Translations under genes and position numbers: made by a program
Part shown: positions 1-64,000 of the stretch, piece by piece
Numbering within the stretch: position 1 is the first letter of the stretch
Layout of the letters: every line of letters begins with the position of its first letter
Notes under the pieces: model-generated
Told to the model about the DNA's origin: nothing
Databases searched by the model: none
The model's input: the letters and a program-made list of their open reading frames with translations, nothing else
DNA from: Rhodosorus marinus CCMP1338
Taxonomy: Eukaryota; Plantae; Rhodophyta
Direction: 5' to 3'
DNA: 64,000 nucleotides
NCBI GenBank assembly: GCA_029953675.1
Contig: JAMWBK010000008.1
Span: 1,984,001-2,048,000 of the forward strand

Positions 1-1293
1 CTAAATAGAGCGCTTAGTCCTCTCAAAAGGTACAAAGAACACCACCCCTGCTACACACAACCGTGGAAACCACATTGCGGCTCCCGCTCGAAAAGCGGTC
101 CCACTACGCATGAAGGCGTTCGAACCGACTTTTTCAGATTTTGCGGGCTAGGCTAGCTCTGGGTTAGTACACTCTTTGAGCACTCTATGGCTGGCGAACA
201 CCCCGGCTCGTTAAAAGTTAGTACTCTCCGACTTTGAAAGCTACGCACTTTTGCCCACGCCTCGCCTTTGCTTGGGGATCGACCTGCCATCGAGCTCTGG
301 TCGTGATTTAAACACCACGGCGCGCTTTGTCCCGAGCAAGCGCTCGGCAGCCCTGGTGCTCACCTGCTCGTTAGTTGTCCGGTGGTAGAATATACCAGAT
401 CGCACCGCCATACGTAGATCAAGCGTCTTCTATATCCAACTTTGCCACCGATCCTTCGAGCTCGAGGGGCGGAGACAACAGCCGTGAGCGGAAGAAGTCT
501 AGGCTAAACCGAGAGAATCGGCTTCCAAACTAAGGCCGCTTTCGAACGTGACAGATAGTCACACACTTGTGGCTACCCTCACTGCTACCCTCGCCCACCT
601 CTAGGACAACCACCCGGGGTCATTAGTTTGCAAGTAAACCATGGCATAAACCTCGACAAAGCTAGGAATCCTTTCCCACTGTATTTTTGGAGGAAACCTA
701 CACCCATGATGACACGATCAGCTTGTTCTGAAGCCGGCTGGCCGTACTGGAAGAGATGCTGAAACCACCTTAACGTTCGCAACTATTAATGTGACATCTC
801 CACCTTCCAGCAATGTCCGGATATGCAAAATTATGCTCGGACTGTGCCAGAATCTATGGAGGTGCAACACCAGTTTGGCCACAATGGTTATTGCACATCC
901 CGATGAAGCAAGAGTATAAATACGATGGAAAATCCGATGCCACTAAGGTTCGCTGGAGAAGAGGGGGGAGAGAGAACCAGAATTAATAGAAAAAGGTTAG
1001 AACTGGGATATATTCCCTAATTAGGGAGTAATTAGGTGGAGGTAAAACATGAATTCTGGAATAATTTGAGACGTCAACCCGGTGGATAGCTGAGACGTAT
1101 CAAGTGGTCTCATCGCAAGTTGCGATTGAGGAACCATTATGCGAACCTGAAAAGTGAGCCCAGTACTACTAGAATCAGAAAAGAACCAGAGGAATCCTAT
1201 ACCAGTTGAACCAGAGGAATCCTATATAACCAGTGAACCACGAAAACCCGTATAGAACCAGAAACCTGAACCAGAAAACCTGACAGAACCAGA

Positions 1294-1709
1294 ATGGCCG
1301 CATTGATTAAGATCCAGGCCCCGCAGCCACGAGCATACGATGGCAATCGGGACGCGCTTACTATTAGTACATTCTTGAACAACCTCAGAACGTATTTTAA
1401 GTTGGCCCGTCTGCCTGACGATGATGAAGACTACAAGATTACCTCGCAGCGGGATATCTCATTGGCGACGCTTCGTATTGGTGGTCCCTGATACCTGAAT
1501 CGCAAAAACCCACGAGCTACGCCGGATTTGAGGATGCTTTAAAATCGCAGTTCTTCGCTGCGGACGCTAAGATCCGGGCTAAACAACAATTGGCTCGAGC
1601 CGTACAACGTTCATCAGTTGCAGCGTACACCTCCTATTTCAATAAGTGCCTGATACAAGTTGGGGAAATATCCGAGTCGGAGAAATTCGATCGATTTGTG
1701 GATGGCCTG
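1294..1709 (+). pseudogene. gag: Ty3/gypsy gag N-terminal fragment, frameshifted
   Basis: MAALIKIQAPQPRAYDGNRDALTISTFLNNLRTYF is a retrotransposon-gag-like start. It lacks one C (GATTACCTCG vs GATTACCCTCG) relative to the inverted copy. Confidence 0.75.
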
Positions 1710-2307
1710 TGTGTCCCTTCTTGCCGCAGTAATTACAAACGAAATGCGTGTAATCACGTCGCTGCAACGCTTGTATGCCGGGTTGTACTCCAGGTTGGTA
1801 GCGCCGGCCAGATCGAGTACCTCTTGGTACCGAAGTTACTCTACTTTCCGGCTTCCGTTGTCGCGGATCTTGGATATCCCGTCGAAGCCCTTGGCTCGCG
1901 AGGTCGGCGCCCTCGATTTTGAGTGCCAGGGATTGAGCATCTTCAAACGTGGAAATATCCTGAATAAAAATGAATTTCCTTATTACCGGTTTCAGGCCAT
2001 CCACAAATCGATCGAATTTCTCCGACTCGAATATTTCCCCAACTTGTATCAGGCACTTATTGAAATAGGAGGTGTGCGCTGCAACTGATGAACGTTGTAC
2101 GGCTCGAGCCAATTGTTGTTTAGCCCGGATCTTAGCGTCCGCAGGGTAGAACTGCGATTTTAAAGCATCCTCAAATCCGGCGTAGCTCGTGGGTTTTTGC
2201 GATTCAGGTATCAGGGACCACCAATACGAAGCGTCGCCAATGAGATATCCCGCTGCGAGGGTAATCTTGTAGTCTTCATCATCGTCAGGCAGACGGGCCA
2301 ACTTAAA
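1397..2307. repeat. Fold-back inverted repeat, arms ~1397-1709 and ~1993-2307
   Basis: The arms (~313 bp) are near-identical reverse complements around a ~283-bp spacer. Confidence 0.92.
1710..2307 (-). mobile_element. gag: Ty3/gypsy gag fragment with truncated zinc knuckle
   Basis: ORF 1639..2301 reads YLIGDASYWW...FEDALKSQF...YFNKC...KFDRFVDGLKP...CNYCGKKGH. The CCHC knuckle is cut at the fold-back junction. Confidence 0.8.
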
Positions 2308-5300
2308 GCCAAAACAAAACAGCCTGTCCTTAGCGTGTGTAATATTGATTGCATTAATGCCAATTGATTGTTCGTCTGGCTTGAGCCCAATAAAATAGGT
2401 GCAAGGCAGGGTCTTGCGGGGGCAGAATAGCCCAGCTCAGGCTCAGCGGCACGAAGGGGGACGGTGAGCGATACAACGTCCCTGCACACTGATTTCTCAG
2501 TGTCAGGGTTTGGATTCAGCACACTGGTGCAATATAATGGGTAGATAAAAGTATATTAGTTCGTCATCATCATTGAGTCCGAGAGGAAAATTACGCCAAA
2601 AAAAAACAACCATTCGAGCTGCGGCTTCGGCCCATCGCCTGGTTAACTTGGTAATTGAGTGCTTTGCACCACTTTCAGTTTGCAGTCAAAGCTTCCAACT
2701 GCCTCCGTCTCGAGTTAGCGGCACACCTCCCCAAGTAGTATTTTACCCGATCTAGTTGTGGAACTACAGCAATTCTTTCTTGACTGGAAGTCGACTGTGT
2801 CTGGATATTGCGGTCCCACATCACCACACCGGCAAAGCAGTATGTCATTTATGTGAACGTTCCGTCCCCACTCGCTGACGAAGTATCATTCGCAGCTAGT
2901 TCACGGGTTATGCGAATGTCCGAGTTCAAGCTAGGGAGCAGGCCCACGTGTCGAGAGAATGGGCCATCACAATGACTTCACCTTTGTCCCTGTTATTGTG
3001 GAGGCATTTAGACTTCTTCAGAAGGCGGCAATGGAATTTCTAGCGAAAGTTACGCAACATCTTGAACGCAAAGCTGAGGCTTTTGCAATCAGTGCGGGCA
3101 GGAATCAATCGTAACCGTTGGCGCGCGAATGCACAGGTAGCCGTCAATGCAACGGGACGCGTTCGTCTCCAATTAAGTATTTTACCCTTAAAATCTAGTT
3201 TACTGCTCCCGAGAGGGGGTTCCAGGCATTCTCTACTTGTCTTAACGACTTTTAGCGCCACCGTGTATGGTTGCCATACAGTTTCGCTTCAACGATTCCG
3301 CTGGCTCCCGTTGGCTTCGCGAAGTGGCTGCGTCAGTAACCCCAACGGACTCTGCTTGCTGTTTGCCTGTTTAACTTTCCTGTTATGCCGTATGAGCCCC
3401 GCTTAGACGTTGGAGATGCGTGATCTCCGCCTTAAGTAGTCTTTCTTCCCGCTCGTTTCTATTGTCCGTCTCTGAATAGGCAGATTCTAAAACAATGGGA
3501 GCGGGCCTCTGGAAAAAGTGAAAACGGTGTTGGAGCCATTCGTGCACTGCAGTGTTCCGAACTACGGCGTTTGAGAAAGTACTGTTTGGAACGGTGCGTC
3601 TCCAGTTGAGCATGAAGTATTGGTCCATAACTGTGACGATCCAAGAGAACACACAAACGACAATGGTATCAAACGACAATGGTATCAATCCCTATGGACT
3701 CAATCACTATAGTATCAGTCACCATGGATTAGGTACTATAGATCTACCTAAGTTAGAAGCAGATCTTCCCCCACCCCCCTTCCCCTAGGGGAGGCAGTAT
3801 GGATGTAAGTGACATGGAGGGTTTAGAGTTCACTGGGAAGTAGAAGAGAAGCAAAGAAGATTGGGAACCCAGTAAAAGTCCAAGGCATACTTGGGTTTGG
3901 GTTAAGATAGCGGGTGTTTCATCCCTGCGTCCGATTTGAACTACCATTGGCATGGAGTCAGTGGGTATCGCCGCCGGCGATCTTTGTCCTTGGAGACCAT
4001 TGAGAGTGGTTTTACCCAGTACTAGGTCGAATACCTTACTAACCAAGGGGCTTCTTCAAAGATCTTGATTTCCAACAAGAGAGCAAGCATATCGCAAAAG
4101 CGCAAAATCCTATAAAACCGATGCAGTGGAAATGTAAATTTTGGACCCGTGCGCCAACATAAACACGATTTCAAAAGTGTGTTTGTATCAAAACACAGTT
4201 ATGCGCTATAGTCCAAATCGGCGGTCGTCGGAGGTAAATAAACACTGCGATTTCGCTACCTCAGGATGGGTTCTCGTTTCGCCACCAATTGGCCGATTAG
4301 GGGCTGGAATTGCACGCTTCCTGTGGCACACAAATCTGTAATATTAGCTTCGATCTCAACTCAAGTTCAGTCAATACTGAAGAGTCTGAATTGAGTCAAT
4401 CAATCTTCAGCAAAGACATTTTCACGTTTTTCTGGTGCGTGCGTGTGGACTTTGGCCTCTGTTTGGATGATTGGAGAAAAGTACTCCCACGTGGGGCTAG
4501 AGGAGAAAAATACATTTCTGCTCGGTTTGGGCATTGGCTGGTTTTTACTCCGAGAATTTAGATCGGTGGTGGTACTGACACTGTCAAAGAGCAGACTATT
4601 TTTTTCGGACCTTGGCCGCACCCGCTTCAGATCTCATGACCATCCTAGACATGAACCTGGCGAGCATGGGGCTTCCTCCTCGCACAATGAGCGTTGTTCA
4701 CCAACGATTGGCTGTGGTTGGGTCCATTTATACTATAATGTCGCATGGAAATCCGTTGAATGAGATAGGGATTTCAATTGATATGGATGGTGAGGGCTTT
4801 GTTCGTTGGGGTGTCTCTCGTCAAATTGGTTTTGTGTTGGAAGTAGATTTCTTTTTTTTCTTCAACGTTTTCGAATTGGCTGTGCCTTTTGTCGTCAAGC
4901 TCCATTATCCCAATGATTCACATGAGCACAGCGATCTGAAAACCTGAATCGTCCAGCTGACAAAAACTGGAAAGAGAAAAATTAGAATTTCTATTTCATC
5001 ATAAGTGAAATAGCATATTATCTTTAATATCATATATGAGATTTATTCTTGCGTTTGATCTCTTTTCAGACTTTGAAAACGAAACATCAACCAAGCGTCC
5101 ATTTTCCTTGTTTTTGCGACTCATGTCTTGGATAATGCTGTGTGATTACCGATGAATTCTGATAGTTTCCTCGCAGCTCAGGTCGTAAGCTGCAGAAACG
5201 ACACCCATTTCGAGGATTCGATCGGTATCTATTCACAAAACCGAGGCTAACGGTGCCAAAACCCCGGAAAAAAATCGAAGGGGACATGCTCAGTGGATTC

Positions 5301-6509
5301 GGACCCTCCCCCAAATGGTACAAAAACCCACTTTTCTCCCTCAGCTCAGTCGGAACAAAAGTTCTTTTTTCGACGACCGTATGCTGCATGGTGAATGTGG
5401 GCCTCAGGCATACCCGATTTCAAGAATACCTAGATTTCAACCTTCTTTGTGCCCAATTGGCCCCATTGCAAGCGATCGCTATATCGGCGATTCGAACCGG
5501 CTCGATAAGATCCTGCCCCAGCGCTTTCCCGAGCTCTTGCCCCAACGCTGGATGTGGGCCTTTGGTTGGTTGCGGAAGGTAAGCGGAGATCGTCTGGCAA
5601 TTGGTAGAACGCGGGGGGTCACTCCTTTCGGCGGTTGAGAAAGGAGGAAATTAAGGAATGGATTTATTTTGAGCATACGAATATATTGTATTTTAGTAGT
5701 ATTAATTAGTACAGCAATGGGACAGCTTTTTCATAAATATACTAAATAAATTCAGCTTGGAGCTTGTCCCATTTTCGAACGTTCATTCAATGCCCCACAC
5801 ACTGCGCCCCAAAAGTTTAGGTCGACCAGTCAACTTTTTATCAGTATCACCCTGGCGTTGGCCCCTTCGCCCCTTCGCCCGATTCCTCATTGCCTCATCC
5901 CGCCCTTTTAGGATACGTCGAAATATTGCCTGGAGTGTTTCCCTCAGCCTAAGTAGCTGAGAAGGGCGAAGGAATTCGCTGATGATTCGCGCTTCGAGGA
6001 CGAGCTGTCTTCATCAAAACTTCTTTGGCAGGCATTTCATAATAAGTCGACTATTGTGAGCGTGACTGGCCTGGGACGAGTGATTGAAGACGTTGATGAC
6101 GAGCGTCGAGGCGAAACGGTCTGGTGGAAGCGCTTCACTGGTGGCATTTGTAGGAAATCATAGTTTTTTCGGGTTTCGTTAGTCTGGGGTCTAAGTGACC
6201 CCAGGTGATCTAAGTGAGTTTAGAGGGAACATATAGTAGTGGTATTGCGCTGCGGTACGAAGCTGCCGAAAAATGGCTACGGGGTTGGTTTCGAGCACAA
6301 CCAAGATCCTGATGAAGGGGAGAAGAGTGTTTTGATCCAATTTCGGCAGGCTTGGGGAAGACTCTTTGCCTTGGTTTTCCATTTTCTTTTTGTTGAAAGC
6401 GAAAACTGGCATTTATCTCCTTGCCGGCTTCAAAACTTGACGTAGTGCCATGTCACAGAAATAGCCTAAGTGCGAGGGGTCTAAATCACATGTGGAGTTT
6501 CAACGGTGG

Positions 6510-6710
6510 CTACACTTTCGCAAGTTGGCGCTTAGCAATTGTGTTCCTACAGTCCATCCATCCCGGAATAAGTCTCCAGCTCTTCGATTCCAGATCGTAA
6601 ACGCGTTTTGTACTAAAGGACTCCCTAGTCGAGCCCATCAAGAGTGAATAAGAAATCAATCGATGCGTTATGGAACCCGGAGCGGGTTCTGGGTGGCTAC
6701 GTTGTATCAT
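6510..6710 (-). pseudogene. Possible kelch-repeat fragment
   Basis: LLMGSTRESFSTKRVYDLESKSWRLIPGWMDCR resembles a kelch blade (YD...W...M...R). It is short and isolated. Confidence 0.3.
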
Positions 6711-6905
6711 TGGTACTATCGTAAAGGTCTTTTCGTCTAATCGACTAGCCTAGGAGGCCAGGAAAGCATTTCCCTTCCACAGAGTCTGAGCGTCCCACAC
6801 ACGTTGTGCATTTGTACTATCGTAAAGGTCTGTTCGTCCAGTCGACGAGCCTAGGAGGCCAGGAGCGCGTTTCCCTTCCATAGAGTCTGAGCGTTCCTCA
6901 CACTT
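6711..6905 (+). repeat. Two diverged ~100-bp tandem copies
   Basis: GTACTATCGTAAAGGTCT...GCCTAGGAGGCCAGG...TTCCCTTCCA.AGAGTCTGAGCGT occurs twice in tandem. Confidence 0.85.
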
Positions 6906-7554
6906 CGCTTACTTGTGTTGCAGGGTTCTGTAGATGTAGAGTAATCTCTCGCAGCAACTCATCAGCTTGCTTGCTGATCTGCCGGCGAACTCAATACAAG
7001 AGGGCACGGTCAGATGGGAGCCCAAACCGCAAGTATTTATGTAATGGGTGGGAAAACGTATAGATACCGTGATTCTGGCCAAGCAAAAATAAATACCGAC
7101 CGGTATTTTTTCAGATTACCGGTATTTTCGGAATACAGGTATTCTCCACAATACCGGTTTTATCCTAGCCAAGAAATCGAGGGTACGGCCAACAAAAAAA
7201 AGCTCTGCCTTCTGAGGATCGAACAAATGGGATATTGAAAGAACGTATTTACGTTCACTCAATCTCCCGTCCAACCTGTCGACCCGATCCTACCCCTGGC
7301 TATCCGAAGGGTAAGCCAAAGATCCCAACGCTGCTCCAGGCAAAATTGGACCTTGCGCCTCTGTCTTCATTTGGCCGCATCGTTTATACCCCTCTGTCTG
7401 CATTTACTCCGATGCCGGTATTTGTTTTTCGTAGATAAATACGGACAATGCCTGCTGAGAAAAATAAGTACCTCGGAAATTTTGGGTCGTTTTCCCGTAA
7501 ATACTGAGCCAATAAATGTTTCTGTTTTTTGTACCTCACGATGGGACAACGCGA

Positions 7555-7905
7555 ATATGTACGAGCGTCGGCAAAGAGTTGAAAAATACGATGCGGGGGC
7601 TTTGTCTTCCCCAAGCATTCGTGCTTCAGCTCTAGCTCATCGGCTGGTACATCTGGTCATTGAGGGCTTTGGGTTTTATGGATTCCTTTGGTTCCCGTTG
7701 GCTTCGGGAATTGTTCCGGGAACGCCCTGACCGTATGTCCTCGGTTTTTTACCCGTTTAAGATTCTTGCTGTGGCGTATGACGGCGCTATGTGGCGTATG
7801 AAAGCTGCTTTGCTGTTGGAGGCGCGCGATCTTCGCCTCCATAGTCTTTTCTTTTCCCTCGGGATTTTTTCTCTCAGTCTCCGATTGGACATGTTCGTTC
7901 AACAA
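7555..7905 (+). mobile_element. Decayed 3' end of a B-like RLE retrotransposon
   Basis: GALSSPSIRASALAHRLVHLVIEGFG matches the B ORF2 C-terminus. It is followed by a B-like 3' UTR (CCCTCGGG...CAGTCTCCGATT). Confidence 0.85.
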
Positions 7906-9565
7906 ACATATGTACTTTGGACGAAGCAGGTGAGTTAACCCAGGACTAACGTGGCTCGAAGTCCAAAAGGTCAGGACATTCAAGACAGAGAGACTGTTTC
8001 CATGCACATATCCACTCTGCGGTGTTGCCGTTCGGGTGATTCCATAAGTGTTTTGAGTGTGTACCAATGCCATGGCTGGTTTCAAGACAAATTCGTTTTC
8101 AGAGCCTGACTACTCTGAAAGTATTCAGCAACCTCAGACGGATGTGACCCGTTTCAATATAACATAGATGAGACAAACAGACAAAAACGCCGAGGAGGGG
8201 GACGATGGCCACTCCAACAACCACTCGAACCGGCGAATCAATGACAAGCACAAAAGCAGAAAGTCGTCGCTTGGGGCAAGGACTTTTCTTTTTTTTTTCA
8301 CCACATCTTTGCCCACCCTGCTTTTGGCTTGTACAAGTCTGTACACGTTTTGCGGTCTAGGGGACGCTTCTATGTTGGGAAGTTCATCATATTGAATTGG
8401 TCTAATAATTCATATTCACAGATTTATTGATAATTCCAGATCCGTACCTCGCGTGTAACCACCGAGTTTCGCGTTGACGTTTTTCATCAGCTACGTACCG
8501 GTTGCTGAACGCGTTTGGATGCAGACTGGACCCCACCAAACAACCATCGCTTAGCATCAAAATATAAAACAAAAATCTCGAAAAAGGGAAAAGGTCTTTG
8601 GTTGTAAATTGGAACCACTTCTCTCTATTAGCGAGGATCACCATCCCTGAGCCTAGTTCTGAATAAATAATCCTAATCTTCAGTCAACGGTTCACTAAGC
8701 GGACAATTGAGATCTGACCTCCCCTAATGTAGGGTGGATAAGGTTAATCCCAAGAGGTATTTTGTGGTTATGATTCTGATATTAAGGATGAATACCCATC
8801 TATTAATGAAGAAATCGTAAATTTCCTTGTTAAGTGAGTACTAAAGATATTGAATAGCGATAAGTCTTGGAACCTGAGAGAAATATGGGTCGAGGGGAAG
8901 TATCGTATCCTACATTTCCAATATACTAGGCGCTGTTAAGAAAATGGTTCTCATTCCCTCCCGAGCTTCACCCGTTTTTGATCTAGTGTAACAACAATTG
9001 GATGCCCTGATTGGTGACGACTAAACCCCATTCATCATTTTCGTGTCTGATTGGTCATCATCGTGCAAAAGCCGCCGCAATCCGTTCTGGTCAAGTCGTT
9101 TCTTTTTTTTGTTCGCTCGCGAGACAAATTTTAACTCGCAAGGTGTCGATTTGAAATGGAGTTTTCGCAACGTCCTGGACGTGGAAGAGTCGAACGGACT
9201 CGTTGTTCAATCTCTGAAAACTTGATGATGTGTGAAAAACCAAACCAAAAGTAAAATGTGAATTTCCGTAGCTTAAACAAATTCATTCAACTCGAAGACC
9301 GGCCAGACGTAAGGGCAAGTCGCTCGGGTCCATAGCTGTAAAGAAGACTGGTGCGGCCTTAGATTCGTTGTTGCTGTTGTCAATGAACGTGGGGATTGCT
9401 GTGGTGATCTGTGAGCATCACGTAGACTATACATGACTAGGTAGGCAAGCGATGACGGTGGAAATCGGCGGGGGAAAAGGTGAGTGGGGTTGGGTGTCGT
9501 AATTGAAGAATTGAAGCAGGCCTGTCCCCAGGGTTGATCGGTCGGCCAGCGGGTAACAGGGAGAG

Positions 9566-12500
9566 ATGGGGAAGATCGGGGGTTTTGGGGTGGCCTTGGC
9601 TTTGTTGGCGGGAATCACTGGCGGGTTGGTTTTTGATGCTGAGGACTTGGTTTCCACCGTTGCGGTGGAAGGAGATTTCCAGTCTATCCTGGACTTGGAC
9701 TGGATACCCGGGGATCTGTCACGCCTAGTATTGTGCGAGAAGCGCGGATTGGTGTGGTTGGTAATAGACGGGGCGCTTCAGTCCAAGCCGTTCCTGGATA
9801 TTTCAGACAAAATCGTTAACTTTGGGGCGAGGGGTTTAACGGCGTGTATGGTGGACGCCGACTTTGAAAACCACCCGTACTTTTACGTGTCCTACGTCGA
9901 TAATAGGCTAGTAGAGACGGACTTCCGCACCGGAACCAAGGGAGCAATTGTAGCCAGGTACAAGGTGACTAGTGATTTATCGGAGGCAATCAACCCAGTT
10001 ATTCTGATGGGCACACGATCTCCTCCAGAATCTGGATGTAGTAATCCAAATATTGCCAAGCGGGACAATATATGTCTGGAAGATAGGAGTCACAACATGG
10101 GGGGTCTAGTGATGAGCCCCGGCGGCAGAATTTTCGTTGGAATTGGTGATGCCTCCAGCGTCTCACAGTTTACAGAACTGCAGATCCGAGCTCAGAATCT
10201 GGATTATAAGACTGGGAAGGTTCACTGCATCACGAGAACGGGCGTGGCGTGCGGGAACAATCCTTTTATCCAGAACGGTGATCGGACTACCAATAGAGCC
10301 ACCGTGTGGACTTTCGGAGTGCGAAACCCTTTCAGAATGTGTTGGGATCCAGTTCTTCAGATACCACTGATTGCCAATGTGGGCATGGCGGGCTGGGAGA
10401 GCGTATGGCCTGGTTATCGGGGTTTCAATTATGCATGGCCCTGTAAAGAAGCTCAGCGCACCAATCTGAAGGCAACTTTCTACGAGATATGTGAGCAGAT
10501 CAAGGATGGCGAGATTGAAGTACATTCAGATCGCACCCTCTGGGACTATAGGCACACCTTGGGAGCTGCGGCTACTGGTGTTGTTCGCTTACACTCGAAC
10601 AAGTGGCCGGCGCAGCTGAGAAACAAGATCGCAGTTGCTGACTACACAAACAGTTGGGTCAAGTTAATCGAGGTCGACGAGAATGGCCTAGTCGGATCCC
10701 ACATAGACTTCATTTCAGAGGCTGGTGGACCTGTCCAGCTGAAAGAGGGCCCAGACGGTTGGCTCTATATGGTATCAATTCTTACGCAACAGGTGATCCG
10801 GATAGAGTATAGGGTGAATACGAGCAGACCAGAGGTTGTGAGAGTAGACCCACCCCCGGACTTTGAGAACACGGAGTTGACGTCGGACATTTCGGTGAAG
10901 TTCTCGAAGAATATTGACTTCTCCACCGTGACGAAGATGTCCCTCAGGATTGTTGAACTTTCGACTGTTACGAGGGTCCATGTGGACTACGATTGGAAAC
11001 GCGCTACGAACACGGTGACTGCACGTCCTCGGAAAAGACTGGAGCGTAATTTGCGGTACAAGATCTCTGTGACAACAGAGATCACTGACACTGCTGGTCG
11101 AGAGCTGAAGAGCAAGTTTTCCTCCTATTTCCGAACCGGTTCCGGTTATGCTCTGCGCTTGTCGGAATTAGATTGGAAATCTTCTACCAATGGAGGTTCC
11201 GAGTACCCCGTTTTCAGAGACAAGCAATTTCCTACTTTTGCAATTGACGTGCCACCGCTTAGAATTCGTGGTACACTGTTCGAGAGCGGAATCGCCATGA
11301 TCGCACCTGGCAAGGTAGAGGTGGAGGTACCGAACGGGTGCACTAGACTGCAAACATATGTTGGTGTCGACGATGTCGTTCAGCAGCTCGACACCACAGG
11401 GCTGTTCTTCGTCGTTAAGGAGAGGACCAATAACGGCGTCAAGAAGCTGCACGAAGACGATTTTCCGGTGCTTAGGACTGACCGGCCCCTATTTATTGAT
11501 GTGGACGTGACTGGAGCTAGTAGTGTGATTTTGGAGACGCAGAAGCCAGGCACGACTACCAATAACGACTCGATTGCGACCTGGGGTTTACCAAATTTCA
11601 GATGCGGAGGATACGACGACGACAAAGCTAACGTAGCGAGCATCAGGCCAACCGGTGTCATCGACATAAGCGATTCAATTATCGTCAACTTTTCAGAGTC
11701 TATGGACATAGCGTCAACCACCGCAGCGACCCAGATTCTTCTGCCGATTGCGTTGGGAGGCTATATCATTGGGTTCAGAACAGAATTCACCCCGGATCAG
11801 AAAACCATGGTGTTGACTCCGAACGAGCCACTAGACTATGACACCGAGTACTCATTAACGATCGCCGAGAGCGCAATGGACCTCGCTGGCAACGGCCTGA
11901 AAAACACATTTGTGCGAACTATCAAGACCGAGGTCGTTAAACTTTCTGGTGAAGTGTTTCAGCTTGTGGATATCAAGACGCAGGCGATCAGAAATCCTGA
12001 GGGTGTAATGATCTGGCGCGAAGGCCATGAGATGCGGATACGAGCAGGCACAGATGTTGACTACCTAGTTCCTGGAAACTGTGGAGCGTTGAACCTTTCT
12101 ATGAGGGCCAGGTGGAACCCTGCTAGGGTTGTCGTTAAAGATTTGGCGGGAGATGCTATTTGTGACACCGGCCTCATACCCAAGGGCAGGACTGCGGACC
12201 TCATTTGCGATATCTCAGGACAAACTCGGATAAGGCTATCGATTCGAGGATCTGGTATAGCGCACATCTACAAATCCACCATCAACTGCGCGTTGGGCTC
12301 CATGAACCCGCGATGTGAATTTGGGGACGAGATCCCAGAGAAGTTCAGGATCGGGGATGTCGTGAGATTCAGTGCCAAATGCTACAACTACCAGGGTGAT
12401 TTGATCAAGAAGGAGGAGCTCTTTTGGATAGTTTCACTTATTCATTGTCAGACGATATGTCACAGACATGAGGAATTGACGGAAGGGGGAGTTTCTGGCG

Positions 12501-12853
12501 GGATTTATGAGGTTCCAGACCATGGAGACTTCTTCTTCCTTGAGATTCAGGTATTTGCGAGCAGCGGCGGAAGGCGTGGGGTCTCCACTATTCAAATACG
12601 TCCGACCACTGCTTCAGTGACAGTGACCACGATGCCTTCTGGATTGACAGTGTCTTCTGATTCATTATCTGGACCATCTCCGCTACGTTCTATGACTGTG
12701 GTCGGCGCCAATTTCACAATCAACGCTGTGGAAAGAGAGCGTGGTCAACGGTTTGCCTTTTGGGATGATAATACGCAGCTAGGCCCGGCTCGCTTCTTGC
12801 TCTTCAATACGCAGGGAGGCCGTACCTACAACGCAGTCTACCACGACAATTGA
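9566..12853 (+). CDS. Secreted glucose/sorbosone (PQQ-type) dehydrogenase-like protein with Ig-like and NPCBM/NEW2-like domains, 1095 aa
   Basis: Uninterrupted ORF with an N-terminal hydrophobic signal. GSDH beta-propeller motifs: HNMGGLVMSPGGRIFVGIGD, GKVHCI, VWTFGVRNPFRMCWD, GPVQLKEGPDGWLY. Two SbsA/Big_5-like repeats (ISVKFSKNID...ITDTAGREL; IIVNFSESMD...AMDLAGNGL). NPCBM-like module (LSELDWKSSTNG...LQTYVGVDD). C-terminal LIHC...CHRH...PDH module. Confidence 0.88.
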   Translation: MGKIGGFGVALALLAGITGGLVFDAEDLVSTVAVEGDFQSILDLDWIPGDLSRLVLCEKRGLVWLVIDGALQSKPFLDISDKIVNFGARGLTACMVDADFENHPYFYVSYVDNRLVETDFRTGTKGAIVARYKVTSDLSEAINPVILMGTRSPPESGCSNPNIAKRDNICLEDRSHNMGGLVMSPGGRIFVGIGDASSVSQFTELQIRAQNLDYKTGKVHCITRTGVACGNNPFIQNGDRTTNRATVWTFGVRNPFRMCWDPVLQIPLIANVGMAGWESVWPGYRGFNYAWPCKEAQRTNLKATFYEICEQIKDGEIEVHSDRTLWDYRHTLGAAATGVVRLHSNKWPAQLRNKIAVADYTNSWVKLIEVDENGLVGSHIDFISEAGGPVQLKEGPDGWLYMVSILTQQVIRIEYRVNTSRPEVVRVDPPPDFENTELTSDISVKFSKNIDFSTVTKMSLRIVELSTVTRVHVDYDWKRATNTVTARPRKRLERNLRYKISVTTEITDTAGRELKSKFSSYFRTGSGYALRLSELDWKSSTNGGSEYPVFRDKQFPTFAIDVPPLRIRGTLFESGIAMIAPGKVEVEVPNGCTRLQTYVGVDDVVQQLDTTGLFFVVKERTNNGVKKLHEDDFPVLRTDRPLFIDVDVTGASSVILETQKPGTTTNNDSIATWGLPNFRCGGYDDDKANVASIRPTGVIDISDSIIVNFSESMDIASTTAATQILLPIALGGYIIGFRTEFTPDQKTMVLTPNEPLDYDTEYSLTIAESAMDLAGNGLKNTFVRTIKTEVVKLSGEVFQLVDIKTQAIRNPEGVMIWREGHEMRIRAGTDVDYLVPGNCGALNLSMRARWNPARVVVKDLAGDAICDTGLIPKGRTADLICDISGQTRIRLSIRGSGIAHIYKSTINCALGSMNPRCEFGDEIPEKFRIGDVVRFSAKCYNYQGDLIKKEELFWIVSLIHCQTICHRHEELTEGGVSGGIYEVPDHGDFFFLEIQVFASSGGRRGVSTIQIRPTTASVTVTTMPSGLTVSSDSLSGPSPLRSMTVVGANFTINAVERERGQRFAFWDDNTQLGPARFLLFNTQGGRTYNAVYHDN

Positions 12854-13299
12854 GTCCTTTCTTCCCGGGTTGACTCTCCGATGCCCTGAGTGGGACGCTC
12901 AACATGCATGAGTATTAGGTAATCACAGCACGGTAGAAATCTATGACATATCCCGCATCGCGGTTCTGCCATAGTATAGTACGTGCTCGCAATACGCAAA
13001 CACGGTCTATCAGCAAACATTATCATGCTTGCTCGGGTGAAGGGCTCTTGCACAAAAGCGCTTTCGCCGAGGAGTCGCGCGGAAGGAGGGAGTGAAGAGG
13101 GGCTCCATAAATGGAACTTCATCATGGGAGTTTGCCTGTGCGTACCTTGATCGTAGTGTAGTATTGCCTTTCCGGCGGTAAGCGCGTACGAGCTAGTAGT
13201 GATGGGTTGGTTTCGTATATACCAGAGCCCCACTTTAAGAAATGTCCTTATTCAGAATTCGACGTTTTATCTACCCTCGCCGTTGTAGCGACATTTACC

Positions 13300-14690
13300 T
13301 GAACCCCATTTCCACGAACGTCCGAGCTTTTCCAAGAGCGTCGTGTTGACTGACCAGCACAGGTCCTGGTCCATGCTATGGAGAATTTTACAGTTCAGTC
13401 CACATTCTGCATTCTTTAAGCTTCTTCCTTCTACACTTCCAACACTTCTGAGAATTTTACGCTTTAGCAAACATTCTACCACGGTTTTGTTTGTCTGGGT
13501 TAAACACTTGCAGCGGCGCCGCAATCACGCCCTGAAACTGGCGCTTCTCGGCCGCGTATCAGACGCAGCCCACCCGCCTTCAGGCCACCTAGTGACAACT
13601 CGTGGAGATGTTCCCGGAGCCTGAGCAGTGCCCTCTCCCGGATTCTATTAGGACGCCCTATTGGCGTCCCAGAAGATCTGAGGGAAGATGGCGACGCAGT
13701 GGATCCTTCGACCGGTTGTCCACCGGATCCGCGAACTGCTCGTCCCCCATCAACTGGCCCATTGGGAGTCAGCGCCGGATGCGAACGCTCACTCCATGCG
13801 ATTCAGGCCCATCTCTCGTGCGAACCTGATGCTGGGGTTCGCACGTAGTAAAAGTGGCGCATTACTGGAAAGCGATATCCAATGAGGGGAGAGAGTTGAT
13901 CCTCGTACCATTCGTGGTTGAGACCTAACGCCGATTTGGACAAGAAGGGCTTGAGTTCCTTCGAAAAGCCACGGCACATCTGCACCATCGGGAATCGCAT
14001 TTATCTTTGGTAAGAGCACTGCTGAATCGCTTTCTATGGCAACAGAATGCACAGTGGTGCCAACACGTGATCGAGAAAGACCGGGCGGACCGGTCGATCT
14101 TCCCACTAGCAAGAAGTTAGATGAAACAGCACGACGAAATCTGTACGGAGCTGGCGCGATGGCTGAATCGCTGGAATTTCATCGAAATTAAACAAGAACC
14201 CGAAGGGTACTTCGAGAACTAGCGAATAAGACCGGATATCATTGCCACTCATCCAAGGACGTTCCAAAGGTATGCGCTGGACGTGACGGTTACATCGCCA
14301 CTGCAGGAGAAATACGTGAATCGGAGTGGGTCAGAGAATGGATATGCAGCGAAACGAGCGGAGAGGTGGAAAATGGCACATTATAAGGAGGCGATGTCGG
14401 TGGAGAAGCCAGACGACAAGTTTCCAGCACCAGTCCTCTGCATCACGGACTGGAAATCGCCTGCCGCACAGGAAGAAGAGGGGAACCCGCCAAATCCAGC
14501 CGAAAATCCTATGATCGGTTCCATCCAAAAACTCCTATCGAACTGGAGTCACCGACAGGCGTTTGGGGAATTGGTGGAGAACCGGAGGATTAGTGAAACG
14601 GAACATGTGCGTCTCCGTTTGCACCGAATCAGGAGGAGGGACATAGCTGCGAAACTTCCCATCCAGACACCAGCGGGGTCTGAACACTGA
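13300..14690 (+). mobile_element. Decayed RLE retrotransposon, lineage C-like
   Basis: Across frames: RPIGVPEDLR/KMATQWILRPVVHRIRELLVPHQL (RT) and RPDIIATHPRTFQRYALDVTVTSPLQEKY...GYAAKRAERWK (RLE). There are many stops and frameshifts. Confidence 0.7.
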
Positions 14691-14714
14691 CGAAGTGAAC
14701 CTAAGCCTGAAACA

Positions 14715-14960
14715 ACTGCTGGGATCGCTGCGGGGAGTAAAAACGTTTAGTACATGTACTATACGTTCACAACGACATACACTGCAGGCATTCAACGCCT
14801 GTGGAGACTGGACGTGACGCTGGAACCGAGCGGACACTAGCCAGGCAGCCACCTTCGACTGGACATTTTAGCACGCCATCCTCGGACCGGGAAGCTGTAC
14901 GTGATCGACGTCAAAGTGACATCGCCGCTGCCAAAGACCTACCTTCACAAAACGCCCTGG
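14715..14960 (+). mobile_element. Second RLE endonuclease fragment
   Basis: GSHLRLDILARHPRTGKLYVIDVKVTSPLPKTYLHK (PD..D-type core), paralogous to the RLE at ~14230-14320. Confidence 0.65.
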
Positions 14961-15175
14961 GAGACCGGGTACGACTAGTCACATATCCCTCGTCCAACGT
15001 AACCCGATCTTCAGAATGCATCGCTTTATTTAGAATCCCAGACCGTGCATCCTCGCAAAGATCGTGGACCTTGTGAGCGGGTATAGAACGGTGAGAGGGC
15101 TGATCACCAATGTTTTTGTCCCGATGCCGTACCCAAATGAGCCTAGTTACAATCAGAAAATTCATCGAGGAAGCG

Positions 15176-15412
15176 TGGAGGTTGCAGTCACTCAGGTCAT
15201 TGCTATTAGCGGCACGGGGTACATTTTTCCATCAAGGAAGAACCAGCTTGTTTCTTATTATGGCGTGTATGCACACTGTGATGCTGGAAACCCGCGGTTC
15301 TTACCGCTCGTAGTCTCTTCTTTCCCCTCGTTTCTTTTCTATTGAAATTACCTTCCCGCAGAAATGTTCCTCGTTCCGCCAATAGCAATGGCCTGAGTGA
15401 CTTCAACCTCCA
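15176..15412. repeat. 51-bp imperfect inverted repeat, arms 15176-15226 and 15362-15412
   Basis: TGGAGGTTG(C/A)AGTCACTCAGG(T/C)CATTGCTATT... with 6 mismatches by manual alignment. Confidence 0.8.
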
Positions 15413-15589
15413 TACCGCCTACCACTCCTGATTGTAACGATCAGTGCTCCGTAGTTTAAGTTGCTTGCACTGGCGTGCTTGAGCCGTTTGGAAACCTTCT
15501 CGGGGACTTTCATATTCGTTAATAATAAAGAGGTTTACTCTTTGTGCCAAAGGCAATAATTTTCTATCGTGATTGAATGTCTATCAATA

Positions 15590-16065
15590 GACTGGCTTTA
15601 TTAGTATAGCCTACAGCGTTACGCAAACCGTTAAAAGGAACTAAGAACTAGATAGGGAAGCGTGCAAACCCAGGCGCCGGTGGCGCGCCTCGGCAAGCAT
15701 GCCGCTCGAATATCGCCACAGAGAGACACCTAAGCGCCGCAAAAGTTCCAAGTATTCAACAGGATGCTCAGTGAAACATTTCCGCAACCATTCCAAACCC
15801 GACTTCTCCACGTGACCAAAGCTTTCCACAATGAAAGGCTGCAACCTGTGGGAGCGACCCTCAGCGCGAGGCAGGCTGGCCATACTCTCAGCATACCGTC
15901 GTTCCTTCACGCGGCGAAGGGCCGAAGCAGCTGCTCCCCGGCGACGGGCGGCAGCCGTGAGATGGGCGCTTGCCACAGGGCATGTAATCACGAGGTCAAC
16001 ATATGCTGAGCGTCTGGCGGCAGCATCGGAGACGAGGAGATCTGCGATACAACGGGGACCCTTTA
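15590..16065 (-). mobile_element. Lineage A 3' fragment (RLE plus decayed tail)
   Basis: RCIADLLVSDAAARRSAYVDLVITC...KERRY...ESFGHV...LGLHASLSSS*, followed by a decayed A 3' UTR. Confidence 0.9.
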
Positions 16066-16229
16066 TTGAACAGCTATATAGTGTAGCGCTACTAGAGGGT
16101 AAGGCTATGCGAGTCAGTAGTACAATAGTCAAATTGTCGCTGTGGTCTGGCTGAGGATTCGGGTTTTGTTTCTTTTTCGGTCGCGAGCGTGTTCGTTTAC
16201 GGGAAGCGCTTCCTCTGGTACACCTTCCC

Positions 16230-18922
16230 CTCGATTTTCCGCGGTGCGTCGTTTGCATTTGCAACTACTTCTGTCTTCCGGGTGGGTGTGTTGCGGGGCC
16301 TTTCCTATTTGGGTTGGGTTTGGTCGATTATTCTCTCGGTGCGGTTTCATATTGGTGGTGCAACGTTTCCTTTGCGCATTCCCTCAGGATGGTAGGGATA
16401 TCTCCGCGCTCGACGGAGCCTCCTCCCAAGGAGGCACTGCCAGGTGGGGGACTCCGTGTTCGCCTCAGCTGCGGCACCTTTTCTTCCGAGGTTGACTTGG
16501 AAGGCGCTTCTGGCACCCAGGCGCGTGCACTTATCTCCGCTGTCACCAGCCTGATCACGGCTGTGAGTGATCGTGGAGTGCTCCCTCAGCTCACCCAGAA
16601 GCTAGGTGGGCTGGAATCGGGATTGCTGGCCAGGTCAAATTCAAATTCGGACGAGAATTTGAATTGCACCAGAGTGGCAGCGTTGGCTGAAGGCAGTCAA
16701 CATCAGGTCAATCAACATGAACCTGTCCCGGGACAGGCGAGGGCGGTTGCTTCTGCGCGGGACAGTACGACGTTGGGGAGAGGCAGGCCGGGCCAAAACG
16801 CGCCTCAGCGCTCGGGGACTCGAGGCAATGGTGGTGGTGTGGAGGAGACTGCAGACGCTCAGCATATGTGGCGGTCACAAGTCCTGTGGCAGGTGTGGAG
16901 GAGACTGCAGACGCTCAGCATATGTGGCGGTCACAAGTCCTGTGGCAGGCGCGCCCAAGTGAGCTCTGCCGCCCACCGCCGGGGGGCACCCGCCTCGGTC
17001 CTTCGCCGAGTGAAGGAACGCCGGTATGCTGAGAGTATGGCCAGTATCCCCTATGCTGAGCGTCATTCTCACAGATTCCAGCCTTTCATACTAGAAACGC
17101 TCGACAGGCAGCAGATGAAGGTATTCTCGCGATAATAGCCCGGCTTCCCCAATGTGCCATCCCCGGGGCCAGTGAAATCCGAGCAGAACACCTGCAAGGG
17201 GCCACCCAGGACGTCCAAGTGGCTCTAATCCGCGTTCTCCGGCAACTAGCTACGGCAGCAGAGAAGTTTGCACCCCCGATGACCTGGGCAATGCGTAGCA
17301 GCAGATTACTGCCGATCGGAAAACCCACGAGCAACACAACCGCTGCAACGAGACCTGGCACCCGGCCGGTTAGAGTCCTGGAGAAAATGCAGGACTCTCT
17401 CAGCGCGACATCAGCGTGAAAGCCGCAGCCATCCATTGGCTACGCATTCACCGTATTGAGCGGATCCTTTTGGAGCGCTTCGCGTCGGGGCCACGCCACC
17501 TGCGTGCAGCCGTCTCTACCCTTTTCGACCGGGAGAGGCGCCTTGTGTTGACGTCGAGTCACAGGGCGGACTTTCAGAGGTTGGTAGAGGGCTCTGCTTC
17601 CGACACCACTTCCAGTGAGAGTGGTGAGGGCATGTCGGTGGAGAACGCCCCCATAACTTTGTTGAAGCCCGAGGCAGCTATCCCGCGAGCCTCGAGGAGT
17701 GGGCGGCTTCCACTCTGGTGAGGTAGGCGGAAAACGTGCGAGGGCCGACTCCCCCGGGTATAAGGGGGAGAAGCACGATTAGCTCCCCGGGTGCGGCTGC
17801 GAGGTCGCAGCCGATGGATTTGCGGTCTTATGTCGTGAAGGAGGGCGGAGACTGGGGCATTTGGCGTACGCGTTTACGAAGTTGGCTCCGGCGTTGGATC
17901 TCTTTGGAAGGAGGCTTGCTTTCCCTCCGTGGCAGAATTCCGTCTGTCGTCCTACCTCGCGGCGAGCTCTTAGTGGCTGGGACCACCCTGGACTTCATCT
18001 TCACGAGCCTGGCGAGTAACCTTCAGGACACCGTCATGTGGGAATTTCTGGGGGTCATGCCACGCCTGATTCTGACCCCAACTCACACGCCGGAGCGCGG
18101 ATGGCGTGTCCGAGATCGGCTTGCCATGTTCTTGAAAGGGGAATTAGAGGTGTTGCAGCAAAGCTACTTAGCGTCCTTGCAACCATCTGTTCGTCGGACC
18201 CAGACTGGAACCGTCTCGCCCCTGACGGCTCGAGTACAGAAATTCGGTCGCGGTGGGCAACTTGAGTCGAGCGGCACGAGTTCTGGAGGGCCAGGTGCCT
18301 GTCCTCACCTACGAAGAAAGTCTCGCCCAGACGGTGTCATCTTTGTTCCCCTCGTCCGACGTGGACCTGCTACACGAATTCGAGGCCTTCTTGGACCGTC
18401 CGGAATTGTCCCGGTTTCAAATCGACCTGAGTGTCAACGAGTCTGATCTGGAAGATTTGCTTCGTACCTCGCGTCGCGGACGCTGTCTTGGCACCTCAGG
18501 GCTTCGCACCGAACTATTGCAGGCTTTGGGCAAGCCTGGCCGGAACGCGCTGCTCAAGATCCTGAATAAACTGTTTCAGGGCACATCGGGTGCGTCTGCC
18601 CTATGGGAGCATCTCCGAAGGGCACAACTCTGCTTGCTGACGAAGCCTGGCCATCAGCCGGCCCACCCGCGTCTACGGCCGATCGGTATGGTCGAGAGCC
18701 TATGGAAGCTTGCTGGAAGGTGGCTATGCCAGCGCCTTCGCCAGCGGGTCACAGCTTTTATGGCGCCCTTGCAATTGAGGCGTTTAAGTGTCTCCCTTTG
18801 GCGATATTCCAGCCACATGCTTTCCGAGGCGTGCCATCGGCGCCTTGGGTTGCATGCTTCCCTCCCTAGTTAATAGTTTATCTTCACGCCTTGCGTAGCG
18901 CTTCAGGCTATGCTAGTAAAGT
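16230..18922 (+). mobile_element. Rearranged lineage A pieces (ORF1 N-terminus, RLE piece, ORF1 C-terminus, ORF2 N-half, short 3' end)
   Basis: Contains SAVTSLITAVSDRGVLPQLTQKLG (ORF1), KAAAIHWLRIHRIERILLERF (ORF1), MDLRSYVVKEGGDWG (ORF2), RLRPIGMVESL (RT) and an A 3' end at 18775-18922. A 56-bp tandem duplication lies at 16837-16948. Confidence 0.85.
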
Positions 18923-19830
18923 TGGACCAGCCCTCAGGTGGTCACCAGCTCCCGGCTACTGCGGGGGCACGTGGTGGCCGCAAGGGGGGCGCTTCGTACG
19001 CCTCGGTCTTGCGGAAGGGCACCACTGCCACACGTACGGCGGCTATGCTCCGTTTCCTACCATCTCGCGAGCCTCAGGATGGACCTGTGGAGACCACTCT
19101 CCAATTTCTGTGGGTGCGAAATGTGCGGCCCCAGACTACACGAGGCCAGGTTCCGTCTATGCGAGACTTCCGGGACACTTTTGCGGAATCGTTTGGGTGC
19201 AGCCGGGGTGATTTCTTCTTCGCAAACTATGAGGGCCGCGATGTGCTGTTTTTGGTCTCCGCAACCGCCGCCAAGTACCTGGAGGCCTTGCTGGCGACGC
19301 CTACCGAGCAGTGGCCTGAGAGCGCCCGGTGGCTGCGCTGCAACCCGCAGGTGGTTTTGCACTTCGATTTTGACCGTTTCTCGGGCAATTTCCCGTCTTC
19401 GGGAGAAACGGCAGGGCTCTCTGAGCATGAGAGCAGCGTGAAGGCGGCAGCGATCCATTGGCTACGGATTCAGCGCCTTGAGAGGATCTTGTTGGAGCGG
19501 TTCCGGTCGGGCCCTCGTCACCTGCGCATGGCGGTGGCCAGCTTCTTCGATCTGGAGAGGCGACTTGTGCTGACTTCGCCCTACAAGACAGAGCTGCAGC
19601 GGTTGGGGATTTTGGAGGGCTCTGCTTCCAGCACCACTTCCAGCGAGAGTGGTGAGGCAGGGGAGCAGACTGAGGGCATGTCGGTGGAGGACGCCCAGGT
19701 TACTTTGCTGAAGCCCGCGGGATCCGTTCCACGAGCCTCGCGGAGTGGGCGGCTCACGACTTTGGTGCGGATAGGAGGTAAGAGAGCGAGGACCGACTCC
19801 CCCGGGTCTAAGGGGGAGAAGCACGATTAG
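18923..19830 (+). CDS. Lineage A ORF1 (N-truncated) with RRM-like core
   Basis: Open frame containing LQFLWVRNVRPQT...RDFRDTFAESFG...VVLHFDFDRF (19099-19380) and a basic C-terminus GGKRARTDSPGSKGEKHD*. Confidence 0.8.
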
Positions 19831-19841
19831 CGCTCCAGGCA

Positions 19842-19861
19842 CGGCTGCGAGGTCGCAGCCT
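19842..19861 (+). promoter_or_regulatory. Conserved GC hairpin immediately 5' of the A ORF2 ATG
   Basis: CGGCTGCGAGGTCGCAGCC(G/T) then ATG. Also at 17794, 32130, 59047, 60268 and 56609-56628 (minus strand). Function is inferred. Confidence 0.65.
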
Positions 19862-22311
19862 ATGGATCTACAGTCTTATGTCCTGAAGGAGGGCGGAGAC
19901 TGGGGCATTTGGCGGACGCGTTTTCGGAGTTGGCTCCGGCGGTGGATTTCTTTGGAAGGAGGCTCGCTTCCCCTCCGTGGGGGCATTCCCCCAGTCGTCC
20001 TCCCTCGTGGAGACCTTCTAGTAGCTGGAACCATTCTCGATTTCATCTTCACGAGCCTGGCTCGTAACATTCGGGACACAGTCATTTGGGTTTTTCTGGG
20101 GGTCATGCCGCGCCTGATTCTGGCCCCCATTCACACATCGGAGCGCAGATGGCGAGTACGAGACCGACTGGCCCTGTTCTTGAAGGGAGACTTCGAAGTA
20201 CTACAGCGCAGCTATTTGGCGTCGTCAGCACCATCCGCCCGTCGGACTCGGCATGGCACAGTGTCGTCCGTGCCGGCTCGAGTACAGAAATTGGTAGCAG
20301 TGGGCGATTTAAGTCGAGCGCCGCGGGTTTTGGAGGGCCAGGCGCCTGTCCTCCCCTACGATGATAGTCTCGCCCAGACGGTGTCGTCTTTGTTCCCTGA
20401 GTCCGACGTGGGCTTGTCCCCTGAATTCGAGGTATTCTTGGACCGTCCGGAGTTGGCCAGGTTTCGCATCGATCTGACGCTCAGTGAGTCTGACCTGGAG
20501 GATTTGCTTCGTACCTCGCGTCGGGGACGCTGTCCCGGACCCTACGGACTAAGAACAGAGCTATTGCAGGCCCTGAGCTAGCCTGGACAGAGCGCGCTTC
20601 TGAGGATCCTTAACAAGTTGTTCCAGGGCGTATCGGGTGCGTCTGCGCCATGGGAACATCTCCGGCAGGCACAGCTTTGCTTGCTCACGAAACCTGACCA
20701 CCAGCCGGCCCACCCGCGTCTCCGGCCGATCGGGATGGTGGAGAGCCTACGCAAGTTAGCCGGGAGGTGGCTATGCCAGCGCCTTCGCCAGCGCGTCACA
20801 GCTTTTATGGCGCCCTTGCAAGTAGGGGTGGGATTTTCTGGGGGTTGCGAACTGATCACCCATGGGATCGAGCTATAACGCGCCAGTAGGCCGGAGTGGG
20901 GAGTCTTGGTGGTTGATTTCCGGAACGCATTCAACAGCGTGTCGCGGACGCATGCGCTAGAGGTGCTCCGACGGGTGTTTCCGGAGGCGTGGCCGTTTCT
21001 ATCGGGTATTTACGGAGGGGAGAGCCTCCCCTACTTGACAACGGAGGGCACTGTTTTTCAAGCACATACTGGCGTCCAACAAGGCGACCCTTGCGGACCT
21101 CTTCTTCATGCCTGTGCCCTACAGATCGTACTTTTACGTCTTTCAACTGAGGTCTCGGATCTTCGAATCTGCGCGTACCACGATGACGTAACATTGCTGG
21201 GCACCCCTGAGACCCTGGCTAGGGGGCTGACCGAGATCGAAGCGATTGCACGTCGCGTCGGTTTGACTGTGGAAACAGAAAAATGTCGCTTTCTCCCCCC
21301 GAGGGACGTGTCGCTGGCCTCTCTGCCACCCACTCTGCGACTAATCAGCGAACGTGAAGGGTTCGAACACCACGACGTCGGATTGGGGACTGACAACTTT
21401 GTCCAAGCATCCTGCGAGCGAGTTTTGGCACGGCACAAGCAACTCACCGACGCCATTGAGCACCTACCCGACAGCATGCTGCAATCGGCCTGCTTGCTTT
21501 CCCGCTTTGTGCCGGTCCCAGACTCAACTACTGGTTGCGCAGCCTGCCTCCAGCTTGGGGCTCGTGGATCGCGGCTAAAGCCGACGAGATAACCCTGAAA
21601 CACTGGGGAACGCTCTTGGATGAGCCCCTCGATCTTGAAGCTGCTCCCGACAGCGACTTGATTCGTGCACAGATCGCTCTACCGTTGCGATTAGGGGGAT
21701 TCGGCGTCGCAGACCGTGGGCTGGTATGCTCGCCAGCGACGGTTGCCTCCTGGGCTACCGCGCTGCGAACGTTGGTGACCTTCCAGATGCGAAGTGCCTG
21801 CCTCTTGGCTCGAGCTTTGACCAACGAGGATCCAGTGACCCTGCCGCCCCCGCTTTTGACAATTTATGATGGTCTTCAACATGCGTTCAGGAGGTGCAAC
21901 GCCGTGCCGGACGCAAATCGGTCCCGCTTTCGTTCCTGGAGGGAGCTGTTATGGGGACGAGCTGAAGCGATTGAGGATTCTCCCCTCGACCGGGTTCTTG
22001 CCGATGACGGAGAGGCTAGCCCCGGGTCACCTGTTGCAGACTACCCGGGTTTGAGCCGATTGTGGAGCTCCCGCACTGATGTGATTCAACATAGCCTCAC
22101 CTGGGGCCAACACAGTGCCGCTCACACAGTCATGCTCAATTCTCCTCTTGCCGATGACGGAGAGGCTAGCCCCGGGTCACCTGTTGCAGACTACCCGGGT
22201 TTGAGCCGATTGTGGAGCTCCCGTACTGATGTGATTCAACATAGCCTCACCTGGGGCCAACACAGTGCCGCTCACACGGTCATGCTCAATTCTCCTCTCA
22301 CGCCGCCTACC
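19862..22311 (+). pseudogene. pol: Lineage A ORF2, RT part (in-frame stops and frameshifts)
   Basis: Motifs RLRPIGMVESLRKL, QVGVGFSGGCE, VDFRNAFNSVSR, GVQQGDP, AYHDDV and ALPLRLGGFG. Stops at ~20579 and ~20876. Confidence 0.9.
21997..22299 (+). repeat. 150-bp in-frame tandem duplication inside A ORF2
   Basis: LADDGEASPGSPVADYPGLSRLWSSRTDVIQHSLTWGQHSAAHTVMLNSP occurs twice (CCGATGACGG at 22001 and 22151). Confidence 0.95.
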
Positions 22312-22364
22312 GAACGAATGGTTTAATCGGAGGCTGAAAAAAAAACCCCGAGGGGAAAAAAAGA

Positions 22365-25300
22365 CTAAGCGCGGCGAAGTACTCGCGCCTCCAACATCAA
22401 AGCGGCATTCATGCGCCACAGCAGGAAACTTAAGCGGGTAAACAACGATTGAAGACGGTCAGGGCGTTCGCGGAACAACTCCCGAAGCCAGCGAGAACCA
22501 ACAGAGTCCATGAACCCAAAGCACTCAATGATCAGGGGTACCAAGCGATGTGCTAGTGCCGAAGCACGAACACCAGGGGAAGACAAAGCCCCCGCGTATT
22601 TGATCTCTTTGCGGCGTCTCATGCTGGCGGCGGCAGATCCACGGCGCTCCCCCGCAGCCGGGAGATAACGACTAGCTTGAGGGTTAGGAACAGCAAGATC
22701 AACGTATGTGGTACGGCGGCTGTCGTCACAGGTGATCACCAGGTCGGCTACACGGCGTTCATCATTTTGAAAGTCCGCGACGGGTAAAGGTTTCTCACGT
22801 TCGATTTCCAGACCGGCTTGCCGGACTATAGGCCGAAGTTCCCGGTATAACAGGTTCAAGATCCGTGTGTGGCGGTGGGTTCGAGCACCTTTCACCGCCG
22901 GGCAACTAGCGAGCAGGTGGGCGCCAAAATCTGCGTTGTCTTCAGTCTGAGAGCAGAGAGGGCACGACGAACCCATCTCGTACGGCCAAGGGGGCTGATG
23001 TAAGCCGAGGTATAAGCGCAGTGAAGTACGCACTTCGAAATCCGACAGTGTGAGTGGCGGAAAGGCTGGTACGGTCATGAGCCACTGAGAGCTAAGAACC
23101 CCTCCAAGACTACGTAGGCGGGCGCGAGCGCGAGAAGATGAGACCATCTGCGCGAGGAGTCGGCCATATGCAGCACGGTGCAAGTCCCAAGAAAGGATAT
23201 CTTGCAGCGCATCCGTGCGTGCTTGAGCTCGGCTCCCAGCGCGCTGGGAATCATCAGGAGGATCAACTGGAACTTCTTCTTCTGCGGCAACCACTGGGTC
23301 AATCTCCCCTAGAACAGGTTCAGGCGCAGGACGAATCCCCGGGGCGGAGCCTCGAGAGCGGTCAAATACAGCTCGCCAGTCAGGAAGACGGGGTTGAACG
23401 GTTTCGGGGAGACTAGTACAGGAATTCAGGGCGGTTTGGAGCTCCAGAAACAAGTCTTGGGCGCTTTCCGGTACGCTGGGAAGCAAGACACCCCGCGAGA
23501 GGCTCGCCATCAAATTGCGGAACTTCGAGATACCCAAGCTGCTCAAAGTGGGAAGTGCGGTTCCCCAGGCCCCTACTGCGGCTGCAGGTTGGACCACAAC
23601 ACGATTGCAGAGGCCCAGTCCCCCCAATCGCAATGGGAGGCCTACCTGGGCGCGCACAACATCACAGGTGGGTCGCGGCAGAGCGCTCAGCTCTTCATCG
23701 AGAAAATATCCCAGGTCACGGAAACTTTCAGCATCCGCACGAGTGGCCAACCACCGGCCCCAATGAGTTGGAAATGAGCGAAGCCAATAGGTTAACCGCT
23801 GACTGCAACAATACCGAAACAGCAACAACGAGCACTGGAGAAAGCCCGGAGGTAGCCGTCGAAGCTCTGCAACCAGCTGTCTGTGCTTACCGAGGAGCTG
23901 CAGCAACTCGCCTTCAACGAAGGACGGCGACCCGTAGGGGATGCCTAAGTGGACAAAACCATCCGGTCTCCAAATATCCTGGAACGACGCAGGTACCTGC
24001 TGCTCTTGTGCAGCTACACCTCCCCAGTAGAACGATTTGTGATGATTAACCTCCAGGTCAACCCGCGAAGCCAAGGAGCGGAGACGATCATAAGCGAGTG
24101 CTAGAGTATCAGGGGGCCCCAGGAGGCACACGTCGTCGTGGTATGCAACCGTACGAACCTGCGGGAATTCGCAGCGAAGACAAAGCAAGACGAGTTGTAG
24201 TCCACAGGCATGTAGGAAAGGGGACAAGGGATCACCCTGTTGTACCCCTGTGCGCGCCGCAAACGTGTGTGAGGAAGCGCCAAGGGTGTCATAGGTAGCC
24301 CCACGACCAAGCGGAGAATAAAGTCTACTAACAAAGGGAAAGCCTACAGGGAAGACTTCGCGCACCACGTGCATGAGAGCCGGACGAGAGACGCGGTTGA
24401 ACGCATTGGTAAAATCTACAGAGAGGAGCCCAGAATCTGGGGAGTACGCCATTTCCGAACGGAGTAAAACAGACAACAACTCACAGCCACCACGATAGCC
24501 CACGCCTAACTGCACGTGCCCAAAGAAACGGCGGGATTCGGGAACCAAGATTTTCACTAACCATCGCGCCGCCAATTTGCGGACCACCTCAACCAGGCCA
24601 ATAGGGCGAATAGCAGGGCTCGAGGCCGTGTGGCCGGGCTTCGAAAGCAGACACAACTGAGAACGCCCGACCAAGAACCACGCACACTCACACAGGGGAT
24701 CACCATTCACAAGCGCTTCGACCACCCACGCCAACGCCTTCAAACCTTCATCACTTAAGAAACGGAGATATTCCACCCGCAGCCCCGAGGGCCCTGGGGA
24801 ACGGCCCTTCGGAGCATCATGAACCAACTCACGCACCGCCTCCAGATTGACCACTAACCGCGCACTGGGATGTGGCGCGGCGCGGTACTCTTCCAACACT
24901 GATTCAAACGAGGAGTCCCAAGGGGAGCCTTCCGAGGGAAAGAGCAAACGGAGCGGTGAAGAAAGATCATCGGAGTATGGAACCACAGGTTGCCGCTGCT
25001 GGAGGATCCCGGCTGCCCGCCGCAGATCACCGCCTGCCACCGCGTGACGCGCCCGATTCTGTCGAGAAGACCTAAAAGCTGAGGGAGCACTAGGAGAAAA
25101 GGAAGAGAGAGAAGCGAAATAAAGACGTTCGAGGTCCTCAAAGTCGCCGGAAAGGAACATTTGCAGTTTTCGGCGAGGGTGGACCCGGCGAGGATGTGGG
25201 TTGAGGGGGACGGTAGAGGAGGTGAGCACGAGGCGGGGAAAAAGAACAAGAGTTCCCAGCGAAGAGAGCAGTGAGGGTTCGCGGGGACCTGCTGCCAGAG

Positions 25301-25507
25301 AAAATCCAACACCAATCCTAGGGGCTTATGAAGTCGACGAGGGAGCCGTACGGCCGTGCTCTGACGACAAAGGGGAAGGGAACCGTCCGGGTAGGAGGCG
25401 ACAAGGTGCGAAAACCACGAGAGAACACGCTCATGCCAGGCTGAGCGGTCACTGGTAAACAGGGGTAACCGGGACGACACGCACGCGGAGGAGGAAGACT
25501 CAGACAT
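22365..25507 (-). CDS. pol: Lineage B ORF2: RT-CCHC-RLE, one frameshift near 25235
   Basis: A 954-aa open frame with IRPIGLVEVVRKL, QLGVGYRGGCE, VDFTNAFN, GVQQGDPLSP, AYHDDV, LPLRLGGLG, CPLC...HLLASC, RTHRH, ADLVI...YVDLAV, KEIKY and ECFG. The N-terminus (MSESSS...) lies in the adjacent frame and aligns to the A ORF2 N-terminus. Confidence 0.92.
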
Positions 25508-26630
25508 CGGGCCTCCCCTCAGTCGGGAAGGCAGATCGAATATCCGGAGGAGGTGCCTCGGAGGGAGGCTCAGGAGCCGCACGACGCTTACGTGGAGGGC
25601 GCACGAAGGAACTAAAAGACCTGAAGAAAGTAGACACAGGGTTTTCAGCAGCGGAGTCTTGACTGAGGGTGTCCAGAGCCAGCGGATTCGGAGAGGCCGA
25701 TGGTGCTTCTGCCATGTCGGTGTCACGAGCCTCGGAGGCAGGGCGAGGGGAGGAAGGGTGCTCAAGAGTCGGCGGCAGAAGGTCAAACGCAGGGTGGGCT
25801 TCCAGCAGGGTGGCCTCAGTGGAGAGGAAGGCCTCTAGCGCGGTGCGGAGGACCCCGCGAGGAGGAAAACGCGCGAAGAGGCTCGCCTGTATGCGCGAGA
25901 GCCGCGCCGCATGAGTGTGTAGCGCGACAACCGAAGCCTGCGAGGCATCCAGGTTTTGCAAGGCCGACGGAGGAACCCAGCCGGCGTCAAAACGATCGAA
26001 CTCGACAAACAAAGAGACATGAGGACGAGTCAGTATCATGTTGGCCAGAGCAGAGCGCTGGGGCGCGGGGGTGGTTACAAGCGATTGAAGGAACTGGTAA
26101 GCCGAGTCAGTAACAAGAAAACAGGCATGAGGGCCCGTGAAGTCCACATATAGGAATTCAGACGGGGCGACCCCAAGGGAGGAAGCCATGGTGTCGCGAA
26201 AATCGCGGTAGTGGACGGGCGCGCGGCCCCGACCACGAGAGGGGGTCTGGGGACGCACGTTCGTCATCCAAACAAAGTGGAACGGAGATAGTTGGCGAGA
26301 AGAGTCAATAGGGATGTGTTGTGGCATCATACGCACCATTGCCGTCGTGCGTTGTTCAGAAGAGCCCCTGCGTAGGACCTGCGAATAGGTCGCACGTGGG
26401 GCACTGGAGGGAGCAGGATTCGGGCCCGACGCGGGCCCAGGAGGCGTCTGTCCTTGAATAGGGGTAGGCCAGTCGGAATCAGGAATGACCGGAGCGGAGC
26501 GCTCGGGTCGGGTGGAGGCAGGCCCCGCTGTACCGTGCGGATCCGCGGGGACGGGCACCGGGGGGTATGGGGCAGGCGCGGAGGCGGAGAAGCGCTCCAA
26601 ATAGGCGATCAGCAGGGGCAGGCGGTGTTC
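25500..26630 (-). CDS. Lineage B ORF1 (N-truncated) with RRM-like core
   Basis: Open frame with a Pro-rich N-part, then FHFVWMTNVRPQT...RDFRDTMASSLG...FVEFDRF (~25989-26282) and RPPRKRR. Homologous to A ORF1. Confidence 0.82.
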   Translation of the reverse strand, partial: EHRLPLLIAYLERFSASAPAPYPPVPVPADPHGTAGPASTRPERSAPVIPDSDWPTPIQGQTPPGPASGPNPAPSSAPRATYSQVLRRGSSEQRTTAMVRMMPQHIPIDSSRQLSPFHFVWMTNVRPQTPSRGRGRAPVHYRDFRDTMASSLGVAPSEFLYVDFTGPHACFLVTDSAYQFLQSLVTTPAPQRSALANMILTRPHVSLFVEFDRFDAGWVPPSALQNLDASQASVVALHTHAARLSRIQASLFARFPPRGVLRTALEAFLSTEATLLEAHPAFDLLPPTLEHPSSPRPASEARDTDMAEAPSASPNPLALDTLSQDSAAENPVSTFFRSFSSFVRPPRKRRAAPEPPSEAPPPDIRSAFPTEGRPDV

Positions 26631-27460
26631 CCGCCTACCACTGCCGCTCGTCTCCGCGGCATGGGAGGCCACCTCTCGCACTTGTGGTTAACCACTCTAC
26701 CGTCGTCAATGAGTCATCGTCTCGATGCTTTCCAGTTCCGTTCTGCCGCACGGATCTATCTCGGTTTCCCACAGGCTCCGTGGCACTCTAATCGGCCGTC
26801 TTTCTGTCAGGGATGTGAGAGCCGGATTGACGCTTGTGGCTACGACTTCCTGGGTTCCTGCGGACTGTTGAGAGGTCTCCGTACGAGGCGTCACACTCGC
26901 CTCAAGTACATCCTCAGCGAATTTTTTGACTCGGATATGGCATACGGTTGAGGTTGAGTCGGAACTGCCGAGATCCATCTCGGACTCTGCACCGCCCCGT
27001 TGTATAGCCGATCTCCTCGTCTCCGACGCTGCTGCCAGACGCTCAACATATGTGGACCTTGCGATTACCTGCCCCGTGGCCAGCGCCCACCTCACCGCAG
27101 CCGCCCGCCGCCGGGGGGCCGCAGCTTCAGCCCTTCGAAGAGTTAAGGAACGACGGTATGCTGAGAGCATGGCCAGTCTGCCTTGTCGCTGAGGGTCGAT
27201 CTCACCGGTTCCAGCCATTCATTGTGGAAAGCTTTGGTCACGTCGATAAGTCGGGTTTAGAGTGGTTGCGGAAATGTTTTGCTGAGCATCCTACTGAATA
27301 TTTGGCGCTCTTGAGGCGTTTAAGTGTCTCCCTTTGGCGATATTCCAGCGACATGCTTTCCGAGGCGCGCCATCGGCGCCTGGGGTTGCATGCTTCCCTC
27401 CCTAGTTATTAGTTCATCTTCACGCCTTGCGTAGCGCTTCAGGCTATGCTAGTAAAGTCG

Positions 27461-28000
27461 GGTAAGCTGTGGTCATTGCGGAGCACCGGGCGATGAAAGT
27501 TTGGGCATCAAAACTGTCCCCGTTGCACGTAGTAGCTATAGGTTGGTGCTGTGGTTGGAAGAAATGGGCACAGGTACCTTGGCCCCCTCTTGTACAGCCT
27601 ACGGGCCTCTTTCCGGCATAGTCGCGTGGGCACTTGTCCTACAACTCTCCGTCGTGAGGGGGTGGAGACCCGGAGGCTCGCCTCGCACAGTATCCACCTC
27701 CGCCAGTTCGTCTTCTCGTATACTCGACTTGCGTCTCTTTAATCGACAGCAAGATTCCACTTACTTCATCCAACTTCCCAACTTTTTTTTTGTTTCCCGT
27801 TTCTACCGAATGTAGAGGCAACTTGTTCCGTGTATTCCAACTATCGAATGTGGCTCTGCAACTTGTTCCAGTTGCTACATTCGGAAGTTGTGCCCCTTTC
27901 TTCCAATCAGAGCACCAACCTATAGCTACTAAGCGCAACGGGGACAGTTTTGATGCCCAAACTTTCATCGCCCGGTGCTCCGCAATGACCACAGCTTACC
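27461..28000. repeat. Fold-back, ~112-bp arms at 27461-27572 and 27889-28000
   Basis: GGTAAGCTGTGGTCATTGCGGAGCACCGGG... and its reverse complement, with a few mismatches. Confidence 0.9.
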
Positions 28001-28514
28001 AGCAACTGGATACCCCACAAGCCGAGATCAGTCGGGTTTTCCACCTTGTGGAAGACCTGTACACTCACGCCACTCGGACGGAAGAGTTGCAGAACCTGAA
28101 CGCCAGACTTCATGACCTCTGCCGCCTGTAAACCCGTAATGCCCCGTGCCAGAGAATGCCAGGAAGCACACGCCCCGACGCACCGCCAACGGCCGCCGGC
28201 TTGAGATTCGCCCCGAGATTCGACAATCAAAAAACCGATGACTGCCACGCCAATCAACTTTTTGATGCCGAATTCCCGGCGCTGCTTGCCGATCGGCCTC
28301 AGCTGCGTCGTGCGACCGGGAGCTATGCTCAGGTGGCTCGAGCTACTACACCTGTGCTTCCTCTTCGGCGTGCTCCTACTTATTCACCCGCTAATGACCT
28401 AACGCAACAGCAAGGTCTGAGGCATCTACATGCAGCAGTCGGTGCTACTACTTGGACGCTTGATACTGGACTTTACTGGACTTGCTCTACTAGCGGACTT
28501 TACTAGCATAGCCT

Positions 28515-28830
28515 CGATACCACACCGGTCTTTGGTACATTTACCAACCTCCGACCTTCCCGCCATCGAAGGGTTAGGAAGACTTGGCCAAGCGGCCCAA
28601 GACTTCATTACCGAAACTACTGACCATCTTGAGCACAAAGCGGATGCGCAAACGCTCGTGCGCAAGGACCTTAATCGAGAGCTATGGCGTGATACGGCTC
28701 GCTTGGCAATCCATGCCATGCGCAAAGGCAATCATGTCCGGACGATGTTCCCTCTAGAAAGTAGTCTTCTACCCCGCCCTGGGGTCTCCTCAGCTTAGCC
28801 TCTCCTGTTTTTCTCTAGTATCTCTAGCGC
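28515..28830 (+). mobile_element. C-terminus of another RLE retrotransposon
   Basis: LPAIEGLGRLGQAAQDFI...LWRDTARLAIHAMRKGNH resembles the RLE C-terminal E.(F/L)G...RGN signature. Confidence 0.5.
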
Positions 28831-28867
28831 TACATTCGGCAGTTGGAATAAATGACACTGTAAAACC

Positions 28868-29262
28868 TGGAAAGGCCCAGTAAGCCCAGTAAGCCCAGGA
28901 AAGCCCAGTAAGCCCAGGAAAGTCCAGTAAAGCCCAGAAAGCCCAGGAAAGTCCAGTAAAGCCCGGTAAAGCCCATAATAAGCCCAGAGTAGAATATGAC
29001 AAGACGAAAGGTAGAAGACAGACTTGGGTTGACTCCCCCGCTCCTTTTTGTCGGGTTTTGTGGCAACAAGCCAAGGAAAGTCCAGGAAAGTCCAGGAAAG
29101 CCCAGTAAGCCCAGGAAAGTCCAGTAAAGCCCAGAAAGCCCAGGAAAGTCCAGTAAAGCCCGGTAAAGCCCATAATAAGCCCAGAGTAGAATATGACAAG
29201 ACGAAAGGTAGAAGACAGACTTGGGTTGACTCCCCCGCTCCTTTTTGTCGGGTTTTGTGGCT
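28868..29262 (+). repeat. (AAAGYCCAGK)n minisatellite within a ~197-bp tandem duplication
   Basis: About 20 degenerate 9-10-mers. GCCCATAATA occurs at 28971 and 29168, and GTCGGGTTTTGTGGC is also repeated at a 197-bp offset. Confidence 0.92.
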
Positions 29263-29397
29263 TGTTGCTCGGGGAATTCTCTTTTCTGGTGTTGTAGCTT
29301 GTTCCCCTGGTTGGTGGTTCGGGATTTTGGTTTTGTTGAGTTAGGTTATGGGGGTTTTGGTCGGGTTTCGGCGGTGAAAAGCCTCCACTTTTGCGGA

Positions 29398-30115
29398 GGC
29401 TCAAACCCTGGCTCTAAAAATCGAAGGCGCTGAGATGGCCAGCCAACCTCTAGAAGGGAGGGAAAACCTTCACCAAAAACGACAACGCCCCATACGACTG
29501 TAAGCAGAGGTACACGTTCGGGCCGCTTCTATCAGCCCCGAAGTCAGGAACTCCGACAGGGGAGAAATGCCCACCTGACCTGCGACTACTGCGGGAAACG
29601 GGGGCATACACAAAGCTTCTGCTGGAATGACCCGGCGAGCGGTGTACAACCCCCTCCCCGGGTGAGGGATGTTCGACGCACCCTCACCCCTTGCGCGCAG
29701 TTAAAAGATCCGCAAGAGTAGGGACCGCCGCCGCTGTTGCTAAGAAAGGCGTTAAGATTCCCTTCAGCAAGGAATGGATGGTGACGGGAATGCTCAATGG
29801 ACAGAGATACCTCTATTGATTGACACTGGTAGCAGCCATTCAGTCTTAAGAGGGGTCCCTGACGCCACACCAATTTACCCCACAACGCACGGGAAATTGG
29901 ACACTGCCGCACCGGGAGCATCAATAGAAATCTTGGGTGCGGTAAACGAACCTGTACAATTTTTATTTTTTTTTGGGAGGCCACGCATTCAAGTGGGAAC
30001 CCTGTGTCGTCAGAGAAGCCGCAAGTTCGGGCTATTTGGGACAGGACTTCTTAGAGTACCAAGCGCAGATTGACTTAACGAGTCGTACTTTGATTTTACA
30101 AACCGACAACGAAGA
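29398..30115 (+). pseudogene. Ty3/gypsy gag C-terminus plus aspartic protease, frameshifted
   Basis: ALKIEGAE matches the gag at 1.7-2.3 kb. Also CDYCGKRGHTQSFC (CCHC), LLIDTGSSHS (protease) and LGQDFLEYQAQIDL. Confidence 0.85.
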
Positions 30116-30342
30116 ATGGAGAATATGAACGAGGAAAAATATGAAGAGAATAATGAAGCGGAATTCACCGACAATGATGAAGAAAAATGAGAAAACCAGA
30201 ACCACAACGAACAAAAAGCTGGAAAACACTTCACCGAAGATTCAGATTGCGGGAGCAACCACAACAAAGGAAAATATAAAGACCTCGCCGATGATCAAGA
30301 ACGAAGGAGTAATCACGATGGAGTTGCGTAGATACTGGATTT

Positions 30343-30371
30343 CAGCCTCCGATTAAACCATTCGTTCGTTC
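30343..30371 (+). mobile_element. 29-bp lineage B 3'-tip insertion with 12-bp TSD
   Basis: GATACTGGATTT (30331-30342), then CAGCCTCCGATTAAACCATTCGTTCGTTC, then GATACTGGATTT (30372-30383). Confidence 0.92.
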
Positions 30372-30528
30372 GATACTGGATTTTGTGTTGTGGTGGGTTT
30401 TAGTGGTTTTTTTTTTTTGGTTTTGGTGGCATAGGCTGTTGGTCTAATCGCGGAATTCTCCTTGTTTTAGCCTTGCCTATCGCTTTAGGCTATGCTTGAA
30501 AAGCCCGAAAACCCCAGTGGTTAGTATA

Positions 30529-33500
30529 CGTGTGGGTGTCCGGTGCTAGTTTTCGGGTTTTGCGTGACGAGTGGGTTCTTCGGTGCCAGGCGCTTCTCTC
30601 TGCTGCCTTTCCCCCCGTTTTTTCGGGTTTTGTGGTTGGTAGTCGGGTCATTCACCTTCTGGTTGTTGGGTCGGGGATTTTTCTCCTGCGGAGTTGGGTG
30701 GCGTGTGTTTTCGGCGGGGGAATTGGTGGTTAGAGTATCGTCAATAGATTCTCTCGTGATGGTAGGGGGTTTCTTCGCGCCATGCTCCTTCGGGAGCGGA
30801 GCTCCCTGGCAACGAGGTGTCTTTGGGAGTTGGGCACCGGGTATGTCTAAGTTCGGGCCCCTTCTCTACGCAGGTGGAACTGCAGGGCGCCACTGGTATG
30901 GAGGTGTCAGCCCTCATGTCAGCCATCACCAGCCTGATCACCGCGGCGGGGGACAAGAGCGTCCTGCCCCAGCTGACCCAACGCCTTGGTTTGCTGGAAT
31001 CCAGCCTCCTGGCGCCTGCTCTAAAACTTGACACGGTGGCCACGGTGGCTACACGGCCCCCAGGCAGTCAAAATCAAGGTCATTCTGCGACTGTCCCCGA
31101 ACAGGCGCGGGCTGCTGAGCCCGCTATTGGTGGTCCCTCGACTGGCGCTTCTTCGGGGAGGGGTGCAGCTATCTCCACTCCTTTGCACGTCCCCCCAGCG
31201 GGAGCGGACTTTCCTGTGCTGGGCCAGCCCTCAGGTGGAGGACAGCTCCAGGCCAAGGCGGGGACACGTGGTGGCCCTAAGAGGGGCCCGTCGTACGCCT
31301 TGATTTTATGGAAGGGTACCACAGCCGCGCGTACGGCGGTTATGCTAAAATTTTTGCCCTCTCGCGAGTAGCAGGACGGACCTGATGAGACTACTTTGCA
31401 ATTCCTTTGGGTACGCAACGTTCGGCCAGAGCCTACACGGGGCAAGGTCCCATCCATGCGTGATTTCCATAATACTTTTGCGGAATCCTTGGGCTGTTGC
31501 CGAGACGTCTTTTTGCGAGCTACGAGGGCCGAGATGTTCCGTTCATGGTCACTGCAACAACGGCCACGTACCTGCAGGCCCTACTGGCCAAGCCTACCGA
31601 GCAATGGCCTGCGAGCGCCCGCTGGTTGCGGCCTCATCCCCAGGTCGTTCTGCACTTTGACTTTGACCGTTTCTCGGGCACTTTCCTGTCTCCCGGAGAA
31701 ACGGAAGGACCCTCTCAGCACGAAACCAGCGTAAAAACCGCAGTCATCCATTGGCTACGCCTTCACCGCTTTGAGCTTTTTGGAGCGTTTCGCGTCGCGG
31801 CCGCGCCACCTGCGTGCAGCCGTCTCTACCCTTTTCGACCGGGAGAGGCGCCTTGTGCTGAGCTCGAGTCACACGGCGGAGTTACAGAGGTTGAGGGTAT
31901 TAGAGGGCTCTGCTACCAACACCACTTGCAGTGAGAGTGGTGAGGAAGGGGAGCAGAATGAGAGCATGTCGGTGGAGAACGCCCCTATTACTTTGTTGAA
32001 GCCCGAGGGAGCTATCCCGCGAGCCTCGCGGAGTGGGCGGCTGACCACTCTGGCGAGGTTAGGCGGAAAACGTGCGAGGACCGACTCCCCGGGGTCTAAG
32101 GGGGAGGAGCACGATTAGCTCCCCGGGTACGGCTGCGAGGTTGCAGCCGATGGATTTGCGGTCTTATCTCGTGAAGGAGGGCGGAGACTGGGGCGTTTGG
32201 CGTACGCGTTTACGAAGTTGGCTCCGGCGTTGGATCTCTTTGGAAGGAGGCTTGCTTTCCCTCCGTGGCAGAATTCCGCCTGTCGTCCTACCTCGCGGCG
32301 AGCTCTTATTGGCTGGGACCATCCTGGACTTTATCTTCACGAGCCTGGCGAGTAACCTTCAGGACACCGTCATGTGGGAATTTCTGGGGTCAGGCCGCGC
32401 CCGATTCTGGCCCCAACTCACACGCCGAAGCGCAGATGGCGTGTCCGAGATCGGCTTGCCATGTTCTTGAAAGGGGAATTAGAGGGAGGTGTTGCAGCAA
32501 AGCTACTTAGCGTCCTTGAAACCATCCGTTTGTCGGACCCGGACTGGAACCGTCTCGCCCCTGACGGCTCGAGTACAGAAATTGGTCGCGGTGGGCAACT
32601 TGAGTCGAGCGGCGCGAGTTCTGGAGGTCCAGGTGCCTGTACTCCCCTACGAAGAAAGTCTCGCCCAGACGGTGTCATCTTTGTTCCCCTCGTCCGACGT
32701 GGACCTGCTACCCGAAGTCGAGGCCTTCTTGGACCATCCGGAGTTGGCACGGTTTCAAATCGACCTGAGTCTCAACGAGTCTGATCTGGAAGATTTGCTT
32801 CGTACCTCGCGTCGTGGACGCTGACCCTCAGGGCTTCGAACTGAATTATTGCAGGCCTTGGGCAAGCTTGGCCCGAGCGCTGAAGATCCTGAACAAACTG
32901 TTCCAGGGCACATCGGGTGCGTCTGCCCCATGGGAACATCGCTGAAGGGCACAACTTTGCTTGCTCACGAACCCTGGCCATCAGCCGGCCCACCCACGTC
33001 TCCGTCCGATCGGTATGGTCGAGAGTCTATGGAAGCTAGCCGGAAGGTGGCTATGCCAGCGCCTTCGCCAGCGGGTCACAGCTTTTATGGTACCCTTGCA
33101 AGTGGGGGTGGGATTTCGGGGGGTTGCGAATTGATCACCTATGGGATCGAGCTGCAGCGTGCCTGTAGGCCGGACCGGGGAGTTTTTGTGGTTGATTTTC
33201 GAAACGCATTCAACAGCGTCTCGCAAACGCATGCGTTGGAGGTGATCCGACGGGGTTTTCCGGAAGCGTGGCCCTTCTTCTCTGGTCTTTCCGGAAGCGG
33301 GAGCCTCCCCTACTGGACCAGGGAGGGCACTGTTTTCCAAGCACATACTGAAGTCCAACAAGGCGATCCTTGTGGGCCTCTACTGCATGCCTGTGCCTTG
33401 CAGCTCGTTCTCCTGCGTCTCGCGACTGAAGTGCCGGCTCTTCGTACTACGCCTATCACGACGACGTGATCTTGCTGGTCGCCCCTGAAACCCTGGCTCG

Positions 33501-35232
33501 GGAGTTGACCCAGATCGAAGGGATTGCACGTAGAGTCGGTCTCACGGCGGAACCCGAAAAGTGTCGTTTTCTCGCTCCAAGTGAAGTTTCGATGGCATCT
33601 CTGTCATCTAATCTACGAACCATTGGCGATTGTGAAAGGTTGGAGCACCACGGCGTCGGTTTCGGGAGCAACAACTTCGCCCAAGCCTCTTGCGAACGTG
33701 TTTTGACTCGGCACAAGCAGCTCACTGACGCCATTGAGCGCCTTCGGCCTGCTTGCTTTCCCGCGTTCGTGCCGGTCTTCGACTCAACTACTGGTTGCGT
33801 AGCCTACCACCCGACTGGGGTTCGTGGATCGCCGCCAAGGCCGACGAGATGAGGCTGAACCACTGGGGCACGCTCTTGGATGAACCCCTCGATCTTGAAG
33901 CGGTTCCCGACAGGGACTTAATCCGTGCCCAGCTCGCTCTACCGTTGCGCTTAGGGGGATTTGGTGTCGCAGATCGGAGACTCGTCTGCTCGCCTGCGGC
34001 GGTCGCCTCCTGGTCAACCGCGCTCCGTACCTTGGTGATTTTACCGATACAAAGTGCCTGCCTTTTGGCTCGAGCACTGACTAGCGAGGACCCAGTGACC
34101 CTTTCGCCCCAGCTTTTGACGATCTATGATGGTCTACAACAGGCGTTCCGGAAGTGCAACGCCGTGCCGGACGAGAATCGATCCCGTTTTCGGTCCTGGC
34201 GGGAACTGCTATGGGGACGAACGGAGGCAATTGAGGACTCACCCATTGACAGAGTTATTGCCGATGAGGGAGAAGTTAGCTCCGGGTCACCTGTTGCAGA
34301 TTACCAAGGTCTGAGCCGATTGTGGAGCTCCCGAACTGATGGGATTCAACGTAGCTTCACCTGGGGCCAACACAGTGCCGCTCATGCATTCTTGCTAAAC
34401 TCTCCCCTCACACGGCCTACCACCGCCGCTCGCCTTCGCGGCATGGGAGGCCATCTCTCGCACCTGTGGCTAACCACTCTGCCTTCGTTGCCAGGTCACC
34501 GGTCTCAATGCCTTCCAGTTCCGCTCCGCCGCACGGATCTACTTAGGCTTGCCACAAGCCCCGTGGCACTCTAATCGGCCGTTTTTCTGTCAGGGATGTG
34601 AGAGCCGGATTGACGCTTGTAGCTACCACTTGTTGGGTTCATGCGGACTGTTGCGAGGTCTCCACATGAGGCGCCACACTCGTATCAAGTACATCCTAAG
34701 CGAATGTTTAACTCGGGTAGGGCATACGGTTGAAGTGGAGTCGGAGCTACCCAGATCGGTCTCGGACACTGGGCCGGCCCGCTGTATCGCAGATATTCTT
34801 GTATCAGACCCTGGCGCCCGACGCTCATCATACGTTGACCTCGCGATTACATGCCCTGTGGCGAGCGCCCACCTCACGGCTGCCGCTCGCCGCCGAGGGG
34901 CAGCCGCTTCGGCTCTTCGAAGAGTGAAGGAACGACGGTATGCTGAGAGCATGCCCAGTCTGCCCTACGCCGAGGGTCGCTCCCACCGGTTCCAGCCTTT
35001 CATTGTGGAAAACTTTGGTCACGTGGATAAGTCGGGTTTAGAGTGGTTGCGGAAATGTTCGCTGAGCATCCTACTGAGAATTTGGCGCTTTTACGGCGTT
35101 TGAGTGCCGCCCTGTGGCGATATTCTAGCAGCATGCTTGCCGACGCGCGCCATCGGCGCCTGGGTTTACACGCGTCTCTCCCTAGTTCTTAGTTCCTTTT
35201 CACGCCTTGCGTAGCGCTTCAAACTATGCTAA
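30529..35232 (+). mobile_element. Full-length but decayed lineage A element
   Basis: The 5' end CGTG.GGGTGTCCGGTGCTAG is shared with copies at ~43017 and ~55568. ORF1 ~30817-32118, ORF2 32150-35192 (RT, CQGC...HLLGSC, RLE), 3' UTR. Multiple frameshifts and stops. Confidence 0.92.
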
Positions 35233-35440
35233 TTTAAGTGTCTCCCTTTGGCGATATTCCAGCCACATGCTTTCCGAGGCGCGCCATCGGCGCCTGGGGT
35301 TGCATGTTTCCCTCCCTAGTTATTAGTTCATCTTCACGCCTTGCGTAGCGCTTCAGGCTATGCTAGTAAAGTCCAATAAAGCCCTGTAAAGCCCATTAAA
35401 GCCCAGTAAAGCCCAGTAAAGCCCAGTAAAGCCAGTAAAA
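35233..35440 (+). mobile_element. Short A 3' end with long (CCCAGTAAAG)n tail
   Basis: About 135 nt of A 3' end, then TAGTAAAGTCCAATAAAGCCCTGTAAAGCCCATTAAAGCCCAGTAAAGCCCAGTAAAGCCCAGTAAAG. Confidence 0.9.
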
Positions 35441-35489
35441 ACATACCGCCGCGCACCACCAGGATTCATTGCTCGCCCTCCTCTACTTA

Positions 35490-36250
35490 GACCCAACATA
35501 GGGCAGGATTGACGGCTGCGGGTAACACTTTCTTGGATCATGCGGACTGTTGAAAGATCTCCGCACGAGGCGTCACACTCGGCTCAAGTACATACTTAGC
35601 GATTGTTTGACCAAGATAGGCCACACGGCGTGTGTGTATTCGGAACTGCCTGTACAGCCTCGGGCACGGCGCCTCCCCGTTGCATCGCAGATCTCCTGGT
35701 TTCGGACACCGCGTCAGATGCTTGGCATATGTGGACCTTGCGGTCACATGTCCTGTAGCAAGCGCCAATCTCGGTCCCGCCGACCGCCGCCGGGGGGCAG
35801 TCCCCTCGGTCCTTCGCCGAGTGAAGGAGCGCCGATACGCTGAGATCACGGCTAGTCTCCCCTCCCCCGAGGGTCGTTCTCACATGTTCCAGTCATTCAT
35901 CAAAAAAAACTTTTGGCCGCTCGGAGAAGTCGGGATTGGAATGGCTGAGGAAATGCTTTACTGACCATCGTGTAGAATACATTTTATCGCTTTGCGTAGC
36001 GTTTCAGGCTATGCTGGTAAAGCCCAGTAAAGCTAGTAAAGCCCAGTAAAGCTAGTAAAGCCCAGCAAAGCCAGTTGAATACTCAGTGAAGTCCAGTAGA
36101 AGCTTGGAACTCTTACGCCGTTTCAATGTCCCTCTTTGGTGATACTCTAACAGCATGGTTGCCGAAGTGCCCATCGCCGCCTGGGCTTGCACGCGCTTCG
36201 CTCCGTAGTTCTTAGTTTTCGTTTCACGCTTTGCGTAGCGCTTCGGGCTG
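35490..36250 (+). mobile_element. Older A-like RLE fragments with tail repeats
   Basis: RTRRHTRLKYILSDCL and AYVDLAVTCPVAS...KERRY. Tail repeats at ~36017-36105 and another 3' stub at 36115-36250. Confidence 0.8.
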
Positions 36251-36445
36251 TTAGAACGTCCAGTCCATTTAAAAAATAACTAGGGGAAAGATCCACCGAT
36301 CAGTTGTGTCTTTGTCGATCGCGTGTTGCGCTAGCCGTGCATTCTGTTGCGATAATATCCGGTTCAATTGACCGCTATATTTGGAGTCTACCGTCCCAGC
36401 AGGAAAACTAAACTCGGACACAGTCCATTCTCGTCCTTATGCTTC

Positions 36446-37435
36446 TCAAGAGGTCTCAAAGCCTTTCAGAATGTCGCTTTCGTCAAAGTCACCCACGTAC
36501 TCGTCGTTCCCCCGTCCCCCGTAGAACTTGTCGGGTACTCCGTCCCCGTAATAGGAGCTCAGCTCGTCGTCGCCTTTTCCGAGGTAGGCTATGTCCTCCC
36601 CAGAGTTTGTTCCCGTAAACACTGTATCATTGCCATCCTTCAGGAACAAGGTGTTTTTCCCAGAGTTATCGAATTGACCTACACTTTCAGGTCCCGACGA
36701 CCCGATGACGACGTTGTCACCACCGTAAAGTCTAATGTTGGACGGATAATCTGTATCAACGGGAAGGATGATCACGTCGTTGGAATCCGTCCCATACCAC
36801 AGTTTAGTCGAATAACCTGGCAATTCAGAGATTGGTTGGTCAATCAGATTGGGGCAGTCAATAGAGTACGGACACCCCTCTTCAGAATTACAAGCGTCGT
36901 CCTCGGTTGTTACTTTAGCACTGGCGCCTGCAATTTCGAGGACCGCCTCAAAAACCAGGCACTGTTTTGTTTCGCAGCACGTTTCGGTCGCAGGAATGTC
37001 GTCAAAGCAGATACTAATCGACCTGATATTCCCTCCTCTACCGCCCGGCTTCGTAATACTCCTCCTCCTTTGAAATCTGTACTTGTTGTCGATTGGGATG
37101 TTGTTGCAATCTGGGTGGATACCTACCCTCATCTTCTTGATTATACCTGGGTTAACATGCCTCAATGTTAACCTGACGCAGCCCGTCGGAAGTTGGTCCT
37201 TGGGGTTCTGATTCCGTACGCACAGCTTGGGGGTCTTCCCGTCCAGCTCTCCAAGCGTCAGCTTCCTGCAATAAGACTCACCCCAGAGAACCCTCGTTTC
37301 AACCCTACTAGGAGCTCCGTTTGGCAGAATGCCCGATGGGTCAGGAAGAGCAAAACTTGCGCATGTATCGTCGATGGTATCTCCCCACACCAAATGCAAA
37401 ATGCCCACTAAAACCACTACCCACCTCCAGCTCAT
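36446..37435 (-). CDS. Secreted Cys-rich protein with C-terminal RTX/hemolysin-type Ca-binding-like repeats, 329 aa
   Basis: Signal-like MSWRWVVVLVGILHLVWG, a Cys-rich N-domain, and repeats LKDGNDTV, LGKGDDEL and YGGRGNDEY. The ORF is intact. Confidence 0.78.
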   Translation of the reverse strand: MSWRWVVVLVGILHLVWGDTIDDTCASFALPDPSGILPNGAPSRVETRVLWGESYCRKLTLGELDGKTPKLCVRNQNPKDQLPTGCVRLTLRHVNPGIIKKMRVGIHPDCNNIPIDNKYRFQRRRSITKPGGRGGNIRSISICFDDIPATETCCETKQCLVFEAVLEIAGASAKVTTEDDACNSEEGCPYSIDCPNLIDQPISELPGYSTKLWYGTDSNDVIILPVDTDYPSNIRLYGGDNVVIGSSGPESVGQFDNSGKNTLFLKDGNDTVFTGTNSGEDIAYLGKGDDELSSYYGDGVPDKFYGGRGNDEYVGDFDESDILKGFETS

Positions 37436-38636
37436 CGTTACAGTAATAAAACTCCCCTCTCCTGAAAACCAAAGCCAAGCTTTCCAAGAAAAGCAAAAAC
37501 AACTTAGACAACCACTCTCCTAGCGTGTCTTGAAGAAGCAAATCTAGCACCAGCACCAACGCCTAGCGCCATCGACAAAACCGACCCCGACTACCTACGA
37601 GCTCCCTGCTCAGGTCCTCAGAGCGAAACGCATAGTCGACGATAGACAGTGGTTGGTACACATATATAATAATGCTCACCCCAGACCTGCAGTATGAGGG
37701 GGGAAAGAACGAAGTCCCCAGCGTAGTCCCTAGCCTCGGTTTTCAACGGCTTTGCTTTAGGTAAATGGATACTGCAGGGGAAAACATTCCATCCGCATCT
37801 CATGTCGCTCTCCCCCCACCCCAGACTGATATTCAATTTTGTCCTGCGAAGCGCCTAACGGCCATGATGCAATGATACTCCCCCCTTATAAACCGTTTGT
37901 CTCCAATCGTTGCTTGCCGGTTTAGGTTTCTAGCTGTAGAGTATGCATTTGGATGCTGGAGGCGGGATCTTCGTTGTGCTTTGCTTAGCCTGCTTTTTCC
38001 GCTCACATGTCTTTGTTTCAGTCCCCGAGGAGACTGAAAATCCATTTCATTTGTTCTTGGAACAAAAAAAAAACGCCGACGACGGCAAAAAGCCGTTGGC
38101 GCAAAAAAGCCCGTTGGCGCAAAAAAAGCCGTTGCAAGCAAATCTTCGGTTATGATGGGTATCCCACGGGGGTACGTTTTTTCTTTTTCGAAGGATGTCT
38201 TGGAGGCTACGTTAGTCTGAAACGGCACCGTCAGACACGATGGCATTCACCTCTACTCGATTCCCATTGGCACAAGGAGCTACATGCAAGCATGTAGCCA
38301 CCCGCCACACATGCGGAGCACTAAGCGGAGGATACAACGCGAGCAGGAGAAGCTTGTGCACGAAATAATACGATAGAGTTGAGAAGTCCGAAAGGGCTTT
38401 CTTCGACACATCCTTCCCCTCGGGCGTTTTTTTCTTTTAGCTGCCGATTAAATCATTCATTCAAATAATACGCCTGCCGACCTCTAAGCTCCAAACTAAA
38501 CTGAGCCTCTTCAGCTACTGCGGACCTGACTACTTCCTTCGCACCTTGGCACTGCCATATGGGGCGAGTCTCGCAGGAGACGCAGACCGTACCTCAGCAA
38601 TCGAACTCGACAAACTTCGCGGCTCGCTACTACCTT

Positions 38637-38912
38637 TGGTCACACGTGGATAAGTCGGGTTTAGAGTGGTTGCGGAAATGTTTTGCTGAGCATCCTAACT
38701 GAATATTTGGCGCTCTTGAGGCGTTTAAGTGTCTCCCTTTGGCGATATTCCAGCGACATGCTTTCCGAGGCGCGCCATCGGCGCCTGGGGTTGCATGCTT
38801 CCCTCCCTAGTTATTAGTTCATCTTCACGCCTTGCGTAGCGCTTCAGGCTATTCATCTTCACGCCTTGCGTAGCGCTTCAGGCTATGCTAGTAAAGTCCA
38901 GTAAAGTCCACT
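38637..38912 (+). mobile_element. A 3' end with duplicated terminal stem-loop
   Basis: TTCATCTTCACGCCTTGCGTAGCGCTTCAGGCTA occurs twice, then TGCTAGTAAAGTCCAGTAAAGTCC. A B-like 3' UTR stub lies just upstream at ~38410-38462. Confidence 0.88.
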
Positions 38913-38949
38913 GGAAGGCCAAGGGCTCTCAGCAGCGGAAAAAGACGCG

Positions 38950-40100
38950 GCTCAGGCGCAGATACAACTGTCATGCCGATGGGGCGAAGCGGGCCTCGCA
39001 ATGTGAGCCAGGATACAACCCTCGCATTCTACAGTAGCTGGCGACAATCACTTGCACTGAACCAGACATTCTCTATCTATTCTCTATCTACTTGGACGAG
39101 CTCCTCCACTCCTGCGCGACAACGAACCTATCTGCATACGATGGCCGCAGACCGCTGTTGCATTCGACTGAACACCTCCGTGAACAGCTAGTTGCAGCTA
39201 GTGTGCAGAGTAAACAGAGCCTCGCACGAGGAACACCAGCACCCGTAGTGCGCATGACGGCGTGGCAGTCGGTAGCCACGTCCGCGGTAGGAGGAAACGC
39301 GCCTTCTCAGGTTTGGTCTGGGGTGCCTGGGGTTTTCGCAATCAAGTCAACTCCTGCTCGCCACTGACCTCGCGCCGAAGACCCCTGCCACCTGGAGAAT
39401 CCTAACCACGCTCTTTCCAGAGTACGAAGTAATCACGCCCTCCGCCGAGCTCGAGGAAGCCTTGGAAGAGAAGCTGCTGCGGCGTGCCCGGCACGCCTGG
39501 GTTCCTACCCTGGCCTCAGACGAGAGTGTACTGTCAGCCATCGAACATCTACCTTACGCCGCAACCCCTGGGCCAAGCGGCCTCCGAGCCGAGCACCTGC
39601 GATGCCTATCTATGACAACCCAACCGGCGCTTCTTCGCTTTCTTCGCAAGCTCGCCACTTCTCCGCAGAGCCTGCCCACCATCTTGTTCGAGGCGATGCG
39701 CAGCAACCGCATCGTCGGGAAAGATAAACGAACTGCACAAGCCGTAGAAGAAGGAGAGCCACTTAGCCTGCGCCCGTTCGGTACTCCAGAGGTGCTGAGG
39801 AAACTGGTGACGCAATGGACCCTCCGCGCGGTCGCTCAGCCTCTTCGCGACTTCCTACTGCCTGAGCAATTAGGAATTTCGGTGAGCGGAGGCTGTGAAC
39901 ATGCCCTGCCCGTTGTAGAAGCTCATCTTGGAGCGCGACCGGACGCTGTCATCCTGAAGATGGATCTGAAGAACGCGTTTAACGTAATTGATCGGCGAAT
40001 TGCCAACCGCATCATTGAACAGGCCTTCCCGGAACTCAGACCTCTCATGACGCTGAGCTACGGACTCCGCGGGGAGAGTGCACCTCATCAATTCGGCTAG
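38950..40100 (+). mobile_element. pol: Lineage C RLE retrotransposon, RT N-half
   Basis: PGPSGLRAEHL, LRPFGTPEVLRKLVTQW, QLGISVSGGCE and KMDLKNAFNVIDR. Truncated by the following A copy. Confidence 0.85.
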
Positions 40101-40140
40101 TACGACCACACCACCGACGACTGGCTCATCCTTCGGGTTT

Positions 40141-41325
40141 AGACTGGGCTTTTCTGGCATAGCCTGAAACGCTACGCGAGGCGTGAAAGGAACTAAGAAC
40201 TAGGGAGGGAAGCGTGCAAACCCAGGTGCCGATGGCGCGCCTCGGCAAGCATACTGCTAGAATATCGCCACAGGGCGGCATTCAAATGCCGTAAAAGCGC
40301 CAAATACTCAGTAGGATGCTCAGCGAAACATTTCCGCCACCACTCCATGCCCGACTTATCCATACGGCCAAAGTTTTCCCAAATGAAAGGCTGGAACCGG
40401 TGGGAACGACCCTCGGCGTATGGCAGGCTGGCCATGCTCTCAGCATACCGTCGTTCCTTCACGCTTCGAAGAGCCGAAGCGGCTGCCCCTCGGCGGCGAG
40501 CGGCTGCAGTGAGGTGGGCGCTCGCCACAGGGCATGTAATCGCGAGGTCAACATATGCTGAGCGTCGGGCGGCAGGGTCCGATACAAGAAGATCTGCGAT
40601 ACAGCGGGGTGGCTCAGTGCCCGAGGCCGATCTGGGTAGTTCCGATTCCACCTCAACCGTATACCCGACCCGAGTTAAACATTCGCTTAGGATGTACTTG
40701 AGACGAGTGTGGCGCCTCATACGGAGACCTCGCAACAGTCCGCATGAACCCAACAAGTGGTAGCCACAAGCGTCAATCCGGCTCTCACATCCCTGACAGA
40801 AAGACGGCCCATTAGAGTGCCACAGGGCTTGTGGCAAACCGAAGTAGATCCGTGCGGCGGAGCGGAACTGGAAGGCATCGAGACCGGTGACCTGGCAACG
40901 AAGTCAGAGTGGTTAGCCACAGGTGCGAGAGATGGCCTCCCATGCCGCGAAGGCGAGCGGCGGTGGTAGGCCGTGTGAGGAGAGAGTTTAGCAAGAATGC
41001 ATGAGCGGCACTGTGTTGGCCCCAGGTGAAGCTACGTTGAATCCCATCAGTGCGGGAGCTCCACAATCGGCTCAGACCTTGGTAATCTGCAACAGGTGAC
41101 CCGGAGCTAACTTCTCCCTCATCGGCAAGAACTCTGTCAAGGGGTGAGTCCTCAATTGCCTCCGTTCGTCCCCATAGCAGTTCCCGCCAGGACCGAAAAC
41201 GGGATCGATTCTCGTCCGGCACGGCGTTGCTCTTCCGGAACGCCTGTTGTAGACCATCATAGATCGTCAAAAGCTGGGGCGGAACGGTCACTGGGTCCTC
41301 GCTAGTCAGTGCTCGAGCCAAAGGC
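40141..41325 (-). mobile_element. Lineage A 3' part (thumb-CCHC-RLE)
   Basis: ORF 40193..40837 contains CQGCESRIDACGYHLLGSC and ADLLVSD...YVDLAIT. The 3' UTR is present. Confidence 0.92.
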
Positions 41326-41399
41326 AGGTATTTTGTATCGGTAAAATCACCAAGGTACGGAGCGCGGTTGCCCAGGAGGTAAACCTTCGGTTTCAACTC

Positions 41400-41650
41400 A
41401 TTGCCTGGAAGCTTTGATAGTTGAGTGCGTTGGGTTATGGACTCCGTCTGTTTCCGTTGACTTCGCAGGATTGCTCCACGAGCACCGCGACTCGCTTTCC
41501 ACGTTAACGTGTCTGGGTTTCCTGTTGCGGCGTATGAACACTGCCTGGATCCTGGATGCACGTGACCTATGCCTTCCGCGAAGCCTTCGGTAGTCCTTGT
41601 TTCCCCTCGAATTTTTCTTTTTCAGTCTCAGAATAAACACGTATATTCAT
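41400..41650 (+). mobile_element. Decayed B-like 3' end
   Basis: LIVECVG..., RRMNTAWILDARD and a TTTCCCCTCG...CAGTCTC 3' UTR. Confidence 0.65.
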
Positions 41651-41804
41651 ACGCCTTCCGCTGGCGCTAGTCTGGGGTTTGTTAGCCTAGGGTTAGGTCC
41701 GGAAGTTCAAACGGATAAAAACCGAGGAGACCCGGTCAAGGACCATTTCCTAATGCATGTATCTTAGGTTTGAAAACCCCACAAAGCGTGCTAGCGATGC
41801 GCAG

Positions 41805-41967
41805 TAAGTGTCTCCCTTTGGCGATATTCCAGCCACATGCTTTCCGAGGCGCGCCATCGGCGCCTGGGGTTGCATGCTTCCCTCCCTACTTATTAGTTCA
41901 TCTTCACGCCTTGCGTAGCGCTTCAGGCTATGCTAGTAAAGTCCAGTCCAGTAAAGTCCAGTCCAGT
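41805..41967 (+). mobile_element. Short A 3' end with tail
   Basis: TAAGTGTCTCCCTTTGG...GCTATGCTAGTAAAGTCCAGTCCAGTAAAGTCCAGTCCAGT. Confidence 0.9.
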
Positions 41968-42276
41968 AGTACGTATCTACTGAAAAAAGGTTTTCTGCTG
42001 GAGGGACAAAGTAGTGCTAATGGTGCGCTATTGTTGGTAGCCTCTAAATAAAGGGTTGAGCAGATCTGCTCAATTGAATGCATTAAACACGAGCTGTCAG
42101 CCGTTGCAACACAGAGCAAAGAGGGACTAACCCACCTCTAAGCTCAGTTATAAAGCTACCAGCAAACAGTGGTTAGCGGAGAAAAGCTCGGAAATTCTCT
42201 CTGCCCTTCGCGCTGAAATCTGCCCTGAAGATGGCACTGAAAAAGGAAGTGGCCATAATATGCCCGTTTTCATGTG

Positions 42277-42700
42277 ATCACCTGTGACGACAGCCGCCGT
42301 ACCACATACGTTGATCTTGCTGTTCCTAATCCTCAAGCTAGTCGTTATCTCCCGGCTGCGGGGGAGCGCCGTGGATCTGCCGCCGCCAGTATGAGACGCC
42401 GCAAAGAGATCAAATACGCGGGGGTTTTGTCTTCCCCTGGTGTTCGTGCTTCGGCACTAGCACATCGCTTGATACCCCTGATCATTGAGTGCTTTGGGTT
42501 CATGGACTCTGTTGGTTCTCGCTGGCTTCGGGAGTTGTTCCGCGAACGCCCTGACCGGCTTCAATCGTTGTTTACCAGCTTAAGTTTCCTGCTGTGGCGC
42601 ATGAATGCCGCTTTGATGTTGGAGGCGCGAGTTCTTCGCCGCACTTGGTCTTTTTTTCCCCTCGGGGTTTTTTCTTTCAGCCTCCGATTAAACCATTCGT
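42277..42700 (+). mobile_element. 5'-truncated B insertion with 12-bp TSD
   Basis: TSD CGTTTTCATGTG at 42265-42276 and 42701-42712. Near-identical to the 3' end of the 22.3-kb B copy. Confidence 0.93.
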
Positions 42701-42929
42701 CGTTTTCATGTGCTGGTACTGTTGTTTAGAAATATTTGATGAAGAAGCTTAAAATAGTGTCACTGGCCCCAAGGGGGCGGAAGAACTGGAGAAAAGTTAT
42801 GCTGGCAACGATAGAAGTACTTTGAAATGCAACATGGGCCTCTACTCATATTTCGTTTCGTAGAAGCAATTATTTACATAAAAGCTTAAAATAAAAGAAA
42901 CGGTCCCCGGCCTAGCTTGGCCGCGCTTA

Positions 42930-44915
42930 TCTCCCTAGTTCTTAGCTCCTTTTCACGCCTTGCGTAGCGCTTAGAGCAATGCGAGCGAAAATTGCTAGTA
43001 AAGTCTCAGTAAAGGTTCGTGAGGGTGTCCGGTGCTAGTTTTCGGTCGTTTTGCGTGGTAAGGGGGTTCTTCGGTGGGAAGCGCCTCTCTCTGCTTCCTT
43101 TCCCCCCGTTTTTTCGGGTTTGTGGTTGGTAGTCGGGCCATTCGCCTTCTGGTTGTTGGGTCGTGACGGGGAGTTTTCTCCTGTGGAGTTGGGTGGTGTG
43201 TGTTTTCGGCGGGGGAATTGGTGGTTAAAGTATCGTCACTAATTTCTCTCGTGATGGTAGGGGTTTCCCCGCGCCCTGCTCCCTCGGGAGCGGAACTCCC
43301 TGGCAACGAGGTGTCCTTGGGGGTTGGGCACCGGGTGTGTCTAGGTTCGGGCCCCTTCTCTACGCAGGTGGAGCTGCAAGGCGCCACCGGTATGGAGGTG
43401 CGCGCCCTCGTGACAGCCGTCACCAGCCTGATCACCGCCGCGGGGGAACAGGGCGTCCTACCCCAGCTGACCCAACGCCTTGGTTTGCTTGAATCCAGCC
43501 TCCTGGCGCGTGCTCAACAATCTGACACGGTGGCCACGGTGGCTACGCGGCCCCCAGGCAGTCAAAATCAGCGGGTCAGTCATTTTGCGACTGTCCCCGA
43601 ACAGTCGCGGGCTGCTAAGCCCACTGTTGGTGGTCCCTGTGCTGGCGCCTCTTCGGAGAGGGGTGCAGCTATCTCTACTCCTTCGCACGTCCCCTCAACG
43701 GGAGCGCACTTTCCTGTACTTGGCCAGCCCTCAGGTGGGGGACAGCTCCAGGCCAAGGCGGGGACACGTGGTGGCCCTAAGGGGGGCCCGTCGTACACCT
43801 CGGTTTTACGGAAGGGTACCACAGCCGCACGTCTGGGGGCAATACTAGGATTTTTGCCCTCTGGCAAGCAGCAGGGCGGACCTGATGCGACTACTTTGCA
43901 ATTCCTCTGGGTGCACAACGTTCGGCCCCAGACTACACTGGGCCAGGTCCCGTCCATGCGCGATTTCCGGAATACTTTTGCGGAGTCTTTGGGCGGTAGC
44001 CGCGACGACTTCATTTTCGCGAACTACGAGGGTCGAGATGTCCTTTTCGTAGTCACTGGACTTGCTACCTGAATTCGAGGTATTCTTGGACCGACCGGAG
44101 TTGGCCCGGTTTCAAATCGACCTGAGTCTCAACGAGTCTGATCTAGAGGATTTGCTTCGTAAGTCGCGTCGTGGACGCTGTCCTGGACAGCTGTCCTGGA
44201 CCCTCAGGGCTTCGAACCGAATTATTGCAGGTCTTGGGCAAGCTTGGCCGGAGCGCGCTGATCAAAATCCCGAACAAACTGTACCAGGGTACATCGGGTG
44301 CATCCGCCCCATGGGAACATCTCTGAAAGGCGCAACTTTTCTTGCTCACGAAGTCTGGCCATCAGCCGAGCCTATGGAAGCAAGCCGGAAGGTGGCTATG
44401 CCAGCGCCTTCGCCAGCGGGTCAGCTTTTATGGCGCCCTTGCAAGTGGGGGTGGGATTTTCGGGGGGTTGAGAATTGATCACCCATGGAATCAAGCTGGA
44501 GCGTGCCTGTAGGCCAGACTGGGGAGTTTTGGTGGTTGATTTTCGAAACGTATTCAACAGCGTCTCGCAGACGCATGCATTGGAGGTGATCCGACGGGTT
44601 TTCCCAGAGGCGTGGCCCTTCCTCTCTTCTCTTTACGGAAGGGGGAGCCTCCCCTACTAGACCAGGGAGGGCACTGTTTTCCAAGCACATACTGGAGTTC
44701 AACAATGCGATCCTTGTGGGCCTCTACTTCATGCCTGTGCCTTACAGCTCGTCCTCCTGCGTCTCCCGACTGAAGTGCCGGCGCTTCGGATCTACGCCTA
44801 TCACGACGACGTGATCTTGCTGGGCGCCCCTGAAACCCTGGCTCGGGAGTTGACCCAGATCGAAGGGATTGCACGTGGAGTAGGTCTCACGGCGGAACCC
44901 GAAAAGTGTCGTTTT
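42930..44915 (+). mobile_element. A 3' stub plus tail, then A 5' UTR/ORF1 with an internal deletion into RT
   Basis: CTAGTAAAGTCTCAGTAAAG directly precedes the A 5' end (~43016). ORF 43200..44072 is the ORF1 N-half. RT motifs AYHDDV and DFRNVFN follow. Confidence 0.9.
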
Positions 44916-45644
44916 GAGGGGTTACGTTAGTCAGTCGTTCGAGACGAGACAGACAGCTAGAACTTGCTCCGAAACATGAAGTTCGACGAAGTATCATGAG
45001 CTACCATGGGCGTCAGGTGTCAACAAAGTCATCTTCCAGCTGTCGTGGTGGATCTGTCGATCAATTCCTGATCTCAATCGATAAGTTGGAAGGTCATCTA
45101 GCACCTGTTGCGGTGAACGTGCCAATCACTTATTGATCCCAATCGATCAGTTTTTTAACTGTCGCCGGTTGGTGAGCACTGTTTCCCAGCATGCTGACTC
45201 CACTAGGTACAAGACTGTGGGCGAAAACACTGCTATCAACATCCAAGGGAAACTCCCTACTACTCCTTGGGCTTCTTGACATGTGGTCCTCTAACCTGAC
45301 CAAAATTGGGTCTACTAGGCGCTTACCTTTCTGGTTAAATTTGGTACCTTAAAGGGAAAGATCTCTAGTTCCGGGGGAACATGTACTTCAAATTCCGAAA
45401 GAGGTCACCAAACAACATCTGATGTCTAAAGCATACTAATTATGTCCCAAGTTCCATGTATGGGTTCCTGCGCTGTCAGGTTGTCATGAAAAGCGAGAAC
45501 ATAACCTATTTCGGAAAAACTGTGTGCAGAGTTGGGCTCAGTTTGTTAAACGATTCACTCACCAGCGAGAATGGGTTTAGTCGGAGACGATACAACCCGC
45601 AACGGTAGAAAAAGACTAGGAGCGGTGAAGGCCGCCCGCTTCCA

Positions 45645-45900
45645 AGATCTGAATGATGAATTGTTTAATGGGAGGCTGGAAGCAAAAATGCTTAGGGTAA
45701 AAATGGACTTAACCCGGGGAACATCGCGTGCCTCCAACAAACACCCACCCTCCAACATCAAAGGCGGGTTCATACCCCGCAGCGGGAAGCTATGGCGGGT
45801 ATCCAAACAGGGAAGACGATCAGAGCCTCCGCGGAACAGCTCCCGAGGCCACTCATGCCATGCATATCTTTAGCAGACCCCCAGCTCAGAGCACCGAACA
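45645..45900 (-). mobile_element. Decayed B-like 3' end
   Basis: Minus strand reads RELFRGGSDRL...RGMNPPLMLE and ends CAGCCTCCCATTAAACAATTCATCATTC. Confidence 0.65.
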
Positions 45901-46177
45901 GAATTTGGGTCCTGACCGTGACAGTAGGATTTACCTCCATCATTTTCGCCAAAACCACTGCAGAGTGGTGTTGTGTTTCTTCCCCATTCTCACGCTCTGA
46001 ATACACGGACGGAAAAAGAAAGACCAACCTTCTAACAGAACTTTACGTCACAGCTTTTCTACTCCTCGTAGGACTCCCCCTGTGCGGGTTTTCGGGGTTT
46101 CCCAACCTTGACCAAAGTCCCGTCAGCCAAACTTCGATGGTTTCTTTATTGTTTCCCTGACCATTGGGGTCGATATC

Positions 46178-46470
46178 TCGCACTTAAGTGGACTTTACTG
46201 GACTTTACTAGCATAGCCTGAAGCGCTACGCAAGGCGTGAAGATGAACTAATAACTAGGGGGGGACGTATGCAACCCCAGGCGCCGATGGCGCGCCTCGG
46301 AAAGCACGTCGCTGGAATATCGCCAAAGGGAGACACTTAAACGCCTCAAGAGCGCCAAATATTCAGTAGGATGCTCAGCAAAACATTTCCGCAACCACTC
46401 TAAACCCGACTTATCGACGTGACCAAAGCTTTCCACAATGAATGGCTGGAACCGGTGAGAGCGACCCTCA
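46178..46470 (-). mobile_element. Short A 3' end with tail
   Basis: ESFGHVDKSGLEWLRKC...LGLHTSPPSY* followed by (TAAAGTCCAG)2. Confidence 0.92.
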
Positions 46471-46583
46471 GGGGAAAAGTCGCTTGCGCGACGAAAAAAA
46501 TTCTTGATGCGCGAGTGTTGGTAGCTAAGCCCGGTCTCCTTTAGTAAAACCCCAGACTAACGTAACCCCAGGGCATAAACTGC

Positions 46584-46952
46584 TTAGTCGTTATCTCCCG
46601 GCTGCGGGGGAGCGCCGGGGATCTGCCGCCGCCAGCATGAGACGCCGCAAAGAGATCAAATACGCGGGGGCTTTGTCTTCCCCTGGTGTTCGTGCTTCGG
46701 CACTAGCACATCGCTTGGTACCCCTGATCATTGAGTGCTTTGGGTTCATGGACTCTGTTGGTTCTCGCTGGCTTCGGGAGTTGTTCCGCGAACGCCCTGA
46801 CCGGCTTCAATCGTTGTTTACCCGCTTAAGTTTCCTGCTGTGGCGCATGAATGCCGCTTTGATGTTGGAGGCGCGAGTACTTCGCCGCGCTTAGTCTTTT
46901 TTTCCCCTCGGGGTTTTTTTTCAGCCTCCGATTAAACCATTCATTCATTCAT
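46584..46952 (+). mobile_element. 5'-truncated B 3' end with (TTCA)n tail
   Basis: Encodes RRRKEIKY...LMLEARVLRRA*, as in B, and ends TTAAACCATTCATTCATTCA. No TSD found. Confidence 0.93.
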
Positions 46953-47814
46953 AGTAAAAAGCGAAAAGAGAGTTCGTACAAGACAGAGCTACCTCGCGAT
47001 TACTAGCATAGCCTGTGTAGCCTACTATACTGTGGTGATAGTCGCTGCCTTGTACCGTTCAAACTATTTCAAACGTTTGAACCTCTATAAGGTTTTTCTA
47101 CCGTATACCGTTCGCACATCGATCCTACCGTATGCATGACGATGTGCGAATCACCCTTCTACATGGTGAGAGCGTATGGTCACCACTGACCGCGTGACCG
47201 TTCCAACAGAACCAAAACTGTTTTGTTTTGATAGCGATTTTCGGCGCAGCATTTGTTTTCTTGCGAGGGTTAGTCTGTTAGTCACACGATTACACGCGTT
47301 CGTTTTGGCTTGTTTATGCCGCGCAGACCCGGCTGGGTTACATTTGCTCACATAAAGCACGGCTGGACCGGGCGGGTAGTGGGTTTGGAAAGTTGCTAAT
47401 CTCAGATGAGATGAATGTGGTCATCAAAAAGGGAAACAGCACGTGATCCCAAAGCGCTTTGGAAAATTGCACATCCCGTGCTGTCAGGTGGTACACGATT
47501 TTTTACTATCTTTTCCACTTGAATTAGTAGAATGTGTTGCGCGCTCATAGCTTCCACTCGGAATCCATCTTTACTTCAAACTAACCCAAACTACCAAGCC
47601 TGCTAGCCAGAGCTTTATAGCTGTTTGGCTGCTACTTGTGGAAGGACATTCAACAGGTACAATCAAGGAAATCACTACTTGTTACCACGGTTCTTGACCT
47701 GGCCAACCGTTCGAGGCACTTTTCTCGACTTGGTGGACCTATCACAGCTCCTTTTGTTTCCTTCAGATCGTTCGCGGCCTCTTTTGGTCCCATCTAGGGC
47801 TGTTGTGCCACTTT

Positions 47815-49170
47815 TCCTACTCACGACTCCTTCTGACCGTTCTCCCCTTCCAACATCTTGGAGTGGGTGAAACTTCCCACTTTGCGGCCTCGCAACAAAT
47901 GAATCAATTGTTCAAACGGAGGATAAAAAAACAAGGATTGAAGACGGTCCGGGCGTTCGCGGAAGATATCTCGAAGCCAACGAGACCCCATGGAGTCCAC
48001 AAACTCAAAGGATTCGATGGCCAAAGGCACCAGGCCCTGAGCGAGAGCCGAAGCCCGAACTCCAGGTGTAGACAAAGACGCGTATTTCACCTCTTTGTCT
48101 ACAACTGTTTTCGGCGACGCATACTGGCAGCAGCAAATCCACGGCGCTCGCCAGCTGTCCGTAGATAACGGCTGGCCTGACGATTAGGCACGGCAAGATC
48201 AACATGGGTCGCACCTCGGCTATCGTCGCAGCTTACGAGGTCGGCAACTCGAGGCCAAGCATTTTGGGATTCTGCAACCGGTAAAGGTTTCTCGCGTTCA
48301 ATTTCAAGACCGGCTTGGAGCACGATAAGCCGAAGTTCCCGATATAGCGGGTTTAGAATTCGCATGTGGCGGCGGGTTCGAGCACCTTTTACCGGTGAGC
48401 AACTGGTCAGAAGATGAGCGCCGAACGTCCGCGGTGTCTTCAGTCAGTGAGCATAGAGGACACGACGAATCCATCTCATACGGCCAGCGGGGTTGGTGGA
48501 GTTCGAGATATAAGCGCTGAGCAGTACGGACTTCGAGATCCGTGAGAGTAAGAGGCGGGAAGGCTGAAACCCTCGTTAGCAATTAGAGTTGGTACATCCC
48601 CCAGGAGTACGTCGGCGGGCGCAATCTCTGGAAGATGAGACCATCAGCGCGAGAAGTCGGCCATATGCCCACGGTGCAAGGGGTGCTTTGCAACGCATCG
48701 ATGCGTGCGATGACACGGTTCGCAGAGCCCAGGCCATCAGGAGAAGTATCACGAGGGACATCTGGTTCCTGCTCCACGACAGGATCAGTAGAATGTGCGC
48801 TTCGCTTTTTTCCAATCGAAACTCGGTCAGCTGTTGCAGCTGACTAACCCAACCATGAGGCGGAGAGTTCCCCACGAGCTTGAACACATTGGACAAAGGA
48901 GGTCTGCCTTTGCATCTGAAGGTCACTGAAAAGCCCCAGACTACACAATATCACCGCAGCGAAAAAAGGGTCTCGCTCGCTTAGGAAGGTATTCCGCGAC
49001 ACCCGGACCACAAGACGGTCCGTCTTCAACCTTTTGTTTACTCGATTGAGTTTCTTGCTGTGGCGAATGAACGCTGCGTTGATCTTGGAGGCGCATGACC
49101 TTCTTGGCGCTTAGTCTTTCTTCCCCTTGTAAGCTTGTTTTTCTTTCAGTCTCCGACTAAACAATTCATT
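47815..49170. mobile_element. Older B-like fragments: minus ~47815-48900, plus ~48940-49170
   Basis: RILNPLYRELR...EREKPLPVAE...RVADLVSCDD...HVDLAVPN and SSCPLCS. The plus-strand stub has a CAGTCTCCGACTAAACAATTCATTC end. Confidence 0.82.
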
Positions 49171-49370
49171 CGATATTGGAGGACTGCGACCTTCCTGTCG
49201 CCAAGACTCTTTTCCTGCCAAGGTTTTTTTCTTTTACGTCGCATCAAACAAATCATTCAAAAAACAAAGGCAGAAAAGCCAGTAAAAAAAACAGGTGAAC
49301 CTACTAGCCATAGCCTGAAGAGACGACACGGATGAAAAGAAGAACAGGTTAACTGGAGGTCTGGGTTACC

Positions 49371-51365
49371 TTCACGGACGAAGTGTCACGCTCCACGAAG
49401 ATATACCCAATAGCGAAAAAGAGCGATGTATCGAAGGTGTTCGATGAATACCTAGCATACTTCGAACGCATCTCGGGAAAACGGGTCATCACCGTCCGCT
49501 CAGACGGAGGCGGTGAATACCTAGGGCTGTCAGAGAAACTTAAGAAGCTAGGGATTACCCTAGACATTACACCACCGTATAGTTTGGAAACGAACGGTAT
49601 AGCGGACGAACCAACCGGAGCATACTGATGCTCATTGGGGTATTTCTGTACCAGTCTGGCATAGCGAAAAGCTCCTGGGCAGAAACCCTATAAAATGACG
49701 GAAAGGATCTTGAACGGAAGACCACGCCGCGGCAGCAACAAAAGCCCGTGGGAAATCCTCAGCGGCAACAAAGACGACTTTCGAAACATGTACCCGTTCA
49801 GCTGCCTAGCAATCGTCAACGTACCAAAAGAAGATGCTGCCATCAGACGCGATAAACTCGACGTACCAACAGTCCGAGGGATCATTCTCCGATGTGAGCG
49901 GAGCGGCAGGCACCTTACCCAACTCGTTGACGGTTGTAAACGATGGACAAAGGACATTGTCGTGCAAGAAGAAACCTTCCCTTTGAGACACCGACCATCC
50001 TCGCCTACCCCTGAAACCGAAGAAGCCATTCAATATGCCAAGTCGCGGGAGTACCTGAATCCAAAGACTACAGACCCCGACCCGAGTTCCGATGACGACC
50101 TCGAAGTACCAGTCGAACAGACCAAAGTCAATGAAGTTTCGACTCTACCTAGGCAAATCCGATCAGGGGCTACAGACAACCACAAATTGAGCTGTTTGAC
50201 AACAATCCCTGAACCCGACACAATAGAGGAGGCCCTAGCTGGACCTCACGCGAAGTATTGCGAAGAAGCTATTGCGGACGAGCTAGAAAGTTTGAGCAAG
50301 TTTCAGACCTGGACGCTCGTTGAGAGACCCAAGGACAAGCAGGTTCTTGGGAGCAAATTTGTATTTAAGCTTAAACGGAATCAGGACGGGGAACCGGCAC
50401 GTCTGGTTGCCAGAGGTTTCCAACAGACGGACTTACAGATGTGTACTCCCCGACGGTCAGTTTTGACAGCATCAGAGTAATATTATCGTTTGCAGCGCAA
50501 CGAAACTACGACGTACAACAAATGGATGTATCGACGGCATACCTCAGCGGCAAACTCGACGAAGAGATATACATGGAGAGACCTCCGAGAACCCAAACCA
50601 CGGATAAGGTGCGCAAACTAAACCAGGGTCTCTAGGTTCAAAACAATCAGGAAAGATTTGGTATGAAAAGCTGAGGACGGATCTACAACACAAGGGTTTC
50701 AACGCAACCACCGCAGACTCCTATGTATTTGTGAAAGATCATGTCTACCTACTTGTGTATGTAGACGATTTTCTCATCGTAGGAAGTACAGGGAGTGTGC
50801 AACAAGCCAAAGTACGACTACGTGAGATGCACGAAGTCAAAGATCTAGTAAAGCCCAGTTAAACATAAGTTTAGGATGTACTTGAGACGAGTGTGGCGCC
50901 TTGTGCGGAGATCTCGCAACAGTCCGCATGAACCATCAGCAAAAAGCGGGCGATAATCGCGACTTCATCCAGTGAAGCAGAGTATGTAGCGATGACGCAC
51001 GGACTTCAAAGGATGCAGTGGCTAAAGAACTTACCTTTGAAGTTCGTGCGTCATCGCAACATATTCTGCTTCACTGGATGAGGTCGCGATTATCGTCTGC
51101 TTTTTGCTGATACGTGCAATGGGATTGCCGTGCAGATATATTATCGCTCCGGTAACCGACTTTCGGTCCTTTGGTGATGCCAACGAGGCATCCACAAACA
51201 GCACTATCTCCTCCTGTTCTTGACAAGCTGAGAAAACAATAATAATCGCCCTGTATTGATATACGAAGCAGAATATGTAGCGATGACGCACGGACTTCAA
51301 AGGATACAGTGGCTTAGGAAGTTACTTACAGAGCTCGGCGTATCGAAGTTGCCAGCCAAGGCGTC
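49371..51365 (+). pseudogene. pol: Ty1/copia pol relic: integrase, RT, rearranged RNase H
   Basis: VRSDGGGEY and TPPYSLETNGIA (integrase). TWTLVERP, KFVFKLK, RLVARGFQQ, QMDVSTAYLSG and LVYVDDFL (RT). KSVTG and ATSSSEAEY (RNase H). The INT-RT-RH order is copia-type. An A fragment interrupts it at ~50845-50934. Confidence 0.92.
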
Positions 51366-51592
51366 TATCAATATGGGGCGATTGTTTTCGCTACGGTGTA
51401 CCCTCCCCATGTCACTGTGAGCCAATGGTTTTAATCGGAGACTGTGAAAAAAAAAAACAACCCTTGGGGGTGCAAAAACAAAGTGGTAGCGAAGATCATC
51501 CCACATTGTCACTGCTGGCGTATGAACGCTGCGTTGTTATTGGTCTCAACTATTTGCGTTGTGTAGCCTTCCTTTTATCTCTAGTACCTCTA

Positions 51593-52275
51593 CCCCTTGG
51601 GCACATTACTATCTCTCTCACTTGTTTATTAACTTCTACCTTTTGCCTTCTTATATTTCCACTCTAGCCTAGCCTGCTTTATACTCTTAGTCTAGGTCCA
51701 GCAAGTACCTTTTCTAGACTCAGCACGAGCTTGCTAGCTACTAGTAATCCATAATTAAGTAGAATATGGTGGTTTCCGCCCTATGTAAATTCGTATAATT
51801 AATATTTATAGAGCTGTTTTCCTCGCTCACTCTAAGTTATCATCGACCCCTACCCGGTCTGGCCTGACGTCTCCATGGCTAACTCCACAACTAGTCTCTG
51901 GCTTTCAGGTAGACTTAAAACAACGGGAACACTCTGTTAATGATTGAATGAATGGTTTAATCGGAGGCTGAAAAAAAAACCCCGAGGGGAAAAAAAGACT
52001 AAGCGCGGCGAAGTAAAATGATTGAATGAATGAATGGTTTAAAACCCCCACGCCCTTACCAACACCACCCCTTGGACATGTTCCTATTATTCTCACTTGT
52101 CTATATTATCACTTCTGGCTTCTCATATTCTACTCTAGCGTAGCCTATTTATACTCTTGGTCTAGGCCACCGCAAGTACCTTTTCTAGACTCGGGACTGG
52201 CTTGTTAGCCACTCACAATCCATAAATAAGTAGAATATGGTGGTGTCCGCTCCATGCTGATTCATATAATCAATA
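51593..52275 (+). repeat. Two diverged ~210-bp direct repeats (51593-51803 and 52068-52275), possibly LTR relics
   Basis: Shared TATACTCTT.GTCTAGG, GCAAGTACCTTT.CTAGACTC and AATCCATAA.TAAGTAGAATATGGTGGT. Confidence 0.6.
51951..52016 (-). mobile_element. ~66-bp B 3'-tip insertion with ~12-bp TSD
   Basis: AATGATTGAATG at 51939-51950 and 52017-52028 flanks the reverse-complemented B 3' UTR. Confidence 0.85.
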
Positions 52276-52413
52276 TTTGGGAGAAAGGTTCTAATACTTT
52301 TTTTTGGGGGGGGAGGGAGGTGCTTCGGTGCCCCCCTCGTATGTATACTTCTAAATATGTTTTTACGAGCTCCTATGGGCTTTGGTTCAATGAGGACTTA
52401 ACTGGCGAAGATC

Positions 52414-53071
52414 TTGAGACGGCATCCAATGGGCTGGGGTAAAAGTTGCAGAGAGAGGTGGACAAAAGAAACTGTGTTTGGTTTGGGTAACAATTTTGGA
52501 ATGTCAGTTTTATCAAAAGATGCTAGTGAGGTTTGTGTTGATGCTGCCGATGCATCTGCTCGGAGCATTGGGGGATTGGACGAGTACGCCACCGTGCAGC
52601 GGGATCAGTTTCCACGACACTGGGTTTGCCACGACACTTGCACTGTAAACGACTCGAGTGGGCCGGTGATGCTGCAGTTCAACAAGGAATGTGACGACCC
52701 GTACTGGGATGACATTGGTCTAGGTCTCCCCAAGCTGAGAAAATCTGCACCCCGTACTACGATGAATTATGCCCAGCTGTCCACACATTTCCAAACTGCG
52801 CTGGCGAGCAGTACGCAACCAATGCTACGAGGGGCCCAGCAATTTGACAGAGGACTACAGCATGCACTGCTGCGACATTGACGGACAGCTTCGCTGTTCG
52901 CTTTGCACAATGCCGAATAACTGGAATGAGGACTGGAAAACTGAACTTGAGCGCCAGCTCCTCGATGGTGCCGTTTTCAGCTTTGAGGGCGACTATTTGT
53001 GCGGAGATATTCCCTACGAAGGAGAGTGCGTTACCTGGGATGTGGATGTAACTTCAAAATGTGAGTCGTGA
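52414..53071 (+). pseudogene. Cys/Trp-rich coding-like segment split across frames
   Basis: HWVCHDTC...ECDDPYW in one frame and QCYEG...HCCD...RCSLC...YLC...ECVTW in another. No family recognised. Confidence 0.3.
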
Positions 53072-53620
53072 GCACTCACTCAAAACCCCGAATGCAGGGG
53101 TTGGTTCTACAACGAGAAATAGTCTGGGTGGGCGGCATCCCCATAAGGGGGTACGGAGCCGACCAACCCAATCAACGTGGTTGTTGATTGACTTCTGGAC
53201 CTAGGTGCCTCCAGTACTTGCCCTTTAAGGGCATAATTAGGTTTGCCCTAAGAAAGAGCTTCTACCGGGCAATGCAGCAAGTACTTGGTACAAAGTTCGA
53301 AAAGAGGCACGGTGACAATCCGTAGGTGGAAGCAAAAAGAAACCTTAGACTAGCCTAAACCCAAACAACAGATTATAGAAAAAGTGATTGCTCTGTCAAC
53401 CAAAAAGGGGGCAAGGTTTTCCCTCAAAAATAAACACAGACTATCCGAGCTGGATGGGTTTTTACTGGCCTAAAGCGAAACGTGGAAAGGAATTAAGACC
53501 TAGGAGGGAAGCATGCCCCAAAAGCAAACCTATGTCGATTTGGCAAGCGCGCTGTTGAATATCACCAAAACACGACACCGATACTTCCAGCTAGCTGGAA
53601 GCGAAAAGGATGATTACTAT

Positions 53621-54222
53621 TAAGCAAGACGAAAACAGATTGCAGAAGAAGTGATTGCTTGTATGCCAAAAAGCCCGTGTTTCTATTTAGATGTGGGTCG
53701 TTGCCGTACAGTCTTCTCTACAGGTTTCCATCCCGTGTTTCGGATGTGGACGCTTTTCGAGGGGTATTTAGGTGTCCGTCGTATTTGTTAAATAGAAACA
53801 CTGGCTTTTTGGTATACAAGCAATCACTTCTTCTGCAATCTGTTTTCGTCTTGCTTAAAAAGCAATCACTTCTTCTGCAATCTGTTTTCGTCTTGCTTAA
53901 TAAGCAATCACTTCTTCTGCAATCTGTTTCGTCTTGCTTAATAAGCAATCACTTCTTCCGCATAGAAACACGGGTTATACAAGCAATCACTTCTTCTGCA
54001 ATCTGTTTTCGTCTTGCTTCATAAGCAATCACTTCTCCTGCATAGAAACACCGGCTTTTTTTTTTTCAAGACGAAAAAAGATTGCAGAAGAAGTGATTGC
54101 TTGTATACCAAAAAGCCGGTGTTTCTATTTAGATGTGGGTCTTGTCGTAGAGTCTTCTCTACAGGTTTCGCATCCCGTGTTTTGGATGGGGACGCTTTTC
54201 GAGAGGTATTTAAGTGTCCGTT
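53621..54222. repeat. Composite direct/inverted repeat with a 42-bp tandem array
   Basis: About 155-bp direct copies at 53621-53780 and 54067-54222. The inverted block between them has AAGCAATCACTTCTTCTGCAATCTGTTTTCGTCTTGCTT units starting at 53818, 53860, 53902, 53943 and beyond. Confidence 0.9.
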
Positions 54223-54408
54223 GGCTACGTGAAGCTGGTTTGTTCATGTTTGGGAACGTCTACACGGGTGTGGAAGGGGAGTCTAGGGTGAGGGGGAGGG
54301 GCTGCCTCAGGTTTGGTGTGAGGCTGAGGAGGCGAAGGAGGGGAGATGTGATTCGGAAGTAGAGGAATAACCGAAGTGAAAAGGAGGTTCCAGTATTGAA
54401 TTTAAAGT

Positions 54409-55428
54409 ATGGATGCAACCGTAGCGAACAATATACAAACGTCAGGGCTACTAGTAGTGATTTTGGGTTTGTGTGAGGCTCTCATAACGTGGGTAAAAGG
54501 ATGCAGCATGTCACAACCACCTTTACTATTGGCGTTGTTTGGTATAGAGTCGCTACTTGGCGTCTTGGTGGCTGGATTCACCATAGTATCTGTTCTTGAC
54601 AATTTTGCCAACTCGGAGATTGCCATAGCTGTTAGCGTAGGCATGGGTTTAATTGAGGGCTACGCTATTCTCTATGAAGCCTGGTTAATATGGGTTTACC
54701 TGGAGCTTCACAAAGCCAAGGAGGTTCTACTGAGGGAGCTTGGGCTACAAGAGGTACCTAAGTGCATACTTATAAGGTGGCTAGACAATACTAGCATACT
54801 GGTTGGAATAATCGTAGTCTATTTGCCAGTAATTGTCATGGCTGTCACGACATACGTCTTAGGTCCAACCACCTTTAGCAACTTTATAACTGAGAGGTGG
54901 GCATTGGCTTATACATGGATATTTTGCACACTTAGTCAGGTGTTGTTATTGGCCTTTATAAGGCATTTTTTCCCGATAGACGCTGGTGAGCAGAATTCAA
55001 AGGAGGACATCGTCATTGAACAATTCAACGAGGCGATGTCCAAAGATCGACTAAGGGTTGCGTTTAACAACGCTGACGGAGCCCGACTTAGGATGGCCGT
55101 TGATGCCATAGTTAAGGCACGCATCGACATTATAGGGGTTACGTTAGGGGACTTGATCGCGTTCTATACGCTGATGGCAATTGTAGCTTATGCTTGGGCA
55201 ATATATGAGCTGGTGGTAGCTTCTACATTTAGAATGCGAAGCTGGGGGTATATAACCATCTTCGTTGCCGCGAGCACTGCTGCGCAGACTTGCATAAATA
55301 TTAACACGGCCATCCATATCACTTTGAGCAGGGCGATAGTAAGGCGCACAGATGAAGGTGGAGAAGCTAGGGAAGTAATCGGTTGTACTTTCAGAAATGT
55401 TTACAATGCACTCTGCGGACCTTTCTAA
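54409..55428 (+). CDS. Orphan multi-pass (~7 TM) membrane protein, 339 aa
   Basis: Intact ORF with about 7 hydrophobic segments and longer polar loops after TM3 and TM5. The start TTG is from the ORF track and the first ATG may be 54532. No family recognised. Confidence 0.72.
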   Translation: MDATVANNIQTSGLLVVILGLCEALITWVKGCSMSQPPLLLALFGIESLLGVLVAGFTIVSVLDNFANSEIAIAVSVGMGLIEGYAILYEAWLIWVYLELHKAKEVLLRELGLQEVPKCILIRWLDNTSILVGIIVVYLPVIVMAVTTYVLGPTTFSNFITERWALAYTWIFCTLSQVLLLAFIRHFFPIDAGEQNSKEDIVIEQFNEAMSKDRLRVAFNNADGARLRMAVDAIVKARIDIIGVTLGDLIAFYTLMAIVAYAWAIYELVVASTFRMRSWGYITIFVAASTAAQTCININTAIHITLSRAIVRRTDEGGEAREVIGCTFRNVYNALCGPF

Positions 55429-55565
55429 ATCGTTTGAAGTGCCTCGGAACAGTGCACACTGGAAGGAGCTGGTGTGTTGAACCGATTGAGCTCGTAACTG
55501 ACGTAATTGAGAACTATGCGAATAATTAAAAAAAAGATAAACCAGTGCACATGAGAAGTTCTGCT

Positions 55566-57910
55566 ATTCGTGAGGGTGTCTGGTGCTAGGATTCGATGGT
55601 TTTGAGTGACAAGTGGGTTCTTCGGTGGGAGGCGCTTCTCTCTGCTGCCCTTCCCCCCGTGGTTTCGGGTTTTGTGGTTGGTAGTCGGGTCATTTACCTC
55701 GTGGTTGTTTGGTCGAGACTGCGATTCTTGTCCTGTGGAGTTGGGTGGAATGTGTTTTCGGCGGGGGGTATGGTGGTGAAAGTATCTTCACTAAATTCTT
55801 TCGTGATTGTAGGGGTTTCCCTCGGGAGTGGAGCTCCGTGGTTACGAGGTGTCCCTGGGGGTTGCGCACTGTGTGTGCCGAAGTTTGGGCCCCTTCTCTA
55901 TGCAGGTGAAGCTTCCGGGTGCCACTGGTACGTAGTTGCGAGCCCTCATGTCAGTAGTCACCAGCTTAATCACCGCTGCTGCGGGCAAGGGCGTCCTCCC
56001 GCAGCTGACTCAACGCCTTGCTTTGTTGGAATCCTAATGGCGCAGGCTCTGAAATATGACACGGTGGCCACGTTGGCTACGCGGCCCTCAGGCAGTCAAT
56101 ATCAAGGGATCCAGTCACTCCGCACCTGTCCTGGGACAGGCGCGGGCTGCTCAGCCAGCTCCGGACAGTGCTACCATTTCTATACTCGTGCCGTCAGGGG
56201 CGAGACGGTTCCAGCCCGGGTCCGACGCAAGGATGGTTCCAACGACGCCAAGTAGCTTTGCTGCAACACCTCGAATTCCCCTTTCAGGAACATTGCCAGC
56301 CGATCTCGGACACGCCATCTGGCTCCGGCGTGTGATTGGGGCCAGAATCAGGCGCGGCATGACCCCCAGAAATTCCCACATGACGGTGTCCCGAAGGTTT
56401 CCGGCCAGGCTCGTCAAGATGAAGTCCAGGATGGTCCCAGCCACTAAGAGCTCGCCGCGAGGTAGGACGACAGGCGGAATTCTGCCACGGAGGGAAAGCA
56501 AGCCTCCTTCCAAAGAGATCCAAGGCCAGAGCCAACTTCGTAAACGCGTACGCCAAACGCCCCCCCCCAGTCTCCACCCTCCTTCACGATATAAGACTGC
56601 AAATCCATCGGCTGCGACCTCGCAGCCGTGCCCGGGGAGCTAATCGTGCTTCTCCCCCTTAGACCCGGGGGAGTCGGTCCTCGCACGTTTTCCGCCTAAC
56701 CTCACCAGAGTGCTCAGCCGCCCACTCCGCGAGGCTCGCGGGATAACTCCCTCGGGCTTCAACAAAGTAACAGGGGCGTTCTCCAACGCGATGCCCTCAT
56801 TCTGCTCCCCTTCCTCACCACTCTCACAGGAAGTGGTGTTGGTAGCAGAGTCCTCTAATACCTCCAACCTCTGTAACTCCGTCGTGTGAGTCGAGGTCAG
56901 CACAAGGCGCCTCTCCCGGTCGAAAAGGACAGAGACGGCTGCACGCAGATGGCGTGGCCCCGAGCCGAAACGCTCCAAAAGTACACGCTCAATGCGGTGA
57001 ATGCGTAGCCCATGGATGGCTGCGGCTTTCATACTGGTCTCATGCTGAGAGAGTCCTGCCATTTCTCCGAGAGACAGGAAGATGCCCGAGAAACGGTCCA
57101 AGTCAAAGTGGACGTCGCGATTACATGCCCTGTGGCGAGCGCCCACCTCACGGCTGCCGCCCGCCGCTGAGGGGCAGCCGCTTCGGCCCTTCGATGAGTG
57201 AAGGAACAACGGTATGCTGAGAGCATGGCCAGCCTGCCTTACGCCGAGGGTCGTTCCCACCGCTTCCAGCCTTTCATTGTGGAAAGTTTTGGTCATGTGG
57301 ATAAGTCGGGTTTAGAGTGGTTGCGGAAATGTTTCGCTGAGCATCCTACTGAGTACTTGGCGCTTTTACGGCGTTTGAGTGCCGCCCTGTGGCGATATTC
57401 TAGCAGCATGCTTGCCGAGGCGCGCCATCGGCGCCTGGGTTTGCACGCTTCCCTTCCTAGTTCTTAGTTCCTTTTCACGCCTTGCGTAGCGCTTCAGGCT
57501 ATGCTAGTAAAGTCCAGTGAAGTCCAGTAAAGCCCAGTAAAGTCCAGTCAAAGTGCAGAACGACCTGGGGATGAGACCGCAACCAGCGGGCTCTCTCAGG
57601 CCATTGCTCGGTAGGCCTGACCAGTAGGGCCTGCAGGTATGTGACCGCTGTTGCGGTGACCACGAAAAGGACATCCAGGCCCTCGTAGTTCGCAAAACGC
57701 TACCTGGCTAAAACGTTACTAGCATAGCCTGAAGCTCTACGCAAGGCGTGAAAATGGAACTAAGAACTAGTGAGGGAAGCGTGCAAACCCAGGCGGCAAC
57801 GGCGCGCGTCGGCAAGCATGCTGCTAGAATATCGCCACAGGGCACCGTAAACGCGCCAACTAGTCAGTAAGATGCTCAGCGAAACATTTCCGCAACCTCC
57901 TGGCGCATGC
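55566..57910. mobile_element. Patchwork of lineage A pieces in both orientations
   Basis: A 5' end (+, 55566-56185), ORF1/ORF2 junction (-, 56190-57110 continuing 57546-57700), nested RLE plus tail (+), and a 3' end (-, ~57715-57890). Confidence 0.88.
57111..57545 (+). mobile_element. 5'-truncated A inserted antisense into another A ORF1, 10-bp TSD
   Basis: AGTCAAAGTG at 57101-57110 and 57546-57555. Removing the insert restores VLHFDLDRF on the minus strand. Confidence 0.92.
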
Positions 57911-60900
57911 TCTAAAATCTGACACGGTGGTCACGTTGGCTACGCGGCCCCCAGGCAGTCAATATCAAGGGGTCAGTCACTCTGCGACTGTCCCAGAACA
58001 GGCGCGGGCGGACTGCTGAGCCGGCTCCGGACAGCGTTGGTGGTCCCTCGGCTGGCGCTTCTCCGGAGAGGGGTGCAACTATCTCCACTCCTTCGCACGT
58101 CCCCTCAACGGGAGCGGACTTTCCTGTCCTGGGCCAGCTCCCTGGTGGGGGACAGCTCCAGGCCAAAGCGGGGACACGGGGTGGCCCTAGGGAGGGCCCG
58201 TTGTACGCCTTGGTTTTACGGAAGGGTACCACAGCCGCACGTACGGCGGCTATGATAAGATTTTTGCCCTCTCGCGAGCAGCATGGCGGACCTGAAGCGA
58301 CTACTTTGCAATTCGTCTGGGTGCGCTGCATCCGGTCCCAGACTACACGAGGCCAGCTCCCGTACATGCGCGGTTTTCGGAATACTTTTGCGGAGTCCTT
58401 GTCCTTAGCCACGACGACTTCATTCCTGCAAACCACGAGGGCCGGGATGTCCTTTTCGTGGTCACCGCAACAGCGGCCACGTATCTGCAGGCCCTACTGG
58501 CCAAGCCTACTGATCAATGGCCTGAGAGTGCCAGCTGGTTGCGGTCTAATCCCCAGGTTGGTCTCTACTTTGATTTTGACCCTTTTTTGGGCTCCTTCTT
58601 GTATCCCGGAGAAACGGCAGGACTCTCTCAGCATGAGACCAGTGTGAAAGCCGCAGCCATCCATTGGCTACGCATTCACCGCATTGAGCGGATACTTTTG
58701 GAGCGTTTCGCCTCGGGGCCACGCCACCTGCGTGCAGCCGTCTCTGCCCTTTTCGACCAGGAGAGGCGCCTTGTGCTGACCTCGACTCACACGACGGAGT
58801 TGCAGAGGTTGGGGGTATTAGAGGACTCTGCTACCAGCACCACTTCCTGTGAGAGTGGTGAGGAAGAGGAGCAGAACGAGGGCATGTCGGTGGAGAACGC
58901 CCCTATTACTTTATTGAAGCCCGAGGGAGTTATCCCGCGAGCCTCGCGGAGTGGGGACTGAGCACTCTGGTGAGGTTAGGCGGAAAACGTGCGAGGACCG
59001 ACTCCCCCGGGTCTAAGGGGGAGAAGCACGATTAGCTCCCCGGGCACGGCTGCGAGGTCGCAGCCGATGGATTTGCAGTCTTATGTCGTGAAGGAGGGTG
59101 GAGACTGGGGCGTTTGGCGTACGCGTTTACGAAGTTGGGTCCGGCGTTGGATTTCTTTGAGAGCAGGCTTGCTTCGCCTCCGTGGCAGAATCCCGCCTGT
59201 CGTCCTACCTCGCGGCGAGCTCTTAGTGGCTGGGACCATCCTGGACTTCATCTTCACGAGCCTGGCGAGTAGCCTTTGGGAAAACGTCATGTGGGAATTT
59301 CTGGGGGTCAAGCCGCGCCTGATTCTGGCCCCAACTCACACGCCGGAGCCAGATGGCGTGTCCGAGATCGGCTGGCAATGTTCCTGAAAGGGGAATTCGA
59401 GGTGTTGCAGCAAAGCTACTTGGCGTCGTTGGAACCATCCTCGCGTCGGACCCGGGCTGGAACCGTCTCGCCCCTGACGGCACGAGTACATAAAAGGTAG
59501 CGCTGGGCGACTTGAGTGGAGCGGCGCGAGTTCTCCAGGGCCAGGCGCCTGTCCTCCCCTACGAAGAAAGTCCAGTACAGACGATGTCACCTCTGTTCCC
59601 CTCGACCGACGTGGACTTGCTACCCGAATTCGAGGCATTCTTGGACCGTCCGGAGTTGGCCCGGTTTCAAATCGAACTGAGTCTCAAGGAGTCTGCTCTG
59701 GAGAACTTGCTTCGTACCTCGCGTCGCGGACGCTGTCCTCGATTCTCAGGGCTTCGAATCGAATTATTGCAGGCCTTGGGCAAGCCTGGCCGGAGCGCGC
59801 TGCTCAAGATCCTGAATAAACTGTTTCAGGGCGCATCGGGTGCGTCTGCCCCATGGGAGCATCTCCGAAGGGCACAACGCCGCAGCCATCCATTGGCTAC
59901 ACCTTCCCCGCATTGAGCGTATACTTTTGGAGCGTTTTGCGTCGGGGCCACGCCGCCAGCGTGCAGCCGTCTCTACCCTTTTCGACCGGGAGAGGCGCCT
60001 TGTGCTGACCTCGACTCACACGACGGAGTTGCAGAGGTTGGGGGTATTAGAGGACTCTGCTACTTCCTGTGAGAGTGGTGAGGAAGGGGAGCAGAATGAG
60101 GGCATGTCGGTGGAGAACGCCCCTATTACTTTATTGAAGCCCGAGGGAGCCATCCCGCGAGCCTCGCGGAATGGGCGGCTGACCACTCTAGCGAGGTTAG
60201 GCGGAAAACGTGCGAGGACCGACTCCCCCGGGTCTAAGGGGGAGAAGCACGATTAGCTCCCCGGGTACGGCTGCGAGGTCGCAGCCGATGGATTTGCAGT
60301 CTTATGTCATGAAGGAGGGCGGAGACTGGGGCATTTGACGTACGCGTTTACGAAGTTGGCTCTGGGGTTGGATCTCTTTGGAAGGAGGCTTACGTCCCCT
60401 CCGTGGCAGAATTCCACCTGTCGTCCTACCCCGCGGTGAGCTCTTAGTGAATGGGACCATCCTGGACTTCATCTTCGCGAGCCTGGCGAGTAACCTGCGG
60501 GACACCGTCATGTGGGAATTTCTGGGGGTCATGCCGCTGCTGATTCTGGCCCCAACTCACACGCCGGAGCGCGGATGGCCGGGATCGGCTTGCCATGTTC
60601 CTGAAAGGGGACTTCGAGGTGTTGCAGGAAAGCTACTTGGCGTCGTTGGAACCATCCGTTCGTCGGACCCAGACTGGAACCGTCTCGCCCCTGACGGCTC
60701 GAGTACAGAAATTGGTTGCGGTGGGCAACTTGAGTCGAGCGGTGCGAGTTCTGGAGGGCCAGTTGCCTGTCCTCCCCTGCGAAGAAAGTCTCGCCCCGAC
60801 GGTGTCATCTCTGTTCCCCTCGACCGACGTGGACTTGCTACCCGAATTCGAGGCATTCTGGACCGTCCGGAGTTGGCCCGGTTTCAAATCGACCTGAGTC

Positions 60901-63336
60901 TCAACGAGTCTGATCTAGAGGATCTGCTTCGCACCTCGCGTCGTGGACGCTTTCCTGCACCCTCAGAGCTTCGAACCGAATTATTGCAGGCCTTGGGAAG
61001 GCCTGCCCAGAGCGCGCTGCTCAAGATCCTGAACAAACTGTTCCAGGGCACATCGGGTGCGTCCGCCCCCCCATGGGAACATCTCCGAAGGGCACAACTT
61101 TGCTTGCTCACGAAGTCTGGCTATCAGCCGGCCCACCCGCGTCTCCGGCCGATCGGTAAAGTCGAGATTCTACGGAAGCTAGCCGGAAGGTGGCTATGCC
61201 AGCGCCTTCGCCAGCGGGTCACAGCTTTTATGACGCCCTTGCAAGTGGGGGTGGGATCTTCGGGAGGTTGCGAATTGATCACCCATGGGATCGAGCTGGA
61301 GCCTGCCTGTAGGCCGGAGTGGGGAGTTTGGGTGGTTGATTTTCGAAACGTATTCAACAGCGTCTCGCGGACGCATGCGTTGGAGGTCATCCGGCGGGTT
61401 TTTACGGAGGCGTGGCCCTTCCTCTCTGGTCTTTACGGAAGGAGGAGCCTCCCCTACTGGGCCAGGGAGGGCACTGTTTTCCACATTCATACTGGAGTCC
61501 AACAAGGCGATCCTTTTAGGCTTCTAATTCATGCCTGTGCTTTTCATCTCGTTCTTTTGCATCTCGTTCTCCTGCGTCTCGCGACTGAGGTGCCGGCGCT
61601 TCGTATCTACGCCTATCACGACCACGTGACCTTGCTGGGCGCCCCTGAAACCCTGGCTCGGGGGTTGACCCAGATCGAAACGATTGCATGTGGAGTAGGT
61701 CTGACGGTAGAATCAGAAAAGTGTCGTTTTCTCGCTCCAAGCGAAGTTTCGACGGCCTCTCTGCCATCTAATCTACGAATCAATGGCGAACGAGAAGGGT
61801 TGGAGCACCACGGCGTCGGAGCAACAACTTCGTCCAAGCCTCTTGCGAACGAGTTTTGACTCGGCACAAGCAGCTCATTGACGCCATTGAGCGCCTTCCA
61901 GACTTTGTATGCGGCAATCGGCGTGCTTGCTTTCCCGCTTTTGTGCCGGTCGCCGACTCAACTACTGGTTGCGTACCATACCACCCGACTGGGGTTTGTG
62001 GATCGCCGCCAAGGCCGACGAGATGACGCTGCAGCGCTGCACCAGGGGCACACTCTTGGATGAACCCCTCGATCTTGAAGCGGCTCCCGACAGGGATTTA
62101 GTTCGTGCCCAGCTCGCTCTACCGTTGCGATTAGGGGGATTTGGCGTCGCAGACCGTGGGCTCGTCTGCTGGCCTGCGGCGATCGCCTCCCGGGCAACCG
62201 CGCTCCGTACCTTGGGGGGGTGACTTTCCGGATACAAAGTGCCTGCCTTTTGGCTCGATCACTGACTAACGAGGACCCAGTGACCCTTCCGCCCCAGTTT
62301 TTGACGATCTATGATGGTCTACAACACACGTTCTGGAAGTGCAACGCCGTGCCGGACGAGAATCGATCCCGTTTTCGCTCCTGGCGGGAACTTCTATGGG
62401 GACGAACTGAGGCGATTGAGGACTTTCCCATCGACAGAGTTCTTGCCGAGGAAGGAGAAGCTAGCCCCGGGTCACCTGTTGCAGATTACCCAGGTCTGAG
62501 CCGATTGTGGAGCTCCCGCACTGATGTAGTTCAACATAGCCTCACCTGGGGCCAACACAGTGCCGCTCACGCAATCTTGCTCAACTCTCCGCTCACACCG
62601 CCTACCATCGCCGCTCGCCTCCGCGGAATGGGAGGCCATCTCTTGCACCTGTGGTTAACCACTTTGCCTTCGTCGCCGGGTCACCGGCTCGATGATTTCC
62701 AGTTCCGCTCCGCCGCACGGATTTACGCAGATTTGGAACAAGCACCGTGGCAATCTAATCGGCCGTCTTTCTGTTAAGGATGTGAGAGCCGGGTTGACGC
62801 TTGTGGCTACCCCTTCTTGGGTTCATACGGACTGTTGCGAGGTCTCCGTACGAGGCGCCACACTCGTCTGAAGTACATCCTAAGCGAATGTTTAACTCGG
62901 GTAGGGCATACGGTTGAGGTGGAATCGGAACTACCCAGATCGGTCTCGGACACGGCGCCGGCCCGCTGCCTCGCAGATCTCCTCGTCTCAGACCCTGCCG
63001 CCCGACGCTCAGCATAGGTTGACCTCGCGCTTACATGGACTGGACTGGACTTTACTAGCATACCCTGCGGCCAGAGCCCATTTCACTGCTGCCGCCCGCC
63101 GCCGAGGGGCAGCCGCTTCGGCCTTCCGACGAGTGAAGGAACGACCGTATGCTGAGAATATGGCCAATACGTTTTACGCCGAGGGTCGTTCCCACCGGTT
63201 CCACCTTGTCATTGTGGAAAGCATTGATCAAGTGGATAAGTCGGGTTTGGAGTGGTTGCGGGAAGGTTTCGCTGAGCATCCTACTGAGTACTTGGCGCTT
63301 TTACGGCGTTTGAGTGCCGCCCTGTGGCGATATTCT
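57911..63336 (+). mobile_element. Decayed lineage A element(s) with a repeated ORF1/ORF2 junction
   Basis: The ORF1 core and junction occur at ~58260-59070 and the ORF1 C-terminus and junction again at ~59880-60290. RT motifs VDFRNVFN, GVQQGDP, YAYHDHV, LPLRLGGFG and the RLE follow. Confidence 0.9.
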
Positions 63337-63354
63337 GGACTAGACGTTGCTGGA

Positions 63355-64000
63355 CATTACTAGCATAGCCTGAAGCGCTACGCAAGGCGTGAAGATGAAC
63401 TAATAACTAGGGAGGGAAGCATGCAACCCCAGGCGCCGATGGCGCCCCTCGGAAAGCATGTGGCTGGAATATCGCCAAAGGGAGACACTTAAACACCTCA
63501 AGAGCGCCAAATATTCAGTAGGATGCTCAGCAAAACATTTCCGCAACCACTCTAAACCCGACTTATCGACGTGACCAAAGCTTTCCACAATGAATGGCTG
63601 GAACCGGTGAGAGCGACCCTCAGCGTAAGGCAGACTGGCCATGCTCTCAGCATACCGTCGTTCCTTAACTCTTCGAAGGGCTGAAGCCGCGGCCCCCCGG
63701 CGGCGGGCGGCTGCGGTGAGGTGGGCGCTGGCCACGGGGCAGGTAATCGCAAGGTCCACATATGTTGAGCGTCTGGCAGCAGCGTCGGAGACGAGGAGAT
63801 CGGCTATACAACGGGGCGGTGCAGAGTCCGAGATTGATCTGGGCAGTTCCGACTCAACCTCAACCGTATGCCCTATCCGAGTCAAAATTCGCTGAGGATG
63901 TACTTGAGGCGAGTGTGACGCCTCGTACGGAGACCTCTCAACAGTCCGCAGGAACCCAGGAAGTGGTAGCCACAAGCGTCAATCCGGCTCTCACATCCCT
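63355..64000 (-). mobile_element. Lineage A 3' part, tail-to-tail with the preceding copy, runs off the window
   Basis: RCIADLLVSDAAARRSTYVDLAIT...LGLHASLPSY* and the 3' UTR stem-loop. Confidence 0.92.

Follow-up and report, generated by a model that had tools for sequence, protein, structure and literature searches.

Two nested CRE-group retrotransposon copies of the red alga Rhodosorus marinus share a homologous ORF1 with a possibly RRM-like core

The window, that is, the whole 64-kb stretch of R. marinus DNA analyzed here, contains two nested retrotransposon copies, termed elements A and B, both of which are dead and 5'-truncated. Element B is inserted into element A on the opposite strand, between 9-bp target duplications. 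The features of the two copies, and of one further A copy used for comparison, are as follows:

18923-22311, plus strand: element A, left part, a 5'-truncated degenerate copy (blastn of 30001-35800 against the window)
18923-19830, plus strand: A ORF1, a still-open remnant missing its first 155 or so codons and ending in TAG at 19828-19830
19099-19380, plus strand: predicted alpha/beta core of A ORF1 (b1 LQFLWV, a1, b2, b3, a2, short helix, b4 HFDFDRF)
19423-19572, plus strand: two long predicted helices of A ORF1, net basic (residues 172-197 and 203-221)
19774-19794, plus strand: basic patch GGKRART of A ORF1
19831-19861, plus strand: 31-nt spacer between A ORF1 and ORF2; ORF2 in the +1 frame
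19862-22311, plus strand: A ORF2, N-terminal region and reverse transcriptase (RT), with LRPIG at 20720, QQGDP at 21077 and YHDDV at 21176; RVT_1 E 2.7e-13
22303-22311, no strand: target-site duplication CCGCCTACC, left copy
22312-26630, minus strand: element B, 5'-truncated (at 26630) and nested in A; 3' end ...GATTAAACCATTCGTTC, no poly(A)
22365-25507, minus strand: B ORF2, ATG at 25507; RT motifs at 24129-24611; RVT_1 E 3e-10
25500-25507, minus strand: overlap of B ORF1 stop and ORF2 start, ATGTCTGA; ORF2 in the +1 frame
25500-26630, minus strand: B ORF1, 5'-truncated, beginning ...EHRLPLLIAYLERF
25581-25601, minus strand: basic patch RPPRKRR of B ORF1
25797-25946, minus strand: two long predicted helices of B ORF1 (model residues 152-177 and 183-201)
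25989-26282, minus strand: predicted alpha/beta core of B ORF1, FHFVWMTNV to FVEFDRF (AlphaFold2 model mb49e13024335)
26631-26639, no strand: target-site duplication CCGCCTACC, right copy
26640-27459, plus strand: element A, right part, C-terminal CCHC/restriction-like endonuclease (RLE) region over three frames and 3' end ...CAGGCTATGCTAGTAAAG
16389-16613, plus strand: true start (MVG...) and conserved N-terminal block of the A-family ORF1 in a different copy, outside the studied elements

At full length, A-family elements measure about 4.7 kb (copy 30525-35231), and in this uninterrupted copy CCGCCTACC is present once, at about 34413-34421. No intact full-length copy was found within the 64-kb window. 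The start of element A at 18923 directly abuts the 3' end of a preceding A fragment. The listed A ORF1 frame (18910-19830, plus strand) opens with an ATG at 18910 that belongs to the 3' terminal sequence of this preceding fragment (...GGCTATGCTAGTAAAG) and not to element A, which is truncated at 18923. The true ORF1 start of the family lies about 155 codons further upstream and is visible in other copies at 16389 and at 43254, where the conserved N-terminal block of a third A copy begins; the real A ORF1 comprises about 457 aa and includes this extra block. Similarly, the first 17 codons (26681-26631) of the listed B frame (26681-25500, minus strand) consist of antisense A sequence and the target duplication. 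ORF2 of element A is interrupted by two in-frame stop codons (20579-20581 and 20876-20878) and by at least three frameshifts, one of them near 21535-21592; B ORF2 exhibits one frameshift near 25229-25240.

[quoted passage not shown] Following the motif scheme of PMC12857005, the CCHC and endonuclease motifs of B were placed at 22596-22964 (C-x2-C...H-x5-C, RHT, E, (V)AD, D, K) and the equivalent motifs of A at 26802-27159 (FCQGC at 26802, RHTRL at 26889, IADLLV at 27004 and YVDLAI at 27049). Pfam yielded no match to an APE domain in either element, and neither Pfam nor inspection by eye revealed an N-terminal zinc-finger or Myb domain in ORF2 of A or B. The hallmarks of target-primed reverse transcription are present: 5'-truncated copies, target-site duplications and no LTRs. 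The duplications are 9 and 12 bp long (CCGCCTACC and CGTTTTCATGTG), and other B 3' fragments (42274-42703 and 46586-46945) each carry their own. The 3' ends of family A are variable decamer tails, (TAAAGYCCAG)n, found at varied sites and in varied contexts, and B ends in a short ATTC-like tail. No common target was recognized for B, as its three insertions, a small sample, lie in unrelated sequences; site-specific insertion into spliced-leader genes or telomeric repeats was likewise not seen for A or B, the contexts of a small sample of A copies being varied.

The CRE-like nature of the elements was borne out by BLASTP and phmmer, which returned Cre-1_BM, CRE2 and SLACS as the best RT reference matches. 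A neighbor-joining (NJ) tree of the RT, based on simple distances only (429 columns, 200 bootstraps), was calculated with 20 references (supplement S5B, PMC5678591), a set without Ambal, Cnl1, MoTeR and Odin. In this tree, the split uniting A, B, Pyropia, CRE-II and CRE obtained 100% bootstrap support, as did the group of A, B and Pyropia, while the grouping of the latter with CRE-II reached only 29%.

In A as in B, ORF1 directly precedes ORF2. The elements are, as originally predicted, bicistronic with homologous ORF1 frames, and these frames are under purifying selection. All ORF1 peptide strings quoted in that prediction are present in the two listed frames, its core coordinates proved exact, with LQFLWVRNV beginning at 19099 and FHFVWMTNV at 26282, and both basic patches were recovered where listed above. 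BLASTP aligned the ORF1 proteins of A and B over 203 aa with 35% identity and 53% positives (E 4e-35), well outside the range of chance similarity. At the DNA level the two elements cannot be aligned: when the window was searched by blastn with a full A copy (E <= 1e-10), no match fell within 22312-26630. In every comparison ORF1 showed a dN/dS of 0.11-0.29, similar to ORF2. Against L001, values of 0.147 for A ORF1, 0.11 for its alpha/beta core alone and 0.165 for the ORF2 N-terminus were obtained; B ORF1 against L004 gave 0.19, and ORF1 of the A copies within the window 0.16-0.29. Between A and B, ORF2 identity amounts to 39% over 472 aa of the RT and 32-45% elsewhere, and the 35% identity of ORF1 is therefore compatible with co-divergence of the two frames; the idea that one lineage had recently acquired its ORF1 from the other was rejected on these grounds.

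The order of ORF1, spacer and ORF2 is identical in L001, which stems from a separate sequencing run. The 31-nt spacing is repeated there (1608 to 1640) and in copy 30525-35231 (32118 to 32150). In B, the stop and start codons overlap as AUGUCUGA, an ATGnnTGA arrangement, and in a further lineage, C (L006), an ATGA arrangement is found. Both arrangements are typical of termination-reinitiation. A conserved ATG opens ORF2 at this junction, the protein starting with MDLQSY... in three copies of A and with MSESSS... in B.

R. marinus transcribes ORF1: contigs with an A-like (P0003) and a B-like (P0066) ORF1 originate from JGI sample 3300016967, which, judging by its accession numbering, is probably an MMETSP culture transcriptome; a host-gene homologue (P0073) is annotated as R. 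marinus MMETSP0011. An exhaustive profile search of 1.84 billion representative proteins retrieved only seven ORF1 relatives, all close relatives or fragments, and the three matches of a word-indexed protein search were of the same kind. Metagenome contigs scanned with B ORF1 and A ORF1 gave no match, an HMM search of the window in six frames detected no copies besides those of A and B already identified, and an Rfam scan of the whole window was negative. The upstream ORF of lineage C was rejected as a member of the ORF1 family (hmmsearch below shuffled controls, hhalign 0.6%, BLASTP E 0.034). By eye, this ORF appears colinear with A and B ORF1.

In family A, ORF1 consists of an N-terminal block, a Pro/Gly/Ala-rich linker, an alpha/beta domain, helices, an acidic Ser-rich stretch and a basic tail. 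The first 75 codons have a dN/dS of 0.30 compared with 0.77 in the poorly constrained linker after them. The GGKRART patch, which resembles a nuclear localization signal and may act as one, is conserved in further A copies and in P0001. For the alpha/beta domain of about 110 aa, AlphaFold2 predicted the order beta-alpha-beta-beta-alpha-beta, followed by two long helices, in both lineages. Confidence is moderate to low: mean pLDDT is 51 and 63, pTM 0.43 and 0.57, and pLDDT reaches about 70-78 in the core, across b2-b3-a2, and in the helices (66-75 for the A core, model m441ce62f7acc). The alignments are shallow, with 13-15 sequences from effectively two lineages, and the two runs are not fully independent because most alignment rows are shared.

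The original prediction, supported in part as a whole, had taken this pattern to suggest an RRM fold. Besides the predicted strand and helix order, this fold is favored by the RRMs among the best Foldseek matches in the PDB (ACF 2cpd, RBM30, Mex67, U2AF and eIF3b, along with the RRM-like RNA-binding domain of DbpA/YxiN; E 0.07-1, target-normalized TM 0.44-0.60). However, although an RNP2-like hexamer, [LV]-W-[VM]-x-N-V, is visible by eye, its aromatic position is not conserved in the possible third lineage, and no search gave a significant match. Foldseek returned none at E <= 0.001 from the PDB (both models) or BFVD (B model), the best E being at least 0.07, and ferredoxin-like folds that do not bind RNA (IA-2 ectodomain, ACT, acylphosphatase) score equally and are scattered among the RRMs. 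Pfam searches (E <= 10) with ORF1 of A, B, P0066 and P0002 and with the N-terminal blocks gave only chance-level matches to DUF6158 and DACND, and hhalign reached a probability of 0.2% for seven canonical RRMs and 0.06% for the RRM-CTD of human L1 ORF1p. A profile search of PDB sequences retrieved no RRM, its sole match being the IS200 TnpA 2ec2 at E 1.8. An IS200/IS605 TnpA-like HUH domain was rejected, as the HUH motif is missing and the equivalent positions read DVLFL in A and HACFL in B. Neither ORF1 contains a Cys/His (CCHC) knuckle, and in place of a long coiled coil the AlphaFold2 models have a pair of helices, each about 20-26 residues long. The domain is predicted to be ferredoxin-like and is possibly a non-canonical RRM, an assignment that is weakly supported by these models and not yet secure.

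The explanation we favor, with confidence a little above even, is that the locus holds two dead, nested copies of CRE-group elements that descend from a bicistronic ancestor and whose upstream ORF1, encoding a protein of about 450 aa, would aid the ribonucleoprotein particle (RNP). From a single mRNA, ORF1p would be translated first and ORF2p would then be made at lower yield by termination-reinitiation, across the overlap in B and the 31-nt spacer in A. ORF1p may bind the RNA of its own element, multimerize and help to carry the RNP to the nucleus, where the restriction-like endonuclease of ORF2p would nick the DNA and the RNA would be copied by target-primed reverse transcription. We infer RNA binding, multimerization, nuclear import and reinitiation; the RNA-chaperone activity that the original prediction ascribed to ORF1p is purely conjectural.

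Several other readings were weighed against this one. The dead and truncated state of both copies might suggest that the ORF1 frames are open by chance, or that their similarity comes from conservation of non-coding sequence within decayed repeats; this is refuted by protein-level homology in the absence of DNA similarity and by the low dN/dS throughout. With so few and such close relatives, low mean pLDDT, shallow alignments and no match in any family library searched, the fold prediction could itself be unreliable and ORF1p could be a lineage-specific protein selected for another role, such as countering host silencing or serving as a structural scaffold. We regard this as unlikely, given that two runs with query lineages of their own produced the same secondary-structure order, with the higher pLDDT values across b2-b3-a2 and the helices.

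Slightly less probable is a role of ORF1p as a DNA-binding, target-selecting subunit or a protein adaptor whose domain would be generically ferredoxin-like and no RRM, replacing the zinc-finger or Myb module that ORF2 lacks. The closest single-ORF relatives (P0004, P0006 and L005) do carry N-terminal C2H2 fingers, the Foldseek matches are not RRM-specific, and the only profile match, albeit non-significant, is a DNA-binding HUH transposase. On the other hand, its catalytic histidines are absent in A, and the unrelated B targets and the variable A tails at varied sites give little sign of the sequence-specific targeting expected from a dedicated DNA-binding subunit. A fusion of ORF1 and ORF2 by programmed +1 frameshifting or other recoding, which would make the elements functionally single-ORF like other RLE LINEs, is distinctly improbable: in both lineages ORF2 is read in the +1 frame with respect to ORF1 and the ORFs abut or overlap, yet the conserved ORF2 ATG in A and B, the A spacer past the ORF1 stop codon and the reinitiation-type arrangements of B and lineage C speak for separate translation starts.

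Going beyond the favored explanation of a bicistronic CRE-group ancestor, one may tentatively ask whether an early-branching, RLE-type LINE lineage of the CRE group acquired independently, or kept from a deep ancestor, a true RRM-type ORF1p while losing the N-terminal zinc-finger module; we consider this possible and rather doubtful. If true, the two-protein RNP strategy thought to be typical of APE elements would also exist in the RLE class, in red algae, and would be built on an ORF1 family without known relatives. A conserved, selected ORF1 in two co-diverged CRE-group lineages, possibly in a third, is relevant to the question of when LINEs gained a separate RNA-packaging protein and how many times they did so. 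Zinc fingers and target specificity are likewise missing from these lineages. In addition, the ORF1 family is a compact, unexplored subject for structural biology and biochemistry, and it enlarges the very sparse record of red-algal retrotransposons.

RLE LINEs are regarded as the textbook single-ORF, site-specific, early-branching group (PMC5678591), and the possession of an ORF1 protein is seen as a trait of APE-type LINEs, which arose later (PMC4120745). Among the latter, Khazina-Weichenrieder type I ORF1p combines an RRM with CCHC knuckles (I/Jockey/R1) and type II a coiled coil with an RRM and a CTD (L1). Like these, ORF1 of A and B is the upstream ORF of a bicistronic non-LTR element, with a predicted beta-alpha-beta-beta-alpha-beta domain, helical segments, basic regions and a proposed RNP role. 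Unlike them, it has neither the knuckle of type I nor the long coiled coil of type II, its domain order differs, and no sequence or profile similarity was detected. R2 shares the enzyme layout of RT, knuckle and RLE, and among solved structures the R2 chains in the PDB come closest to B ORF2 (E 4e-12). The NJ tree places A and B outside the R2/R8/R9 group.

The nearest RT relatives are the Pyropia/Porphyra elements (P0006 MMPV_010009, P0004 and L005), with 32-35% identity and a sister position at 100% bootstrap. They possess a similar region between the N-terminus and the RT, but, unlike A and B, lack an ORF1 and consist of a single long ORF that carries C2H2 fingers at its N-terminus. CRE1, CRE2, SLACS and CZAR as well as CRE-II (Cre-1_BM, Cre-1_HM) resemble A and B in the succession of RT, CCHC knuckle and PD-(D/E)XK RLE. 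CRE elements carry one or two zinc-finger-like motifs in their ORF and a poly(A) tail (PMC12278014), whereas ORF2 of A and B has no zinc-finger motifs, neither lineage ends in poly(A), A terminating in (TAAAGYCCAG)n and B in its ATTC-like tail, and neither shows a spliced-leader or other fixed target. For SLACS, two predicted ORFs are described (PMC3447711), although most trypanosomatid CREs have a single ORF according to a later survey (PMC12278014). Among the sequences compared, to which SLACS ORF1 does not belong, A and B ORF1 have no detectable relative outside Rhodosorus-like sequences. Since a two-ORF CRE element, SLACS, has already been reported, A and B, originally suspected to form an undescribed group, are not a new kind of element and are rated as a variant of a known one.

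Elements A and B are supported as CRE-like bicistronic retrotransposons with a restriction-like endonuclease, in line with the original prediction, by the placement of their reverse transcriptases (RTs), by the endonuclease motifs and by a conserved ORF1-ORF2 pair. ORF2 matches only RVT_1 in Pfam; at its C-terminus it has the restriction-like endonuclease motifs RH / E / (P)D / D-K, named after PMC12857005, together with a CCHC knuckle. Among solved structures, B ORF2 is closest to R2 proteins (E 4e-12), with L1 ORF2p slightly behind. Compared with 20 RT-to-thumb reference sequences (supplement S5B of PMC5678591), A and B alike match Cre-1_BM (CRE-II), CRE2 and SLACS best in pairwise searches. 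In a neighbour-joining tree (429 columns, 200 bootstraps), both form a clade with the Pyropia protein P0006 (100% bootstrap), which in turn belongs to the split uniting CRE and CRE-II (100%), apart from R2/R8/R9, R4/Dong, HERO and NeSL/Utopia. The tree supports membership of the CRE group and gives no firm position within it; the designation “CRE-like” is thus backed by the RT matches and the split, read with the simple distance used, the absence of some CRE subgroups and the atypical features of the elements.

The surrounding DNA is repeat-rich and eukaryotic, with a GC content of about 58% in the repeats versus 46-50% in the background, and the host genes placed among the repeats have no introns. 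The host genes, element B and its target duplication are located as follows:

9566-12853, + strand: 1095-aa ORF, 85% identity to a Rhodosorus marinus MMETSP0011 protein
36446-37435, - strand: intronless host gene, no Pfam match
54409-55428, + strand: intronless host gene, no Pfam match
22312-26630, - strand: element B, nested within A
22303-22311 and 26631-26639: 9-bp target duplication CCGCCTACC, flanking B

Paralogues of the 1095-aa ORF in a second R. marinus genome are 40-46% identical to it, and these matches mark the host as a unicellular red alga near Rhodosorus (Stylonematophyceae). The secreted-looking product of this ORF combines PQQ-type sugar dehydrogenase, NPCBM and Big_5 domains and has several Rhodosorus paralogues. 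Remnants of LTR retrotransposons were also observed at 1639-2301 (-), 29774-30073 (+) and 49695-50480 (+): a gag of Ty3 type bearing a CCHC knuckle, an aspartic-protease motif (DTGS) and an RT of Copia type (RVT_2).

Family A is present in many copies and fragments (tblastn, blastn), the full-length element being about 4.7 kb (e.g., 30525-35231). The copy under study begins at 18923, where it abuts the 3' terminus ...CAGGCTATGCTAGTAAAG of an internally deleted A copy. The listed A ORF1 opens with an ATG at 18910 that is part of the 3' terminus of this preceding fragment (18899-18922). Head-to-tail A fragments also occur elsewhere, such as the tandem 134-bp 3' ends at 35099-35365. A complete A ORF1 has about 457 aa and starts with MVG(I/V)SP... 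in the copies at 16389 and 43254; its conserved N-terminal block (FS.EV.L.GA.G...AL..A.TSLITA....VLPQLTQ.LG.LES.LL) is followed by a Pro/Gly/Ala-rich linker. ORF2 starts at 19862, 31 nt beyond the ORF1 TAG, and contains two in-frame stops and several frameshifts. The 3' ends of the family carry variable (TAAAGYCCAG)n tails, whose unit is the decamer TAAAGCCCAG. Arrays of related decamers lie at 28869-29261, 35365-35439, 36013-36075 and 41935-41968, and the first of these, 0.4 kb long, may have arisen as an expanded A tail or as a satellite seeded by one.

The A copy is interrupted at 22311 and continues from 26640. The intervening B copy is nearly complete and is accompanied in the window by two 3' fragments of its family (tblastn, blastn), and the duplicated CCGCCTACC is found only once in an uninterrupted A copy. 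B is truncated at its 5' end within ORF1, and the listed 393-aa ORF opens with 17 codons of antisense A sequence; by eye, the start of the remnant (HRLPLLIAYLERF) appears to match the end of the A ORF1 N-terminal block. The ORF2 ATG at 25507 overlaps the ORF1 stop as ATGTCTGA, and ORF2 has a single frameshift near 25229-25240. Given the lesions in both ORF2s, both copies are dead. The remaining B fragments have duplications of their own, e.g., CGTTTTCATGTG; the target duplications and variable 3' tails are what target-primed reverse transcription ordinarily leaves behind, and they show no fixed target.

The ORF1 peptides on which the original prediction was built were recovered from the window at the coordinates given for them, as were the basic patches in both proteins. 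A ORF1 and B ORF1 are homologous (35% identity over 203 aa, E 4e-35), and blastn finds no similarity between the DNA of A and B. The observation is confirmed, with the corrections that the ATG at 18910 and the first B codons lie outside the two elements and that both copies are truncated and dead. ORF1 is under purifying selection, at a level similar to ORF2:

dN/dS of ORF1 and ORF2 regions (Nei-Gojobori)
A ORF1 versus the copy on Logan contig L001: 0.147 (dN 0.096, dS 0.65)
Predicted core of A ORF1 alone: 0.11
A ORF1 N-terminal block, first 75 codons: 0.30
Linker beyond the A ORF1 N-terminal block: 0.77
Acidic/basic tail of A ORF1: 0.30
N-terminus of the adjacent A ORF2: 0.165
B ORF1 versus contig L004: 0.19
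Seven A pieces inside the window: 0.16-0.29

Contig L001 has the same layout as A (ORF1, 31-nt spacer, ORF2). ORF1 sequences of the A type (P0003) and the B type (P0066) both lie on contigs of JGI sample 3300016967, whose transposable element sequences closely match the window. This sample is taken to be an MMETSP culture transcriptome, judged by accession numbering; if so, a close relative makes transcripts of both ORF1 lineages. The divergence between A and B is comparable in ORF1 (35% identity) and in the RT of ORF2 (39%), which suggests that the two families derive from a common ancestor that already had both ORFs.

The ORF1 core (A, 19099-19380, +; B, 25989-26282, -) had been proposed to adopt an RRM-like fold. 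AlphaFold2 gave a mean pLDDT of 51 and a pTM of 0.43 for the A query (13-sequence alignment; core 66-75) and a pLDDT of 63 and a pTM of 0.57 for the B core (15 sequences). Both models, which share most alignment rows and are not fully independent, have the order b1, a1, b2, b3, a2, short helix, b4 and two long helices. Foldseek against the PDB returned nothing below E 0.07 for either model. RRM-compatible matches (ACF 2cpd, RBM30, Mex67 with a target-normalised TM of 0.60, U2AF, eIF3b, Fox1) and the RRM-like RNA-binding domain of DbpA/YxiN stood beside other alpha/beta folds of similar score, mostly ferredoxin-like (IA-2 ectodomain, uS10, Pop6/7, MORF, ACT, acylphosphatase, IS200 TnpA). No match was found in BFVD by structure with the B model, nor to RRM in Pfam at E <= 10, and hhalign gave 0.2% against seven canonical RRMs and 0.06% against the L1 ORF1p RRM-CTD. 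By eye, b1 holds a hexamer resembling RNP2, [LV]-W-[VM]-x-N-V, and helix a1 (FRDTFAESFG) resembles the RRM helix “LrelFsqfG”; these are leads, not tests. The core is likely a ferredoxin-like alpha/beta domain; that it is a true RRM is a possibility but not established, and the reading of ORF1 as an RRM-like RNA chaperone is plausible but weak.

The sole match in a profile search of PDB sequences, which returned no RRM, was the HUH protein IS200/IS605 TnpA (2ec2). This likeness, spanning A ORF1 residues 64-117 and B ORF1 residues 134-191, is weak and non-significant (hmmsearch E 1.8; Foldseek E 0.6-0.8) and was rejected; the HUH motif is absent, its histidines being missing in A and the equivalent B position reading H-A-C.

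A third CRE-like RT lineage lies at 39462-40112. Its relative on contig L006, from the same JGI sample, has a 247-aa upstream ORF (229-972) with an ATGA overlap to ORF2 (969-1784); a two-ORF organization is thereby shown to be common in these elements of red algae. The upstream ORF is colinear with the A/B core by eye if one frameshift is allowed. This likeness is only suggestive: in comparisons with A/B ORF1, pairwise BLASTP (E 0.034), hhalign (0.6%) and hmmsearch (under shuffled controls) all fell short of significance. The third lineage does not yet widen the ORF1 family. The start of this R. marinus transcript contig (1-115) is antisense A-like sequence and is therefore read as read-through of a nested insertion, like B in A.

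In the literature searched, no mention of Rhodosorus retrotransposons was found. ORF1 types I-V are known from APE-type clades (PMC4120745). SLACS was described with two predicted ORFs (PMC3447711), and most trypanosomatid CREs are single-ORF elements according to a 2025 survey (PMC12278014); a bicistronic CRE organization is therefore uncommon, though it has a precedent. By RT, A and B are most closely related to very GC-rich CRE-like elements of the Pyropia/Porphyra type (P0004, P0006, L005). Each of these has one ORF of about 1450-1500 aa whose N-terminal part bears two C2H2 fingers, a domain that A and B ORF2 lack. Judged outside Repbase and Dfam, what appears to be new is this conserved ORF1 family in red algae, combined with the lack of zinc fingers and of target specificity: in contrast to classical CREs, A and B have neither site specificity nor zinc fingers nor a poly(A) tail.
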